In this document: one piece after another, positions 1-64,000 of the stretch
Layout: each line of letters opens with the position of its first letter
How positions within the stretch are numbered: position 1 is the stretch's first letter
NCBI GenBank assembly: GCA_913050325.1
Contig: CAJWZP010000001.1
Coordinates: forward strand, 129,611-193,610
From: an uncultured bacterium
GTDB lineage: Bacteria; Desulfobacterota_D; UBA1144
DNA length: 64,000 nucleotides
Direction of reading: 5' to 3'
Program-made: the position numbers and the translations under genes
Notes under the pieces: model-generated
Databases searched by the model: none
What the model was told of the DNA's origin: nothing
Seen by the model: only the letters and a program-made list of their open reading frames with translations

Positions 1-787
1 TGGTAGTTTTCTTTATTTCTTTTAAACCGTTAGAAACAAAAATTCTATTAACACCAGTGATTGGCATGCTATCGGCAATTGTTCCAATTGAAACTAAATC
101 TAAATACCTAGCTAAATTTGGTTCATCAATGTTTTCAAAAAAACCTTTCTCTCTAAGTTTACTTCTTAGTCCAACAATTAAATTAAAAACTACTCCTGCA
201 GCACAAATATCTTTAAATGGATAAGAGCATTGAGACAATTTAGGATTTATTATTGAATACGCATCGGGTAAAACTTCAGGAACAGTATGATGATCAGTAA
301 TAATAAAATCAATATCAAAAGTTTTTGATTTCGTAATTACATCATTTTCTGAAATGCCACAATCAGTAGTAATTAAAAGCTTTGTTCCTTGATTATGTAG
401 CTCTTTAATTGATTCAAAGTTAATCCCATACCCCTCGGTCATTCTATCGGGATTGTAAGTACCCACATTAGAGCCAATAGATTCTAGGAAACTAAATAAA
501 ATGGCAGTAGATGTTATTCCATCACAATCAAAATCGCCATAAATAATTATTTTTTCATTTCTTTCAATTGCTAAGATTATTCTTTCAATCGACTTATCTA
601 TACCGTACATCAAAAAAGGGCTTGGCATTTTATCCAATGAAGGGAAAAAAAAATCTTTAGCATCATTTTTTGTTGATACACCACGATTTAATAATAATTT
701 TGAAAGGACTTTTGATATATTTAGTTCTAAAACTAAATTATCTATATCTTTTTTATCTATTTCTTTTAAATTCCAAATTTTTTTCAT
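1..787 (-). CDS. recJ: single-stranded-DNA-specific exonuclease RecJ, N-terminal part. Start codon at 785-787; the 3' end runs off the window.
   Basis: Hand translation of the minus strand from the ATG at 787 gives MKKIWNLKEIDKK...IIIYGDFDCDGITSTAIL...LLITTDCGIS...IITDHHTVPE. The DHH-family motifs (DxD, DHH) and an N-terminus typical of RecJ are present. It is absent from the ORF track because no stop codon falls inside the window. Confidence 0.7.
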   Translation of the reverse strand, partial: MKKIWNLKEIDKKDIDNLVLELNISKVLSKLLLNRGVSTKNDAKDFFFPSLDKMPSPFLMYGIDKSIERIILAIERNEKIIIYGDFDCDGITSTAILFSFLESIGSNVGTYNPDRMTEGYGINFESIKELHNQGTKLLITTDCGISENDVITKSKTFDIDFIITDHHTVPEVLPDAYSIINPKLSQCSYPFKDICAAGVVFNLIVGLRSKLREKGFFENIDEPNLARYLDLVSIGTIADSMPITGVNRIFVSNGLKEIKKTT

Positions 788-797
788 TGTTTATAGA

Positions 798-1226
798 TTA
801 ATCTCTTAAAGCATTGAGATAGTCTAAAGCTAAAAGATACCCAATATGTCCAAAACCTGAAATAACACCAATTGCTATTGAAGAAATATAAGAATTCTGT
901 CTAAAATCTTCGCGGCTATAAATATTTGATAAGTGAACTTCAATGAATTTGGCATTAATTGACAGCAGTGCATCTCTGATTGCTATGCTGGTATGAGTAA
1001 ATGCCGCAGGATTAATAACTATATAATCATAATCTCTGGATTCCTGAATTTTAGTAACTAAATTCCCCTCAACATTAGATTGAAAAAAATCAGCTTCAGC
1101 ACCAATCATTTCTGCCTTTTCGTTAATCAAATTATTTATTTCATCCAAATTCAGATTTCCGTACACATCTTTTTCACGAGTACCTAACATATTTAAATTT
1201 GGTCCGTTGATAAAAAGTATTTTCAT
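798..1226 (-). CDS. aroQ: 3-dehydroquinate dehydratase, type II
   Basis: 142 aa. The N-terminal ILFINGPNLNMLGTRE...YG signature of type II dehydroquinase is present. Confidence 0.85.
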   Translation of the reverse strand: MKILFINGPNLNMLGTREKDVYGNLNLDEINNLINEKAEMIGAEADFFQSNVEGNLVTKIQESRDYDYIVINPAAFTHTSIAIRDALLSINAKFIEVHLSNIYSREDFRQNSYISSIAIGVISGFGHIGYLLALDYLNALRD

Positions 1227-1261
1227 ATTTTTAGATTAAAACAAAAAAAAAATAAGTAAAC

Positions 1262-2785
1262 TTACGACCTAATTAAATCTAATTCTTTTACTTTGAAAAC
1301 ATAGGCAAATAAAAGATAAAGAATTATAAAAATAAAAATCTTAACCAAAACTATAAACTGATTTTGAATAAAAAAAGAAAAATTATTAGCTAAAAATTCT
1401 ATCAAAAAAATTATTGCTGATGATAGAAATAATATAAAAATTAAATATTTTAATAACGAAAATATTTTAACGCTGATATTTTTTTTCTTTAGATTTAGTA
1501 TTAGTGAAAAAAATAATATCAAAGCTGATAAAGAAGATGAAAGAGCTAGCCCAAAAAACCCTAAATTAAAAACTATGGACAACAGATAACAAAAAAATAT
1601 ATTTATTAAAAGATTGTATCCAGATAGAAAAACGGGAATTTTTGTATTCTTAATAGAATAAAAAACCTGAGTAAGAACTCTTACTCCACCAACGAATACT
1701 AAACCGACAGAATATGCAAATAATGCTTTGTACGTGTTAAATGAATCAATCGTTGTAAATTCTCCTCTTTTGTATAATAAATTACATATTTCATAACCCC
1801 AGAGAATAAATACTAAAGCACAAGGTATTAATAAAAAAAATAAAAACTTTAATCTTTCATTAAGATAATTTTGAATGTGTTTCAAATTACCTTGTGATGA
1901 CATCTCAGAAAATTTTGTTAAAGATGTAGTTGCAATCGAAACTGCGAATATACCTAAAGGAAATTCCAAAAGGCGCTCTGATAAGTATAAGTATGTAACA
2001 GAACCCTTCTCCATAAAAGAAGCAAATTGAGTATTTATAAGGATATTAATATTATAAATTGCTAAACCCAAAACTTGTGGACCCAATATAATAAAAAATT
2101 TTGATATTTTTGAATCTATTAAATTATTAAATGTAATTCCATAAAATAAATTTCTTTTAATAACAAAAGGTATCAAAAAAATAAACTGGCATAAAGATCC
2201 TAGAAGGACCGCATACGAAATTGAATAAATAGAAATTTTTAAATAAAAATAAGAAAAAATTAAAACAAATATTACAACAACATTAAAAATAACGGGAGAA
2301 AAGGCTGGTGGTAGATAATTATTATTAGCATTGAGCAAACCCATGTTAAATGCAGACAAAGAAATAAACAGTAAAAAGGGAGACATAATTGATAGCATGT
2401 CTGCGGCCAATTTTATACTCTCAGTATCAAAACCATAAGCAAAAGCTTGTATTATGGGTTCAGATAAATAATAAAAAATAATCGTTAGAATAGTTAGAAC
2501 TAACATTAATATTGTAAAAATTTTACTTCTAAACTCAGAGAAGTTTTTTATATTTCCAGATAAAATTTCATCTTTTATAAATGGAACAAGGGTACTACTA
2601 AGGGATCCCTCTGCTAGTAATCTACGAAAGAGATTTGGAATTCTAAAAGCAACATAAAATGCATCTGTAGATGTTGATGCACCAAAGAAAAAAGTTATGA
2701 GCAAATCTCTAATGTATCCGAAAATCCTACTTAGTAGTGTTAAAAATGCTATGTTTACTGTTGATGAAAAAATTTTAATTTTAAT
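1262..2785 (-). CDS. murJ: lipid II flippase MurJ (MviN). The start is uncertain; the track ORF begins at a TTG at 2704.
   Basis: Polytopic membrane protein with a DAFYVAFRIPNLFRRLLAEG motif. The conserved MurJ N-terminal block (FSSTVNIAFLTLLSRIFGYIRD) is encoded in-frame upstream of the TTG at 2704. An in-frame stop lies at 2786-2788. The only ATG/GTG/TTG between that stop and 2704 is the TTG itself, so the true start is probably ATT or ATA near 2777-2785. Confidence 0.8.
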   Translation of the reverse strand: MKIKIFSSTVNIAFLTLLSRIFGYIRDLLITFFFGASTSTDAFYVAFRIPNLFRRLLAEGSLSSTLVPFIKDEILSGNIKNFSEFRSKIFTILMLVLTILTIIFYYLSEPIIQAFAYGFDTESIKLAADMLSIMSPFLLFISLSAFNMGLLNANNNYLPPAFSPVIFNVVVIFVLIFSYFYLKISIYSISYAVLLGSLCQFIFLIPFVIKRNLFYGITFNNLIDSKISKFFIILGPQVLGLAIYNINILINTQFASFMEKGSVTYLYLSERLLEFPLGIFAVSIATTSLTKFSEMSSQGNLKHIQNYLNERLKFLFFLLIPCALVFILWGYEICNLLYKRGEFTTIDSFNTYKALFAYSVGLVFVGGVRVLTQVFYSIKNTKIPVFLSGYNLLINIFFCYLLSIVFNLGFFGLALSSSLSALILFFSLILNLKKKNISVKIFSLLKYLIFILFLSSAIIFLIEFLANNFSFFIQNQFIVLVKIFIFIILYLLFAYVFKVKELDLIRS

Positions 2786-2917
2786 TTACCTTTATTCCTA
2801 AAACTAATATAATAAAATATGTTTAGATATTGAAATGAATTTGTCAAAAATAATTAATTTTTAACAATATTAACTTATTTGTTTTCTATTCATCTCATCT
2901 ACATTAAGGAGAATCCA

Positions 2918-3835
2918 ATGGATAATATTAAACACCTAGAAGAGAAAATTTGGCAACTTGATTTAAAGGTTGATAATGAGAAAGAGTTTATTGCACCTTA
3001 TTTAATTAAAGTTGGTGAAGAATTTATAGTTGTTGATGTTGGACCAACATGTGGAATTGAAGAATTGATTAATCAATTAAGTTTTATGAAAGTTACTCCG
3101 GATAATCTTAAATATGTATTTTTAACTCATATTCATCTTGATCATTCTGGAGGTTTAGGAACATTTTTAAAATATTTTAATAAAACTAAAGTAATAGTTC
3201 ATAGAAGGGGAGTTCCTCATCTAATAGATCCTGATAAAGTTTTATGGCAATCATCTTTAGATACTTTAGGTTGGGTTGCTGAAATGTACCAAAAACCAGA
3301 ACCTGTGAAAGAAGATTTAATAATTCCAATAAATGATAAAACGTTTGATATTGAAGTAAATGGTCATGAATTTGTATGGATTGAAACTCCTGGTCATGCG
3401 AGTCATCATTTTAGTTTTATGATGATGGAGAACAAAATAATGTTTTGCGGAGATTCGGTAGGAATGTTTATTCCTGGGCTAGATGATGCTATGGTCCCAA
3501 CGACACCGCATCCTTATAGAATAGAATCAGGAATTAACTCTATAAATGAAATGGTCAAGCTTAACCCATTAAAACTTGCTTTTGCACATCATGCTATTAG
3601 ACCTAATGCGGATCGTCTCCTTAAAAAACACATAGATCAATTAAAAGCATGGGAAATTTGTGTAAAAGATTGCATAAAGAAAAAAATTACAAATGAAGAA
3701 GAAGTTGCGATAGAGCTCTCTGGAGTGGACCCAGAATCAGCAAGATTATTTCAAAGCAAAAAGGACTTCGGTGGATTAAGGAAAGCTTTAATAGGCAGTA
3801 TTACGGGTTTTATAAACTTAGTTAGTCAGGAATAA
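2918..3835 (+). CDS. metallo-beta-lactamase fold hydrolase
   Basis: HIHLDHSGG (HxHxDH) motif. An AAGGAG ribosome-binding site at 2906-2911 precedes the ATG at 2918, which lies inside the longer track ORF that starts at 2879. Confidence 0.7.
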   Translation: MDNIKHLEEKIWQLDLKVDNEKEFIAPYLIKVGEEFIVVDVGPTCGIEELINQLSFMKVTPDNLKYVFLTHIHLDHSGGLGTFLKYFNKTKVIVHRRGVPHLIDPDKVLWQSSLDTLGWVAEMYQKPEPVKEDLIIPINDKTFDIEVNGHEFVWIETPGHASHHFSFMMMENKIMFCGDSVGMFIPGLDDAMVPTTPHPYRIESGINSINEMVKLNPLKLAFAHHAIRPNADRLLKKHIDQLKAWEICVKDCIKKKITNEEEVAIELSGVDPESARLFQSKKDFGGLRKALIGSITGFINLVSQE

Positions 3836-4064
3836 TAGTTTTATCATCTTTGTTTACTTCTTGTATATCAAAATCAACATGTTTTTTTATAATATTTAAA
3901 ATTTTTAAATTTTTATGTATTAAATCCTTAGTTGTAAATACCAAAATAACATTTTTTTTTGATTTTATAGATCTAGGCCAGCCTAGATGCTGAAATTGGG
4001 AATATAAGTAATTAAAAAGAACAATGTTTGATTTATCATTTATCAAAATTCTTATTTTTGCCAT
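3822..4064 (-). CDS. hypothetical small protein (80 aa), divergent from mraZ
   Basis: ORF only. It starts MAKIRIL, has no recognisable motif, and has the composition typical of this genome. Confidence 0.35.
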   Translation of the reverse strand: MAKIRILINDKSNIVLFNYLYSQFQHLGWPRSIKSKKNVILVFTTKDLIHKNLKILNIIKKHVDFDIQEVNKDDKTIIPD

Positions 4065-4085
4065 ATTAAATATTAGCTTATCTTA

Positions 4086-4114
4086 TTGACTTTATTAATT
4101 TTTTTTTCTAAAAT
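4086..4114 (+). promoter_or_regulatory. putative sigma70 promoter of the division/cell-wall operon (Pmra)
   Basis: TTGACT (4086-4091), a 17-nt spacer, then TAAAAT (4109-4114), about 45 nt upstream of the mraZ start. Confidence 0.5.
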
Positions 4115-4159
4115 TACTAGAAGGTAGATTTTGTCATTTTTTGGCATAAAGGAGTTATT

Positions 4160-4597
4160 TTGTTCAGGGGACAATATTCACATTCAATTTCAAAATCTGG
4201 AAGAGTAAGTATGCCTGCTAAGTTCAGAGATACACTAATTAAAAAATATTCTAATAAAAAAATTATAATTTCATTATTTGAAAATTGTTTAATATCTTAT
4301 CCGATTAAAGAATGGGAAAAATTAGAATTAAAAATATCAAAATTACCTAGTTTTAAAAATGAGACTGTTGAATTTGAAAGATACCTGGTAGGTAATGCAA
4401 ATGAATGTTCAATTGATTCAGAGGGAAGAATTAACATACCTCCTTTACTTAGGAAAAAACTTAATATTAAAGATACAGTTATTTTTGTTGGAATATTAAA
4501 TCGTTTTGAAATCTGGTGTGAATCCACATGGAATAATTATATGAAAAATAGTTTTAAAAAATTTCAAAAAAGTAGGAACGAGATTAATGGAATTTAA
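4160..4597 (+). CDS. mraZ: division/cell-wall cluster transcriptional regulator MraZ
   Basis: MFRGQYSHSISKSGRVSMPAKFR. Typical MraZ N-terminus with a duplicated domain. TTG start preceded by an AAGGAG ribosome-binding site. Confidence 0.9.
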   Translation: MFRGQYSHSISKSGRVSMPAKFRDTLIKKYSNKKIIISLFENCLISYPIKEWEKLELKISKLPSFKNETVEFERYLVGNANECSIDSEGRINIPPLLRKKLNIKDTVIFVGILNRFEIWCESTWNNYMKNSFKKFQKSRNEINGI

Positions 4598-5501
4598 TCA
4601 TCAATCAGTTTTGGCTGAAGAGGTTTTGTCTTTTTTAGATAAGAAAAAATCTCTTAAAATAATTGATGCAACTTTAGGACTAGGTGGTCATACTTTAAAC
4701 TTTCTAAAAAATCGAGAAAATATTTCATTTATATATTGTTTCGATCGAGATAGTGATGCAATCGAAATAGCAAAAAAAAGATTGGAACATTTTAATAAAA
4801 AAATTAAATATATAAATGATAATTTTAGTAACATACAAGAACATATTGAAACAAAAGTTGATTATATTTTTGCGGATTTAGGAATATCATCATATCAAAT
4901 TGAAAATGACAAAAGAGGCTTTAGTTTTAATAGCGATGAAAGACTTGATATGAGGATGGATAAAAATCAAGATTTAGATGCACACCATATTATTAATAAT
5001 TTTTCAACAAATGATATCTCAGAGATTTTGAAAAATTATGGTGAAGAAAGAAATCATAAAAAAATTGCTAATCAAATAGGTAAAAATAGAGAGATTGCAG
5101 AAATTTTTTCTTGCAAACAATTATCAGATCTAATTAACAGAATAAATTATAAAAAAGGTAAAATTAATTCTTCAACAAAGTCATTTATGGCATTAAGAAT
5201 AGCTGTAAATAATGAACTCGAATCACTCGAGAAATTTTTAAATAATTCAACAAAATTACTAAAAAGTTCTGGGAAATTAATGGTCATATCATTTCATTCA
5301 CTTGAAGATAGAATCGTAAAAAATTTTATGAAATATTTGGAAAAAGATTGTATATGTCCTACTAGTAAAATGATATGCGATTGTGAAAAAACTTCAGAAT
5401 TAAAAATATTAACTAAAAAGCCAATTGTAGCTAAAAGTGCAGAAATTAATCAGAATTCAAGGTCACGAAGTGCAAAATTAAGAATTGGTGAAATAATATG
5501 A
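4587..5501 (+). CDS. rsmH: 16S rRNA (cytosine1402-N4)-methyltransferase RsmH
   Basis: HQSVLAEEVL...DATLGLGGHT motifs, in the conserved position after mraZ. Confidence 0.9.
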   Translation: MEFNHQSVLAEEVLSFLDKKKSLKIIDATLGLGGHTLNFLKNRENISFIYCFDRDSDAIEIAKKRLEHFNKKIKYINDNFSNIQEHIETKVDYIFADLGISSYQIENDKRGFSFNSDERLDMRMDKNQDLDAHHIINNFSTNDISEILKNYGEERNHKKIANQIGKNREIAEIFSCKQLSDLINRINYKKGKINSSTKSFMALRIAVNNELESLEKFLNNSTKLLKSSGKLMVISFHSLEDRIVKNFMKYLEKDCICPTSKMICDCEKTSELKILTKKPIVAKSAEINQNSRSRSAKLRIGEII

Positions 5502-5821
5502 TAAATACGTCCAATACAATTTTAATTAGAAACAAATCAAAAATATTTAAATTTGCAAAAAAAATTTTTAATAGATCATCCTATTTTATTTTAATAATTA
5601 GTTTACTGCTAGGAATTATATCAACAAAAGCCTATATAACTAAAATTGGGTATGAATTAGCAAAAAATAATAAAATTTATAATAAATTAAATTTAAAAAA
5701 TAAATTATTAAAAACAGAAATTTCCAAATTAAAATCGAATTCAAGGTTAAAAGATATTGCAACAAGAAATAATATGAAATTTCCAAAAAATAAAAATATT
5801 AGAAGTGTTATATATGAATAA
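5498..5821 (+). CDS. ftsL: cell division protein FtsL-like
   Basis: 107 aa with a single transmembrane segment and a coiled-coil, in the mraW-ftsL-ftsI position. ATGA overlap with rsmH. Confidence 0.6.
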   Translation: MINTSNTILIRNKSKIFKFAKKIFNRSSYFILIISLLLGIISTKAYITKIGYELAKNNKIYNKLNLKNKLLKTEISKLKSNSRLKDIATRNNMKFPKNKNIRSVIYE

Positions 5822-7703
5822 ATTAATTGATTCAATTAAAAAAGATGAGACTAACTTCACAAAAAGATTAAAAATTATTAACTCTATTTTCATATTATGT
5901 TTCACAGTAATCATTTTTAAGATTTTTTATTTACAAATCATAGACAGTCAAAAACCATTGAAATTTGCCGCAGGTGAAAGTAATCCTTTTACATTATCTG
6001 GAGAAAGAGGAAACATATTAGATAGTAACGGAGAAATTTTAGCAACAAGTGTCAAATATCCTTCAATATATGTTAACCCAAAAGCAATAAAAGAAAAAAA
6101 CAAATACGCAAAAATATTATCTCAAGATTTAGGAATTTCGTATAAAAAGATTAGAGAAAAACTTGACTCTAAAAAGTATTTTGTTTGGATTAAAAGATTA
6201 GTGGATCCAAAAATTGGGGAAAAAATTAAGAAAAGGAATTTAAAATATGTTGGAATACAAATGGAATCAAAAAGAGTATACCCCTCCGGACATTTGGCAG
6301 GACAAGTCTTAGGACATACCAACATAGACCAATTAGGACTAGAAGGCTTAGAATATGAATTTGATGAGATATTAAAAGGAAAAAAGAAAACTATATCAAT
6401 TTATAAAGATGGTATGGGTAAGGTTATTGCAAAAGATTCAGATGACACTTCTAAAGAAAACTCTGGATCTAATATAACATTGACAATAAATAGTAAGTAT
6501 CAATTTATTCTAGAAGAAGAAATTAAAAAAACTGTAAAAGATTCTAAAGCATTAAGGGGATATGGAGTTTTAATTAATCCAAATACTGGGGAAATTTATG
6601 CAATGGCCTCATATCCTTTTTTTAACCCTAATGAATATAAAAAATACGGGAATTTAGAAAAAAAGAACCTACCAATCTGGAATTTGTTTGAACCAGGTTC
6701 TATAATGAAAAGTTTTTTAGTAGCTTCTGCAATTGATAAAGGATCAATATCGGAATCCACGATAATCGATTGTGAAAATGGAAAAAGACAAATAGGTGGT
6801 CATACAATCAGAGATGTCAACCCTAGAGGTAAATTAGATCCAGAAGGAGTTTTAAGATTTTCGAGTAATATTGGTGCATCTAAAATTATAGAAAAACTAA
6901 GCGGAGAAGAATATTATAAATACCTTAAATCTTTTGGGTTTGGAGAAAAAACAAAAATAAAACTTCCAGGTGAAGTTTCTGGCATATTAAGTGATTCTGA
7001 ATCTTGGAGCAAAATAAAAACTGCAAATATAAGTTTTGGACAAGGACTCTCTGTCTCATCAATTCAACTTGCACAGGCATTATCTATTATTGCAAATGGT
7101 GGAAACTTTATTAAACCTTATATTATAAAAAAGATTGAAAAATCTAATGGTGAAGAAATATATTTACATAAAAAAAGTGAAGCAAAAAGAGTCTTAAAAT
7201 TCCTTACAACAAAAAAATTAAGGGAAATGTTAAAAAATGTTGTTGAGACAGGTTCAGCATATAGAGCAAATATCAAAGGAATTGATGTATCAGGGAAAAC
7301 AGGAACTGCTCAATTTGCTGAAAATGGAAAATATCATGATAAAAGATTTATCGTGTCTTTTATTGGATTTGTTCCTAGCGATCAACCACAACTTTTGTCA
7401 GTAATAACAATTGACTATCCTAAGGGTCCAAATGCATACGGAGGAACATGGGCTGCACCAACATTTAAGAGAACAATAGAAAAAATAATGGTTGATGAAA
7501 ATAATTTCACTAAAATTTCAGAAAAAAGAAAAGCTCCTTCTTTTATAGGCAAAGGAAAAAGAGAGGCAATAGAAATTGCAAAAAATAAAAAAATAAAAAT
7601 AAAAATGCACGGTAATGGTTTTGTTAAGAAACAATATCCAAAACCAGGAGAAAAAATTAGCTATCTTGATGAAATAGATATTTATTTAGAGCCAGGAATT
7701 TAA
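5805..7703 (+). CDS. ftsI: peptidoglycan D,D-transpeptidase FtsI (PBP3) with a C-terminal PASTA-like domain
   Basis: SxxK (SIMKSF), SSN and KTGTA motifs. The final ~60 aa (APSFIGKGKREAIEIAK...GEKISYLDEIDIYLE) fit the PASTA pattern. Confidence 0.9.
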   Translation: MLYMNKLIDSIKKDETNFTKRLKIINSIFILCFTVIIFKIFYLQIIDSQKPLKFAAGESNPFTLSGERGNILDSNGEILATSVKYPSIYVNPKAIKEKNKYAKILSQDLGISYKKIREKLDSKKYFVWIKRLVDPKIGEKIKKRNLKYVGIQMESKRVYPSGHLAGQVLGHTNIDQLGLEGLEYEFDEILKGKKKTISIYKDGMGKVIAKDSDDTSKENSGSNITLTINSKYQFILEEEIKKTVKDSKALRGYGVLINPNTGEIYAMASYPFFNPNEYKKYGNLEKKNLPIWNLFEPGSIMKSFLVASAIDKGSISESTIIDCENGKRQIGGHTIRDVNPRGKLDPEGVLRFSSNIGASKIIEKLSGEEYYKYLKSFGFGEKTKIKLPGEVSGILSDSESWSKIKTANISFGQGLSVSSIQLAQALSIIANGGNFIKPYIIKKIEKSNGEEIYLHKKSEAKRVLKFLTTKKLREMLKNVVETGSAYRANIKGIDVSGKTGTAQFAENGKYHDKRFIVSFIGFVPSDQPQLLSVITIDYPKGPNAYGGTWAAPTFKRTIEKIMVDENNFTKISEKRKAPSFIGKGKREAIEIAKNKKIKIKMHGNGFVKKQYPKPGEKISYLDEIDIYLEPGI

Positions 7704-7706
7704 AAA

Positions 7707-9164
7707 ATGTTTGAGAATATTTCTTATTTAAAAAAAAATAAGATTTTAGATATTACCAATAATACAAATTCAGTAAAAAAAGATTCCGTTTTTTTTGCAC
7801 TCAAAGGTAACCAAAGTGATGGAAATAAATTTATACCATTAGCAATTAAAAAAGGTGCAAAAATAATTGTTAGTTCTGACAAAAAAGTTTTAAAAGAAAT
7901 CAAAAATAAAAATATAATCACAATTTATACTGCCGATGTACGAAGTACATATATAAATGAATGCTGTAGAATATTTAAAAATCCATCCAAAAAATTAGAT
8001 ATCTGCGGAATAACGGGGACAAATGGTAAGACCTCAATCCTTTATTTATTACGACATATATGGGAGAGTAAAAAAACATCAATACTTGGAACTATTGAAA
8101 ATTCTATAGGTCAGAAAAAGAATACATCTGATTTAACAACGCCAGATTCCTTCGAAATTAATAATTTAATGAGCAAAACAATAGGTAAAAAAATAAAGAA
8201 ACTATTTATGGAAGTTTCATCACACGCACTAGACCAAAGTAGAGTTGAAAACATACATTTTAATTCAGCAATTTATACAAATCTCACCAGAGACCATTTT
8301 GACTATCACAAAAATATAAAGAATTATTTTGATTCAAAGAAAAGTTTATTCACAAAGTTTTTATTAATGAGTTCAAAAAAAAAGAAAATGGCTTTAATTA
8401 ATATTGATGATAAATATGGAAAAATTCTATTCAAAGAAAAATTGATTGGTGTAACTAAAGTAAGTTATTCAATTAAAAATAAAAAAGCAGATTTTTTTAT
8501 AAATAAAATATCAAAAAACAAAAATTCATATATTTTAGATATAAAAAATAGAGAAAAAATCTACAGTGTAGAGACTCCTTTATTTGGGATTTTTAATTTT
8601 CAAAATATACTTGCAGCATTTTCATATTCAATTATGAAAGGGAAAAGTTCAAAAAAAATAATTGAAAAGTTAAAAAAATTTAAAGGAGCTCGTGGAAGAA
8701 TGGAATCAGTTGGTAATAAACAAAAAAAGATTTTTATCGACTATGCTCATACACATGATGCTTTAGAAAAAACACTAATTGCATTAAGGGAAGAGTTTAA
8801 ATCTTATAAGATAATTATTGTATTTGGATGTGGTGGCGAAAGAGATAAGTTAAAAAGAAAAGAAATGGGAAAAATTGCATATAAATATTCAGATAAAATA
8901 ATACTAACTAATGACAATCCAAGAAATGAAAGTGCAGATCAAATTATTAGAGATATCAAAAAAGGAATTAAAAAGTTGAGTAATACATATACAATAATAA
9001 ATAGAAAAAAAGCTATTGAGTACGGCATTAAAAAAATAAGCAAAAAAACCATTCTATTGATTGCTGGTAAAGGTCATGAAGAATATCAAGAAATTAACAA
9101 TAAAAAATTTCCTTTTTCTGACCATCAAATTGTTAAAGAGAGTCTAGAAAGTGCAAATTTTTAA
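7707..9164 (+). CDS. murE: UDP-MurNAc-L-Ala-D-Glu--2,6-diaminopimelate ligase MurE
   Basis: GITGTNGKTS P-loop. The DNPR motif (TNDNPRNE) indicates meso-DAP specificity. Confidence 0.9.
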   Translation: MFENISYLKKNKILDITNNTNSVKKDSVFFALKGNQSDGNKFIPLAIKKGAKIIVSSDKKVLKEIKNKNIITIYTADVRSTYINECCRIFKNPSKKLDICGITGTNGKTSILYLLRHIWESKKTSILGTIENSIGQKKNTSDLTTPDSFEINNLMSKTIGKKIKKLFMEVSSHALDQSRVENIHFNSAIYTNLTRDHFDYHKNIKNYFDSKKSLFTKFLLMSSKKKKMALINIDDKYGKILFKEKLIGVTKVSYSIKNKKADFFINKISKNKNSYILDIKNREKIYSVETPLFGIFNFQNILAAFSYSIMKGKSSKKIIEKLKKFKGARGRMESVGNKQKKIFIDYAHTHDALEKTLIALREEFKSYKIIIVFGCGGERDKLKRKEMGKIAYKYSDKIILTNDNPRNESADQIIRDIKKGIKKLSNTYTIINRKKAIEYGIKKISKKTILLIAGKGHEEYQEINNKKFPFSDHQIVKESLESANF

Positions 9165-10506
9165 AAAACATTTTAAGAATTTTATAAGTAATTATAAAGA
9201 TATTATTGAATTACCTTCAGATATTAATTTCAAAAATATAAAAAAAATATCTACTGATACAAGAACATTATTAAAAAATGACATATTTATTGCTTTAAAG
9301 GGTGAGAATTTTAATGGAGATAATTTCTTAAAGGATGCAATTAAAAAACATGCAAAGCTATGTATTTCTGAGAAAAAATATAAGAAAACAATTACTGTTA
9401 AATCTACAAGTAATTTTCTAAGAGATTTTAGTAAATATATAATTGAGAAAAATCCAAAAATTAAAACCATCGGTATAACAGGGACTAATGGAAAGACCAC
9501 AACAAAAGAAATGGTAAATTCTATTATTAAGCAAAAATTCAGAACTCATTGTACAAAAGGAAATTACAATAATCAGATTGGATTACCACTAACTATTATG
9601 GAAATGAATTCAAAGACAGAATATTTAATTTTAGAAATGGGTACAAATAGTTTAGGAGAAATTGAAATTCTTGCTGATATTGCAAGACCGCAAATAAGTA
9701 CTATTACTAATATTGGTAAAGGACATACAGAAAAATTAAAAAATAAAAAAACTATATTTAAAGAAAAGTTTAATATAATTAAAAGATTTGATAAAAATTC
9801 CACCTTCATATTTAATATGGATGATAAAATTATTAATAAAAAATATAAAGATTTTCCATACAGTAAAGAAAGTTTTGGAATTTATTCCAATTCATCATTC
9901 AAAGCTTTAAAAATAAATAAAGAATATAGTTCCTATCATCTTAAACACAATAAAATTGAGACAAAAATAAAGATGAAAATAAATGGCATAGGTAATATTT
10001 ATAATTCTTTATGTGCAGCTTCCATAGCTTCTGTTGCAGGTCTTAGTATAAAAGATATTAAAAAGGGATTAGAAAGCTACGTTGGTATTAAAAATAGATT
10101 TAATATCATTAAAAGCAAAAATAGAAATTTAATAATAAATGATACATATAATGCTAACCCCAACTCAATGGCAAATGCCATTGAAATGACCAATAAAATC
10201 TATCCATCAATGAATAAAATTGCAATATTAGGTGACATGCTTGAATTAGGTGAAATTGAAAAGAATGAACATGTTAAGATAGGGAAATTATTGTTAAAAA
10301 ATAATTTCAAAAATATATATATATACGGAAAAAACTTTAAAAATTATTCTTATGGTATAAAAGGTAAGCAGAAAGTAGAATATATTAAAAGACATAAAGA
10401 TATATTGAAATTTATTGATTTAAAAAAAATAAATAACACGGTTATTTTAGTAAAAGGTTCACGAGGATCAAAAATGGAAAATATTTTTGATTATTTAAAA
10501 TTTTAA
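9151..10506 (+). CDS. murF: UDP-MurNAc-tripeptide--D-alanyl-D-alanine ligase MurF
   Basis: GITGTNGKTTTKEM. Mur ligase domains, in the conserved position. Confidence 0.9.
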   Translation: MQIFKKHFKNFISNYKDIIELPSDINFKNIKKISTDTRTLLKNDIFIALKGENFNGDNFLKDAIKKHAKLCISEKKYKKTITVKSTSNFLRDFSKYIIEKNPKIKTIGITGTNGKTTTKEMVNSIIKQKFRTHCTKGNYNNQIGLPLTIMEMNSKTEYLILEMGTNSLGEIEILADIARPQISTITNIGKGHTEKLKNKKTIFKEKFNIIKRFDKNSTFIFNMDDKIINKKYKDFPYSKESFGIYSNSSFKALKINKEYSSYHLKHNKIETKIKMKINGIGNIYNSLCAASIASVAGLSIKDIKKGLESYVGIKNRFNIIKSKNRNLIINDTYNANPNSMANAIEMTNKIYPSMNKIAILGDMLELGEIEKNEHVKIGKLLLKNNFKNIYIYGKNFKNYSYGIKGKQKVEYIKRHKDILKFIDLKKINNTVILVKGSRGSKMENIFDYLKF

Positions 10507-11600
10507 TGTTTTATTTTTTATTTGAGAATTATTTAAATTTTTTTAACTTTTTTAATGTATTTCAATATATAACTTTCCGATCAATAATGGGTGGGTTGTT
10601 TTCATTTTGTTTTGTTATTTATATTGGAAAAGCTTTTATTAAATACGTAACTGATAAGAAATCTTTAGAAAATATAAATAAATATTTAGATGAAAATCAT
10701 AGAAAAAAAAGTGGAACACCTAATATGGGGGGTGTGTTGATTGTTTCTAGTGTATTACTATCATTAATACTTTTTGGAAATCTAAATAATGAAAAAGTTT
10801 TAATTTTAATATTTTCATTCTTAGCTTTTTTTATTTCAGGCTTTATAGATGATTATAAAAAAATAAAAACCGGAGAAGGTTTAAGAATTAAAACAAAATT
10901 ATTAATTCAATCTATAATTACAATAATTATCTTATTACTAGTCTGGAAATTTTATCAGCCTTTTCAATATTTAAATAATTCTTATAATTTGGAAAATATA
11001 ATTCTTCCATTTACCAAAGAAATATATAATATAAGCTTTTATTATTATCTATTATTTATATTAATAATTTTAGGATCTTGTAATGCTGTTAATTTTACAG
11101 ATGGTCTAGATGGTCTTGCGACAGGTAATTTAATTATATCTTTTACAACCCTAACAATAATTTCTTACTTAGCAGGAAATTTTTTATATTCATCATATTT
11201 ATATATACCTTTTGTTAGTGATGCAGGTGAAATTACAGTCTTCATATCTTGTTTGATAGGTGCACTACTTGGATTTTTATGGTTCAATTCAAATCCTGCA
11301 GAAATATTTATGGGTGACGCTGGTTCAATTCCCTTAGGAGGAATATTAGGCTTAATAGCAATACTGATTAAGCAAGAATTTTTGTTAATTTTAATTGGTG
11401 GAATTTTTGTCATTGAGGCAATGTCAGTAATATTACAAATAGTATCATTTAAATTATTTAAAAAAAGAATATTTATTATTTCGCCAATACACCATCATTT
11501 TGAGAAATTAGGAATTCCTGAATCCAAAATTGTTATTAGGTTTTGGATTATAGGTATTTTATTTTCATTAATTTCATTCGCTACTCTAAAAATTAGATAA
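10506..11600 (+). CDS. mraY: phospho-N-acetylmuramoyl-pentapeptide transferase MraY
   Basis: Polytopic membrane protein with MraY motifs (NAVNFTDGLDGL, GDAGS). Confidence 0.9.
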   Translation: MFYFLFENYLNFFNFFNVFQYITFRSIMGGLFSFCFVIYIGKAFIKYVTDKKSLENINKYLDENHRKKSGTPNMGGVLIVSSVLLSLILFGNLNNEKVLILIFSFLAFFISGFIDDYKKIKTGEGLRIKTKLLIQSIITIIILLLVWKFYQPFQYLNNSYNLENIILPFTKEIYNISFYYYLLFILIILGSCNAVNFTDGLDGLATGNLIISFTTLTIISYLAGNFLYSSYLYIPFVSDAGEITVFISCLIGALLGFLWFNSNPAEIFMGDAGSIPLGGILGLIAILIKQEFLLILIGGIFVIEAMSVILQIVSFKLFKKRIFIISPIHHHFEKLGIPESKIVIRFWIIGILFSLISFATLKIR

Positions 11601-11606
11601 GTAATT

Positions 11607-12848
11607 ATGAAAAAAAAGATTTTAATATATGGATTGGGTATTACTGGAAAGGAATTAATTAAATTTTGTAAAAAAAATAAAATACCTTTTTACGATCATG
11701 ATGATAACAAAAAAAATAATTTTGATAAGATTTTAAATAAAATATCAGAAATTATTTTAAGTCCAGGAATAGCAAGATCCAACAAAAATATAAATAAAGC
11801 TTTAAAACTCAAAATACCTGTAATTAGTGAAATTGAATATGCATCTAGATATATCAAAAAACCAATTATTTCAATTACGGGAACTAATGGAAAAACTACA
11901 ACCACAATGATTACATATAAATTATTGAAAAAATCTAAAAATAAAATTTTTATTGGTGGCAATATAGGAAAGCCTCTCATATCATCATTAAATAATAATA
12001 AGCAATATGATTTATATTTATTAGAAACCTCAAGTTTTCAATTACAATTTGTTAAAAATAATTTTAACCCTTTAATATCATTAATAACCAATTTATCACC
12101 TAATCATTTGGATCATCATAAAAATTTAAAAGAATATTACAATTCAAAACTTAATAACTTTAAGAACCAGGATTATAAATCATATTCAATAATAGGATCA
12201 AAAATAGAGAGAAATATAGTAAAAAAAATAAAAAACAAAAAAACAAATTTAATAATTAGTAAATTAATTCAAGATGAAAAAAATATATATTTTGATAAAT
12301 TTAAAATAAAAAAGGAACGCTTAAAATTGGTTGGGAATCATAATTATGAAAATATTGTAAATTCATTGAACATAGTAAAGATAATATCAAACATCAGTAA
12401 GAATCATATTGAGGAACTATATAAATTCAATCCTCCAGAATTTAGATTAGAAAAAATAACTGATTATCCAAAGATTTTTAATGACTCAAAATCAACTTCC
12501 GTAGATTCTTTAAGAAATGCTCTCCAATCATTTAAAATCAAAATAAGATTAATAATCGGCGGAAAGAATAAAAATTTAAATTTTGAGAATATTAATGAAT
12601 TAATCAAAAAAAGCACAAGTAAGGTATATATATTTGGAGAAAATAAATTTATTTTAGCAAAAACACTAGTTGGAAATAACATAGTAATATGTAAAGATTT
12701 AGAAGATGCTACTAGAGCAAGCTTAAAAAATATTAAAAAAGATGAAACGCTTCTTTTTAGTCCCGGAAGCTCAAGCTTTGATTCGTATAGTTCATATATT
12801 GAAAGAGGAGTTAAATTTAATAAATATGTTAAAAAGTTTCTTAGATAA
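11607..12848 (+). CDS. murD: UDP-MurNAc-L-alanine--D-glutamate ligase MurD
   Basis: ITGTNGKTTTT P-loop and an N-terminal Rossmann-like GLGITG. Confidence 0.9.
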   Translation: MKKKILIYGLGITGKELIKFCKKNKIPFYDHDDNKKNNFDKILNKISEIILSPGIARSNKNINKALKLKIPVISEIEYASRYIKKPIISITGTNGKTTTTMITYKLLKKSKNKIFIGGNIGKPLISSLNNNKQYDLYLLETSSFQLQFVKNNFNPLISLITNLSPNHLDHHKNLKEYYNSKLNNFKNQDYKSYSIIGSKIERNIVKKIKNKKTNLIISKLIQDEKNIYFDKFKIKKERLKLVGNHNYENIVNSLNIVKIISNISKNHIEELYKFNPPEFRLEKITDYPKIFNDSKSTSVDSLRNALQSFKIKIRLIIGGKNKNLNFENINELIKKSTSKVYIFGENKFILAKTLVGNNIVICKDLEDATRASLKNIKKDETLLFSPGSSSFDSYSSYIERGVKFNKYVKKFLR

Positions 12849-13935
12849 TTTTGAACCTAGATCATTATTTATATTCTCTATTTTAGTACTTTGTGCTTTT
12901 GGATTAGTAATGGTTTTTAGTTCAAGCTCTGTATCTGCTATGGAAAATCATGCAGATGCATATTACTTCTTAAGAAAACAAAGCATTTATTTAGTAATTG
13001 GATTATCAGCGTTTGGAATAAGTAGTTTACTAAATATTGAAAAGATTGAAAAAAATTATAAATTTTTTTACTTTTTAGGAATTCTATTATTACTATTGAT
13101 ATTAATACCAGGAATATCTAAAACAGCAGGAGGAGCTTCTAGATGGATTAACCTAGGTATATTTTCTTTTCAACCTATAGAATTATCAAAATATTTTCTC
13201 ATCATATTTATTTCAAAGCACTTGATAGTTAAGAAAGAAAAAATTAAAAATTTTAAGATTGGAGTCTTATCTCCATTTATTTTATCAATACCCTATGTTT
13301 TCTTGCTCCTTTATCAGCCAGACTTTGGTAATACTGTTTTACTTTTATCAACGGTTTTTCTAATGATAATAATTGCTGGTGCTAAATTAAAACATTTGAT
13401 AATTGTTTTTTCATTCTTATTATCTTCATTTATTCTTTTAATTTTGGCCGCTCCATATAGAATGAAAAGATTACTAGCTTTTCTTAATCCATATGAGGAC
13501 CCACAAGGATCAGGATATCAAATTATTCAATCATTTATATCATTTGCTAAAGGTCAATTTTTTGGTGTTGGCTTGGGTAATAGTTCTCAAAAATTATTTT
13601 TTTTACCACAAGGGCACAATGATTTTATTTTTGCAATAATTGCTGAAGAATTAGGGTTCATTGGGTGTATTTTTACAATAGTATTGTTTTCATTACTTTT
13701 TTACTCAGCATATAAATTAATAAGAAAAAATAAAGATCAATTTTCAAAATATCTTATATCGGGAATTTTAATGATAACAATCATGCAAGTAATATTGAAT
13801 ATTTCTGTATCAATAGGACTAATGCCAACAAAAGGAGTTCCATTACCTTTAATAAGCTATGGTGGTAGCTCTTTGATATTTACTTTAGGATCTCTAGGTT
13901 TAATATTAGGTTTAGATAGAAGAAGAAAACAATGA
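12826..13935 (+). CDS. ftsW: peptidoglycan glycosyltransferase FtsW (SEDS family)
   Basis: SEDS membrane protein. The ATG at 12826 is preceded by GAAAGAGGAG, whereas the track ORF start at 12742 overlaps murD by about 100 nt. Confidence 0.85.
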   Translation: MLKSFLDNFEPRSLFIFSILVLCAFGLVMVFSSSSVSAMENHADAYYFLRKQSIYLVIGLSAFGISSLLNIEKIEKNYKFFYFLGILLLLLILIPGISKTAGGASRWINLGIFSFQPIELSKYFLIIFISKHLIVKKEKIKNFKIGVLSPFILSIPYVFLLLYQPDFGNTVLLLSTVFLMIIIAGAKLKHLIIVFSFLLSSFILLILAAPYRMKRLLAFLNPYEDPQGSGYQIIQSFISFAKGQFFGVGLGNSSQKLFFLPQGHNDFIFAIIAEELGFIGCIFTIVLFSLLFYSAYKLIRKNKDQFSKYLISGILMITIMQVILNISVSIGLMPTKGVPLPLISYGGSSLIFTLGSLGLILGLDRRRKQ

Positions 13936-15008
13936 AATCTGAATTTCTAATATGTTTAGGAACAACTGGTGGTCATATTTTTCCTGGTTTGGCTATTGCA
14001 AATGAGCTTCAAAAGAAAGATAGAAAAATATTATTAGTAAATGCAAAAGTAAATAATAAGAATATGCCAAATATAAATTTTGATCATCAATTAGAATTAA
14101 TCGATGCAAAACCTTTCATAGGTTCTTCAAAATCAAATAAATTCAAATCTATCTTTTACTTAATAAAATCCTTTTTTGAGTCATTAAAAATGATAAAAAA
14201 ATATAATCCAAATGTTTTAATTGGATCTGGTGGATTTGTTTGGGTTCCAATCAGTTTGGCAGGTTGGATTATGAGAAAAAAAGTTTATACACTGGAAGGT
14301 AATTTTATACCTGGCTTAGCAAATAAAATCGCATCTAAAATTTCAACAAAAATCTATACTAACTTCGAAGGCTCAAAAAATTATTTACCTAAAAACAAGT
14401 GCATAAATTATGGATATCCTGTAAGAGAAAAAATATTAAAAAATTTAAAAAGAGATATCGATATTCTATTGGTGGGTGGAAGTCAGGGTGCTGAAAATTT
14501 AAATTTAAAATTTGCTACACAACTTGAAAATCTAATAATAAAGTTAAAAAATAATAATGTTAAAATAGTTCATCAAACTGGTATAAATGATTACAAAAAA
14601 ATATTGAGTTTTTATATAAAATTGAAAAAAAAATATAATAATTTTAATTTCATCGTGGAGCCTTTTATTAATGATTTATATGAATTTCTGGGCAGAACAA
14701 AAATTTTAATATCAAGAGGAGGAGCGTCAACCATTGCTGAGAGCTTATTATTTAATTTAAATTTAATTTTAGTACCTTTAAAAAACTCTGCAAACAATCA
14801 TCAATATTTAAATTGTATTGAAATGAGAAATACAGAATTAGCTGAAGTATGGCTAGAGAATGAAGAATTGTATAAATTAACAGATAAAATAATTTTTAAT
14901 CTAAAGAATGATAGTTACGATGAAATTGGAATTAAAAAAGAAAAATTTTTTAAGAGAAATTCTACAAAAAAAATAGTAAACGATATTTTAAATAATGAAG
15001 AAAATTAA
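13932..15008 (+). CDS. murG: UDP-GlcNAc--MurNAc-pentapeptide-undecaprenol GlcNAc transferase MurG
   Basis: GGTGGHIFPGLAIA N-terminus. Confidence 0.9.
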   Translation: MKSEFLICLGTTGGHIFPGLAIANELQKKDRKILLVNAKVNNKNMPNINFDHQLELIDAKPFIGSSKSNKFKSIFYLIKSFFESLKMIKKYNPNVLIGSGGFVWVPISLAGWIMRKKVYTLEGNFIPGLANKIASKISTKIYTNFEGSKNYLPKNKCINYGYPVREKILKNLKRDIDILLVGGSQGAENLNLKFATQLENLIIKLKNNNVKIVHQTGINDYKKILSFYIKLKKKYNNFNFIVEPFINDLYEFLGRTKILISRGGASTIAESLLFNLNLILVPLKNSANNHQYLNCIEMRNTELAEVWLENEELYKLTDKIIFNLKNDSYDEIGIKKEKFFKRNSTKKIVNDILNNEEN

Positions 15009-16350
15009 AAAAATTCATTTTATTGGTATTGGTGGTATTGGAATGAGTTCCTTAGCTGAATACTTGTCAAAAAAATATAAGATCTCTGGTTCCGATTTAA
15101 ATATTAATAATAAAATTAAATACTTAGAAAAAATCGGAATAAAAATATTTAACCATCATACTAAAAAAAATATTAACGATCAAGATCTAATTATATATAC
15201 GTCAGCAATTAATAAAAACAATGAAGAACTAGTAGAAGCAAAAAGAAAAAAAATTAAAGTAATTAATCGTGGGAAAGCTCTTGGAGAGTTTACAAAAGAA
15301 AAAAATAATATTTCAATTGCTGGTACTCATGGTAAAAGTTCTACTACTAGTTTTATATCTCAAATATTATTAGAGGCCGGAAAAAAATTTACTGCTTTTT
15401 TGGGTGCCAGAGATTTAAAAATTAAATCAAATTTCAAATACAGTAAATCTAATATTAACGTTATGGAAGTTGATGAAAGTGATAATAGTTTTAATTATAT
15501 AAATTCATATTTATCTATTGTTACAAATATAGATAATGATCATATGGAATTTTATAAAAATAAACAGAACTTGTTGAAGGCTTTTGATATTTTCATCAGT
15601 AAAACAAAAAGTAATGTGATTTTAAATGCAGACTGTAAAAATATAAAAAAACATTTTAGAAATCTAAAAAAAGGAGTTTATTTTTCAAATATTAATAAAA
15701 ACTATGACTATTACTTTAATTTATCAAATGGCAAATATGAACTCTATTTTAAAAATAAATTAATAATTAAATCAAAATCAAAACTATTAGGAAAATTTAA
15801 TTTTTACAACCTAACTGCTGCAATCATAGCATGTATTAATTTAGGAGTAAGTGTTAGAAAAATACAAAATAATATTAATAAAATAAAGCCTCCCGAAAGA
15901 AGATTTGAATATATTTTGAAAAATAAAAAAATTGAAATTATCGATGATTATGCTCATCATCCAAATGCTATAAAAGAGATTAGGAATTTACTTAATAATA
16001 TAAAAGATGAGAAAAAAAATTATTTAATATTTCAGCCACATAGATTTTCAAGGTTCAAAAAACACTACAAAGCCTTTGTAAAAGAGATATCTATGTGGGA
16101 AAACGTTATTTTAGTAGATGTTTACTCAGCATTCGAGAAAAATAAAATTAATCAAAACCTAGAAAATTTTATTAGGGATGTTAAGAAACTATCTAATATT
16201 AATATTATATATGAGCCAGATTTTCATAATGTGGTAGAAAAAATGTTAAATTTAATTTCAAACAAAAATAAATTTTATAGAATAATTACTATGGGTGCAG
16301 GAAATATTAGAAAAATTAGTTTGGAGCTTAAAAAATCATTAAATTTTTAA
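14995..16350 (+). CDS. murC: UDP-N-acetylmuramate--L-alanine ligase MurC
   Basis: HFIGIGGIGMSSLAEYL, GTHGKSSTTS. Confidence 0.9.
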   Translation: MKKIKKIHFIGIGGIGMSSLAEYLSKKYKISGSDLNINNKIKYLEKIGIKIFNHHTKKNINDQDLIIYTSAINKNNEELVEAKRKKIKVINRGKALGEFTKEKNNISIAGTHGKSSTTSFISQILLEAGKKFTAFLGARDLKIKSNFKYSKSNINVMEVDESDNSFNYINSYLSIVTNIDNDHMEFYKNKQNLLKAFDIFISKTKSNVILNADCKNIKKHFRNLKKGVYFSNINKNYDYYFNLSNGKYELYFKNKLIIKSKSKLLGKFNFYNLTAAIIACINLGVSVRKIQNNINKIKPPERRFEYILKNKKIEIIDDYAHHPNAIKEIRNLLNNIKDEKKNYLIFQPHRFSRFKKHYKAFVKEISMWENVILVDVYSAFEKNKINQNLENFIRDVKKLSNINIIYEPDFHNVVEKMLNLISNKNKFYRIITMGAGNIRKISLELKKSLNF

Positions 16351-16351
16351 T

Positions 16352-17224
16352 ATGAAAAATATTAAAGAACTTAAAATAGAATATTATGAAAATTTTGATT
16401 TAACAAATTATTGCACCTGGAAGTCAGGTTGTAAAACTGATTATATTTTTTATCCAAAGAATATAAATGAGTTGAAAAAAATTTTAAGTACTAAAAAAAA
16501 TTACTATATTTTAGGTAATGGTTCTAATACTTTGTTTATAAGTCTTAAGGATACAATAATTATAAGTACAAAAAAATTAAACAATATTGATATAAATGGA
16601 AAATTTGTAATAGCAGATAGCGGTGCAACATTAAGTATGGTTATGAATAAATGTTTAGATAATAACTTAATTGGATTTGAATTTTCAACAGGAATACCTG
16701 GAACAATTGGTGGTGGATTAATAACAAATGCTGGTGCAAATGGAGGTACAATTTCTGATAAATTAATTTCAATCTATATGTTAAAGAATGATAAAGAAGT
16801 TGAAATCCCAAAAGAAGATATTCGATTCTCTTATAGAACAAGTTCAATTAAAAAGAATGATGTTATTACAAGGGCAAAATTTCTTTTAACACCTGGGGAT
16901 CCAAATGTTTCAAGAAAAAAAATTAAAGAATATTTAAAACATAGAAATAAAACTCAGCCGGTAAGATGGCCAAGTGCAGGAAGTGTTTTTAAAAATCCCT
17001 TGCCCGAACATGCGGGCTTTATAATCGAGAAGCTAGGTATTAAAGGAGAAAAAGTAGGTGATGCAGAAGTTTCTGATATACATGCCAATTATATTATAAA
17101 TAAAAAAAATGCTAAACCATTTGAAATAAATAAACTTGTAAAAAAAGTACGAAAAAGAGTTTTAGAGAAAACAGGAATTAATTTGGAATATGAAGTTAGA
17201 ATTGTAGATTATGACCAAGATTAA
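16352..17224 (+). CDS. murB: UDP-N-acetylenolpyruvoylglucosamine reductase MurB
   Basis: FAD-binding MurB fold (GNGSN, GGGLITNAGA). Confidence 0.85.
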   Translation: MKNIKELKIEYYENFDLTNYCTWKSGCKTDYIFYPKNINELKKILSTKKNYYILGNGSNTLFISLKDTIIISTKKLNNIDINGKFVIADSGATLSMVMNKCLDNNLIGFEFSTGIPGTIGGGLITNAGANGGTISDKLISIYMLKNDKEVEIPKEDIRFSYRTSSIKKNDVITRAKFLLTPGDPNVSRKKIKEYLKHRNKTQPVRWPSAGSVFKNPLPEHAGFIIEKLGIKGEKVGDAEVSDIHANYIINKKNAKPFEINKLVKKVRKRVLEKTGINLEYEVRIVDYDQD

Positions 17225-17885
17225 ATATAGTTTCTTTATATTTTTTTTATTTATAGTTATTTATGGATATAACAATCCTCTTTTTTGCTATGTAAAGCAA
17301 ATAGATATAAAAGGAAATAAAATGATTTCAAGAATTGAAATTATTCAAACTTCTAATATACAAAATAAATTATTATTTTTTTATAATGAAAAGCAATATA
17401 TTAATAACATTAAAGAAAATTTATTCATAAACTCAGTTTCATTAAAAAAAATTAGCTACTCTAAAATTCAGTTAGATATACAAGAAAGAATTTTTATCTT
17501 TAATGTTAATTCAAATAAATTTAAAGGGCTATTAGATAAAGATGGCATTTTTTTTAAGAGTAACTATGAAAGATTAAAAAATGACTTACCTATTTTAAAT
17601 ACGGAACTTAAGAGTGAATTTCGAAAAGCATTAATGATAGATAAGCTGTTTAAAGAATCTGAATTATATCAATTTTTTAATCTATCTGAATTAATAATTG
17701 ATGAGATTATAGGCATACAAATCTATACAAATTTAGGCCAAACTATACTTTTAGGAGATAGTGACATTAAGAAGAAAATGAGACAGTTGAAATTCATTAT
17801 GCAAGATTCATTAGCTAATGAAAAAAAACCCATATTCATAGATTTGAGAGAAAATGGTAAAGCTATTGTAAATTATAATCTTTAG
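17211..17885 (+). CDS. ftsQ: cell division protein FtsQ/DivIB-like (POTRA)
   Basis: N-terminal transmembrane segment followed by a POTRA-like V.QIDIKGN segment, in the position preceding ftsA. Confidence 0.6.
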   Translation: MTKIKYSFFIFFLFIVIYGYNNPLFCYVKQIDIKGNKMISRIEIIQTSNIQNKLLFFYNEKQYINNIKENLFINSVSLKKISYSKIQLDIQERIFIFNVNSNKFKGLLDKDGIFFKSNYERLKNDLPILNTELKSEFRKALMIDKLFKESELYQFFNLSELIIDEIIGIQIYTNLGQTILLGDSDIKKKMRQLKFIMQDSLANEKKPIFIDLRENGKAIVNYNL

Positions 17886-17892
17886 GATTATA

Positions 17893-19137
17893 ATGGAAAA
17901 AATGGCACAAAGTGAAATAATAGTTGGACTGGACATAGGTACTACCAAAATCTTGTGTCTAGTGGCTGAAGTTACACCTGCTGGTGAAGTAGAAATAATT
18001 GGTGTTAGTAGCCATCCCTCAAAAGGTCTTCAAAGGGGTATTGTATTAAATATTGATAGTACTGTTCAATCTATAAGACAAGCAATTGAAGATGCAGAAA
18101 AAATGGCAGGGACCGAAATAACAAGTGTTATTGTTGGTATTGCTGGTGGGCATATTAGAAGTTTAAATGGCCATGGGATGATTACACTAAGAAATCGTGA
18201 AGTTACAAAAAGAGACCTTGATAGAGTTATTGAATCTGCAACAGCTGGAGCACAACCTGCTGACAGAGAAGTTATCCATGTTATGCCTCAAGAATTTATT
18301 GTTGATGGAGAAAGAAAAATTAAAGATCCAGTTGGGTTGTATGGTGTTAAATTAGAAGCCAAAATTCATATGGTTACAGCCCAAGTAACTCAAGCAAAGA
18401 ATTTAGTTAAATGTGTTCACAACTCAGGAGTTGATGTAGGTTCTTTAGTGTTAGAACAAGTAGCATCAAGTGAAGCAGTTTTAACAGCTGATGAGAGAGA
18501 TGTGGGTGTTGTTCTTTTAGATTGTGGTGGAGGAACAACTGATATTGCAGTATTCTGTGATGGGTCTATTAAATATACTAGTAACATAACAATAGGAGGC
18601 GATTTCCTAGATAATGATATTTCATTTGGATTAGGTTCTTCAAAAATAGTAGCCAAAGAAATAAAAGAAAGATATGGTATTGCTTCAGTAGACTTAATAG
18701 AAAATGATGAAGAAATTAAAATTGATAAAATTGCTGGTTCTGGCAGAAAGAAAATTACAAAAAATGAACTTGGAAATATTATAGAGCCAAGACTGGAAGA
18801 AATTTTTACAATGGCAAGGCGAGAAATTATGAGATCCGGATATTACGATATGCTTCCTGCAGGATGTGTCATAACAGGAGGTTCGATGTCCATCGAGGGA
18901 GCTGACTATCTTGCACAAAAAATACTAAATATGCCAGTTAGACTTGGAGTTCCAAATCAAATTTCAGGCTTAGAAGAACTGGTATCAAAACCTGAATGTG
19001 CAACAGGAGTTGGTCTATTAATATGGGGATCTAAAAATTCTGTATCTTCTAAAGGACAAAAGATTAGAATCAGAGAAGCACAAGTGTTCAAAAGAGTCAT
19101 GAATTCTATGAAATCATGGTTTGCAGATCTTTTTTAA
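17893..19137 (+). CDS. ftsA: cell division protein FtsA
   Basis: Actin-like ATPase fold (IVGLDIGTTKI, DCGGGTTDIAV). Confidence 0.9.
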   Translation: MEKMAQSEIIVGLDIGTTKILCLVAEVTPAGEVEIIGVSSHPSKGLQRGIVLNIDSTVQSIRQAIEDAEKMAGTEITSVIVGIAGGHIRSLNGHGMITLRNREVTKRDLDRVIESATAGAQPADREVIHVMPQEFIVDGERKIKDPVGLYGVKLEAKIHMVTAQVTQAKNLVKCVHNSGVDVGSLVLEQVASSEAVLTADERDVGVVLLDCGGGTTDIAVFCDGSIKYTSNITIGGDFLDNDISFGLGSSKIVAKEIKERYGIASVDLIENDEEIKIDKIAGSGRKKITKNELGNIIEPRLEEIFTMARREIMRSGYYDMLPAGCVITGGSMSIEGADYLAQKILNMPVRLGVPNQISGLEELVSKPECATGVGLLIWGSKNSVSSKGQKIRIREAQVFKRVMNSMKSWFADLF

Positions 19138-19240
19138 TAAAATACTCTATTATTTTAATTTTCTATAAGATATAATAATACTAAATATGGTATTTTTTGT
19201 TATGATTTATACTATATATAGTAATTAAGGAGCTTGATAA

Positions 19241-20443
19241 ATGGCAACTTTTGAATTTCCTGGTGAAATTTCTGGATCACAGAACACAAATCTTTTTGAA
19301 ACTCTTGGTGCAAAAATTAAAGTAATTGGTGTTGGAGGGGCAGGTGGAAATGCTATTAATTCTATGATATCAGAAAATATTACAGGTGTAGAATTTATTG
19401 CAATCAACTCAGATTTTCAAGATCTTCAAAAATCTAAATCAAAAAGAGTTATTCAAATTGGAAAGAATATAGCAAAAGGTTTAGGAGTTGGTGGTGACCC
19501 ATCTTTAGGAAGTGAATGTGCAAAAGCTGATCAGAATGAAATAACGGATGCACTTCAAGGTGCTGATATGGTTTTTATAACCGCAGGAATGGGCGGGGGT
19601 ACTGGTACAGGAGCTTCACCTGTTGTTGCAAAATTGGCAAGAGATGCGGGAGCTCTAACAATAGCTATTGTTACAAAACCATTTGAATTTGAAGCAAATA
19701 AAAGAATTACACAAGCAGATTCAGGAATAAATGATTTAACAAAAGAAGTTGATTCAATTATCGTAATTCCTAATGATCGACTAAAAGAAGTCCAACAAAT
19801 TTCCGGTATTGCGGATTCTTTTAAAGCAGCTGATAGTGTCTTAACGAAAGCTGTCAGGGGGATTTCAGACATAATTGTTGGATCAGGTTTTATTAATGTT
19901 GATTTTGCAGATGTTAAAAAAATTATGACAGAAAGTGGTGGAAAAGCATTAATGGGTACTGGAGAAGGAGAAGGCACATCGAGAGCAATTGAAGCATCTG
20001 AAAATGCTATTACTAGTCCTTTGCTTGAGGATATATCAATAGATGGAGCTACAGGAATTTTAATTAATGTTTCCGCGTCTAGTAATTTCACTATAGATGA
20101 ATTAAATGATGCATGTAATCATATAAAATCAAAAGCCAGTCCAAGTGTTAATTTAATATTTGGGCTTGTACTAGATGAATCATTAGGAGATAAAGTCAGA
20201 ATAACTGTAATTGCAACTGGTATTGATGGAGAGACTATAAAACAATCTGCTTTAGAGGTTCCAATAGAAGATCCTAATCAAGATAGTTTTGATTTAGGTG
20301 AAACAATTAATAATCTAGATGATAATTCCGTTGCTAAAGAAAATATTGAAAATAATGGAAATGCAGATTTAGAAGATCTTCATCCTTTAGGTGATGATGA
20401 ACATTTTGAAATTCCCGCTTTTCTTAGAAAGACAAAAAAATAA
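19241..20443 (+). CDS. ftsZ: cell division GTPase FtsZ
   Basis: GGGTGTG tubulin signature. C-terminal FEIPAFLRK peptide. AAGGAG ribosome-binding site. Confidence 0.95.
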   Translation: MATFEFPGEISGSQNTNLFETLGAKIKVIGVGGAGGNAINSMISENITGVEFIAINSDFQDLQKSKSKRVIQIGKNIAKGLGVGGDPSLGSECAKADQNEITDALQGADMVFITAGMGGGTGTGASPVVAKLARDAGALTIAIVTKPFEFEANKRITQADSGINDLTKEVDSIIVIPNDRLKEVQQISGIADSFKAADSVLTKAVRGISDIIVGSGFINVDFADVKKIMTESGGKALMGTGEGEGTSRAIEASENAITSPLLEDISIDGATGILINVSASSNFTIDELNDACNHIKSKASPSVNLIFGLVLDESLGDKVRITVIATGIDGETIKQSALEVPIEDPNQDSFDLGETINNLDDNSVAKENIENNGNADLEDLHPLGDDEHFEIPAFLRKTKK

Positions 20444-20776
20444 TTAAATTCTATTCCCTTCGTTCCACAATGATTCTAAGTCGTAATATTCTCGCATATC
20501 TACATGGAATAAATGAATCATAATTTGTCCTGTATCAATTATTATCCAACCTGATGTATTAACGCCATCAATTAAAGTTTTAATTTTAAAATCCTTTTTC
20601 AGTTTTTCATTAACATAATCTGCTAAAGCTTTGACTCCCCTATCTGAATCCATGCTCGCTATAACCATATAATCTGTGATTGAAGAAATTTCTGCAATCT
20701 CAATTACAATTGGATTGATAGCTTTACGAAAATTTAATTCATCCAGAATTTCTTTTAATAAATTACTAGTTTTCAT
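20444..20776 (-). CDS. rsfS: ribosome silencing factor RsfS (iojap)
   Basis: 110 aa with DYMVIASMDSDR and IMIHLFH motifs typical of RsfS. Confidence 0.85.
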   Translation of the reverse strand: MKTSNLLKEILDELNFRKAINPIVIEIAEISSITDYMVIASMDSDRGVKALADYVNEKLKKDFKIKTLIDGVNTSGWIIIDTGQIMIHLFHVDMREYYDLESLWNEGNRI

Positions 20777-21422
20777 TTTGAATATAAAGGTTGTTATTTA
20801 TTATATAGTCATAAACGCTTTTTGATATATATTTAATAATATTTTTTTCATCAAAATCATATATATATTTTCTAATTTCTGACGATGAAATTTTAATTTC
20901 TTTTTTTAAATTTAACGCAATGATTTTATTTTTAGTTTTCTTATTAACAATAATTTTTAGTCCTTTATAATTGATGAATCGATTATACCCTGGATTATTT
21001 GAAATTATATTATTTAAATCTAATTCGTAACCTGGTCTATTAATAAAGACTAAATTAACAATTTTTAAAATCTCATTTGGCTTAAACCATGTGTTAAAGT
21101 TTTTTGAATGATCAGCTCCCAAAGTAAAAAAAAATTTATCATTAGAACTTTTTACTAATTTTTTTAAAGTATTAAAAGAAAAATGCTTTTCATCACAATT
21201 ACTTTCCAAGCTGGAAACCTCATATTTTTTTTCATTTGGAAAAGACAATTCTATCATTTGTTTTATATGATAAAAATTTTTCTCATGTTTATTTTTTTTA
21301 GAATTCAAGTTTGGAACTATAATAACTTTATCAAAATTAAGAATATCAGAGGTTCTGTTGATTAAATTAATATGACCTAAATGTATTGGATCAAAAGAGC
21401 CACCAAAAATACCTATTCTCAT
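20766..21422 (-). CDS. nadD: nicotinate-nucleotide adenylyltransferase NadD
   Basis: MRIGIFGGSFDPIHLGH (H/T-x-G-H nucleotidyltransferase motif). Confidence 0.85.
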   Translation of the reverse strand: MRIGIFGGSFDPIHLGHINLINRTSDILNFDKVIIVPNLNSKKNKHEKNFYHIKQMIELSFPNEKKYEVSSLESNCDEKHFSFNTLKKLVKSSNDKFFFTLGADHSKNFNTWFKPNEILKIVNLVFINRPGYELDLNNIISNNPGYNRFINYKGLKIIVNKKTKNKIIALNLKKEIKISSSEIRKYIYDFDEKNIIKYISKSVYDYIINNNLYIQNEN

Positions 21423-22510
21423 TGCTTTAATATTATCATATAATTATTTCCAACTTTCTTGAATCTATTTAAATTTTCCTCTTTAAGTTTAATAATTTTT
21501 TTAAATTTTGAGGTCATATTCACGCCTTCATTACCTATAAAAATATTTGAATAATACAATATTATTTCATCCCATAAATTTGATTCTAAAAAAGAACTAA
21601 AAACTCTAGCTCCACCCTCGATTAAAAGTCTTTGTAACTCTAATTTATTTAATACTTTTAAAATAGCGTTAGGTGATAAATTAGGAAGCTTTATAATCTT
21701 TACACCTAGTTTTTTAAAATCTTCTTCTTTCTTTTTTGATACACTAGTTTTTACAATAAATATTGGTTTAATTTCGGGGTTTAATAATATTTTACTATTT
21801 TTTGGCGTCCTTAATTTTGAATCTAAAACAATAGGAATTGGTTGAATATTATATTTGTTGATTTTACCTCGATAAGTTAATTCTGGATTATCTTTAATAA
21901 TTGTATTAACACCCACTAAAATAGAGTCATAATTTTTTCTTAACTCATTTGAATGTTTTTTTTGGATAAAATCCCCTATTAAATTATTTTTTAATTTATT
22001 TGAAAAGATTTTTCCATCAAAACTAACACAAAGTTTTAAGGAAATAAAAGGTATTTTATCAGTAATTGATTTTTTAAAACCCCTATTAATTTCATCTAAT
22101 GAATTTTTTATAAATATTTGTTCAACTTTTAATTTATTCTTTTCAAGAATCTTAACTCCTTTACCATTTACTTTAGGGTTAACATCATATTCTAAAAAAA
22201 TAACCTTCTTAATGCCTTTCTGAATTATATAATCTACGCATGGAGGTGTTTTTTTACTTTTATGACAGCATGGTTCAAGAGTTACAAACAAAGTAGCACC
22301 TGAAATTTTTTCACCTTTTGATTCGGCATTAAGTATCGCATTAACTTCTGCATGATTACCAGTTATTTTTTCGTGATACCCTTGTCCAATAACTTTATTA
22401 TTTTTAACTAAGACTGCACCTACGATTGGATTTAAGCCAGTATTATTGATTCCTTTATGAGCAATTCTTATTGCTTTTTTCATATAAATTTCTTTTTGTT
22501 TTTGATTCAT
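21419..22510 (-). CDS. ribD: bifunctional riboflavin biosynthesis deaminase/reductase RibD
   Basis: HAEVNAI...LEPCCH zinc-deaminase motif plus a C-terminal reductase domain. Confidence 0.85.
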   Translation of the reverse strand: MNQKQKEIYMKKAIRIAHKGINNTGLNPIVGAVLVKNNKVIGQGYHEKITGNHAEVNAILNAESKGEKISGATLFVTLEPCCHKSKKTPPCVDYIIQKGIKKVIFLEYDVNPKVNGKGVKILEKNKLKVEQIFIKNSLDEINRGFKKSITDKIPFISLKLCVSFDGKIFSNKLKNNLIGDFIQKKHSNELRKNYDSILVGVNTIIKDNPELTYRGKINKYNIQPIPIVLDSKLRTPKNSKILLNPEIKPIFIVKTSVSKKKEEDFKKLGVKIIKLPNLSPNAILKVLNKLELQRLLIEGGARVFSSFLESNLWDEIILYYSNIFIGNEGVNMTSKFKKIIKLKEENLNRFKKVGNNYMIILKQ

Positions 22511-22512
22511 TT

Positions 22513-23472
22513 TTATTTAAATAATGCATCTCCAAATTCATTTGAATCGAAAGGAATTAAATCTTCAACACGTTCACCGATACCTATAAACTTAATTGGT
22601 AAATTATTGTCATATGAAGCAGATATTGCAAATCCTGCTTTTGAAGTACTATCTAGTTTAGTAACGATTATTCCTGTTAATGAAATATTATCTCCAAAGG
22701 CTTTTACTTGGGAAAGTGCATTTTGTCCCGCGGTCCCATCTAAAACAATTAAAGATTCTGTTGGTTTTTTGTTTGTTTTTGAAATAATTACTTTTTCAAT
22801 TTTATTTATTTGATTCATTAAATCTGTATTTGTTCCCAACCTACCGGCAGTATCAATTATCACAATATCAACATTATTTTCCATAGCTTTATCTAAACCT
22901 GAATATACAACTGAGGCTGGATCATCTTGAGACGTTGTATGAAACATAACTTCTGACCTTTCAGACCAAACTTTTAATTGATCAACTGCAGCAGCTCGAA
23001 AAGTATCAGCGGCAATTAACATTATTTTTTTCTCACTAATTTTTGATAAAAGGAAAGATAATTTGCCTACTGTAGTTGTTTTGCCACTTCCATTTACACC
23101 TGAAATGAGTATTACAGAGATGTCTGAAGAATTTAATTTAATTTCTATATCATCTCTATTGAGCATTTTTTTAACTTCACTATTTATCAAATCTAAAAAC
23201 AAACTTTCATTAGACTCACTACTGTATTCATTCACATTAAGTTCTTTTTTCATTTTTCCAATTAAATATTCAGATGTTTGGAAACTTATGTCAGCAAGAA
23301 GCAAATTCTCCATAATCTCATCTAAGCTTTCCTGATCTATCACTACCTTTTTTTTCAAAATTTTAGTAATATTTGACTTTATACTGTCACTACTCTTACT
23401 AAGACCCTCTTTAACAGATGAGAAAAAGCTTTTTATTTTATTAAACATTAAATTATTCTGAACTTTTTTCAT
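22513..23472 (-). CDS. ftsY: signal recognition particle receptor FtsY
   Basis: SRP-GTPase NG domain (GVNGSGKTTTVGKL, DTAGR) with no M domain. The track start is a TTG at 23499; ATG candidates are at 23472 and 23448. Confidence 0.85.
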   Translation of the reverse strand: MKKVQNNLMFNKIKSFFSSVKEGLSKSSDSIKSNITKILKKKVVIDQESLDEIMENLLLADISFQTSEYLIGKMKKELNVNEYSSESNESLFLDLINSEVKKMLNRDDIEIKLNSSDISVILISGVNGSGKTTTVGKLSFLLSKISEKKIMLIAADTFRAAAVDQLKVWSERSEVMFHTTSQDDPASVVYSGLDKAMENNVDIVIIDTAGRLGTNTDLMNQINKIEKVIISKTNKKPTESLIVLDGTAGQNALSQVKAFGDNISLTGIIVTKLDSTSKAGFAISASYDNNLPIKFIGIGERVEDLIPFDSNEFGDALFK

Positions 23473-23525
23473 TGATTTATCAATAAAGATGTTAAACAAA
23501 ATCTATTCATTTATAATGTATAAAT

Positions 23526-26500
23526 ATGAAAAACAACTTTGCTCACCTACATCTTCATTCACAGTTTTCATTACTAGATGGTGCAATTAAATTTGATGAA
23601 CTTTTTGATGAGGTAAAAAATCAAGGAATGGACTCAGTAGCCTTAACTGACCATGGGAATCTTTTTGGGGCTTATGAGTTTTATAAAAAAGCCAAAGAAA
23701 AAGGTATTAAGCCAATTGTAGGGTGTGAAATTTATATTACAAAAGATCATACAAATAAATCCACGGAAGATAATAAAACACATCATTTAACTGTATTAGC
23801 TATGAACATTAAAGGATATGAAAATTTATGTAAGTTGGTTTCAATTGGCCATTTAAGAGGTTTTTATAGAAAGCCAAGAATTGATAAAAAACTACTTTTT
23901 GAAAACAGTGAAGGGTTGATTATTCTGAGTGGTTGCTTAAATGGTGAAGTATCACATAATATTTTAAAAGGAAAAAAAGATATTGCTTTAAAAATTGCCG
24001 CAGAATACAAGAGCGAACTAAAGGATAGATATTTTATAGAAATACAAGGTACATGCCTTAAAGAACAAGTAAAGGTTAATAGTGTTTTAAAAGAAATCGC
24101 ATCAAAATTGGATATTAAAGTAGTAGCTACTAATGATTGCCATTATTTGACTAAAAATGATTTTCATTCTCATGATACTTTATTATGTATTCAAACTAAT
24201 TCCTTAGTTAAAGAAGAAAAAAGATTTAGATTTAATGGTAATGAATTTTATCTAAAATCAAAAAAAGAAATGATGGAAGCCTTAGATAATGATGAGGAAT
24301 CAATTGATAATACTATTATGATTGCCGAAAGATGTGATATAGATTTTGGCGATATTAATTATAAACTTCCTTCATTAAATAGTGACATTAATTATGATGG
24401 AATTAGGGATTTTGCATATAAGTCACTAGCAGATTTTATTAATGAAAATTTAATTGCTTCAAATAATAAAAAAATTTATGAAAACAGAATTGAGCATGAA
24501 TTAAAAATAATTGAGAAAATGGGTTTTGAAGGCTATTTTATGGTTGTTTCCGATTTTATTAATTATGCTAAAAAAAATTCAATACCTGTGGGTCCTGGAA
24601 GAGGTAGTGCCGCTGGTAGTCTTGTTGCATTCCTACTAGGCATAACAGAGGTTGACCCTATAAAACATGGTCTGATATTTGAAAGATTTTTAAATCCTGA
24701 AAGAATTAGCATGCCTGACATTGATATTGATTTTTGTGGAGAGGGTCGAGATGATGTTATTCAATATGTGACTAATAAATATGGTAAAGATAAGGTAGCT
24801 CAAATTGGAACATTTGGAACTATGTCATCTAAAGCTGTTGTAAAAGATGTTGGTAGAGTATTAGGACTATCTTTTGCAGATGTTAATAAATTAACAAATA
24901 TAATTCCCTCTTTTAGAGGAAAAGTTTATAGTCTTGAAGAATCATATAAAAAAGTCAAAGAATTTAGGGATTTAGTTGAGAGTAATCAATCATATACTGA
25001 ACTTTATAATCTTAGCGTAAAACTCGAAAATTCAGTCAGACATTCTTCAACACATGCTGCAGGAGTAGTTATAGCTAATGAACCTCTTGATAAAATGATC
25101 CCTTTATATAAGGGATCAAGAGATGAAACTGTTACACAATACGATATGAATGCTGTAGAAGATTTAGGATACGTTAAGTTTGACTTTTTGGGTTTAAAGA
25201 CTTTGACAGTTATTAAAAAAACAAAAGATTTTATCAAAAAAAATAAGCCATCAATAGATCAAGAACTAAACAAAGCAGATATAAATGACCCTAAAGTCTA
25301 CGAGCTTTTGTCTAAAGGTCTAACTAGAGGAATCTTTCAAATTGAATCATCAGGTATGAAAGATGTTTTAAAAAATTTGAAAGCTGATAAATTTGATGAC
25401 ATTGTTGCATTGCTTGCATTATATAGACCAGGTCCATTAGATAGTGGAATGGTTGATGAATACATTCTTAGAAAAAATAAAAAGAAAAAAACAGATTATC
25501 CCTCGCCCCAATTAAAAGACATTCTCTTAGAAACACATGGGCTATTTGTTTATCAAGAGCAAATTATGAATACAGCATCAGTTTTAGCTAATTTTACACT
25601 TGGTGATGCAGACCTTTTAAGGCGAGCTATGGGAAAGAAAAAAGCTTCTGAAATGACGGCTCAAAAAGAAAAATTTCTAGAAGGTGCAAAAAATAACAAC
25701 ATAGATATAAAATTAGCGGAAGATATTTTTAATACAATGGAAAAATTTGCTGAATACTCATTTAATAAAAGTCATAGTACCGCCTATGCTTACATAACTT
25801 TTCAAACTGCGTATCTTAAAACTTATTATCCTTGTGAATTTATGGCTGCGTTAATGACTACTGAAATTAATAATTCGGAAAAAATAGTTTCTGATGTAAG
25901 AGAATGTAAGGAAATGAATATTAAAATTTTACCTCCAGGAATTAATGACAGTGGATCAGGATTCACTCCTATAGATAATTCAATTAGATTTGGTCTAAAT
26001 GCGGTTAAAAATTTAGGTACCAATATTGTTCAAAATATTATGGACTCTCGAAAATCACATGGAAATTTTGAAAATTTATTTGAATTTTTAGGATTCATGG
26101 ATTCCAGAAGAATGAATAAAAAAACATTGGAAAGTTTAATAAAATCCGGAACTCTAGATGAATTTGGTTTTACGAGGTCAACCTTATTCAATAACCTAGA
26201 TAAATTACAATCAAATGTAGGAATAAATAATGTAGTTGATAGTGATCAAGAAAGTTTATTTTCGAATGAACAAATTTATCAAATCCCTGAACTAGAAATA
26301 TATCCTGAGTGGTCAATATTTGATTTATCAAAATATGAAATCGAGACTTTAGGTTACTCTATAAGTGTAAATCCGCTTTCGGCTGTTAGTGAAAAATTAA
26401 ACGAACTTCAAATATCTACATTAGATGAAATAAAAAAAATGAAAGATAAGAGCACAGTATCCATGGCTGTATTTATTACTGCTATAGAAATAAAAAATTC

Positions 26501-26936
26501 TAAAAGGAATTCAAAGAAATACGCACTAATAAATTTTGAAGATTCAACTGGTGTAATGGAAGGAATAATATTTAATGATGAAATTGTCCGACATGAAGAT
26601 AAACTTGAAGTGGGAATACCACTTTTGATTACTGGGACAATTGATAATTCGGATGAAAATTTAAAAATAATTGTAAATAGTTTTAATGGAAATGATGCTA
26701 TTAAGGAAATTAAAAACATAAGTCTTCCTTTAAAAATAAAGATAGATAGAGAAATTTCGGATAATGAAACTGTGAAATTAAAAAAATTATTTGAAAAATA
26801 CCCTGGTGAATCGAATATAGAAATATTTTTAAGTAACAATGGATTAAAAGCAAGAATAGGGATAGAAGACTTAAAAGTTCATAACTGTGATGAATTAAAA
26901 AAAGAAATTAGTGAATTTAATTTTAATTCCCATTAA
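23526..26936 (+). CDS. dnaE: DNA polymerase III alpha subunit DnaE
   Basis: 1136 aa. PHP domain (HLHLHSQFSLLDGA) and pol III alpha core motifs. Confidence 0.95.
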   Translation: MKNNFAHLHLHSQFSLLDGAIKFDELFDEVKNQGMDSVALTDHGNLFGAYEFYKKAKEKGIKPIVGCEIYITKDHTNKSTEDNKTHHLTVLAMNIKGYENLCKLVSIGHLRGFYRKPRIDKKLLFENSEGLIILSGCLNGEVSHNILKGKKDIALKIAAEYKSELKDRYFIEIQGTCLKEQVKVNSVLKEIASKLDIKVVATNDCHYLTKNDFHSHDTLLCIQTNSLVKEEKRFRFNGNEFYLKSKKEMMEALDNDEESIDNTIMIAERCDIDFGDINYKLPSLNSDINYDGIRDFAYKSLADFINENLIASNNKKIYENRIEHELKIIEKMGFEGYFMVVSDFINYAKKNSIPVGPGRGSAAGSLVAFLLGITEVDPIKHGLIFERFLNPERISMPDIDIDFCGEGRDDVIQYVTNKYGKDKVAQIGTFGTMSSKAVVKDVGRVLGLSFADVNKLTNIIPSFRGKVYSLEESYKKVKEFRDLVESNQSYTELYNLSVKLENSVRHSSTHAAGVVIANEPLDKMIPLYKGSRDETVTQYDMNAVEDLGYVKFDFLGLKTLTVIKKTKDFIKKNKPSIDQELNKADINDPKVYELLSKGLTRGIFQIESSGMKDVLKNLKADKFDDIVALLALYRPGPLDSGMVDEYILRKNKKKKTDYPSPQLKDILLETHGLFVYQEQIMNTASVLANFTLGDADLLRRAMGKKKASEMTAQKEKFLEGAKNNNIDIKLAEDIFNTMEKFAEYSFNKSHSTAYAYITFQTAYLKTYYPCEFMAALMTTEINNSEKIVSDVRECKEMNIKILPPGINDSGSGFTPIDNSIRFGLNAVKNLGTNIVQNIMDSRKSHGNFENLFEFLGFMDSRRMNKKTLESLIKSGTLDEFGFTRSTLFNNLDKLQSNVGINNVVDSDQESLFSNEQIYQIPELEIYPEWSIFDLSKYEIETLGYSISVNPLSAVSEKLNELQISTLDEIKKMKDKSTVSMAVFITAIEIKNSKRNSKKYALINFEDSTGVMEGIIFNDEIVRHEDKLEVGIPLLITGTIDNSDENLKIIVNSFNGNDAIKEIKNISLPLKIKIDREISDNETVKLKKLFEKYPGESNIEIFLSNNGLKARIGIEDLKVHNCDELKKEISEFNFNSH

Positions 26937-27244
26937 GAAACATTATTTATTATTTCTTTAATTTTGTCTGGATTACTTGTTGCAATAAAAATTTCTTGAT
27001 TTGAGTTACCTGATGAAGCATTTAATTTACAACCAACCAATATTCTCCCAGCTCCTTCAATTACTTCTCTACCCCACCTGACTTTAAGGTTCTCACCTGT
27101 TCCTTTCCCTACTTTGATAGCACCAGGAGTAATTAAATTAACTTCACTTATAGGTTCTATATATTTTTTTAAAAAAGTATCAAGTCCTTTGATTCTCGAA
27201 TGCTTTCTCATTATTTTTCCATCTCTGTTTTTTTTTAATTTCAT
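26933..27244 (-). CDS. hypothetical 103-aa protein, translationally coupled (1-nt overlap) to the upstream helicase
   Basis: ORF only (…ITPGAIKVGKGTGENLKVRWGREV…). A small beta-barrel-like composition is a guess; no family is recognised. Confidence 0.4.
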   Translation of the reverse strand: MKLKKNRDGKIMRKHSRIKGLDTFLKKYIEPISEVNLITPGAIKVGKGTGENLKVRWGREVIEGAGRILVGCKLNASSGNSNQEIFIATSNPDKIKEIINNVS

Positions 27245-29322
27245 TAATCAACTTCCTCTAAATCATTAATAAAAACTTTTTTTACTACTCCAGAATCAAA
27301 CTTCACTGTTACAACATCCTCATAATTATCAGTATCAGCAATATCAATATAACCATTTCCGAATTTATAATGAAAAACTTTTTCTTCATTTGTATCAGAA
27401 GTATTTAAGTCAATTATATTAAGATCTTCACAGCTATCAATTTCATCTAGGAACTGGGAAGGATTTGAATAAATTATTGATCCAAACTGTCTCCTTATTT
27501 TACAATAAGATAGATTTAAAGATTTTATAGCCCTTGTAAAGGCAACATAACAAAGTCTTCTTTCTTCTTCGATTTCAGCAACAGAAAACATGGACCTAGA
27601 ATGTGGGAACAAACCTTCTTCAATTCCAACAACATACACACTTGGAAACTCTAAACCTTTTGATAAATGAACAGTCATCAATGTGACAAAACTTGAAGAA
27701 TTATCTAAATCATCAACTGCTGATGATAACATTAATGAATTTAAAAAATCATTAATATCATTAGAATTATTATTTTCAAATTCAGCAATAAAATTTAGGA
27801 ATTCTGAAACATTTTCCAATTTGTCATCATCTTTTAAGGAATCAAAATATTCAATTGAGTTCAAAAATTTTTCAAATGCCTCGGATAATGAAGAAAATTT
27901 ATCTATATCTTCAATAAAAAAATCAATTGATTCAATTAGTTTAGAAATTGCAATGTTAATTTTATTAGAAAAAGTTTTTTCGGTTCTAATTTTTTTTATA
28001 GTTTCAAATAAATTTATATTTTCCTGGCTTGCGATTAACTTTATTTTTTGTAATGTTTTTAACCCGATGCCTCTTGTAGGATTATTAATTATTCTATCAA
28101 ATGCAATTTCATCATTTTTATTAGTTATAAACTTTAAATAAGATATACAGTCTTTTACCTCTGCTCTTTCATAGAAGCTAATGTTCCCAAAAATTTTATA
28201 TTTTATATTTGCTCTTCTAAGTTCATCCTCTAGTACTCTACTTTGTGCATTTGTTCTGTAAAAAATTGCAATATCCTTAAAAGGAAATGTTGACTTTTCG
28301 CTTAAAATATTTCTAGCAACATATTTAGCTTCAGTTCTGTCATCTTCAAAAGAAACAAGCTTTACAGGATTTCCTTTTTTATTAATTGTCCACATTTTTT
28401 TTTCTAATCTTTCTGTATTTTTAGAAATTAAAGAATTAGAAACATTTAAAATTTCAGGTGTAGATCTATAATTTTGTTCCAGCTTATAGACTTCTGTATC
28501 AGGGAAAAACTTTTTAAATTGCAAAATATTTTCAATATTGGCGCCTCTCCAACCATAAATTGATTGATCTTCGTCACCTACAACAAATAAATTTCTTTGA
28601 GGATTAGATATAATGTTAATTAACCTAAATTGGATATTATTTGTATCTTGATATTCATCAACAAATACGTATTTAAAAAGGTTTTGCATTTTTTGTTTAA
28701 AATTATTATTCTTTGTTAATAATTCATAGAATTTTAAAATCAAGTCTCCAAAATCCATTGCATTTAGTGTTTCAAGTCTTGTTTGGTATGTTTGGATAAT
28801 TTTTTGTTCAATTTCATCATCAAATTCCCATTCATCATACAATAATGAATTCTTTAATGAATCAATTTTAGACCTTATCTTAGATGGATCATACCTATTT
28901 AAGTCTAAATCATTATCTTTAATTATTGATTTAATAACTTTCAATTGATCAGATGGATCATATATTGAGAAATTTTTATTATAATTCCCTACTATATAAT
29001 CTGAATTCAATCTAAGTATTTTATATGAAATTGAATGAAAAGTTCCAATCCAAGGGAAATCAAGCTTGTTTCCAACAAATGTGTTTATTCTTTCTCTCAT
29101 TTCATTGGCCGCTTTATTGGTAAATGTTAGTGCCAGCAATTCATTGGTTCCACATAATTTTTGGTATATGAGAGACGCAATTTTTATAGTTAAAACCCTA
29201 GTTTTTCCTGATCCGGCACCAGCTAATACCAAAGCAGGACCGTCTTCATGTTTAATAGCGGCAAGTTGGTTATTATTCATCTTTTGCTTGATTTTTTCAA
29301 AGAAAATATCTATATCTGGCAT
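27244..29322 (-). CDS. uvrD: UvrD/Rep/PcrA-family ATP-dependent DNA helicase
   Basis: 692 aa with VLAGAGSGKTRVLT (Walker A) and UvrD-family motifs. Exact orthology (UvrD, Rep or PcrA) cannot be decided from sequence. Confidence 0.8.
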   Translation of the reverse strand: MPDIDIFFEKIKQKMNNNQLAAIKHEDGPALVLAGAGSGKTRVLTIKIASLIYQKLCGTNELLALTFTNKAANEMRERINTFVGNKLDFPWIGTFHSISYKILRLNSDYIVGNYNKNFSIYDPSDQLKVIKSIIKDNDLDLNRYDPSKIRSKIDSLKNSLLYDEWEFDDEIEQKIIQTYQTRLETLNAMDFGDLILKFYELLTKNNNFKQKMQNLFKYVFVDEYQDTNNIQFRLINIISNPQRNLFVVGDEDQSIYGWRGANIENILQFKKFFPDTEVYKLEQNYRSTPEILNVSNSLISKNTERLEKKMWTINKKGNPVKLVSFEDDRTEAKYVARNILSEKSTFPFKDIAIFYRTNAQSRVLEDELRRANIKYKIFGNISFYERAEVKDCISYLKFITNKNDEIAFDRIINNPTRGIGLKTLQKIKLIASQENINLFETIKKIRTEKTFSNKINIAISKLIESIDFFIEDIDKFSSLSEAFEKFLNSIEYFDSLKDDDKLENVSEFLNFIAEFENNNSNDINDFLNSLMLSSAVDDLDNSSSFVTLMTVHLSKGLEFPSVYVVGIEEGLFPHSRSMFSVAEIEEERRLCYVAFTRAIKSLNLSYCKIRRQFGSIIYSNPSQFLDEIDSCEDLNIIDLNTSDTNEEKVFHYKFGNGYIDIADTDNYEDVVTVKFDSGVVKKVFINDLEEVD

Positions 29323-29346
29323 TTAAGAATTAAGTTTATACTAATT

Positions 29347-29399
29347 TCTAGACAAAGTTATCATTAATTTCTTGACAAAGTTGCTATCATGTTTATCTT
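29347..29399 (+). promoter_or_regulatory. groESL upstream region: direct repeat ACAAAGTT(g)CTATCAT twice, and a sigma70-like TTGACA -35 (29372-29377) with TATCTT (29394-29399). No CIRCE.
   Basis: Seen directly in the sequence. The function is inferred. Confidence 0.35.
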
Positions 29400-29442
29400 C
29401 TAGGGTATTAAATATTTAATAAATTAAATTTTGGAGGGTTTT

Positions 29443-29730
29443 ATGAATATTAAACCTTTGTATGACAGGTTGCTAGTGAGAATTAACAATCCTGAAGAAA
29501 CAACAGAAGGTGGCATTATCATACCTGATTCATCCCAGGAAAAACCTCAGGAGGGCACAGTGGTTTCAGCCGGAAATGGCAGACTTTTAGAAGATGGCAC
29601 AGTCAAGCCTCTTGATATTAAAGAAGGAGATACTGTACTCTTTAATAAATATGGTGGAATGGAACTTGCTTTAGGTGATGGTAATTACATTTTCCTTAAA
29701 GAAGATGAAATTCTTGGAGTTATTGAATAA
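29443..29730 (+). CDS. groES: co-chaperonin GroES
   Basis: MNIKPLYDRLLV...GGIIIPD. GGAGGG ribosome-binding site, then the ATG at 29443. The track start at 29431 is a TTG. Confidence 0.95.
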   Translation: MNIKPLYDRLLVRINNPEETTEGGIIIPDSSQEKPQEGTVVSAGNGRLLEDGTVKPLDIKEGDTVLFNKYGGMELALGDGNYIFLKEDEILGVIE

Positions 29731-29735
29731 TTTAG

Positions 29736-31403
<1,668 letters not shown>

Positions 31404-31427
31404 ATCCCAGTTCAATAAAGTTTTTTA

Positions 31428-31453
31428 AAGGGGCTTCGTGCCCCTTTTTTTAT
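31428..31453. terminator. rho-independent terminator shared by groEL (+) and the convergent minus-strand operon
   Basis: AAAGGGGC-ttcgt-GCCCCTTTTTTTT hairpin with A- and T-runs on either side. Confidence 0.7.
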
Positions 31454-32442
31454 ACCTTATCTATTACAATCATATTATATTCTAATTCTAATTCATAAAC
31501 TTTATGAATCTCTTTTTTTAAATTTAAAAAAACATTATTATTGAATTTTTTTGATAACTTTTTTAAGCTTAAAGCTATCAATTCCCACAGGTGAGCTATA
31601 TCAATCATTCTTTCATATAGTTTAAGAACTTTAATTTTTTTTGATTCTGAGGATGCAATTTTTAAAAAATCACTATAGATACATCTAAATCCTGCACCCT
31701 TGGATCCTCTTTTTGCTATTATTTGATAAGCAAATTTAAAAATTTCGTTAGAATCATCATATTTACTCCAATTTTGAATACCTTTAAGCCATTCTAAAAT
31801 AGAATAAATTGAACTTGTTCCTCTTAAACTATTTTGACCATTAAGGAAATTATAAGAGTTTAATTTGATAGAATTTATTATTTTCAATTCTAAATTTTTA
31901 AATGGACTAAATTTTTTAATAGAAAACCAATTGTAATTTAGTGGATAAGGTTCCGCTTTAGATGATCTGGCTTTGTCTAAGTCTGAAAAAGAAACTATCT
32001 GAAGCTCTTTAAAATTAGTATCTGATAAAATAAAATTTTTATTTTTCATATCATATCCAACACATAAAACTACATGACCAGGAAAATGAATCTTTGAATT
32101 ATAATATTTTAAATAAAATAAATCAGTTTGTAGAAAAATAGGATTTCCTTCGTCTAATTCTAATATTAAATTTTTAAAAGCTTTATGACTATTCTTTTCT
32201 AATTTCCATTCATATTCATTACCTTGTTTAGAAAAAAATAATGGTTCCATATTTGGGGCTCGTAGATGAATTATTTCTGAAGGCTTACTAGTGTATAATT
32301 TGTTGTAAAAGAATCCTAATCCACAGCCCAAACCAAAGCATAACTCTTCTGGGTAATCATAACCATAAAAATTAACAACATTTCTAATGGCTGAAGATCC
32401 ACAATGAACCCCTGTCAAATTATCCCAATCTAAAATTTCCAT
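31450..32442 (-). CDS. BtrH_N/DUF4872-like papain-fold (peptidase C39-like) protein
   Basis: 330 aa. N-terminal VHCGSSA (Cys nucleophile in an hCGxxA context) and GHVVLCVGYD (HxVVL His motif) match the C39-like papain-fold Cys/His dyad. The overall pattern (FYGY, GLGCGLGF) matches my recollection of the BtrH N-terminal family. The family call is from memory, not from a search. Confidence 0.5.
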   Translation of the reverse strand: MEILDWDNLTGVHCGSSAIRNVVNFYGYDYPEELCFGLGCGLGFFYNKLYTSKPSEIIHLRAPNMEPLFFSKQGNEYEWKLEKNSHKAFKNLILELDEGNPIFLQTDLFYLKYYNSKIHFPGHVVLCVGYDMKNKNFILSDTNFKELQIVSFSDLDKARSSKAEPYPLNYNWFSIKKFSPFKNLELKIINSIKLNSYNFLNGQNSLRGTSSIYSILEWLKGIQNWSKYDDSNEIFKFAYQIIAKRGSKGAGFRCIYSDFLKIASSESKKIKVLKLYERMIDIAHLWELIALSLKKLSKKFNNNVFLNLKKEIHKVYELELEYNMIVIDKV

Positions 32443-33809
32443 TTTTCACCTGTTAGATTATTTAATTTAGTAGATAAAAATTCTTTAATTGAATTTAAAT
32501 TTTCTATACTGTTGCTTTCAAATCTAAGTGTTAATGCAGGTTGAGTGTTTGAAGCTCTTATAAGAGCCCAACTATTTTTATTTTCAATTCTGATACCATC
32601 GATTTCATTTATATCATAATCTCTAATATCATTGATTATTTCTTTCTTTAAACTTTTTATTAATTTAAATTTATTTTCTTCAGAGTAATCAATTCTTATT
32701 TCAGGAGTTGAAATTCTTTTAGGAATTTTATCTATTATGTCTGATAGTTTTATATTAGTATTTGATAATACTTCGGATATTCTCAGTGCTGCGTATAATG
32801 CATCATCATATCCATAATGTTTATCTTTAAAAAAAATATGACCACTTAATTCACCTGCTAAAATTGCCTTCGCGTTTTTAATTTTTTCTTTAATATTTGA
32901 ATGTCCTGTTTTCCACATTATAGGGTTTCCACCTAAAGATTTTATTTCCTCAAAAAGGACTTTTGAACATTTAACTTCTCCAATTATTGTAGCACCAGGA
33001 TTATTAAATAGAATTGATTTTGCTAAAATTAAAAGAATGATATCAGAATTTATATAATTACCTTTATCATCTACCACCCCAATTCTGTCTCCATCTCCAT
33101 CAAAAGCTATGCCAAAATCAAGTTTATTTTTTACCACAGTTTTTTTTAATTCTGTAAGGTTTGACTCAACAGATGGGTCTGGATGGTGATTAGGAAAACT
33201 ACCGTCTGGTTCATCAAACAAAGTTAATGCTTCACATTCCAATTTATTAAATACTGATTTTACAAATCCACCAATTGGAGTATTTGCACAATCCACACCA
33301 AGTTTTATTTTTTTATTCAGATTTATATTATCAGTAATATCTTCGATGTAATCATCTAAAACATTTAATTTCTCAATACTGTTCTTTTTTTCACTCTTTG
33401 GGGCAAATGATTTAGATAATATTATCTCATACAATTTCTGAATCTGAGCTGATGACAGCACTTCTTTTCCGACCATAGTTTTGAAGCCATTATATTCAGG
33501 TGGGTTATGGCTAGCCGTTATCATAACACCTGCATCTATATCATAATTATTTACGGCAAAATATAATATAGGAGTAGTTATAATTCCAATATCAACAACT
33601 CTAACTCCGTGGTCAATAAGAGTAGAGGCAAAAATATCAAAAATTCTATTTGAAGATAGTCTGCAATCACGCCCAATTAAAACTGAATTAGAATTAAAAT
33701 CTTGAATTAAAGTTGCATAAGCCGCTGCAATTTCAACTACGGAATCATTATTTAAGTCATTTTCAGCTATGCCTCTAATGTCGTATTCTCTAAATATATT
33801 TTTATTCAT
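32430..33809 (-). CDS. phosphomannomutase/phosphoglucomutase (alpha-D-phosphohexomutase)
   Basis: TASHNPPEYNGFK active-site Ser loop and FDGDGDRIGVVD metal loop. The YNG signature favours ManB/AlgC-type over GlmM-type. Confidence 0.85.
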   Translation of the reverse strand: MNKNIFREYDIRGIAENDLNNDSVVEIAAAYATLIQDFNSNSVLIGRDCRLSSNRIFDIFASTLIDHGVRVVDIGIITTPILYFAVNNYDIDAGVMITASHNPPEYNGFKTMVGKEVLSSAQIQKLYEIILSKSFAPKSEKKNSIEKLNVLDDYIEDITDNINLNKKIKLGVDCANTPIGGFVKSVFNKLECEALTLFDEPDGSFPNHHPDPSVESNLTELKKTVVKNKLDFGIAFDGDGDRIGVVDDKGNYINSDIILLILAKSILFNNPGATIIGEVKCSKVLFEEIKSLGGNPIMWKTGHSNIKEKIKNAKAILAGELSGHIFFKDKHYGYDDALYAALRISEVLSNTNIKLSDIIDKIPKRISTPEIRIDYSEENKFKLIKSLKKEIINDIRDYDINEIDGIRIENKNSWALIRASNTQPALTLRFESNSIENLNSIKEFLSTKLNNLTGEKWKF

Positions 33810-33856
33810 TTTCCAAATAATCTACAAAATTTAAAGTTAAAATATTAAATAAAACT

Positions 33857-33885
33857 TTGACAAAAGATTCTGCAAATAATATATT
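33857..33885 (+). promoter_or_regulatory. near-consensus sigma70 promoter for trpE: TTGACA, 17 nt, TATATT
   Basis: TTGACA at 33857-33862 and TATATT at 33880-33885. The ATG at 33894 is only about 8 nt downstream, implying an essentially leaderless mRNA. Confidence 0.5.
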
Positions 33886-33893
33886 CAATTTAC

Positions 33894-35354
33894 ATGATTT
33901 CACCTTCTTTAGACAGCTTTAAGAAAAAAATAAAAGATGGAAATCTGATTCCTATATATAAAAATATTGATATTAATTTTGATAATCCTTCTAAAATATT
34001 AAAAAAACTTCCTAAAGAAAAGAATATATATTTACTAGAAAGCTATGAGGGTCCTCTTAAATGGTCAAGATACAGTTTTATGGGCTTTGACCCTAAGCTG
34101 GTTATTAGTTCATATAAAGAAAAAATTAAAATACAAAAACAAAAAAAGACAAAATTTATAAATGGAGATCCTTTTAATGAAATAAAAAAAATTATGTCAA
34201 AATATAAACCTGTTAAAACCAGAGGGCTTCCAAGATTCTTTGGTGGTTTAGTTGGGTTTTTTTCGTATGATATAGTTTCAAAGATTGAGAAAATAAAAAG
34301 GGCAAAAAAAGACGATGTAAAATTTCCAGATTGTTTACTTATGCTCTCTGATTCTTTAATAATTTTTGATAATGTGAAAAAGATTGCAAAGATTGTTGTT
34401 AATGTTGAAACTAAAAAAAATTCAAATATTGAATTATTATATAAAAAAGCAATAAAAAAAATTTCAGAAATAGAATTAAAACTTATAAGAAATAAGAAAG
34501 AAAAATCTAAACATATAAAAAATAAAAATAATATAAAATCAAATCATAAACCAAATCAATTTATGAATTCGGTAAAAAAAATAAAAGAATATGTAAAATC
34601 AGGTGACATCATCCAAGCAGTAATATCACAAAGATGGAAAACAAAATTTTATAATAATCCTATTGATTTATATTCTACCTTAAGGGAACTAAATCCATCA
34701 CCTTATATGTTTTATATAAAAAATAATTCTAAATATATAATTGGTGCTTCACCAGAAGTTTTGGTTAGACTTGAAAATAATATTGTTGAATCAAGACCTA
34801 TAGCAGGCACGAGACCTAGGGGTAAAGACAATAAAAGTGATATTAAATTTGAAAAAGAATTATTAAATGACCCGAAAGAAAAAGCAGAACATATAATGCT
34901 GGTAGATCTTGCAAGGAATGATATAAGTAGGGTGTGTCAGTATGGTTCAGTAGAAGTTCAAAATATGATGTCAGTTGAAAGATATTCGCATGTAATGCAC
35001 ATAGTTTCTAATGTTAAGGGTAAACTTAACAAAAAATATGATGCGGTTGATGTTTTTAAATCTTGTTTTCCAGCTGGAACTTTATCTGGAGCACCCAAGA
35101 TAAGAGCTATGCAAATAATAAGCGAATTAGAGCCAAATGTTAGAGGGCCTTATGGAGGGTCTGTAGGATATATAGGCTTTTCAGGAAATATGGATATGAG
35201 CATAACAATAAGATCTTTTTATATAAATGGAAATGATCTTTATTTTCAGGCGGGTGCAGGAATAGTAGCAGATTCAAAACCAAATATGGAATTAAAAGAA
35301 ACTATTAATAAATCAGGAGCAATGCTTAAGGCAATTCAAAAAACAAATGAGTAA
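33894..35354 (+). CDS. trpE: anthranilate synthase component I (TrpE; PabB not fully excluded)
   Basis: Chorismate-binding domain (AGTRPRG, HIMLVDLARNDISRV, GAPKIRAMQII) plus the N-terminal LLES...SRYS tryptophan-feedback motif characteristic of TrpE. Confidence 0.75.
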   Translation: MISPSLDSFKKKIKDGNLIPIYKNIDINFDNPSKILKKLPKEKNIYLLESYEGPLKWSRYSFMGFDPKLVISSYKEKIKIQKQKKTKFINGDPFNEIKKIMSKYKPVKTRGLPRFFGGLVGFFSYDIVSKIEKIKRAKKDDVKFPDCLLMLSDSLIIFDNVKKIAKIVVNVETKKNSNIELLYKKAIKKISEIELKLIRNKKEKSKHIKNKNNIKSNHKPNQFMNSVKKIKEYVKSGDIIQAVISQRWKTKFYNNPIDLYSTLRELNPSPYMFYIKNNSKYIIGASPEVLVRLENNIVESRPIAGTRPRGKDNKSDIKFEKELLNDPKEKAEHIMLVDLARNDISRVCQYGSVEVQNMMSVERYSHVMHIVSNVKGKLNKKYDAVDVFKSCFPAGTLSGAPKIRAMQIISELEPNVRGPYGGSVGYIGFSGNMDMSITIRSFYINGNDLYFQAGAGIVADSKPNMELKETINKSGAMLKAIQKTNE

Positions 35355-35931
35355 AAAAAAGAAAGTCTTAATGATAGATAACTATGATTCTTTTACATAT
35401 AATCTTGTTCATTATTTACAAGAGCTAAATGCTAATGTTGAAGTTATTAGAAATGATGAGATTACTGTTAACAAAGTAAAGAAAATTAATCCATCAATTA
35501 TCTTTATATCACCAGGTCCATGTAGTCCGTCAGAAGCAGGAATGTCAGTTGAATTAATTAAAAAATTTTCCATAAAATATCCAATATTTGGAGTATGTTT
35601 AGGACACCAATCAATAGGATATGCATATGGTGCAAAAATTGTAAAAGCAAAAAAACTTTTACATGGGAAAACTTCAAATATTTATCATAATGGTAAAGGT
35701 ATTTACAAAGGACTATCTAATCCATTTAAGGCCACAAGATATCATTCTCTAAGTATTCAAAAAAAGTCATTATCAGAAGATTTTGAAATTACGAGTGAAA
35801 CAAAGGATGGAACAATAATGGGAATAAAGCATAAAAATTTAAAGCTTGAGGGAGTACAATTTCATCCTGAATCTATTTTAACAACGCAAGGTAAAAAACT
35901 AATCAAAAATATATTAAGGTCTATAGATTGA
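35347..35931 (+). CDS. trpG: anthranilate synthase component II / class I glutamine amidotransferase (TrpG/PabA)
   Basis: GVCLGHQ catalytic Cys motif and HPES His/Glu motif. Overlaps the trpE end. Confidence 0.8.
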   Translation: MSKKKKVLMIDNYDSFTYNLVHYLQELNANVEVIRNDEITVNKVKKINPSIIFISPGPCSPSEAGMSVELIKKFSIKYPIFGVCLGHQSIGYAYGAKIVKAKKLLHGKTSNIYHNGKGIYKGLSNPFKATRYHSLSIQKKSLSEDFEITSETKDGTIMGIKHKNLKLEGVQFHPESILTTQGKKLIKNILRSID

Positions 35932-35954
35932 ACATAAATGATATTCGTTACTAT

Positions 35955-36350
35955 ATGAATATTGCTTTAATAGAATCAAAAAAAGCGGCAAAAAAAAATG
36001 AAATACCTGTAGGAAGTATAGTTGTTTCTAAAATTACTAAAAAAATAATATCAAAAGCTCATAATCAAACAGAAAAATTGTCTGATCCAACAGCTCATGC
36101 CGAAATATTAGCAATCAGAAAAGCAGCAAAAAAAATTAATGACTGGAGACTTACAAATCATGTAATTTTTACTACTCTTGAACCTTGTAAAATGTGTATG
36201 GAAATGATCAAAGAGGCAAGAATTCAAACTATTTATTATGGCGCGGTGAACACATCGAAACAAAAAAAAATAAAAGAACCTGAATGTATAAAATTTGAAA
36301 TTAAAGAATCAGGTCTAAATATTAAAGAATTTTTTAAAAAAATCAGATAA
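35955..36350 (+). CDS. tadA: tRNA-specific adenosine deaminase TadA
   Basis: HAEILAIRKA...LEPCKMC zinc-deaminase motifs. The ATG at 35955 gives MNIALIESKKAAKKNEIPVG; the track start at 35928 is a TTG. Confidence 0.85.
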   Translation: MNIALIESKKAAKKNEIPVGSIVVSKITKKIISKAHNQTEKLSDPTAHAEILAIRKAAKKINDWRLTNHVIFTTLEPCKMCMEMIKEARIQTIYYGAVNTSKQKKIKEPECIKFEIKESGLNIKEFFKKIR

Positions 36351-37043
36351 TCAAATATCCATTTTCTTTGGAAAAATTGTTATTTTTTTTAATCTTCCAT
36401 ACTCCTTAGTCTTATATGTAACTTGGTCATTTTCTTCGATAATTAAATAAGATATTCTCCTTTCAAAAGAGTTCATAGGGTTTAGACTCAAAGGCCTATT
36501 AATTGCTATAACTTTATCAACTAGGGTTTTAACTCTCTCTTTTAATTTTTCTGTTCTTTTTTCTCTATATGAATTAATGTCTATTGAGACATAAACACTC
36601 CTCCCTGTTTGTTTACTAGCAATTCTAGATAATAAGAATTCAAGATTTTTTATCATTTCTCCCTTTTTACCGATCAAAAATCCTAAGTCTTTTTCAGTAT
36701 TTAATTTTAAGAAAATATTTTTTTCTATTACCTCGGTAGATATATCAGCATCACCAATAAAATGATTAACTATTTCTTTAAAAATTTTTTCAATATCCTC
36801 ATGATTTATAAATAAATTCTCTGTTTCGGTGATTTCATTATTGGTTAAGTTATTACTTTGCACCTCTTCTGGCATATTTAAAACTTTAATAATAGCATTT
36901 CTTGATCCTATTCCTAAAACTCCGGATGACTCCTCTTGAACAACTTCAAATTCTAATTCGTCTCTAGGTATTCCAAGTTCTTTACATGCTTCAATAGCAG
37001 CATCCGTAACTGTTTGTCCTTCAAATTCTTTTTCTAATGACAT
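36351..37043 (-). CDS. jag: RNA-binding protein Jag/KhpB (Jag_N-KH-R3H)
   Basis: In the conserved position downstream of yidC, with a KH-like GKKGEMIKNLE segment and an R3H-like C-terminus. Confidence 0.8.
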   Translation of the reverse strand: MSLEKEFEGQTVTDAAIEACKELGIPRDELEFEVVQEESSGVLGIGSRNAIIKVLNMPEEVQSNNLTNNEITETENLFINHEDIEKIFKEIVNHFIGDADISTEVIEKNIFLKLNTEKDLGFLIGKKGEMIKNLEFLLSRIASKQTGRSVYVSIDINSYREKRTEKLKERVKTLVDKVIAINRPLSLNPMNSFERRISYLIIEENDQVTYKTKEYGRLKKITIFPKKMDI

Positions 37044-37044
37044 T

Positions 37045-38637
37045 TTATGCTCCTTGCATTTTTTTAAATTTTTGATTTATATAGATTTGTTGAAAAATTG
37101 AAATAATATTGCTTACTGTCCAATATAAAATCAACCCAGATGGTAGTCCCCAAAACATTACAGTAAATAATATTGGCATATACTGAAATATTTTTGTTTG
37201 AAATTCATCTGCTCCTGGATTTGGTGGTGTCATTTTTTGGGTTATATACCAAGAAATACCCATTATTAAGGGCAAAGCCCTAAATGGAATACCAAAAATA
37301 TCAAATAGATTTTCTGGTGAAGATAAATCGTTTATCCATAAAAAACTGGTATGTCTTAGATCAAGAGAATATAGTAAAACATTATACAAAGCTACAAATA
37401 CCGGTAGTTGAATTAACATTGGTAGGCATCCACTCAAACTTGATAAAGGATTCATACCTTCTTTTGAATATAGGTTCATAATTTCCTGGTTTTGTGTTTG
37501 CTTATCATCTTTAAATTTTTCTTTTATTTCATCTAATTTTGGCTTTAATAGTGCCATTTTAGATTGCATTTTTTTCATGGACATCATACTTTTAACCGTA
37601 AGAGGAAGAAACAATATTCTAATTAGAATTGTTATTAAGATAATGGCTAGACCATAATTTTTTATATATTGATTTGAAAAATTTAAAAATTTCTCTAATG
37701 GTGACGCCAGCCAATGAAACCAACCTAAATCATGTGCACGCTCTAAGGAACCATAATTAGAGAGAATTTTATAATCTTTAGGACCTAAGAAAATTGTTGA
37801 AGATTGCCTATATTGACCACCTGAAAGTAAATTGATAGTTTTATGACTCAAAACAGTTCTCATAAGTCCAGTGGTTTTCTTTTCATATTTTACAGTTTTT
37901 TCTAGGTTTTCATTAAACAAAACTGCACCCAAAAAATATTTTTTAGAAAAACCGTACCAAGAAATATCTTCAATTTCTTTTATTGGCTCACTAGGTAATG
38001 AATCAATTTTTTCAACATCATCTCCATAAAAATAACTAAAATCATAATATTCAGTTACGTCAATTTCACCTAAAGATTCTTCAAAGATTCTAAAAATAAA
38101 ATTATCTGATGATTTATTTAAGACTAAAATTTCTCTCTCAATAGAATAATCATTTGGTTCAATTAAATATCTTAAAATTATTTCTTTTCCAGAAACTTTA
38201 GATGATAGAAGTATTTCATTTTTGGAATTTTTTATAACATTGAATAGTAAATTTGTATTTATCTCAAAATCTTTGGCTTTAAAAATAATCTTTGATAAAT
38301 ATTCTCTATCGCTAAATACATTTGATTTAATATTAGAACTTGGTTTAACATAGAAATTTTTCAATTCTAAATTAGAGATATATCCACCAACTAAAGATAT
38401 TTCCCCTTTGAACAAATTATTTTCTATTTTTAAAAAATTATTTTTATTTTTAATTTCTTCATTAATTATTTTTTCATCAGAAACAATAAAAGATTCTTTT
38501 TTGACTGTAAATTCATCCTGAAATTCTTGATTTTCAGATATTTTTTCTTTTTCTTTCTCTGGACTCCCGAAAAAGAAATTACTTCCAAAAATAATTAAAA
38601 ACGATCCGAGTAGAAAAATTATATAATTAAGCTTCAA
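37045..38637 (-). CDS. yidC: membrane protein insertase YidC
   Basis: 530 aa with an N-terminal transmembrane segment, a large periplasmic domain and the conserved C-terminal 5-TM core. Confidence 0.9.
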   Translation of the reverse strand: MKLNYIIFLLGSFLIIFGSNFFFGSPEKEKEKISENQEFQDEFTVKKESFIVSDEKIINEEIKNKNNFLKIENNLFKGEISLVGGYISNLELKNFYVKPSSNIKSNVFSDREYLSKIIFKAKDFEINTNLLFNVIKNSKNEILLSSKVSGKEIILRYLIEPNDYSIEREILVLNKSSDNFIFRIFEESLGEIDVTEYYDFSYFYGDDVEKIDSLPSEPIKEIEDISWYGFSKKYFLGAVLFNENLEKTVKYEKKTTGLMRTVLSHKTINLLSGGQYRQSSTIFLGPKDYKILSNYGSLERAHDLGWFHWLASPLEKFLNFSNQYIKNYGLAIILITILIRILFLPLTVKSMMSMKKMQSKMALLKPKLDEIKEKFKDDKQTQNQEIMNLYSKEGMNPLSSLSGCLPMLIQLPVFVALYNVLLYSLDLRHTSFLWINDLSSPENLFDIFGIPFRALPLIMGISWYITQKMTPPNPGADEFQTKIFQYMPILFTVMFWGLPSGLILYWTVSNIISIFQQIYINQKFKKMQGA

Positions 38638-38873
38638 TCTTTATCCTCCAAAGGAACATTATCTTTACCAGGAGGGAAAAAAGGATTACATTTTAAAATT
38701 CTTATTGATGAAAGGTAAATTCCTTTAATTGCACCATGTGTAGATATCGCTTGAATTGCATATTCTGAACAGCTTGGAACAAACCTGCACGATGAAGGTA
38801 AAATTCTACTTAATGATAATTGATAAATTTTAATTAAACCGACTAAAAAGGCTTTAATAAGTTTTTCCATCAT
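38634..38873 (-). CDS. yidD: membrane protein insertion efficiency factor YidD
   Basis: RFVPSCSEYAIQAISTHGAIKG signature. Confidence 0.85.
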   Translation of the reverse strand: MMEKLIKAFLVGLIKIYQLSLSRILPSSCRFVPSCSEYAIQAISTHGAIKGIYLSSIRILKCNPFFPPGKDNVPLEDKD

Positions 38874-39160
38874 CTGATTTTCTTCATGATTAAACTAAGC
38901 TCGTCTTTGATATCCCAAAAAGTAAGATTTAGAATATTTTTATTAGGGTAAAGAGAAAAATCTAAATTAGTTAAGTCTTTACTATAATATTTCCTAAGAA
39001 CTTCTTTTAATCGCCTTTTGTATTTATTTCTCACAACTGAGGTCTTAACTATTTTTTTAGATATTATAACATTTACGTTTGAGTATTCCATATTAGGCAA
39101 AACCTTTACAAAGAAAGTTTTTGACTTATATTTCATTATTTTTAATGGATTAGTAGTCAA
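38870..39160 (-). CDS. rnpA: ribonuclease P protein component RnpA
   Basis: Basic 96-aa protein with VVRNKYKRRLKE, in the rpmH-rnpA-yidD-yidC order. Confidence 0.8.
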   Translation of the reverse strand: MTTNPLKIMKYKSKTFFVKVLPNMEYSNVNVIISKKIVKTSVVRNKYKRRLKEVLRKYYSKDLTNLDFSLYPNKNILNLTFWDIKDELSLIMKKIR

Positions 39161-39198
39161 TTTTTCTGTTTTCCCTAATAAAAAATCAAAAAAAGTTA

Positions 39199-39348
39199 TT
39201 ACTTTGAGTATCGAGCGACAGTCAAACTTGCTCTTCCTTTAGATCTTCTAGAAGCAAGAACTTTTCTGCCAGCTTTAGAAGATAATCTTGTTCTAAATCC
39301 ATGAGTTCTTACTCTTTTCTTTTCACTTGGTTGGTATGTCCTCTTCAT
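39199..39348 (-). CDS. rpmH: 50S ribosomal protein L34
   Basis: Hand translation of the minus strand gives [49 protein letters not shown] (49 aa). It is not in the ORF track because it falls below the length cutoff. Confidence 0.9.
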
Positions 39349-39391
39349 TGAAGGATAAAAATTAACATTAAATATAGAAAAATCAAATCTA

Positions 39392-40189
39392 CTATTGAAC
39401 TACATCATCATTTTTAGTAGATTGTTTTTTCTGAGGAGAAGATGCTGAACAGTTGCTAGCTATTTCATCCCACTTTTGCTTATAAATCTTGAGGGATGAA
39501 TCAGCTTTTTCATAATCTTTTTTTGAAATTAAATCCAGAATTAACCAAATATCACTGACAGAATTTTCATTTTTTAATGTGAATTCATGAATCACACTAC
39601 TAATTTCCGCATAATTAAGAACTATCATGCTATCATCAGCAAACTTTTCAATCCAATAGTAAAGTTCTGATAATCCAAAAGTTAGCTCTTTCTTAAATAA
39701 ATCAAAATCATTAGGTATTTCTTCTTTATCATTAGCCTCTAAAATATTTTTAGCATCATTCAATCTTTTTTTTGATAAAGAACATTCTGTATTGTAGTAA
39801 ATTCCATCAGGAGCTATAGCACCCTCACCGGCATGGGAATAGAAAAATTTTTTTTCAGAGTTATCAAATAAAAGAAACCAATGAGCAGGAATTGAATTTT
39901 CAGATTCCATAATATATTTATCAGAATCAATTCCTAATGGTGTTAAATAATAATCACCATTTTCATGTTTAGTAAAAAGACAATCTTTAATATTATCTGG
40001 TTCTATTTCTAGATATTTTGACAATGAATTTCTATACTCTTCATATTCATTACCATAGAAAACATTTTGGGAAGCATTGGGTCCATCCCAATATAACTCA
40101 TGAAATTTAATATACTTATCCCAGTATTGGTTATCCTCTTTAACATTTGACAAATTTTGGTAAACCATTAATGCTGACTTTTTAGACAT
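39392..40189 (-). CDS. hypothetical 265-aa protein co-transcribed downstream of the AHAS-like gene (31-nt gap)
   Basis: ORF only. Acidic with W/Y-rich segments; no recognisable family. Confidence 0.4.
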
Positions 40190-40220
40190 CTTTAAAATTT
40201 AACAGAGTACAGTAAATTGT

Positions 40221-41954
40221 CTAGGCCATATCAGGCACTGGACCATCTGGAATAGGATCTTCTGGGTTCAATAGCATATCATCCATTGTTCCACCAGGCG
40301 TTAACATGGGATAAACCATTTCTGTATGGTCAACAATAAGCTCAATTAAAACTACTCCCTTAGTAGACAAACCTTCCCTTAAAGAGGATTCTAAATCTTT
40401 TGGAGAGGATATTTGAAAAGCTTTTGCACCATAGGATTTTGCAATATTTATATAATCTGGATTTAAATCAAATTTACAACATGAATAATTTTTATTAAAA
40501 AATAATGTTTGCCACTGCCTAACCATTCCATGATGACCATTATTTATTAATATAATTTTTAAATTAAGATTATTTGAAACAGCAGTACTAAATTCTTGCA
40601 TATTCATTTGAAAACTACCATCACCACAAACTGCAAGAACTATATCATTTTTTCTTCCAAACTTAGCACCTATAGCCGCAGGAAAACCAAAACCCATAGT
40701 TCCTAATCCGCCAGAAGTAATTTGGTTCCTTGGATTTTCAAAGTCATAATACTGAGCTACCCACATTTGATGTTGGCCAACATCAGTTACAACAACAGCT
40801 TTTCCCTTAGTAATTTTAGACAAAAGACTTATTGCATAGCTAGTTTTAATCATCTTTCCTGATTGAGAGGCTAGTGTTGGGTTTTCTTTTTCCCAATTTT
40901 TAATTTTATCAAACCAACTGTTTCTTTCATTTTTATCTATTTTAAAACTTAACGGGATTTCTTTATTTAATTGCTTAATAACAGTTTTTGCATCTCCAAC
41001 TATAGGGCAATGCACAATGATATTTTTATTTATTGTAGATGGATCAATATCTATGTGAATTACTTTAGCTTTTGGTGCAAACTGATCAAAAAGTCCACCT
41101 GTTGATCTATCATCAAATCTAGCACCAATAGATATTACCAAATCACTGTCGTAAACGGCTTTGTTTGCAAAGTATGATCCATGCATACCAATCCAACTTA
41201 CTCTCATTGGGTCATTGGGAGGATAGCCTCCTAACCCCATTAATGTTAACGTTACTGGAATTTTTAAACGATTTGCGAACTTTTGTAATTCACTTGTAGC
41301 TTCTGAAATAATTATTCCACCACCGCCAAAAACTATCGGTCTCTTAGCATTCATTATCAATTTTGCCGCTTTTTTAATATCATTTAAATTTCCCTCTTTG
41401 GGAATTTTATAACCACTTATTTTATTAATTTTAGGAAAATTAAATTTTGAATTAGAAAACAATACATGCTTAGGAATATCAACCAGAATAGCACCAGGTC
41501 TTCCTGTAGTTGCTAAATTAATTGCTTCTCTTGTAACCCTTGATAAATCAGAAATATTCTCCACTAAGAAATTATGTTTGGTAGTAGACCTTGATATGCC
41601 AATATGATCAATTTGATCAAAGATATTTGTCAATTTTTCATTTTCACTAAAATGACAGACAAAAACTACAATTGGAGCTGAGTCCATATTAGCGGTTTGT
41701 AAACCAGTAATTGTATTTGTCCCGCTTGTATCAGAATCGCAAACTATAATACCCGCCTTTCCAGTAGCTCTCGCATAGCCATCAGCCATATGGCTTGCAC
41801 CTTGCTCGTTCCCAGAAACTATATTTTTAAGTTTTTTCTTAAATTTATCATCAAAAATAGCATCAACTTCGGGCCCAAAGCTATTTGGAGGTGAAAAAAT
41901 GTATTCAACATTATCTTTTATTAAAGTATTAAAAAAAATTTCAATCCCTTTCAT
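40221..41954 (-). CDS. ilvB: acetolactate synthase large (catalytic) subunit-like TPP enzyme, with no adjacent small subunit
   Basis: Aligns along its length to the E. coli IlvI sequence: HMADGYARATG, GISR..KH.FLV, GRPG, CGDGSFQMNMQEF, LINNGHHGMVRQWQ and a C-terminal VYPM..GGTMDDM. The N-terminal GYPGG and TSGPGATN motifs are replaced by SPPNSFGPE and DSDTSGTN. Confidence 0.8.
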   Translation of the reverse strand: MKGIEIFFNTLIKDNVEYIFSPPNSFGPEVDAIFDDKFKKKLKNIVSGNEQGASHMADGYARATGKAGIIVCDSDTSGTNTITGLQTANMDSAPIVVFVCHFSENEKLTNIFDQIDHIGISRSTTKHNFLVENISDLSRVTREAINLATTGRPGAILVDIPKHVLFSNSKFNFPKINKISGYKIPKEGNLNDIKKAAKLIMNAKRPIVFGGGGIIISEATSELQKFANRLKIPVTLTLMGLGGYPPNDPMRVSWIGMHGSYFANKAVYDSDLVISIGARFDDRSTGGLFDQFAPKAKVIHIDIDPSTINKNIIVHCPIVGDAKTVIKQLNKEIPLSFKIDKNERNSWFDKIKNWEKENPTLASQSGKMIKTSYAISLLSKITKGKAVVVTDVGQHQMWVAQYYDFENPRNQITSGGLGTMGFGFPAAIGAKFGRKNDIVLAVCGDGSFQMNMQEFSTAVSNNLNLKIILINNGHHGMVRQWQTLFFNKNYSCCKFDLNPDYINIAKSYGAKAFQISSPKDLESSLREGLSTKGVVLIELIVDHTEMVYPMLTPGGTMDDMLLNPEDPIPDGPVPDMA

Positions 41955-42071
41955 TAGCTTTAGTGTAAATTAATTATTAAAAAAAGAAAATTTATTTGCA
42001 TTTTATTAATTGTCTGGTTACATTAATTACTTCCTACCATCCGCTAATTTATACATAGGAGGCAAATTATT

Positions 42072-43043
42072 ATGCCAAGTCACTTAAACGTTGACACAAA
42101 GTACTGGACTCTAACTGATGAGATTCCAGCACCGCCTGTTGAAAGAGACATTAAGTCATGGATTATCGGAAACCCTTCCGATCCTCTATGGGATATTGAT
42201 GTTCTTCCTTTAACATATACAGATTCAAGATGGTCAGCTTTTATTCTTAAAAGCCCGATGGATTGTCTACAAAGACTATGTCCAAACCCACCTTTATCAG
42301 TATACGAAGGCGAAAACGGAGACTTAGTAGAGTATTGGTACGTACAACACAACAATACAATGCTAGGTCCATATTTAGAAATGGGTGTAACAGTAGCTGC
42401 TACACATACAGATTCTAAAGGTAATACATGGAAAGGTGGATACTATCCATACATGTATTTAACACAGGATTCAGCTGTTGATGCAGGTCGTGTTTTAGGA
42501 TTCCCTAAAAAAATGGCTTACATTAGAGCAACTGAGCATGGCGGCGAAAAAGGAGACGATTTCTTTGGTTTTTCAATGTCAAGAAATGGTTACCTAATGT
42601 GCGCACAGCAAGGTAAATATGACGATGCTCCAGTAAAACCACCATTCTTCTATGGTAAAACTGATTGGGGTAAATTCAACATGAAGGTTATCACACGTCC
42701 TGACGTTGCAAGTTCAGAATGGCAGTTAACATATCTTCCATCTAAACTTCCACCTGCATTTAATGTAGAAGGACACAGATTCCAAATCAAAAACGAGTTA
42801 ACAAGAACTGCTTCAAGCGATGCTTGCGATTGGTTCCAACAAGCAACTCCATTTGATAATATGGGCGCTGAATTGAAAATCGATGAGGTAAAAGGATTGA
42901 TTTCATTCACATTTGATCTTGTTATCCCTCCAGCGGAAGTTATCTGGTCAGAAACATATGAAAGACCAGCTTCTTACAGAGGATATGCAACACCATATCA
43001 GTATGGTTTAAGACAACAATTCCCAATTCACCAAGGTGCATAG
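42072..43043 (+). CDS. acetoacetate decarboxylase (ADC) family protein, paralog 1
   Basis: Aligns with the clostridial ADC core: LTYTDSRW...CPNPPL matches YRTDMDALRKVVPEPLE; YLEMGV matches the Glu76 region; MYLTQDSAVDAGRVLGFPKKMAY matches MYLDNEPAIAVGRELSAYPKK (Schiff-base Lys-Lys). It carries about 50-aa N-terminal and about 70-aa C-terminal extensions. GGAGG ribosome-binding site. Confidence 0.6.
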   Translation: MPSHLNVDTKYWTLTDEIPAPPVERDIKSWIIGNPSDPLWDIDVLPLTYTDSRWSAFILKSPMDCLQRLCPNPPLSVYEGENGDLVEYWYVQHNNTMLGPYLEMGVTVAATHTDSKGNTWKGGYYPYMYLTQDSAVDAGRVLGFPKKMAYIRATEHGGEKGDDFFGFSMSRNGYLMCAQQGKYDDAPVKPPFFYGKTDWGKFNMKVITRPDVASSEWQLTYLPSKLPPAFNVEGHRFQIKNELTRTASSDACDWFQQATPFDNMGAELKIDEVKGLISFTFDLVIPPAEVIWSETYERPASYRGYATPYQYGLRQQFPIHQGA

Positions 43044-43074
43044 GAATTAATTTTAATACGGAGGAAATAAAAAC

Positions 43075-44049
43075 ATGGCTAAACAAGCAAACGAATATAG
43101 CTATCCATGGTTAGAAGAAGGGGAAGTACCACCACTACCACTTGATAGAGATAGAATTCATATCATCTCTCAGGGTGTCGCTGACCCAGTTTTTGACTAT
43201 GACATAGTTCCATTAACATACACAGAAAGCCGTTGGATGGCATATGTTGTTGAAGCAGACGAAGCTGCTTTAAAAGCATTCCACCCAGAGCCTGTTGAAC
43301 TTCATGATAATATCCTAGAGTTCTGGTACGTTATTCACAGAAACACAATGTTAGGACCTTACATGGAATTTGGTGTTACATCATCAGCAACAGTAAAAGG
43401 CTCAGACGGTCAAGTTTGGAAAGGTGGATACTATCCAATTATGTATCTATCTAACGACTCACCAATTTTCGCAGGTAGAGAACCATTTGGTTTCCCTAAA
43501 AAAGCTGCATACATTGCTGCTTTTGAACATGGTACAAATGACAACTACTTCAACTTCTTAATGGAGAGAAGAGGTTATGTTCTTCATTCTGCAAATGGTC
43601 GTTATTCAGACAAACCAGTTGCTGTTAAACCAACATTCTTTGGTAAAACAGACTGGGGTAGACTAAACTACAGAATCACAACTCACCCAAGTGTAGGATA
43701 CAGTGATCACCAAGTTACATATCTTGGTTCAGAATTACCACCACAATTCGGTAATGGACACAGATTCCAGCTAGATCCAAGTTCTATTAGAACTGCTACT
43801 GGAGAAGATATGAGATCATGGTATATGGCAGGAACTCCTTTTGACTTCATGGGAGGTTCATTAGGAGATGTTAAAGTACATGGATTAATTTCATTTACAT
43901 TTAACTTAATCATTCCGCCAGCTTCAATTGTATGGGAGAAAAGAGTTGAAAGAAGTGATGAAGATACTGCTAAGCATCTTCTATTCTCAACTCCTTACAA
44001 ATATACAATGAGACACAGATTCTTAACACCTTACTATCCTGGTGCATAA
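43075..44049 (+). CDS. acetoacetate decarboxylase (ADC) family protein, paralog 2
   Basis: About 45% identical to paralog 1 by eye. FHPEPVEL, YMEFGV and MYLSNDSPIFAGREPFGFPKKAAY retain the same catalytic positions. GGAGG ribosome-binding site. Confidence 0.6.
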   Translation: MAKQANEYSYPWLEEGEVPPLPLDRDRIHIISQGVADPVFDYDIVPLTYTESRWMAYVVEADEAALKAFHPEPVELHDNILEFWYVIHRNTMLGPYMEFGVTSSATVKGSDGQVWKGGYYPIMYLSNDSPIFAGREPFGFPKKAAYIAAFEHGTNDNYFNFLMERRGYVLHSANGRYSDKPVAVKPTFFGKTDWGRLNYRITTHPSVGYSDHQVTYLGSELPPQFGNGHRFQLDPSSIRTATGEDMRSWYMAGTPFDFMGGSLGDVKVHGLISFTFNLIIPPASIVWEKRVERSDEDTAKHLLFSTPYKYTMRHRFLTPYYPGA

Positions 44050-44054
44050 GAATA

Positions 44055-44180
44055 TAATAAAAAAGCAACTAGCCTATTTTAATAGGCTAGTTGCCCTTAA
44101 ATGAAAATTAGCGTTTTGGGGTGGAAGGCCGTTGACGTGACTATCCGCTAAGTAGTCTAACCTTCCACCTAAAACCAATA
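44055..44180 (-). ncRNA. candidate structured small RNA: long 15-bp hairpin followed (minus strand) by an intrinsic terminator with a U-run
   Basis: A stem at 44113-44128 pairs with 44161-44175 (GTTTTGGGGTGGAAGG with CCTTCCACCTAAAAC, one bulge) around a 32-nt loop. A second hairpin at 44065-44094 (GCAACTAGCCTA/TAGGCTAGTTGC) is followed on the minus strand by TTTTTTTATTAT. No coding potential. Confidence 0.3.
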
Positions 44181-44231
44181 ATAGCTTTAAAAGCATCAAA
44201 AAATCAATAAAACTTTATATATTATGTATTT

Positions 44232-44495
44232 TTGTTTATATTCCTTGTTATGTCACCAATTATTGTCACCAAATGTTCATGCTCTGAAGACAAAATATAT
44301 CTAAGTATTCCTAAAGAAATATATTTTAGTGGAAGAATAGATGGAAAAAATTGGGAATTAGAATATTCGAAAAAAGTAAAAGAAGAAAAATATCAATTTT
44401 ATAAAAAAAATATTAAAAAAAACTCAGATCAATGGATAGAAATAGAAAAAAAAGAGGTCTTTTGTAAAAAATGTGGGAAAAAACTAAAATTTTGA
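44232..44495 (+). CDS. hypothetical small Cys-containing protein (CSC...CKKC), possible signal peptide
   Basis: 87-aa ORF with a TTG start at 44232 and an alternative ATG at 44250. The C-x-C and C-x2-C pairs suggest a zinc-ribbon-like fold. Confidence 0.35.
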   Translation: MFIFLVMSPIIVTKCSCSEDKIYLSIPKEIYFSGRIDGKNWELEYSKKVKEEKYQFYKKNIKKNSDQWIEIEKKEVFCKKCGKKLKF

Positions 44496-44504
44496 CAAAA
44501 AAAA

Positions 44505-44530
44505 AGAGAGGTACCGCTAAATACCTCTCA
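44505..44530 (-). terminator. rho-independent terminator for leuA (minus strand)
   Basis: GAGAGGTA-ccgctaaa-TACCTCTC hairpin, followed on the minus strand by TTTTTTTTTGT. Confidence 0.6.
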
Positions 44531-44618
44531 GAGTGTTACGGGGATGTTTAACCATCTCCTACCTACGCTTGTTCCATTGTAGCATACATAGATTTAAAAT
44601 TTCAACAACTTTTTTATA

Positions 44619-46160
44619 TTAAATACCTTTTGGTGAAGCAATTTTAGGGTGTAGTTTTCTCCATCTTAAATTATTTAAAGCATTGATAAATGCTTTTGCA
44701 CTAGCAACAATTACATCTGTACTTGATCCCTTACCTCGAGCGGTATGTGATGATTCATTAATTATTACTGAAACTTCGGCTTGAGCATCCATTCCACTAG
44801 TGACAGAAGCTACATTATAGGAATTTAATTTTGGATTTAGCTCAACAGCTTTACAAATGGATCTGAAAACAGAATCAATAGGTCCATCACCAAATTCGTT
44901 AACGTTGACTTCTTTACCATCTATACTAAGTGATAGCTTTGCTGAAGGTTTTTCATCTGTTCCTGAAGAACAATACAAAGATATTAACTGATAGTAATTT
45001 CCCGACCTAACAAACTCTTCATTAATCAATGCTTCAATATCTTCATCAAATACATATTTCTTTTTATCACATAGTTCTTTAAATTTTTTAAAAGCAATTT
45101 CAAATTTATCACTGGATAAGCTATATCCAAATTCGTTGAGTCTATCACGAAAAGCATGCCTTCCAGAATGTTTACCTAAGACAATATAGTTAGATGGAAT
45201 TCCAACCTCTTCTGCTTCCATTATCTCATATGTATTTCTTTGCTTTAAAACTCCATCTTGGTGAATTCCCGCCTCATGTGCAAATGCGTTAGCGCCAACT
45301 ATAGCTTTATTGGGCTGAACATTTACCCCTGTTACACTACTAACGAGTTTACTGCAAGGATATATATTTTTTGTATTAATAGCTGTATCAAAAGGATTTA
45401 AATCATTTCGGACTTTTAGTGCCATTACAATTTCTTCTAACGAAGCATTCCCTGCTCTTTCGCCCAAACCATTAATTGTACATTCTACTTGACGAGCTCC
45501 TTCATGGATGGCGGCTAAAGAATTAGCAACCGCTAGTCCTAAATCATTATGGCAATGAACACTAATTGTAACTTTATCAATTCCAGCAACTCCCTCTCTT
45601 ATCGAGCTAATCATCTTAGCAAATTCACTTGGAATTGTGTATCCAACAGTATCAGGAATATTTATTGTTGTAGCACCCGATTGGATTGCAACAGATATTG
45701 CTGAACACAAAAAATCTATGTCTGAGCGTGTGGCATCTTCACATGAAAATTCAACATTTGAAGTATATTTAGCAGCATGTCTTACAGATTGACCTATGAT
45801 TTCTAAAACTTCATCTTTGGTTTTTTTTAACTTATAATCAAGATGAATATCGGATGTTGCAATAAATGTGTGAATTCTAGGGTTTACGGCTTGTTTAATA
45901 GCATCCCATGCTCTATCAATATCTTTCAAATTTGCTCTACAAAGACCTGCTACTTCACAATTTTTAATCTGATTAGCGATTAATTTTACAGAATTAAAGT
46001 CGCCTTCAGATGCAATAGGAAATCCTGCTTCAATTATATCGACACCCAACTTCTCCAGCTGAAGAGCTACTTTAACCTTTTCTTCTTCATTCATACTACA
46101 GCCAGGTGCTTGCTCACCATCTCTCAGTGTTGTATCAAAAATTTTAACAAAATTATTCAT
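44619..46160 (-). CDS. leuA: 2-isopropylmalate synthase LeuA (long form with C-terminal regulatory domain)
   Basis: FDTTLRDGEQAPG, HCHNDLGLAVANSLAA. The ATG at 46160 gives MNNFVKIFDTTLRDGEQ; the track start at 46199 is a TTG. Confidence 0.85.
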   Translation of the reverse strand: MNNFVKIFDTTLRDGEQAPGCSMNEEEKVKVALQLEKLGVDIIEAGFPIASEGDFNSVKLIANQIKNCEVAGLCRANLKDIDRAWDAIKQAVNPRIHTFIATSDIHLDYKLKKTKDEVLEIIGQSVRHAAKYTSNVEFSCEDATRSDIDFLCSAISVAIQSGATTINIPDTVGYTIPSEFAKMISSIREGVAGIDKVTISVHCHNDLGLAVANSLAAIHEGARQVECTINGLGERAGNASLEEIVMALKVRNDLNPFDTAINTKNIYPCSKLVSSVTGVNVQPNKAIVGANAFAHEAGIHQDGVLKQRNTYEIMEAEEVGIPSNYIVLGKHSGRHAFRDRLNEFGYSLSSDKFEIAFKKFKELCDKKKYVFDEDIEALINEEFVRSGNYYQLISLYCSSGTDEKPSAKLSLSIDGKEVNVNEFGDGPIDSVFRSICKAVELNPKLNSYNVASVTSGMDAQAEVSVIINESSHTARGKGSSTDVIVASAKAFINALNNLRWRKLHPKIASPKGI

Positions 46161-46179
46161 TGAATTAAAAAAATATAAG

Positions 46180-47727
46180 TCAACCTTCAGTTTTGTCAAT
46201 TTTGTTGAACAAAAGGTCTAATTTTTTAATTGTTGCACCTGGTAATAAACTTTCAATTTTATTGAAGCCTGAAAAGCTATTAGACTTATCATCAATTTTT
46301 ATATTAAGTGCATTTAATATTTTTTTACTAGAATCAGGCATAATTGGAAATAATAAAATAGATATCAATCTAATCATTTCCAATGATGTTCTTAGTACTC
46401 TTTTTAATCCTTCATGATCATTATCTTTTGCTAACTTCCATGGTTGGGTTTCATCTATGTACTTATTTGTACTTGAAACTATATCCATAGCACTTGATAT
46501 TGCTTTGCTAAATTCAGCAATTTTAAATTGCACCATATAATCAGATATTTTTTCATCACTTATTTTAATTAAATCTGACTCACGTTCTGTAATTTCTACT
46601 TCAGGAACAATGCCATTTAAATTTTTCATAGTCATAGAAAAAACCCTATTTACTAAATTTCCATAATTGTTTGCAAGTTCTGAATTAACTCTTGCAATTA
46701 ATGAATTTTGGGAAAAGTCACCATCATTTCCAAATGGTACTTCTTTAAGTAGGAAATATCTAAATTGGTCTAGACCATATTTGCTTATCATATCATCAGG
46801 ATCAATTACGTTACCTAATGATTTCGACATTTTTTCTTTTTCGACTGTCCACCAACCATGTGCAATAATTTTTTTTGGTAAAGGTAATTCTGCAGCCATT
46901 AACAATGCAGGCCAATAAATTGCATGAAACCTGAGAATATCCTTTCCAACTATATGAAAATCAGCAGGCCAAAATTTTCTTATGTTATCACTGTTTAAAT
47001 TAGGAAATTCTAAAGCTGTTAAATAATTAGTTAGAGCATCAATCCAAACATATACTATGTGTCTATCATCATCTGGCACTTTAACACCCCAGCTAAAACT
47101 TGTTCGCGATATTGATAAATCTTTAAGTCCTTGTTTAACAAAACTTATTACTTCATTAAATCTAGATTTAGGTGTAACAAAATCAGGGTTATTTTCATAA
47201 AAATCTAGTAGTTTACTTTCCCATGATGATAATTTAAAAAAATAGCTAGACTCTTCTACCCATTCTACAGGAGAACCGCTGGGTGCTTTAGAATCTACCA
47301 ATTCATCTTCACTATAAAAAGCCTCATCTCTCACGGAGTACCACCCTGAGTATTTATCAAGATATATTTGATTATTATTATTTAAAATTTCCCAAAATTT
47401 CTGAACTCCCGCTTTATGTTTTGACGAACTAGTTCTAATAAAATGGTCATTTGTAAGATTTAAGTTATTTGACATAGCTTGAAAATTTTTACTCATGCCA
47501 TCAACAAAATCCTGAATAGGAATGTTTCTATTTTTGGCTGCTTGTTCAATTTTTTGACCATGTTCGTCCGTTCCAGTTAAGAAAAAAACTTCTTTATCTT
47601 TGAGCCTGTAGAATCTAGAAAGTGCATCACAAGCAATACTGGTGTAAGCATGCCCAACATGTGGAACATCATTTACATAATATATAGGTGTTGTGATATA
47701 AATACCTTTTTGATCAATTTCAGTCAT
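46180..47727 (-). CDS. metG: methionine--tRNA ligase MetG (short form, no C-terminal tRNA-binding domain)
   Basis: HVGHAYTSIACD (HIGH motif) and KMSKSLGNVI (KMSKS motif). Confidence 0.9.
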   Translation of the reverse strand: MTEIDQKGIYITTPIYYVNDVPHVGHAYTSIACDALSRFYRLKDKEVFFLTGTDEHGQKIEQAAKNRNIPIQDFVDGMSKNFQAMSNNLNLTNDHFIRTSSSKHKAGVQKFWEILNNNNQIYLDKYSGWYSVRDEAFYSEDELVDSKAPSGSPVEWVEESSYFFKLSSWESKLLDFYENNPDFVTPKSRFNEVISFVKQGLKDLSISRTSFSWGVKVPDDDRHIVYVWIDALTNYLTALEFPNLNSDNIRKFWPADFHIVGKDILRFHAIYWPALLMAAELPLPKKIIAHGWWTVEKEKMSKSLGNVIDPDDMISKYGLDQFRYFLLKEVPFGNDGDFSQNSLIARVNSELANNYGNLVNRVFSMTMKNLNGIVPEVEITERESDLIKISDEKISDYMVQFKIAEFSKAISSAMDIVSSTNKYIDETQPWKLAKDNDHEGLKRVLRTSLEMIRLISILLFPIMPDSSKKILNALNIKIDDKSNSFSGFNKIESLLPGATIKKLDLLFNKIDKTEG

Positions 47728-47749
47728 AAAATATACTACCTGATTAGTT

Positions 47750-48646
47750 TTAACTTCTGTTGGTTACAAAATAATTTAAAACTAATTCATCAATTGCTAA
47801 TTTGACATTAAAATTTGTATCAAATGAGTCTTCAAAAATTTTGCATAAACTATCAATAAAATATATACCATCTAAAAGATTTAAATTATCTAAGTTACTT
47901 TTAATTAAGTTTTTTGATAGTATATTTTTTAAAAAAATTATCATTTCTTCAATAACTATATTAATAGAAAATTCAGAAGATAAATTATCAATTATTTTGT
48001 TCACATCATCTATTTTATCGAGTTCTTTTCTAATAATTAGAGTTGAAAGTTCAAAAATTTTATCAAAATTACTCTTTGAATAAAAATCAATATTACGTAA
48101 AGATCCATCCAAAATACTTAAGATTATTTGCTTATCCTCTTCATTAAAATCATCACTTAAATAATTATTAATTATACTATTAGGAAGACTGTTTAAAGAG
48201 AATACAATTGACCGTGATCTAACTGTAGGCAGTAACATTTGTGAATTTTCTAAAACTAAAAAAAATAAAATATAATCAGGTGGTTCTTCCAATAATTTTA
48301 AAATTTTATTTTGAACAGTATTATTCATTGCATTTGCATTATTGATCAAAATAATTTTTTTACTAGATTCGTAAGGTGGTTTATAAATCCAATCATCTAA
48401 ATCCTTTATGTCATCAACTAGTATTTTATTATTTTCAGGTTTTATTTGATAAAGATCAGGATGAATATTTTTTCTAACTTTATAAGTATTATTTAAAATA
48501 TTTCCCGATAATTCTGATAAAAAAATTTGTTTTCCAATACCCTTTTTTCCTTCAAAAATAACAGATCTCGAAGATAACTTATTATTAATAATCTTTTTCA
48601 AACTTTCTTGTGAATTTAAATGAAAATCATAAATATCATTTTCCAT
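47750..48646 (-). CDS. holB: DNA polymerase III delta' subunit HolB
   Basis: AAA+ N-terminus (FEGKKGIGKQIFLSEL). In the conserved tmk-holB-metG arrangement. Confidence 0.7.
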   Translation of the reverse strand: MENDIYDFHLNSQESLKKIINNKLSSRSVIFEGKKGIGKQIFLSELSGNILNNTYKVRKNIHPDLYQIKPENNKILVDDIKDLDDWIYKPPYESSKKIILINNANAMNNTVQNKILKLLEEPPDYILFFLVLENSQMLLPTVRSRSIVFSLNSLPNSIINNYLSDDFNEEDKQIILSILDGSLRNIDFYSKSNFDKIFELSTLIIRKELDKIDDVNKIIDNLSSEFSINIVIEEMIIFLKNILSKNLIKSNLDNLNLLDGIYFIDSLCKIFEDSFDTNFNVKLAIDELVLNYFVTNRS

Positions 48647-48651
48647 AAAAA

Positions 48652-49290
48652 TTAACCTAATTTATCTAGACGTTTGAAAATACTAAATCTATTTCTTAGG
48701 GTTCTTCTAATTTCTGATTGGACACTGTCAATATCTTTCTCACCATCAATCAAGCATATTCGATTTGGTTGTTTATTATGTAAAGATAAGTAGGATTTTC
48801 TGACTCTACTATGGAACTCAAATGATTCGTCATCAATTCTATTCCGCCCGGGTCTTTCTATTATTCTGCTGAGTGCAGTATTAACTGATATATCTATTAA
48901 GAAAGTAACAGTTGGTATTATTCCAAGTGCAGCCCCAAACCCCAATTTTTTAACCATTTCAGGATCTAACCCTCTGCCATAACCCTGATAAGCAATAGTT
49001 GAATCATAAAATCTATCACATAAAACAATTTTACCTTGAGATAATTTTGGTTTAATAAACTCTTGAACATGCTGAGCTCTATCAGCACAAAAAAGAGATA
49101 ACTCAGTTATTGGTTCAATTTCAATATCATCATAATCCAAAATAATTTTTCTAATTAGACTACCAACCCTGCCCCAACCAGGTTCTCTTGTAGACTCAAC
49201 ATCAAAATGAATCTTTTCTAAGGCTGCTTTAAGTAATTTTACTTGAGTAGACTTACCTGAACCTTCTATACCTTCAAATGTAATAAACAT
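48652..49290 (-). CDS. tmk: thymidylate kinase Tmk
   Basis: MFITFEGIEGSGKSTQ P-loop, DRF.DST motif. Confidence 0.9.
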   Translation of the reverse strand: MFITFEGIEGSGKSTQVKLLKAALEKIHFDVESTREPGWGRVGSLIRKIILDYDDIEIEPITELSLFCADRAQHVQEFIKPKLSQGKIVLCDRFYDSTIAYQGYGRGLDPEMVKKLGFGAALGIIPTVTFLIDISVNTALSRIIERPGRNRIDDESFEFHSRVRKSYLSLHNKQPNRICLIDGEKDIDSVQSEIRRTLRNRFSIFKRLDKLG

Positions 49291-49312
49291 AATTAAATAA
49301 ATACCATCAAAG

Positions 49313-50023
49313 TTAAGTTTTATATTCTTTTATTTCATTATAATCTAATTTAATAATTTTTCCTGATTCTAGAGTTCCAAGATTTATTTTTCCAATTGCT
49401 ACTCTTTTAAGTTTTTTTACCTTTTTATTAAAAAATTTGAAAAAATTCTTAACAATATGGTTTCTACCCTCACTTATAACTATTTTGATTAAAGTTTCAG
49501 ACTTTTTATTATCTATAATTTCAATATCAATAGGCCTTATGAAGCCATCATCTAAACTTATACCTTTTTTCATTTTTTTTAATAGATTTAGTGCAATGTT
49601 TCCATCAATATGACAAATATAAGTTTTAGTAATTTTAAAGCTTGGGTGAGCTATTTTATGAGCAAAGTCTCCATCATTAGTAAATAGTAATAAACCCTCA
49701 GCATCATAATCCAATCTACCAATAGGAAATATTTTAATTTCTAATTTTGGTAAATAACTAAGAATTGTTTTTTTACTTTCAGTATCAGACATCGAAGTAA
49801 TACAAAATCTAGGTTTGTTCATCTTATAATAGACAAAATCTTGAAATTTTAATATTTTGTTTTCAAATTTAACAATATCTACTGATTCATCAATTATAGT
49901 TTGTGGCTTAATAATCAATTTATTGTTAACTTTAACTTTGCCAAGCTTAATTAATTCATCAGATTTTCTTCTTGCTGCTACACCACAAGCCGAAAGGTAT
50001 TTGTTTAGTCTGATTCCCATCAA
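49313..50023 (-). CDS. S4-domain pseudouridine synthase, RsuA family (size favours RsuA-like)
   Basis: N-terminal S4 domain (RLNKYLSACGVAARRKSDELI) plus the GRLDYDAEGLLLFTNDG catalytic Asp motif. Confidence 0.75.
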   Translation of the reverse strand: MMGIRLNKYLSACGVAARRKSDELIKLGKVKVNNKLIIKPQTIIDESVDIVKFENKILKFQDFVYYKMNKPRFCITSMSDTESKKTILSYLPKLEIKIFPIGRLDYDAEGLLLFTNDGDFAHKIAHPSFKITKTYICHIDGNIALNLLKKMKKGISLDDGFIRPIDIEIIDNKKSETLIKIVISEGRNHIVKNFFKFFNKKVKKLKRVAIGKINLGTLESGKIIKLDYNEIKEYKT

Positions 50024-50032
50024 ATTAAAAAC

Positions 50033-50722
50033 TTATTTTTTCTTTCCAAAAGTTGAAGCCGTTTCCATTGTAATACCTGCATGTGCCCAACAGGCTCCTG
50101 CGGCCATAACCATAGCAATATTTACAGCTTCGGTTATTTCAGCTTTTGTTACACCTTCTTTAATACCATCACGAATACAACTTCTAATGCACCAAGAACA
50201 TTTAGCTAATATCGCACAAGCCAAACCCATGAGTCCTTTTTTTAACTTTTTAGACAAGTGTCCATCTTCATAAACCAAATTATGAAATTCATTAAATTTG
50301 TCATGCATTTCTCCACTTAATTCATGAAATTCTTTAATTTGTGGAGTTATATTTTTTGAAAAAAAGAAGCCATCTGTTACATCCTCTTTATTCATCATTT
50401 TTTCATAGTTCTCAAAAGCGATGCTTGAATAAGCATAAGGTTGACCCATTGATAGTCTCATTGCTATAAAAACAGTCTCAGCTATTTCTTCATCCGTAGC
50501 ACCACAAGATTTAGCAAGTTTTGTTCGTGATCTTATACAATATGGGCATGAAGTAATATGAGCACAGGCTAATGCTATCAATTGCTTATCTTTTTTTGAT
50601 AATAGGCCATCCTCAAAAACAACATTATGATAATTCATCCATTTTTCATTTAATTCAGGTGCAGCATTTTTCAGCATACCCATATAAGATGCAATATCGT
50701 CTTTATATATACTATCTGACAT
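50033..50722 (-). CDS. tandem carboxymuconolactone decarboxylase (AhpD-like) domain protein
   Basis: Two repeats, each with a Cys-x2-Cys-containing helix (AHITSCPYCIRS and AKCSWCIRSC). ATG at 50722. Composition is atypical for this genome. Confidence 0.65.
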   Translation of the reverse strand: MSDSIYKDDIASYMGMLKNAAPELNEKWMNYHNVVFEDGLLSKKDKQLIALACAHITSCPYCIRSRTKLAKSCGATDEEIAETVFIAMRLSMGQPYAYSSIAFENYEKMMNKEDVTDGFFFSKNITPQIKEFHELSGEMHDKFNEFHNLVYEDGHLSKKLKKGLMGLACAILAKCSWCIRSCIRDGIKEGVTKAEITEAVNIAMVMAAGACWAHAGITMETASTFGKKK

Positions 50723-50776
50723 ACACAACCTCCAGCAGAATAATAATTATTTTATCACACATTAATTTTATGTATA

Positions 50777-51739
50777 TTGAAAACAATGATTGATAACAGA
50801 GTCAAAAAATATTTAAAGAAAAACAAAGTCCAAGATAATCGACTATATATGCTGCCGAAGGACGCGTCCAATAGGTCATATTTTAGATTAAGCGATAAGA
50901 AATTAATTGCATTATTTCCTTCAGAATTTGGAGAGTCAATTGAAAAATTTGTACAAATATCAAATATTTTGAAAAAAAGTAATATTAAAATTCCAAAAAT
51001 TATTGATTACGATAAAGATCTTGAAATTCTTTTAATTGAGGATTTTGGTGAAAATAAAATATCCAATCATAAATATAATATTTCGGAAAAAGAATTATTA
51101 AAAAAAGTTATTGATGTAATATTTAAAATTCAAAAAATTACAATCCAAGACTCGATTGATGAATTTAATCTAAAATCTATACTAGATGAATCTCAATTAT
51201 TTATAGATTGGTATTTGGTTGTTGAAAAAAAACTACAAATTACCAAAGAAGCTTCACAAGCATTTCTTGATATGCTAGAAGACTTATATATAAAATTTAA
51301 AATAAAAAATAATGTTTATATTCATAAAGATTTTCATGTTGATAATATTTTTTACCTTCCTAACATTAAGGATGAGATTGCAATTATTGATTATCAAGAT
51401 ATGAATATAGGCCATATTTCATATGATATTTTATCTTTATTACAAGACGTTAGAAAACCTTTAGAAATAGATACAGAAAACCTTTTACTTGATTATTTTC
51501 TAACTAATAACTTAGATTTTAAAAAAGAAATATTAGATGGATATAATTTTTTTTCATTACAAAGAAATCTTAAAATAATAGGTATTTTTGCTAGACTTAA
51601 AAACAGAGACAATAAAGATAAATATATGAATCTTATTGAAAATGGGAAAAAATTTATAATAAAGATATTAAAAAAACCAGAGTTTTTATTAGCTAAAAAA
51701 TGGTTTGATAAATATTTTAAAGAAATTTATGATGTCTAA
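50777..51739 (+). CDS. phosphotransferase enzyme family (APH/choline-kinase-like) protein
   Basis: Catalytic loop HKDFHVDNI and the DFG-equivalent IDYQD. The substrate is not assignable; MurNAc/GlcNAc anomeric kinase is one possibility. Confidence 0.65.
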   Translation: MKTMIDNRVKKYLKKNKVQDNRLYMLPKDASNRSYFRLSDKKLIALFPSEFGESIEKFVQISNILKKSNIKIPKIIDYDKDLEILLIEDFGENKISNHKYNISEKELLKKVIDVIFKIQKITIQDSIDEFNLKSILDESQLFIDWYLVVEKKLQITKEASQAFLDMLEDLYIKFKIKNNVYIHKDFHVDNIFYLPNIKDEIAIIDYQDMNIGHISYDILSLLQDVRKPLEIDTENLLLDYFLTNNLDFKKEILDGYNFFSLQRNLKIIGIFARLKNRDNKDKYMNLIENGKKFIIKILKKPEFLLAKKWFDKYFKEIYDV

Positions 51740-52328
51740 TCAGATAAAACTTATTCAAAATAAAAATACATATTCAGTCAACGCTGATACTATAGAGTTG
51801 ATAGATTTTATTAGAGGTATTCCTAAAAATTCATTAGTAACCGAATTATGTGCAGGAAATGGATTAATATCTATGGCCCTCGAGAAAAAATATGACGTAA
51901 ATGAAATCCATTCTTATGAAATAAATAAAAAAGCAATCAGTATATTTAAAAAAAATATTATTCTCAATAATTTTAAAAAGATTAAAATTTACGAAAGAGA
52001 TATAAAAAATATTGACCTAAAGAAAAATAAAGATGTGTTTGATATAGTAGTGGTTAATCCCCCATACTATAAAAAGGAATCAGGCAAGTTGCCCACTCAC
52101 GACTTTAAAAAAATAGCAAAATTCGAGATGAAGATCAATATGAGTCAGATATTTCAAATTTCTAAGATAATTTTAAAAAAAGAAGGGGAATTTTATTTTT
52201 GCTATCCAAATGAACGAATAAATGAGGTAAAAGAAAATTCAAATAATTATAAATTTAAAATTAATGAAATATATAAAAAAAAATATAGTAATAAAATTAT
52301 AAATTTTTTTAAATTAAAAAAAATTTAA
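51729..52328 (+). CDS. N6-adenine/small-domain methyltransferase (NPPY), tRNA/rRNA methyltransferase-like
   Basis: ELCAGNG (SAM-binding motif I) and VVNPPYY (motif IV). The ATG at 51729 lies inside the track ORF. Confidence 0.6.
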   Translation: MMSNQIKLIQNKNTYSVNADTIELIDFIRGIPKNSLVTELCAGNGLISMALEKKYDVNEIHSYEINKKAISIFKKNIILNNFKKIKIYERDIKNIDLKKNKDVFDIVVVNPPYYKKESGKLPTHDFKKIAKFEMKINMSQIFQISKIILKKEGEFYFCYPNERINEVKENSNNYKFKINEIYKKKYSNKIINFFKLKKI

Positions 52329-53689
52329 TTTATTAGTTTTTTAATAAAACTTGAAGAAATCTTAATACCAACTAGATTTTTATTGTTTTTCTTTAACTCA
52401 TTAACAGTCATATGATCAAAATTAAATATTTTTATAATTTTTTTATTAATAATTACTAAAGGCAAATATTTTCTTGCGAATCTTGGAATTTTATAATCAA
52501 TAAATAAATCATGAACTTTTTTTGTTATTCCTCTGTTAGGGAATTTCATTTTATCACCTTTTTTAAAAGACCTTATTGATAAAACATCAAAGCTACTTAT
52601 ATCAAAATAAGTATAACCTTTAAGATTAGGTTTATGTGTAACACTAAATAAAAAATGTGAAAATTTGGTTGTTCTCAAATTAGTTATTTCATAATCAAAA
52701 TCATTATTGAATATATTCTTATCGTCATAAAAAAAAATTTTATCATAACCTTTTTCTACAAAAATATTTTTAGAAATATTTATTTTGCCTGATACTTTTT
52801 CAGATTCTATTAATTTAATTGAATCATCAATATTTTTAAAAATGATATTATTTTGATTACCTAAGATTTTTTCTAGTATGTTCTTTATCACTAAATATTT
52901 TAATGCTTTGGGTTTATCAATGAAAAATTTAGTCTTTAGTATCAAAATATTTTTATTTTTTATAAGATTTTTATTTATAAATTCATCTGTAAGGTCATTC
53001 AAAAAGTTATTTGTTAAATTAATATTATTTAATAAACCATTGAATGAATGTTTAAAGTTAGGATTCAAATTAAGAACATTATTTAAAATTTTATGTCGAA
53101 TAAAATTTCTAGTAAACTTTATATCGCTATTTGATTCATCTTCACGCCAATTTAGTTTATTTTTTTTTAAGTATTCAATAATTTCTTTTTTTTCTATTGA
53201 CAACAATGGTCGAAAATAATTATCCGAAATCTCTTTCATAGAACTTAAACCTGTCAAACCAGTTCCTCTAATTAATCGCATTAAGAAAGTTTCAATTTGA
53301 TCATCTAAGTGATGCGCTAAAATAATTTTTTTAGCTTTATGATTAATTAAATTTTCTTCAAAAAAAAGTTTTCTTTCATCTCTTGCAGTTTCTTCAATAC
53401 TTTTTTTTAATTTTTTAGAGAGTTGGATAATATCTTTTTTAACAACCACCAAATCAATCTTTAATTTTGCACAGAAATCTCTAACAAAAGCTTCATCTTC
53501 ATCAGATTCCTTAGATCGTAAGGAGTGATTGTAGTGACACGCTTTAATTTCAAAATCAAAATTCTCATTTAAATAATGTAATAATGCTATGGAGTCTGAG
53601 CCACCTGATAAGCCATAAATAATTTTAGACCCTGGAGATAAATTTTTACTAATTTTAGAACTTAAATTTTGAAATATTTTGCTCTTCAT
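52325..53689 (-). CDS. tilS: tRNA(Ile)-lysidine synthetase TilS
   Basis: PP-loop GLSGGSDSIALLHYL. 454 aa with the C-terminal substrate-binding domain. Confidence 0.85.
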   Translation of the reverse strand: MKSKIFQNLSSKISKNLSPGSKIIYGLSGGSDSIALLHYLNENFDFEIKACHYNHSLRSKESDEDEAFVRDFCAKLKIDLVVVKKDIIQLSKKLKKSIEETARDERKLFFEENLINHKAKKIILAHHLDDQIETFLMRLIRGTGLTGLSSMKEISDNYFRPLLSIEKKEIIEYLKKNKLNWREDESNSDIKFTRNFIRHKILNNVLNLNPNFKHSFNGLLNNINLTNNFLNDLTDEFINKNLIKNKNILILKTKFFIDKPKALKYLVIKNILEKILGNQNNIIFKNIDDSIKLIESEKVSGKINISKNIFVEKGYDKIFFYDDKNIFNNDFDYEITNLRTTKFSHFLFSVTHKPNLKGYTYFDISSFDVLSIRSFKKGDKMKFPNRGITKKVHDLFIDYKIPRFARKYLPLVIINKKIIKIFNFDHMTVNELKKNNKNLVGIKISSSFIKKLIN

Positions 53690-54293
53690 TTAATGAAAGA
53701 CCTCCGGAAACTATTAACTTAAATGCATCGTCGGCAGATATATCTAGTTCCTTGATATCTTCTTTTTTTAAAAAAATTAAAAAACCTGATGTAGGATTTG
53801 GTGATGTTGGAACAAATACTGGAATTTTATCAAGTTTATCATTTTTTAAATCTTGAGTAGCAAAACCAATTGTATAAGATCCCTTTCTAGGATATTCAAC
53901 AAGTACTGCTTTTTGACTTTTAGGGCCTTGAGAAAATATTATTTTTGAAACCTGCTTTATGGTTGTAAATATAGTATTTGCTAAAGGAATTCTTGTTATA
54001 GTTTTTTCCCCTGCATTTAATAAAAATTTACCTAATAAGTTTTTAGTAAAAATACCAAGCAAAGTAATAAATGCGATAAATGAAAATGCAGCAATCATAA
54101 AAACTATAAACTGGGATAAATATGGATTAATTGAATCTGGAATATCTAAGAAACGTGCGGGAGTAAAATCAACAAAATTATTAAGCCAAGCTGTGATTTG
54201 AATTATTAAATAAATTGTTATTAAAAAGGGGATAAATATAATTAGACCAGAAATAAAATATCTCCTAAAAAGACCTAAAAACTTATTCATCAA
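53655..54293 (-). CDS. DUF502-family membrane protein
   Basis: 212 aa with two N-terminal transmembrane segments and a conserved GKF...P.A core, as I recall for DUF502. Confidence 0.5.
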   Translation of the reverse strand: MMNKFLGLFRRYFISGLIIFIPFLITIYLIIQITAWLNNFVDFTPARFLDIPDSINPYLSQFIVFMIAAFSFIAFITLLGIFTKNLLGKFLLNAGEKTITRIPLANTIFTTIKQVSKIIFSQGPKSQKAVLVEYPRKGSYTIGFATQDLKNDKLDKIPVFVPTSPNPTSGFLIFLKKEDIKELDISADDAFKLIVSGGLSLNEEQNISKFKF

Positions 54294-54576
54294 CTTCCTC
54301 TTTTTTGTTTAATCTTGCTCTTAAAATTTTACTAGGTCTAAAAACTATTGCCTTTCTTTTAGAGATTTCAATTCTTTCACCAGTAGATGGATTTCTACCT
54401 AGTCTAGGTCTTCTTTCTTGTATTTTCAGTGATCCAAATTTAGGCAACTTAACATCGCTTCCCTTAGATAAAGAATTAATTATCATCTCGAAAAATTTAT
54501 CGACAATTTTTGCCGATTCCTTTAAATTAAGACCCATTTTTTTATGTAATCTACTCGCCAATTCTTTTTTTGTCAT
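54283..54576 (-). CDS. ihfA: integration host factor alpha subunit / HU-family DNA-binding protein
   Basis: 97 aa with the HU/IHF fold signature (GSLKIQERRPRLGRNPSTGERIEI). Located immediately downstream of pheT, as for ihfA. Confidence 0.75.
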   Translation of the reverse strand: MTKKELASRLHKKMGLNLKESAKIVDKFFEMIINSLSKGSDVKLPKFGSLKIQERRPRLGRNPSTGERIEISKRKAIVFRPSKILRARLNKKEEVDE

Positions 54577-56969
54577 GTGCTCCTCACTTCAAAATCATAC
54601 AATTCTTTAATCTTTGAGATTATTAAATCTGTAGCATTGGATACTTCTGAATCCTCGAGGGTTTTTTCTGATGTTTCATAAATTAAAGAAAATGAAATAC
54701 TAACTTTATCTTTTCCAATTTTATCACTTTGAAAGGAGTCAAAAATTTTTACATCTTTTAATATAGGTACATTTAATTCCAAAATCTTTTTAAGAATTGA
54801 GTCAGCAGGAACATTTTTTTTCAATATAATCGAAAAGTCTCTTTTCACTTGAGGTAGATTTGAAAAAGCCTTCATAGATTTGGTCGTATTGATGTCTTTG
54901 GGAAGATTTTCTATATTTAATTCACACCCGAGTAAAGATTTTTTTATATTAAAAGATTTTAATAATTGTGGGTGTATTTCACCTATCTGGCCAATTTCAA
55001 TATTGTTGATTTCTATTTTTGCACTTTTTCCTGGGTGATATAAGTTATTATCGTTTATTTTTGAAAAAGAAATTTGTGTTGAATTAAAATTGAATGAAAA
55101 TAAAATCTTTTCTACTATACCTTTTAAATCATAATAATTTGTTGGTGTTTTATCCCACAATAAATCTTGCCTAGTTTCGGATGAAAGAAAAGAAATGTAA
55201 AGATTTTCAGAATTTTCCTTTTTATCAATAAATACTTTACCAATTTCAAAAATATTAATCGCCTCAGATCCTCTGTTGAGGTTATAAGAAGCATTTTCAA
55301 TCAAAGATGAAAGAAGGTTGTTTCTCATTACCGAAAGATCTGATGAAATGGGATTCAAAATTTTTAATGAACTATTATTAGAATTTAAAATATTTTCATT
55401 ACTAACAAAACTAAAGTTAACAACTTCTGAATATCCATGAGATATTAATATGTTTCGGATTAACTTTTTTTCATTTCTATAAGATAAAAAATTATTATTA
55501 GGCTTTAAAGCAAGCGGTATTTTTGGGGAGATTTCAGGTATTGAATCTAAACCCATCATTCTAGCTATTTCTTCAATTAAATCATGTTCATCTTTAAGAT
55601 CTGTTCTATAATCAGGTGGAATTAAAGTTGAATATTCTTCAGTTTCATTAATCAGTTTAATATTTAAACAATTAAAAATATCATAAATTTTCTCTTTATT
55701 TATATCTATACCTATTACAGAAGAGATTTTAGATAAATTAATTTTGATAGGATCTAAATTTTTTATGTTTATATTTGAATCATAAATTTCATTGGAAATT
55801 TCTCCACCGCAAAAATCTGCAATTAAATTTGCAGCATTAATTATGTTTATTCTCGTCAAATTAGGTGGAACATCTCTTTCAAATCTAAAAGATGATTCAG
55901 TAGAAATATTTAGATGTTTTGAACTTTTTCGAATAGATTCGGGATTAAATGAAGCACACTCTAATAGAATATCTTTTGTTTCAAAAGAAACAGAGGTTCT
56001 TTTTCCACCTATTATTCCTGCAAGAGCGACTGGACCTATACCATCAGAAATAGATAAACTTTTGTTTGTTTGACATTGTTGGTTAGATAAGGTTTCAAAT
56101 TCTGAATCAGTCTGATCTGATATTATAATTTTTTTACTATTTATTAAATCTAAATCAAAAGCATGAATCGGTTGACCAGAAACCAGCATAAAATAATTTG
56201 TAATGTCTACTAAATTGTTAATTGATGAGATTCCAAACTTTGCTAAATAATTTTTTAACCAGAAAGGTGAATTACCGATTTTAACATTATTTATTTTTGT
56301 TAAGCAATATCTTCTAACATTTTTCGAATCAATTGAAACGTCAATATCAATCTGGGAGCTATTTTGAAACAAATTATCATCAAAATCAAAAGCTGGTTTT
56401 ATTTTATTTTTTAGAACTGCGCAAATCTCTCTAGATATACCATAAGAACTTAGGCAATCTCCTCTGTTAGGCGTAATACCTAAATCTAATATAAAGTCAT
56501 TCAATTCATAAAATTTATTTAATGATTCTCCAATTTGGTAATTATTTGGAAGTAAAAATATTCCATCATCAATTTGATAAGGTAAGCCTAACTCCTGTAA
56601 GGAACACAACATCCCATAAGACTCTTGATCCCTAATCTTACTTTTTTTGATTTTTAATCCTGTAGGCAGTTTGCTTCCTACTAAAGCAGTGGGCACAAAA
56701 TCTCCAATATTAATGTTTTTTGCTCCACAGACAATTTGTAAACTCTCTTCTTTTCCAATGTTAATTTCACAGATTTGTAATTTGTCAGCATTTGGATGCT
56801 TAAAAATGTTAGCAATTTCACCTACAACTATTAAATCATCTAAAGATTCAAAATCACATTTTGTTACAGAATCGACTTCAATTCCGGACATCGTCAATTT
56901 TTCAGAGATTTCTTCAATATTTAGCTTTTCATCAAAGAAAACTTCTAAAGATGAGAATGATATTAACAT
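54573..56969 (-). CDS. pheT: phenylalanine--tRNA ligase beta subunit PheT
   Basis: 798 aa with an N-terminal tRNA-binding domain (HPNADKLQICEI), B3/4, B5 and FDX-ACB domains. Confidence 0.9.
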   Translation of the reverse strand: MLISFSSLEVFFDEKLNIEEISEKLTMSGIEVDSVTKCDFESLDDLIVVGEIANIFKHPNADKLQICEINIGKEESLQIVCGAKNINIGDFVPTALVGSKLPTGLKIKKSKIRDQESYGMLCSLQELGLPYQIDDGIFLLPNNYQIGESLNKFYELNDFILDLGITPNRGDCLSSYGISREICAVLKNKIKPAFDFDDNLFQNSSQIDIDVSIDSKNVRRYCLTKINNVKIGNSPFWLKNYLAKFGISSINNLVDITNYFMLVSGQPIHAFDLDLINSKKIIISDQTDSEFETLSNQQCQTNKSLSISDGIGPVALAGIIGGKRTSVSFETKDILLECASFNPESIRKSSKHLNISTESSFRFERDVPPNLTRINIINAANLIADFCGGEISNEIYDSNINIKNLDPIKINLSKISSVIGIDINKEKIYDIFNCLNIKLINETEEYSTLIPPDYRTDLKDEHDLIEEIARMMGLDSIPEISPKIPLALKPNNNFLSYRNEKKLIRNILISHGYSEVVNFSFVSNENILNSNNSSLKILNPISSDLSVMRNNLLSSLIENASYNLNRGSEAINIFEIGKVFIDKKENSENLYISFLSSETRQDLLWDKTPTNYYDLKGIVEKILFSFNFNSTQISFSKINDNNLYHPGKSAKIEINNIEIGQIGEIHPQLLKSFNIKKSLLGCELNIENLPKDINTTKSMKAFSNLPQVKRDFSIILKKNVPADSILKKILELNVPILKDVKIFDSFQSDKIGKDKVSISFSLIYETSEKTLEDSEVSNATDLIISKIKELYDFEVRST

Positions 56970-57107
56970 GATTATTACCTAACCTTCCCAATATATTACT
57001 TTTTTTTTATTATTTTGTCATTTAATTTAAAAAAAAAGATATTAACATTTTTCCACATTGTGTTGATAGATTACTTTAAAAACTCTCTAAGTTATTGATA
57101 TTATTGA

Positions 57108-58514
57108 CTATTTTCCTATACAAAACTTTGCAAAAATCACATCATATATATCATTATTGGAAATTTCTCCTGTAATTTCAGACATAATGTTTAATAATGA
57201 TCTAATATCTATGGAAACTATTTCTAGAGGTACTTTTCTAGTATAGAGCTCTTTGGCTTTGTAGAGTGCTTCCAATGCATTAGTTGTAAGATTTTTTTGT
57301 CTTTCATTTGTCATGACAGATTCAGGATTTGATTCGGCAATATTTGAAAAACCCGACACAATCTTATTCATTACTTCATTTGAATTGTTAGAATCCAACG
57401 CTGAAATATTTATAGACTGAACTTTTTCGTTTGATGCGAAACTCTTTAAAAAATCCAATTTTTCTTTTAAATTTTTTTCATCAATTAAATCTATTTTATT
57501 ATTAACTAAAATTATTGTTCCACGTGGAACTTTTTTTAACTTTTTTAATATACTTTTTATATTATTCTCAATGATTTTATTATCCTTTATGCTAATATCG
57601 TTAATCAAAAGAACCAAATCAGCAAATTCAACCTCTTTTAAGGCTTTATCTATCCCTATTTTTTCAATTTTGTTAGTGGTTGATCTTATTCCTGCTGTAT
57701 CTAAAAAAATTAATTTTAGTCCATTATATAATATGGAATATTCCAAGGTATCTCTTGTAGTCCCAGGTTCGTTAGAAACAATAGCTTTCTCATTTTCCAA
57801 AAAAGAATTAAACATTGTAGATTTTCCAGCATTTGGAGGTCCAAGAATCAATACTCTAAGACCATTTTTTAAAACCACTCCTTTATCATAGCTTTGAATA
57901 ATTGATTTTAACTTCAGTTCAATTTTGTCAAACAAATTGTAAATTTTTTTGTTCTCTATTAATGGTATATCTTCTTCTGGGAAATCTACCCTGGATTCTA
58001 TTTCTGCAAGCAACTCGATACTTAAGTCTTTGATATTATTGAATTTTTTGTTAAAATTTCCAGAATAATTCATAATTGAATTAGATAAAGAGGCTTGTGA
58101 ATCTGAATTTATAATATCAGAAATCGCTTCAGCTTTTAGTAAATCAATTTTTCCATTCATATATGCTCTGTAGGAAAACTCTCCTGGCGAAGCAATAACC
58201 GCACCTTTATTTTCTAAAATCTTTAAAATTTCAGTTGAAACCTGCTTGCCACCATGTAAATGATATTCAATTACATCTTCGCCAGTAAAAGAATGTGGTT
58301 TATTAAAGAAAACACATAGTCCTTCATCTATCATCGTTTTACCATTTAAAAATTGACCATAGTAAAAATATCTCGGCTTTTTTAGTTTTTTTGAAAAAAT
58401 TTTCTCTGATATGGTCAAGGCATTATCACCAGAAATTCTTACAATAGAAACAGATCCCAGCCCAGGAGGTGTACATAAAGCGCATATTGTAGTTTTATTA
58501 TCAGCTATAGTCAT
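57108..58514 (-). CDS. mnmE: tRNA modification GTPase MnmE (TrmE)
   Basis: The ATG at 58514 gives MTIADNKTTICALCTPPGLGSVSIVRISG. G-domain GPPNAGKST and DTAGIR motifs. C-terminal CIGK. Confidence 0.9.
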   Translation of the reverse strand: MTIADNKTTICALCTPPGLGSVSIVRISGDNALTISEKIFSKKLKKPRYFYYGQFLNGKTMIDEGLCVFFNKPHSFTGEDVIEYHLHGGKQVSTEILKILENKGAVIASPGEFSYRAYMNGKIDLLKAEAISDIINSDSQASLSNSIMNYSGNFNKKFNNIKDLSIELLAEIESRVDFPEEDIPLIENKKIYNLFDKIELKLKSIIQSYDKGVVLKNGLRVLILGPPNAGKSTMFNSFLENEKAIVSNEPGTTRDTLEYSILYNGLKLIFLDTAGIRSTTNKIEKIGIDKALKEVEFADLVLLINDISIKDNKIIENNIKSILKKLKKVPRGTIILVNNKIDLIDEKNLKEKLDFLKSFASNEKVQSINISALDSNNSNEVMNKIVSGFSNIAESNPESVMTNERQKNLTTNALEALYKAKELYTRKVPLEIVSIDIRSLLNIMSEITGEISNNDIYDVIFAKFCIGK

Positions 58515-58631
58515 TATGTATATTATTTCTGAAGAGCAGAAATTCGCAAAGTTTTCTTTGCGAACAAATGACCTCTCAGATATAATTATTTGTCGTATCA
58601 CCCCACAATTTTAAATACATTGGAGGAAAAA

Positions 58632-59777
58632 ATGAGTTTATGCTTTGATTTTTCAGATGACCAAAAAATGATGAAAGAAGCAATAGTAACTTTTTGCAAG
58701 GAGGAAATATCACCCTTAGTTGAAAAAGCAGAAGAGGAACAATCTTTTCCACTTGAGCTATATCCCAAGATGGCCGAAATGGGTTTTCTTGGAATTTGTT
58801 TCGAAGAAAAATATGGTGGACTCGGTTTAGATAAAGTAACCCAATGTATACTGGCTGAAGAGTTAGGAAAAACTTGCGCCGGGATTGCTAAAGGGGTAGC
58901 AGCGCATGTTGACCTCGGTTCGCTCCCTATAGCAAAATTTGGTACAGAAGCCCAAAAAGAAAAATATCTTGTACCATCAATTGCAGGTGAAATGATTGGC
59001 GCATTAGCAATAACAGAACCAAATGCTGGCACTGATGCAAGATCAATCAAGACAAATGCTGTTAAAGATGGTGATTCATGGATTTTAAATGGAACTAAAA
59101 CTTGGTGTTCTAATGGTGTTACATGTAACTATGTTATTGTTGCTGCTTACACAAACAAAGAGGATAAGAAAAATGGAATAAGTATCTTCATTGTCGATAA
59201 AGACCTTCCTGGTTTTGAAGTTTCTAGAAAAATTCATAAACTTGGCCATAGGTCTTCGGACGTTGCTGAACTCGTATTTGAAAACTGTAAGTTACCAGCT
59301 GACGCTTTGCTAGGTGAAGAAGAAGGAAAATTTCAAGCACTTATGGACACTCTTATTGCGGCTAGAATTTCCCATGCTATAAAAAGTGTTGGCTTAGCAA
59401 CTGCTGCTTTTGAATACGCATTGCAATACTCAAAAGAAAGAGAAGCTTTTGGAAGACCAATAAATAAATTTCAAGGCGTAAGTTTTAAACTTGCTCAAAT
59501 GGCTGTGAAAATTGAAACAGCTAGACTCTTAGGTTATAAAGCTGCATGGCTTTATGATCAGGGAAGGCCTTGTGTAATGGAAGCCTCGATGGCAAAACTA
59601 TACTCTGCTGAAATTGTTCAGTGGTGTGCTAGTGAAGGAGTTCAAGTTTTAGGAGGTTATGGTTATGCAACAGAATACGATGCTGAAAGATTCTATCGAG
59701 ATGCAAAATTATCCTCAATTACCGAGGGAACCTCAGAAATTCAACATGTTATAATAGCAAAGGAGCTTGGAATTTAA
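58632..59777 (+). CDS. acyl-CoA dehydrogenase
   Basis: ACAD fold (catalytic-base region YATEYDAERFYRDAKLSSITEGTSEIQ). GGAGG ribosome-binding site before the ATG at 58632. Confidence 0.85.
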   Translation: MSLCFDFSDDQKMMKEAIVTFCKEEISPLVEKAEEEQSFPLELYPKMAEMGFLGICFEEKYGGLGLDKVTQCILAEELGKTCAGIAKGVAAHVDLGSLPIAKFGTEAQKEKYLVPSIAGEMIGALAITEPNAGTDARSIKTNAVKDGDSWILNGTKTWCSNGVTCNYVIVAAYTNKEDKKNGISIFIVDKDLPGFEVSRKIHKLGHRSSDVAELVFENCKLPADALLGEEEGKFQALMDTLIAARISHAIKSVGLATAAFEYALQYSKEREAFGRPINKFQGVSFKLAQMAVKIETARLLGYKAAWLYDQGRPCVMEASMAKLYSAEIVQWCASEGVQVLGGYGYATEYDAERFYRDAKLSSITEGTSEIQHVIIAKELGI

Positions 59778-59826
59778 ATAAATTTTGTTAATCTAAAAAA
59801 ATATTATTTTAAAGGAGAATTATAAA

Positions 59827-61038
59827 ATGAGTGCACAAATACCAAATATAGAAGACACAAGAGAACTTCTCAAAAAAAACCAAATTGGTATAGTTGGTGT
59901 GGGAGAAACCGAACAAGGTAAAATCCCAGGGAAAAGTTCTTTTCATTTTTTATCTGAAGCATCTAAGCTGGCGATAGAAGATGCAGGATTAAATAAATCA
60001 GATGTAGATGGAGTCATAACAGCTTTTTCATTAGTTGAAGAAACTTTTATGCATTGTACAACATTTGCAGACTACATTGGAATAAATCCAAAATATTTTG
60101 AATCAGTTGCAATTGGGGGAGCAACCGCAGTATGGATGACAGCTGCTGCTGCAATGGCAATAAACTCAGGGCAAGCAGAAGTTGTTTTATGTGTAAGAGG
60201 GGACAATACTCTATCAGGAATATCTTCAACAGGAATGATTGCACTTATTAGAGAAATGTGTCATGGAGAATTTGAATATCCTTTTGGATTAACAACTCCT
60301 GGCGGATATGCTTTGATGGCTCAAAGATATTTACATGAGAGTCAAGGTAAAAGAGAGCATTTAGCTTCCGTTGCAGTAACAATGAGACAACATGCACAAA
60401 TGAAAGAAAATGCTATGAATAAAGATGATCTAACCATGGACGACATAATGGGCGCAAGGCTACTAGCTTCACCTTTAACTAAATTCGATTGTTCAATTAT
60501 TTCTGATGGCGGAGCAGCATTTATCGTTACAACAGCTGCAAAGGCAAAAGAATTAGGTTTAAAAAGAGATCCTATTTATCTTCATGGTATGGGGCAGGGA
60601 TTTTCTCACCAATATTTAACATCATGTGAAGACTTAGATCAAATATACGGAGCTATACAAAAATCTGGAGATAAAGCTTTTAAAACAGCCGGAATGTCAA
60701 ATCAAAATGTTGATATAACTTTTCTTTATGATTGTTTTACTATTACTACTTTATTAGAGCTTGAAGGATTAGGAATTGTTCCAAGAGGTCAGGCCGGGGC
60801 CGCAGCTTTAGAAGGAAGACTTCATAAAGATGCCGATATCCCATTAAATACAAATGGTGGATTACTATCTCAAGCTCATTTAGGTGCTATGCATCATGTT
60901 GTAGAAGCTGTTCTTCAATTGCGTGGAGAAGCTGGTGATAGGCAAGTTAAAGATCCAAATGTCGCTTTAGTTCATGGTAACGGTGGCATTGTATCTGCTC
61001 ATAGTACAATTTTATTAGGAAATGAACCATTAAGTTAA
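59827..61038 (+). CDS. SCP-x/Ltp2-type thiolase-fold protein (lipid-transfer-protein-like thiolase or retro-aldolase)
   Basis: C-terminal NTNGGLLSQAHLGAMHHVVEAVLQLRGEAG typical of SCP2-type thiolases. Confidence 0.75.
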   Translation: MSAQIPNIEDTRELLKKNQIGIVGVGETEQGKIPGKSSFHFLSEASKLAIEDAGLNKSDVDGVITAFSLVEETFMHCTTFADYIGINPKYFESVAIGGATAVWMTAAAAMAINSGQAEVVLCVRGDNTLSGISSTGMIALIREMCHGEFEYPFGLTTPGGYALMAQRYLHESQGKREHLASVAVTMRQHAQMKENAMNKDDLTMDDIMGARLLASPLTKFDCSIISDGGAAFIVTTAAKAKELGLKRDPIYLHGMGQGFSHQYLTSCEDLDQIYGAIQKSGDKAFKTAGMSNQNVDITFLYDCFTITTLLELEGLGIVPRGQAGAAALEGRLHKDADIPLNTNGGLLSQAHLGAMHHVVEAVLQLRGEAGDRQVKDPNVALVHGNGGIVSAHSTILLGNEPLS

Positions 61039-61059
61039 TTAAATATTTAGGAGATTATT

Positions 61060-61485
61060 ATGTCAGAAGAAAAAATTGAATATGCAAAACCTCTACCAGA
61101 TTTTAGACCAGAAACAAAACCTTTTTGGGAAGGAACTAAGCAGCATAAATTGCTTTTACCAAAGTGTAAAGACACTGGTAAAGTTTTCTTTTATCCACGT
61201 GCTATTAGCCCTTTTCCAGGTTCAGTGAACATGGATTTTGATTGGGTTGAATCAACAGGTAAAGGGAAAGTGTGGACTTACTCAGTTCATTATATGGGTC
61301 CAACAAAAGCTTACAAAGGTGAAACCTATGTTGTTGCTATGGTTGAACTTGAAGACGGAGTAAAAATGATGTCTAATATTGTGGATTGTGATCCAGAATC
61401 AGTAACAATAGGTATGGAAGTTGAAGTAGTTTTTGAAGATGCAACAGAAGAAGTTACTTTTGCAAAATTTAAACCTGTACAATAG
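61060..61485 (+). CDS. DUF35 OB-fold protein with a degenerate zinc ribbon
   Basis: PFWEG...LLLPKC...FFYPRAISPFPGS...WVESTGKGKVWTYSV matches the DUF35 pattern, but only one of the four ribbon Cys residues is retained. Confidence 0.7.
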   Translation: MSEEKIEYAKPLPDFRPETKPFWEGTKQHKLLLPKCKDTGKVFFYPRAISPFPGSVNMDFDWVESTGKGKVWTYSVHYMGPTKAYKGETYVVAMVELEDGVKMMSNIVDCDPESVTIGMEVEVVFEDATEEVTFAKFKPVQ

Positions 61486-61496
61486 GGAGATTTAAA

Positions 61497-61943
61497 ATGG
61501 ATGATAAACTTTTTTATGAAGATGTTCCAGAAGAAACAGAACATGTATCCAGTGGAAGAACAATAACAGAAGCAGATGTTGTAAATTTTGCTGGTCTTTC
61601 CGCAGATTTTAACAATATGCATATTGATGAAGAATTTGCTAAAAATACAGTTTTTGGAACTAGAGTTGCTCACGGTATGTGTGTATTATCTATCGCTACC
61701 GGACTATGGTTTACAATGCCAAGATTAGCAACAATTGCCTTTATGGGATTACAAGATTGGCGTTTTTCAGGTGCAGTTAAACCTGGTGATACCGTAAAAA
61801 TCACAAGAAAATTAGTTGAGAAAAAAGAACACAAAAGACCAAATATGGGTTTTCTTAACTGGGAAGTTAATGTTGTAAACCAAAACGACGAGGTAGTTCA
61901 AAAAGGTGTTTGGGTTATTTTAGTTCAAAGAAAAGAATCTTAA
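61497..61943 (+). CDS. MaoC-like (R)-specific enoyl-CoA hydratase (hot-dog fold)
   Basis: DFNNMHIDEEFA...FGTRVAHGM hot-dog/MaoC signature. Confidence 0.8.
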   Translation: MDDKLFYEDVPEETEHVSSGRTITEADVVNFAGLSADFNNMHIDEEFAKNTVFGTRVAHGMCVLSIATGLWFTMPRLATIAFMGLQDWRFSGAVKPGDTVKITRKLVEKKEHKRPNMGFLNWEVNVVNQNDEVVQKGVWVILVQRKES

Positions 61944-61953
61944 TTTAATACTA

Positions 61954-62008
61954 AAAAAGCTAGTAATTTAAATAACTTATGTTATTTGTTACTAGCTTTT
62001 TTCTTAAT
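61954..62008. terminator. rho-independent terminator after the MaoC gene (A- and T-runs on both sides)
   Basis: AAAAAAGCTAGTAA...TTACTAGCTTTTTTCTT, with an inner AATAAC/GTTATT stem. Confidence 0.6.
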
Positions 62009-62074
62009 TTTTGTTGACTTTTATCAAGTATATATGTTAAAAAGTACAAAACCCTTAAAAGGAGGTATAAGTAT

Positions 62075-62569
62075 ATGTTAGGATATGTACTCGTACTAGT
62101 AGGTTTCGTATTCTTTTGTAACGGTATGACCGTGTTAGGTAAAACTGGTGCAAAAGAAGTTGGTATGCTGAACGGTGCTGTTGCAGTTCTTATCTTAATC
62201 GCGGCATTCACAGGTGCTGGATTAGGACCAGAAGGTGCAGCAAGTACAACACTCGTTTCAGTTTTTGCTCTTATTTATGTTATAGCTTTTGGTGTTTTCA
62301 CATTAGGCCATGATGCAAAAGGGCTAGGTTGGTATTGTCTATTCGCTACTATAGTTTTTCTATGGTACGGACAGTATTTCTTAGGTGTTGGTGCAATGGA
62401 ACTAGGTATGTTCAATATTGCATGGGCAGTTCTTACACTTGTAGCATTTTTAGTTTTAGCTCAAGGTAAAAACCTAGGAACATTACTAGGATATTTATTT
62501 GTTGCAGAAGCGTTTGTAACTCTATTAATTCCTGGAATGAACTTCCTACTTAAAGGAACACTATATTAA
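62075..62569 (+). CDS. AmiS/UreI-family urea/short-chain-amide channel
   Basis: N-terminal MLGYVLVLVGFVFFCNGMTVLGK matches the UreI/AmiS start MLGLVLLYVG..L..NG...L.K. Six transmembrane segments and a GLGWYCLF motif. Strong AGGAGG ribosome-binding site. Confidence 0.7.
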   Translation: MLGYVLVLVGFVFFCNGMTVLGKTGAKEVGMLNGAVAVLILIAAFTGAGLGPEGAASTTLVSVFALIYVIAFGVFTLGHDAKGLGWYCLFATIVFLWYGQYFLGVGAMELGMFNIAWAVLTLVAFLVLAQGKNLGTLLGYLFVAEAFVTLLIPGMNFLLKGTLY

Positions 62570-62626
62570 TAAGTTATAAATTATATTAATTTATTTTTTT
62601 AAAGGGCTGATTTATCAGCCCTTTTT

Positions 62627-63220
62627 TTATGGCATTATCCATTTTGATGAAACCAAATTTCCATCTTTTACATCCATTCTTACCCTTACATGACCAGAAT
62701 AATTTAATTCAAGTACATCAAGTTGAACAACATTTGCATCGACTATAGAGAACACTTTGTAACCTAAGTTTTCATCTTCAACATTTAGATCGTCATTAAA
62801 AATTGGTTTCTCTATATCTGATGATGGTGCTTTTGGAACGTAATAGCATCTTCTACTTATTTCCTGAGACTTATCCCAAGTATCTTTTTTTGTTTTTTCG
62901 TCAGATGATAAATAACTATCGCATTTTATTCTAATTTGTAGTTTTGATTTTTGATTATAAAAGAGTAAAAAACTTTTGAAATTTTTTTCCAAATGCTTAA
63001 CTTTTCTAGATCTAAAATCAGTATGGAATCTCAAAGTAAAACTATTTTTAACTAACTTTCTCAATACAACGATTCTCGAGTCAGGATAACCAGAATCTTC
63101 GTCATATGTAGAGAAATTGAAAAGATGAAAACCATGCTTTCTGTCAACACTGCCTCTTTCAATTTCACCCAATATATGGGAATAAATATCTGTAAAACTT
63201 TTATCTCTAATTGTTTCCAT
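62627..63220 (-). CDS. pdxH: pyridoxamine 5'-phosphate oxidase PdxH
   Basis: YPDSRIVVLRKL...FRSRKVKHLEKN...LLFYNQKS and a C-terminal W..P, matching the PdxH (PSRMVLLK...SRKA) pattern. ATG at 63220. Confidence 0.75.
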   Translation of the reverse strand: METIRDKSFTDIYSHILGEIERGSVDRKHGFHLFNFSTYDEDSGYPDSRIVVLRKLVKNSFTLRFHTDFRSRKVKHLEKNFKSFLLFYNQKSKLQIRIKCDSYLSSDEKTKKDTWDKSQEISRRCYYVPKAPSSDIEKPIFNDDLNVEDENLGYKVFSIVDANVVQLDVLELNYSGHVRVRMDVKDGNLVSSKWIMP

Positions 63221-64000
63221 ACCACTTAGGTAATTTATCTCCAGTAAAAATTGAAACATTTTTTGTTTTTAAATATTCATTCAAACCTTCAACTCCCAAT
63301 TCTTTACCATAACCACTTTGTTTGAATCCGCCATATGGTGTTTCAGGGATAATACCACCATAAGTATTTATCCATAAATATCCTGCGTCTATTGATTTAG
63401 AGACTTTAATTGCTTTTGATATATTTTGGGTCCAAATTCCACCTGCTAGTCCGTATGATGTCTCATTTGCCAGATTTATCGCTTCCTCTTCTGTAGTAAA
63501 AGACATAATAGTTACAACGGGCCCGAAAACTTCATCTTGAAATAAAACATTCTTTGTATCTTTAATTTTAATTATTGTAGGTTTATAAAAATATCCTTGG
63601 AATTCTGCATTAACTTCACCACCAAGCAAAAGCTCTCCTCCCTCGGCAATACCTTGCTTAACATATGCATCTACTTTTTTTAAGTGTGGTTGAGAAATTA
63701 GACACCCAATTTCGGTATTAATATTATCAGGCATTCCTTGGTTAATAATTGATGCCTTTCCTACATAGCTTTCAACAAATTCATCTATAATTTTTTCGTC
63801 AACAAGAAGTCTTGTAACAGCTGTACAATTTTCTCCTTGATTAAAAAAGCCTCCGCGCAAATTTGCTTCTAAGCATGAATCTATATTTGAATCAGAAAAA
63901 ATAATATTAGGAGCTTTTCCTCCCAATTCTAAAGAAATCTTAGTTAAATTTTCAGATGAATTTTTTACAATTTCTTTTCCAACTTTAGTAGATCCTGTAA
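63207..64000 (-). CDS. NAD(P)-dependent aldehyde dehydrogenase, C-terminal part (N-terminus beyond the window)
   Basis: Hand extension above the track ORF gives ...GSTKVGKEI...ISLELGGKAPNIIF and the catalytic FFNQGENCTA Cys motif. No stop codon before position 64000. Confidence 0.85.
   Translation of the reverse strand, partial: TGSTKVGKEIVKNSSENLTKISLELGGKAPNIIFSDSNIDSCLEANLRGGFFNQGENCTAVTRLLVDEKIIDEFVESYVGKASIINQGMPDNINTEIGCLISQPHLKKVDAYVKQGIAEGGELLLGGEVNAEFQGYFYKPTIIKIKDTKNVLFQDEVFGPVVTIMSFTTEEEAINLANETSYGLAGGIWTQNISKAIKVSKSIDAGYLWINTYGGIIPETPYGGFKQSGYGKELGVEGLNEYLKTKNVSIFTGDKLPKWYGNN

Follow-up and report, generated by a model that had tools for sequence, protein, structure and literature searches.

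A tandem acetoacetate-decarboxylase-superfamily gene pair beside ilvB in marine Dadabacteria is a second copy from a conserved acyl-CoA and aldehyde gene cluster

Acetoacetate decarboxylase (ADC, EC 4.1.1.4) has been solved from Clostridium acetobutylicum (Adc, 3bh2), Chromobacterium violaceum (3bgt) and Legionella (3c8w). A Lys-Lys dyad and the equivalent of E76 are hallmarks of the decarboxylase family, and the clostridial enzyme is a homododecamer. The same fold and Schiff-base lysine chemistry recur in Sbi00515 (4zbo/4zbt/6eej), MppR (4jm3 and others) and Swit_4259 (5upb), single-gene homo-oligomers of about 255-265 aa that are encoded beside partner enzymes of a dedicated pathway and are not known to carry the Lys-Lys dyad. 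Two further systems resemble the locus described here: the catabolic acetoin pathway (alsS-alsD or budB-budA), where a TPP-dependent acetolactate-forming enzyme is likewise encoded beside a decarboxylase for a substrate of the beta-keto acid class, and the actinobacterial module for aldolytic side-chain cleavage, composed of Ltp2-ChsH2 (DUF35), ChsH1/2 (MaoC) and ChsE (an acyl-CoA dehydrogenase, ACAD), whose Pseudomonas counterpart is Sal/Shy/Scd/Sad.

The window is the whole 64,000-nucleotide stretch analysed, and its source is a streamlined marine Dadabacteria genome. The first-pass annotation described in it two tandem ADC-family paralogs, divergently transcribed from a TPP enzyme resembling the AHAS catalytic subunit. 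Both open reading frames and this orientation are confirmed (Table 1), and both proteins match the Pfam ADC family PF06314 (ADC-A 70.1 bits, ADC-B 74.1 bits, cut-off 29.8). Unlike in true ADCs, the match is confined to profile positions 16-170 of 238, the N-terminal two thirds, in both paralogs, whose C-terminal half is unmatched; the NCBIfam model of canonical ADC (PRK02265) scores 31.6 and 52.8 bits, far under its cut-off of 150. The best PDB sequence matches of ADC-B are true ADCs (3bgt at 1.6e-8), and AlphaFold (AF2) monomer models (pLDDT 74.5 and 76.0, the 76 being that of ADC-A) have the ADC fold and lie closest in Foldseek to 3bgt, 3c8w and 3bh2 (E ~1e-15). Profile search and structure prediction, both among the checks proposed beforehand, place both paralogs in the ADC superfamily. 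At 45.8% over 321 aa their mutual identity agrees with the earlier estimate of about 45%, and, whereas true ADC is the product of a single gene, these are two diverged paralogs. As had also been noted, both are extended at both ends relative to the 244-aa clostridial enzyme; they are about 80 residues longer than true ADCs, with internal insertions and with conserved N- and C-terminal extensions that form low-confidence regions of the monomer models.

Table 1. Features of the window, with positions counted from its first nucleotide
Feature	Position	Strand	Details
DUF8083 protein	39392..40189	-	265 aa; downstream of ilvB
ilvB, biosynthetic-type acetolactate synthase large subunit	40221..41954	-	577 aa; neighbour of the ADC pair, not partner
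Insert carrying the second ADC pair plus short flanks	41981..44234		2254 bp; in window and L013, absent from the L098 leuA-ilvB spacer
ADC-A (A-type subunit)	42072..43043	+	323 aa; signature GR-VLGFPKKM
ADC-B (B-type subunit)	43075..44049	+	324 aa; signature GREPFGFPKKA
Palindromic hairpin	44061..44098		17-bp stem; directly 3' of the ADC-B stop
Conserved G+C-rich hairpin	44113..44175		within inserted segment
leuA (2-isopropylmalate synthase)	44619..46199	-	NF002086 783.7 bits (cut-off 532); other flank of insertion
Short-chain (Bcd/SCAD-like) acyl-CoA dehydrogenase	58590..59777	+	best PDB matches 5ol2_C, 4l1f, 1jqi
Ltp2-like thiolase-fold protein, Cys-less	59827..61038	+	PDB matches 4u4e, 6ok1 (Ltp2 aldolase)
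DUF35 (zf-ChsH2 + OB_ChsH2_C), partner of Ltp2-like protein	61060..61485	+	Pfam
MaoC-type (R)-specific enoyl-CoA hydratase	61497..61943	+	Pfam; PDB
AmiS/UreI-family channel	62075..62569	+	Pfam, 82 bits
PNPOx-like FMN-binding protein	62627..63259	-	Pfam; synteny
Aldehyde dehydrogenase, 3' part	63207..64000	-	gene runs off window

In phmmer alignments to solved ADCs, the GFPKK motif aligns with K115/K116 of clostridial 3bh2 and the Glu of PY(L/M)E(M/F)G with E76, in agreement with the dyad and the Glu76 equivalent reported from the letters alone. Both lysines of the dyad (the Schiff-base residue and its neighbour) and this Glu, which true ADCs share, are the same in all 24 A- and B-type sequences of the alignment (in ADC-A the invariant residues are K146/K147, E103 and R53). 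The earlier reading at the protein level holds for the catalytic Lys-Lys and Glu, with one correction: the invariant Arg is offset by one residue, just past the position aligned to R29, and an invariant Trp is aligned at the position of clostridial E61.

ADC-A and ADC-B, whose genes are unusually well conserved, form a small, distinct clade of ~323-aa proteins in the superfamily: an exhaustive search of 1.84 billion representatives returned 14 matches at E<=1e-30, followed by a gap and then by canonical 245-aa ADCs at E ~1e-5. Orthologues of ADC-B in other bacterial MAGs are 66-86% identical. The A and B types go back to an old duplication and almost always pass on together as a tandem, A before B; Dadabacteria, Desulfofundulus and other lineages all retain this order and a spacer of ~30 nt, and the two genes have been duplicated and homogenised jointly. 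Conservation across phyla and joint duplication make the hetero-oligomer earlier suggested from the tandem arrangement plausible, and A and B would accordingly assemble together, although a lone B-type gene in one genome (L091), lying beside an acyl-CoA mutase, indicates that a heteromer is not obligatory everywhere.

The original copy of the pair belongs to a cluster that reads SIR2 / ADC-A / ADC-B / aldehyde dehydrogenase / PNPOx-like / AmiS-UreI / MaoC / DUF35 / Ltp2-like / ACAD, most of it inside the window at 58.6-64 kb. SIR2, aldehyde dehydrogenase, AmiS, MaoC, DUF35, Ltp2-like and ACAD genes recur with the pair at ~60 Dadabacteria loci, and in anaerobes it is repeatedly accompanied by an ACAD and a true thiolase/DUF35 pair; an ACAD orthologue (53% identical) adjoins the pair in Desulfofundulus. 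It is enzymes of short-chain acyl-CoA and aldehyde metabolism that are conserved alongside the pair, in contrast to the ctfAB/adc solvent operon of canonical ADC. The cluster conserves no CoA-transferase or thioesterase by which a free 3-oxo acid could be released, which counts against a decarboxylase acting on one. With its ACAD, MaoC, Cys-less thiolase-fold protein, DUF35 and aldehyde dehydrogenase, the cluster resembles the aldolytic side-chain cleavage modules, but its ACAD is short-chain rather than steroid-type, and the known modules include no ADC-like pair, AmiS channel or sirtuin. The Ltp2-like protein has GATA in place of the CGSG/CGTG of true thiolases, so that the nucleophilic Cys is absent, and is probably a retro-aldolase; a His occupies the position aligned to 'AYIHG' of Ltp2, where the second catalytic Tyr (Tyr344) presumably lies.

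The tandem beside ilvB (42.07-44.05 kb) is a second copy, carried on a 2.25-kb segment inserted between ilvB and leuA. The locus L007 is 99.5% identical to window positions 55758-64000. Its ACAD, 100% identical, is on one stretch with the ADC pair, for beyond this region L007 runs on through Aldedh, ADC-B, ADC-A and SIR2; by this identity, the other ADC-B/ADC-A pair and SIR2 lie upstream of the aldehyde dehydrogenase gene, at ~64.75-66.73 kb in window-equivalent coordinates. The window pair shares 92.5% DNA identity with the L007 cluster copy over exactly 42072-44051, and ADC-A is 93% identical to the A gene there. The ilvB-side copy is inverted with respect to the original, which lies ~20.7 kb off, a little outside the right-hand edge of the window, an inversion deduced from metagenome assemblies that cross a repeat. 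The close relative SP78 (L014/L016) has the flipped arrangement. Many Dadabacteria carry two copies per genome, 98-100% identical within the genome and presumably kept for dosage, and in other Dadabacteria AmiS is co-duplicated with the pair, its copies being 93-98% identical within genomes. The insertion beside ilvB belongs to one lineage of marine Dadabacteria: in blastn comparison with the marine relative L098, homology ends at 41980 and restarts at 44235, and neither L098 nor L099, which read leuA-(82 aa)-ilvB, has ADC genes there.

It had been proposed that the divergent genes are a functional cassette in which the ADC-like pair, standing in for AldC/BudA, turns the 2-acetolactate formed by AHAS into acetoin (or 2-aceto-2-hydroxybutyrate into the ketone). 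Acetolactate is indeed a beta-keto acid, the 117-bp spacer between ilvB and ADC-A is common to both units, and the close relative L013 has the same arrangement. The other observations made on the enzyme also hold, since tblastn finds no ilvN-like ORF in the window and the N-terminal (Pyr) domain is remodelled, affecting the substrate-channel region. Against this, among 92 fetched loci carrying the pair, the proposed survey of co-occurrence finds AHAS adjacent in one, L013; L098 and L099 have the same AHAS variant, which is limited to the marine clade, with no ADC genes beside ilvB; the parent copy sits in the acyl-CoA/aldehyde cluster; and in SP78 it is SIR2 rather than ilvB that borders the copy near leuA. 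Unlike AlsS or BudB, moreover, the window enzyme, with its three TPP domains (Pfam), is of biosynthetic type, reaching 635.9 bits with TIGR00118, the biosynthetic AHAS equivalog (trusted cut-off 538.35), but 270 with the catabolic AlsS model (cut-off 510). It lies near leuA, is orthologous to the ilvB of Dadabacteria ilvBNC operons and is the lineage's anabolic ilvB. The pair adjoins it because a spare copy was inserted there, so the adjacency is a by-product of a lineage-specific insertion, not a conserved operon, and the decarboxylase-like genes have a fold other than that of AldC. The functional cassette is therefore unsupported: relatives lack the conserved synteny whose absence was named beforehand as a refutation, and the reading is largely refuted and highly improbable. 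Much the same holds for a functionless, recently transferred or decaying spare copy whose raised GC marks foreign DNA. The pair does have a GC of 0.39 against a window mean of 0.28, a GC3 of 0.25-0.27 against 0.16-0.20 and a K+N+I content of 12-13% against 23-27% in its neighbours (G+P+A+W 24-25%), and ParA/RepA-like genes adjoin related operons on some contigs. The composition described as unlike the surroundings is, however, not unique to the pair, because GroEL, ACAD and the Ltp2-like gene of the window match it in their higher GC and in amino-acid usage; the pair, GroEL and the cluster genes all have raised GC1 and GC2, and the odd composition reflects strong protein constraint, not foreign origin. 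Both ORFs are intact and both copies are under purifying selection, with a dN/dS between them of 0.19 for A and 0.10 for B. The protein is 97% identical to the L013 copy, with flanking ilvB and leuA at 83%, and identity drops in step with Dadabacteria relatedness (97, 96, 91, 88, 84, then 72-78%), which leaves a transferred or decaying copy with very little credence.

The pair is most likely a hetero-oligomeric Schiff-base beta-keto-acid decarboxylase in short-chain carbonyl metabolism, and to the whole account, in which such an enzyme is encoded by an inserted second copy from the conserved cluster, I would give a probability of roughly 0.6. In each subunit a low-pKa active-site lysine would form a Schiff base with the beta-keto acid, which would then be decarboxylated. 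To judge from the rather generic neighbours, the substrate would most likely be acetoacetate or another short 3-oxo acid from the adjoining short-chain acyl-CoA module, and the product a small neutral ketone such as acetone, an isostere of the acetamide and urea that AmiS/UreI channels are known to carry. The low PRK02265 scores, the unmatched C-terminal half, the shifted Arg and the Trp at the E61 position count against a decarboxylase. The solved proteins nearest in sequence and fold are the decarboxylases 3bgt, 3bh2 and 3c8w, ahead of Sbi00515, MppR and Swit_4259 (sequence E 0.12 for the latter group vs 1e-8 for true ADCs). A Schiff-base aldolase-dehydratase or hydratase-aldolase like those three, cleaving or forming a keto acid or ketone adduct and freeing an aldehyde for the downstream dehydrogenase, is unlikely. 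An aldolase that gives off an aldehyde would account for the aldehyde dehydrogenase immediately behind ADC-B in the ancestral cluster no less well than a decarboxylase would, the Desulfofundulus pair has an aminotransferase gene next in line, just as mppR has mppQ, and the characterised non-canonical members of the superfamily, matched in fold at E ~1e-12, are aldolase-dehydratases, to which the score with the canonical NCBIfam model may be added; yet the closer relation to true decarboxylases and the invariant dyad and E76 equivalent speak against an aldolase, and the cluster's Ltp2-like aldolase could alone supply the dehydrogenase with aldehyde. Very unlikely is an assimilatory direction, in which a small neutral carbonyl such as acetone enters through AmiS/UreI and is fixed or activated by the pair (by carboxylation or aldol addition) to feed the C4 acyl-CoA module. 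The co-duplication of AmiS, a sigma-54 activator with a MimR_N domain near the pair in an anaerobe context (MimR is a regulator that responds to acetone), alcohol dehydrogenases encoded close to the pair in L006 and the mutase beside the lone B-type gene would all fit, but these links are circumstantial and drawn from different lineages, carboxylating acetone without ATP is thermodynamically uphill (roughly +17 kJ/mol) and no carboxylase-type energy coupling is encoded nearby.

Three smaller features lie in this region. The palindromic hairpin after ADC-B is likely a bidirectional terminator. The G+C-rich hairpin next to it has no Rfam match; its folding z-score is -2.9 to -3.0, and it is almost identical in L013 although the flanks are ~79% identical. 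The DUF8083 protein has no match in local Pfam, NCBIfam or PDB, and a homologue (38-40% identical) lies downstream of the second ADC pair in non-marine Dadabacteria.

Both reading frames that the first-pass annotation had assigned to the acetoacetate decarboxylase (ADC) family, ADC-A and ADC-B, match Pfam PF06314 (ADC) well above its gathering threshold of 29.8, with scores of 70.1 and 74.1 bits, and in each the match is restricted to profile positions 16-170 of 238, the N-terminal two thirds. AF2 monomer models, made from a 23-24-sequence alignment, show the ADC beta-cone/double-barrel fold in both (pLDDT 74.5 and 76.0). When searched against the PDB with Foldseek, the top 24 matches are all ADC-superfamily structures (E 8e-16 to 4e-11) and no other fold is matched significantly; the true decarboxylases 3bgt, 3c8w and 3bh2 rank first (E ~1e-15), followed by Sbi00515, Swit_4259 and MppR (E ~1e-12). 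By profile and predicted structure, the pair belongs to the ADC superfamily.

Coordinates of the ADC-like pair and the divergent TPP enzyme
Feature	Position (nt)	Strand	Length
TPP enzyme	40221-41954	(-)	577 aa
ADC-A	42072-43043	(+)	323 aa
ADC-B	43075-44049	(+)	324 aa

Phmmer alignments to solved structures place the GFPKK motif of both proteins on P114-K115-K116 of the clostridial ADC 3bh2 (YPKK). The Schiff-base Lys and the Lys next to it do not vary among the 24 aligned sequences of the A and B types, nor does the Glu of PY(L/M)E(M/F)G, which is equivalent to E76 (E103 in ADC-A, E98 in ADC-B). The earlier description of two tandem ADC-like genes that keep the catalytic Lys-Lys and Glu is therefore confirmed, as is its estimate of about 45% identity between them (45.8%), and profile search and structure prediction, two of the checks it had suggested, return the ADC family and the ADC fold for each paralog. 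Arg29 of ADC proper binds the carboxylate. An Arg is also invariant across all 24 sequences of the two types, and this residue, R53, lies one residue past the position aligned to R29 in an alignment based on sequence and not on structure; the E61 position of ADC, likewise by sequence alignment, is an invariant Trp in the pair, and two residues before it stands an invariant Glu. Invariant positions also occur in the first 45 and last 25 residues of both proteins, yet the monomer models are of low confidence there, as would be expected for arms that become ordered only in an oligomer.

Judged from sequence, the pair is nevertheless not part of the canonical ADC family, because it departs from that family in curated-model score, subunit length and gene architecture: NCBIfam PRK02265 is missed (31.6 and 52.8 bits against a cut-off of 150), and ADC proper (EC 4.1.1.4) is a homo-oligomer of a single ~245-aa subunit, whereas the pair consists of two tandem paralogs of 323 and 324 aa. 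A homologue search with ADC-B returned 91 proteins, and a one-genome-per-species scan gave 246 relatives of the pair, the best 80 of which are almost all from Dadabacteria, a group that NCBI files under Thermodesulfobacteriota; the window is on this basis a piece of a pelagic marine Dadabacteria genome. When 1.84 billion cluster representatives were searched exhaustively with phmmer, just 14 matches reached E<=1e-30, including about five full-length 50%-identity clusters, and below these came a gap and then the canonical 245-aa ADCs at E ~1e-5. The gap implies that the pair forms a small, tight clade clearly apart from the characterised ADCs.

Two paralog types can be told apart across phyla, A (GR-VLGFPKKM) and B (GREPFGFPKKA), and in tandem loci A precedes B with a spacer of ~30 nt. 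The two are co-inherited in tandem in nearly all loci, and an A/B heteromer seems likely. Such a heteromer would not be universal, since one related locus (L091, 9013-12975) has a lone B-type gene, flanked by a TetR regulator and a gene of the methylmalonyl-CoA mutase family, with no A-type gene within 10 kb. A literature search (heteromeric ADC; ADC with DUF35, thiolase or AmiS; Dadabacteria ADC; Sbi00515; Swit_4259) returned nothing relevant, and I found no paper in the searched literature on a two-subunit ADC-like enzyme or on the gene cluster described below.

The divergent TPP enzyme is a homologue of the acetohydroxyacid synthase (AHAS) large subunit, IlvB, and the first-pass annotation had proposed that it and the pair form a functional cassette. 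If this were true, an ADC-fold substitute for acetolactate decarboxylase coupled to AHAS would constitute a new acetoin route, but the evidence is against it. I compared 17 proteins with all fetched related loci, 92 at the time of comparison, and ilvB adjoins the pair in just one of them, the close relative L013, whose ADC proteins are 97% identical to those of the window. Conserved synteny of the pair with the TPP enzyme, whose lack in relatives the annotation itself had said would count against the cassette, is thus absent. Furthermore, in the more distant marine relatives L098 and L099, ilvB is 77% identical to the window's and has the same unusual N-terminal motifs, and the gene order is metG-leuA-(82 aa)-ilvB-DUF8083-rnpA-yidC-jag, with no ADC genes between leuA and ilvB. 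Homology between the L098 and window DNA stops at 41980 and restarts at 44235, so the window carries a 2254-bp insertion, which contains the ADC pair together with the 91 bp upstream of it and two hairpins, one a terminator and the other also conserved. On synteny and on this insertion the proposed cassette is rejected as a real functional unit; the evidence says that the adjacency is an accident of duplication. Nor is this an acetoin operon of the alsSD/budAB type: that system has a catabolic ALS, whereas here the AlsS model is missed and ilvB is linked in 1 of 92 loci.

The AHAS itself reaches 635.9 bits with TIGR00118, the biosynthetic large-subunit model (trusted cut-off 538.35), and 270.1 bits with the catabolic AlsS model NF006378 (cut-off 510). 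It contains all three TPP-enzyme domains (PF02776, PF00205, PF02775), and its gene lies two genes from leuA. Where the canonical Pyr-domain motifs used for comparison are GxPGG, RHEQG, TSGPGATN and GQV...DAFQE, it has SPPNSFG, GNEQGA, CDSDTSGTN and CHFSE...NIFDQ, with the catalytic Glu kept. These variants are common to the marine clade (74-100% identity); the enzymes of non-marine Dadabacteria (55-58% identity) have the canonical GLPGGY, RHEQGA, TSGPAATN and TGQVP...DAFQE. The remodelling lies in the ThDP Pyr domain (residues 1-120; compare proteins P0095, P0099 and P0104 and the non-marine locus L100), and the other two domains are canonical. Relatives with ~79% identical DNA still share the variant motifs, which are therefore under selection and not decaying, and as the motifs also occur in relatives without nearby ADC genes, the remodelling is independent of the pair.

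No ilvN was detected in the window by tblastn with Dadabacteria IlvN and E. coli IlvH as queries, and neither ilvN nor ilvC is present in the fetched flanks of the marine loci L098, L099 and L013. The non-marine L100 has ilvB-ilvN-ilvC, and the 120 matches listed in an IlvN homologue search are all 78-100% identical to the non-marine query. The annotation was right, then, to describe an AHAS without ilvN in the window and with altered N-terminal motifs, and the motifs are a trait of the marine clade. Where the Pyr domain is changed, the adjacent ilvN-ilvC, kept by non-marine Dadabacteria, is also lost, and the variant enzyme may work without a regulatory subunit or may have altered specificity. 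One retrieved AHAS, P0107, is canonical over its first ~300 residues and nearly identical to the marine Dadabacteria variant over the remainder, which probably reflects a chimeric metagenome assembly, or recombination.

Downstream of ilvB in marine Dadabacteria is a gene for a 265-aa protein (window 39392-40189) labelled DUF8083 in precomputed Pfam, which has no match in the PDB or in the local family libraries. In non-marine Dadabacteria (L041, L052, L054, L055 and others, at ~11115) a DUF8083 gene stands directly downstream of the second ADC pair. I considered it as a universal third partner and rejected it, as it does not resemble what is encoded downstream of the pair in other phyla.

The genome from which the window comes has a second ADC pair. 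Two Tara Oceans contigs, L007 and L008, are 99.5% identical to window 55758-64000 and encode ACAD, thiolase-like, DUF35, MaoC and PNPOx-like proteins that are 100% identical to the window's, and with DNA and proteins this similar they can be assigned to the same population. Both contigs run past the window's right end through an aldehyde dehydrogenase, ADC-B, ADC-A and SIR2, which places a second pair ~20.7 kb from the first and inverted relative to it, at a window-equivalent position of ~64.75-66.73 kb. Between the two copies, DNA identity is 92.5% and the match extends over exactly 42072-44051, beginning at the start codon of A and ending at the stop codon of B, and their proteins are 93% (A) and 96% (B) identical; dN/dS between copies is 0.19 (A) and 0.10 (B), indicating purifying selection on both. 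It is the cluster copy that has the ancestral context. The order in L015-L022 is SIR2 - ADC-A - ADC-B - Aldedh - PNPOx-like - AmiS/UreI - MaoC - DUF35 - thiolase-like - ACAD - TrmE, and a rearranged form of this SIR2-to-TrmE cluster is found at ~60 Dadabacteria loci. In the metagenome-assembled genome SP78 (L014 and L016), leuA is the neighbour of the SIR2-side copy and Aldedh that of the other, L014 being collinear with L007 through the end of ADC-B before it switches to leuA. The arrangement is as expected if the 20-kb segment between the inverted copies had flipped, a reading to be taken with caution since the metagenome assemblies cross a repeat here.

Seventeen Dadabacteria genomes (L030/L031, L034/L035, L041/L042 and 14 further locus pairs) have two ADC loci, 100-400 kb apart, in contexts that differ from each other and are each conserved between genomes. 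Within a genome the copies are 98-100% identical in DNA over ~2.25-2.4 kb, and AmiS is duplicated with the pair (copies 93-98% identical); between genomes the same copies diverge, with 72-78% protein identity to the window. Being identical within genomes and diverged between them, they point to an old duplication kept homogeneous by gene conversion (concerted evolution). Genomes of pelagic marine Dadabacteria are described as ~1.22 Mb in size and >96% coding, and as having few gene duplications or none (PMC8115339).

The pair and its cluster are much better conserved than the housekeeping genes of the same loci. Identity to L013 is 97% for ADC, 83% for ilvB, 83% for leuA and 71% for metG, and identity to L016 is 96% for ADC-B, 97% for AmiS and 95% for the thiolase-like protein vs 53% for TrmE. 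The two proteins make up a genuine system, uncharacterised and conserved to an unusual degree. Its composition is also unusual, as had been noted from the sequence: GC is 0.39 in a window of 28% G+C, K+N+I make up 12-13% of residues vs 23-27% in the neighbours, and Trp makes up 2-3%. The high GC might suggest a foreign origin, but I reject this as the main explanation since the excess falls mostly in codon positions 1 and 2 and is seen also in GroEL and the cluster genes; GroEL, the ACAD and the thiolase-like gene have similarly high GC1 and GC2, and GC3 in the pair is only slightly raised (0.25-0.27 vs 0.16-0.20). Foreign origin is also opposed by the low dN/dS and by identity to relatives that drops with phylogenetic distance. 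Strong constraint in an AT-drifting genome accounts for the composition.

What might such a pair do? Among its partners, the ACAD is nearest to butyryl-CoA and short-chain acyl-CoA dehydrogenases (5ol2_C, 4l1f, 1jqi). The gene annotated as a thiolase (59827-61038, 403 aa), which is followed by DUF35 and then MaoC hydratase genes, encodes GATA in place of the nucleophilic CGSG/CGTG of true thiolases, matches the Ltp2 aldolase (PDB 6ok1) at E 5e-49, and is probably an Ltp2-like retro-aldolase. In this protein a His occupies the position that I equate with the second catalytic Tyr of Ltp2, so its mechanism is not certain. With the aldehyde dehydrogenase, these partners are by homology the enzyme set of an aldolytic acyl-CoA shortening module, which would dehydrogenate, hydrate, cleave by retro-aldol reaction and oxidise the aldehyde. 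Upstream of SIR2 there is a second thiolase, a true one, accompanied by a DUF35 of its own. The pair also occurs in anaerobes, namely Desulfofundulus luciae and two metagenome contigs, where its neighbours are thiolase/DUF35, an orthologous ACAD (53% identical), ETF, a KAS-III/HMGCS-like protein and transporters of the TRAP or MFS type. The loci differ in what else they carry: an aminotransferase, an acyl-CoA ligase and SIR2, or a sigma-54 activator that has a MimR_N domain. All of these neighbours fall short of the curated equivalog cut-offs, and the substrate is thus not readable from context.

I favour a Schiff-base decarboxylase role, and give the overall account of the pair that includes it a probability of roughly 0.6; any specific substrate is less secure than that. 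The pair is nearer to true decarboxylases than to the aldolase-dehydratase members of the ADC superfamily, and its associates are an AmiS/UreI channel and enzymes that act on short-chain acyl-CoAs and aldehydes. A and B would assemble as a hetero-oligomer, each subunit of which would decarboxylate a short beta-keto acid, most simply acetoacetate, through a lysine imine, and the product would be a small neutral ketone that the AmiS/UreI-type channel could conduct. Urea and acetamide, known cargoes of such channels, are isosteric with acetone. Against decarboxylation, the cluster has no conserved CoA-transferase or thioesterase to free the keto acid, and the aldehyde dehydrogenase downstream of the pair would suit an aldolase equally well. 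Beyond the decarboxylase role, the A/B pair could be the core of an uncharacterised high-flux small-carbonyl route in Dadabacteria, in which a hetero-oligomeric ADC-fold enzyme, an AmiS/UreI-type channel, a Cys-less Ltp2-like aldolase/DUF35, MaoC and a short-chain ACAD would, for example, make or use up acetone or another ketone, with neither a monooxygenase nor the known ATP-dependent carboxylase involved, and which would matter enough to be kept as two gene-converted copies though the genome is ~1.2 Mb with few or no duplications; I consider this whole scheme speculative and rather unlikely.

What is left is a compact, very strongly conserved and uncharacterised ADC-superfamily clade with two diverged subunits, both apparently catalytic, present lineage-wide in two gene-converted copies even in pelagic genomes with few or no duplications (PMC8115339). 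Its partners suggest a piece of short-chain acyl-CoA, aldehyde and ketone metabolism that is yet to be described, in a marine heterotroph both cosmopolitan and uncultured. Once the substrate is known, a gene set that is among the most conserved of these genomes would have a function, and the result could bear on ocean cycling of volatile ketones and aldehydes.

Several smaller features of the neighbourhood deserve mention. Downstream of the ADC-B terminator is a G+C-rich hairpin of ~63 nt, GGGGTGGAAGG...CCTTCCACC (window 44113-44175, L013 11031-11093), with a folding z-score of ~ -3, which is nearly identical in L013 though the flanking DNA is ~79% identical, and which is missing from the other ADC copy (L007) and from L098; an Rfam search of the spacers and this hairpin gave no match. 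Between leuA and ilvB, all marine relatives have a conserved small ORF of 82-87 aa (window 44232-44495, L013 11166-11414, L098 7626-7874) with two Cys pairs and a zinc-ribbon-like C-terminus, which probably encodes a real small protein. A katG gene (catalase-peroxidase, 703 aa) is inserted between DUF8083 and ilvB in L013 (4972-7083) and is absent from the window, marking the neighbourhood as an insertion hotspot. The genes rnpA, yidC and jag lie near the pair (window 35928-39160), cumulative GC skew peaks at ~31-35 kb, and the region may be close to the replication origin.

Elsewhere, a ParA gene and an HTH_36/DnaD_N (RepA-like) gene stand directly upstream of the ADC operon in some contigs (L029 1182-3401, L012 858-2631). 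Several ADC-bearing contigs are binned to unrelated taxa, namely Methanosuratincola, Bathyarchaeota, Ruegeria, Spirochaetia and Methylococcaceae, and are either mis-binned Dadabacteria contigs or a mobile or plasmid-borne form of the operon.
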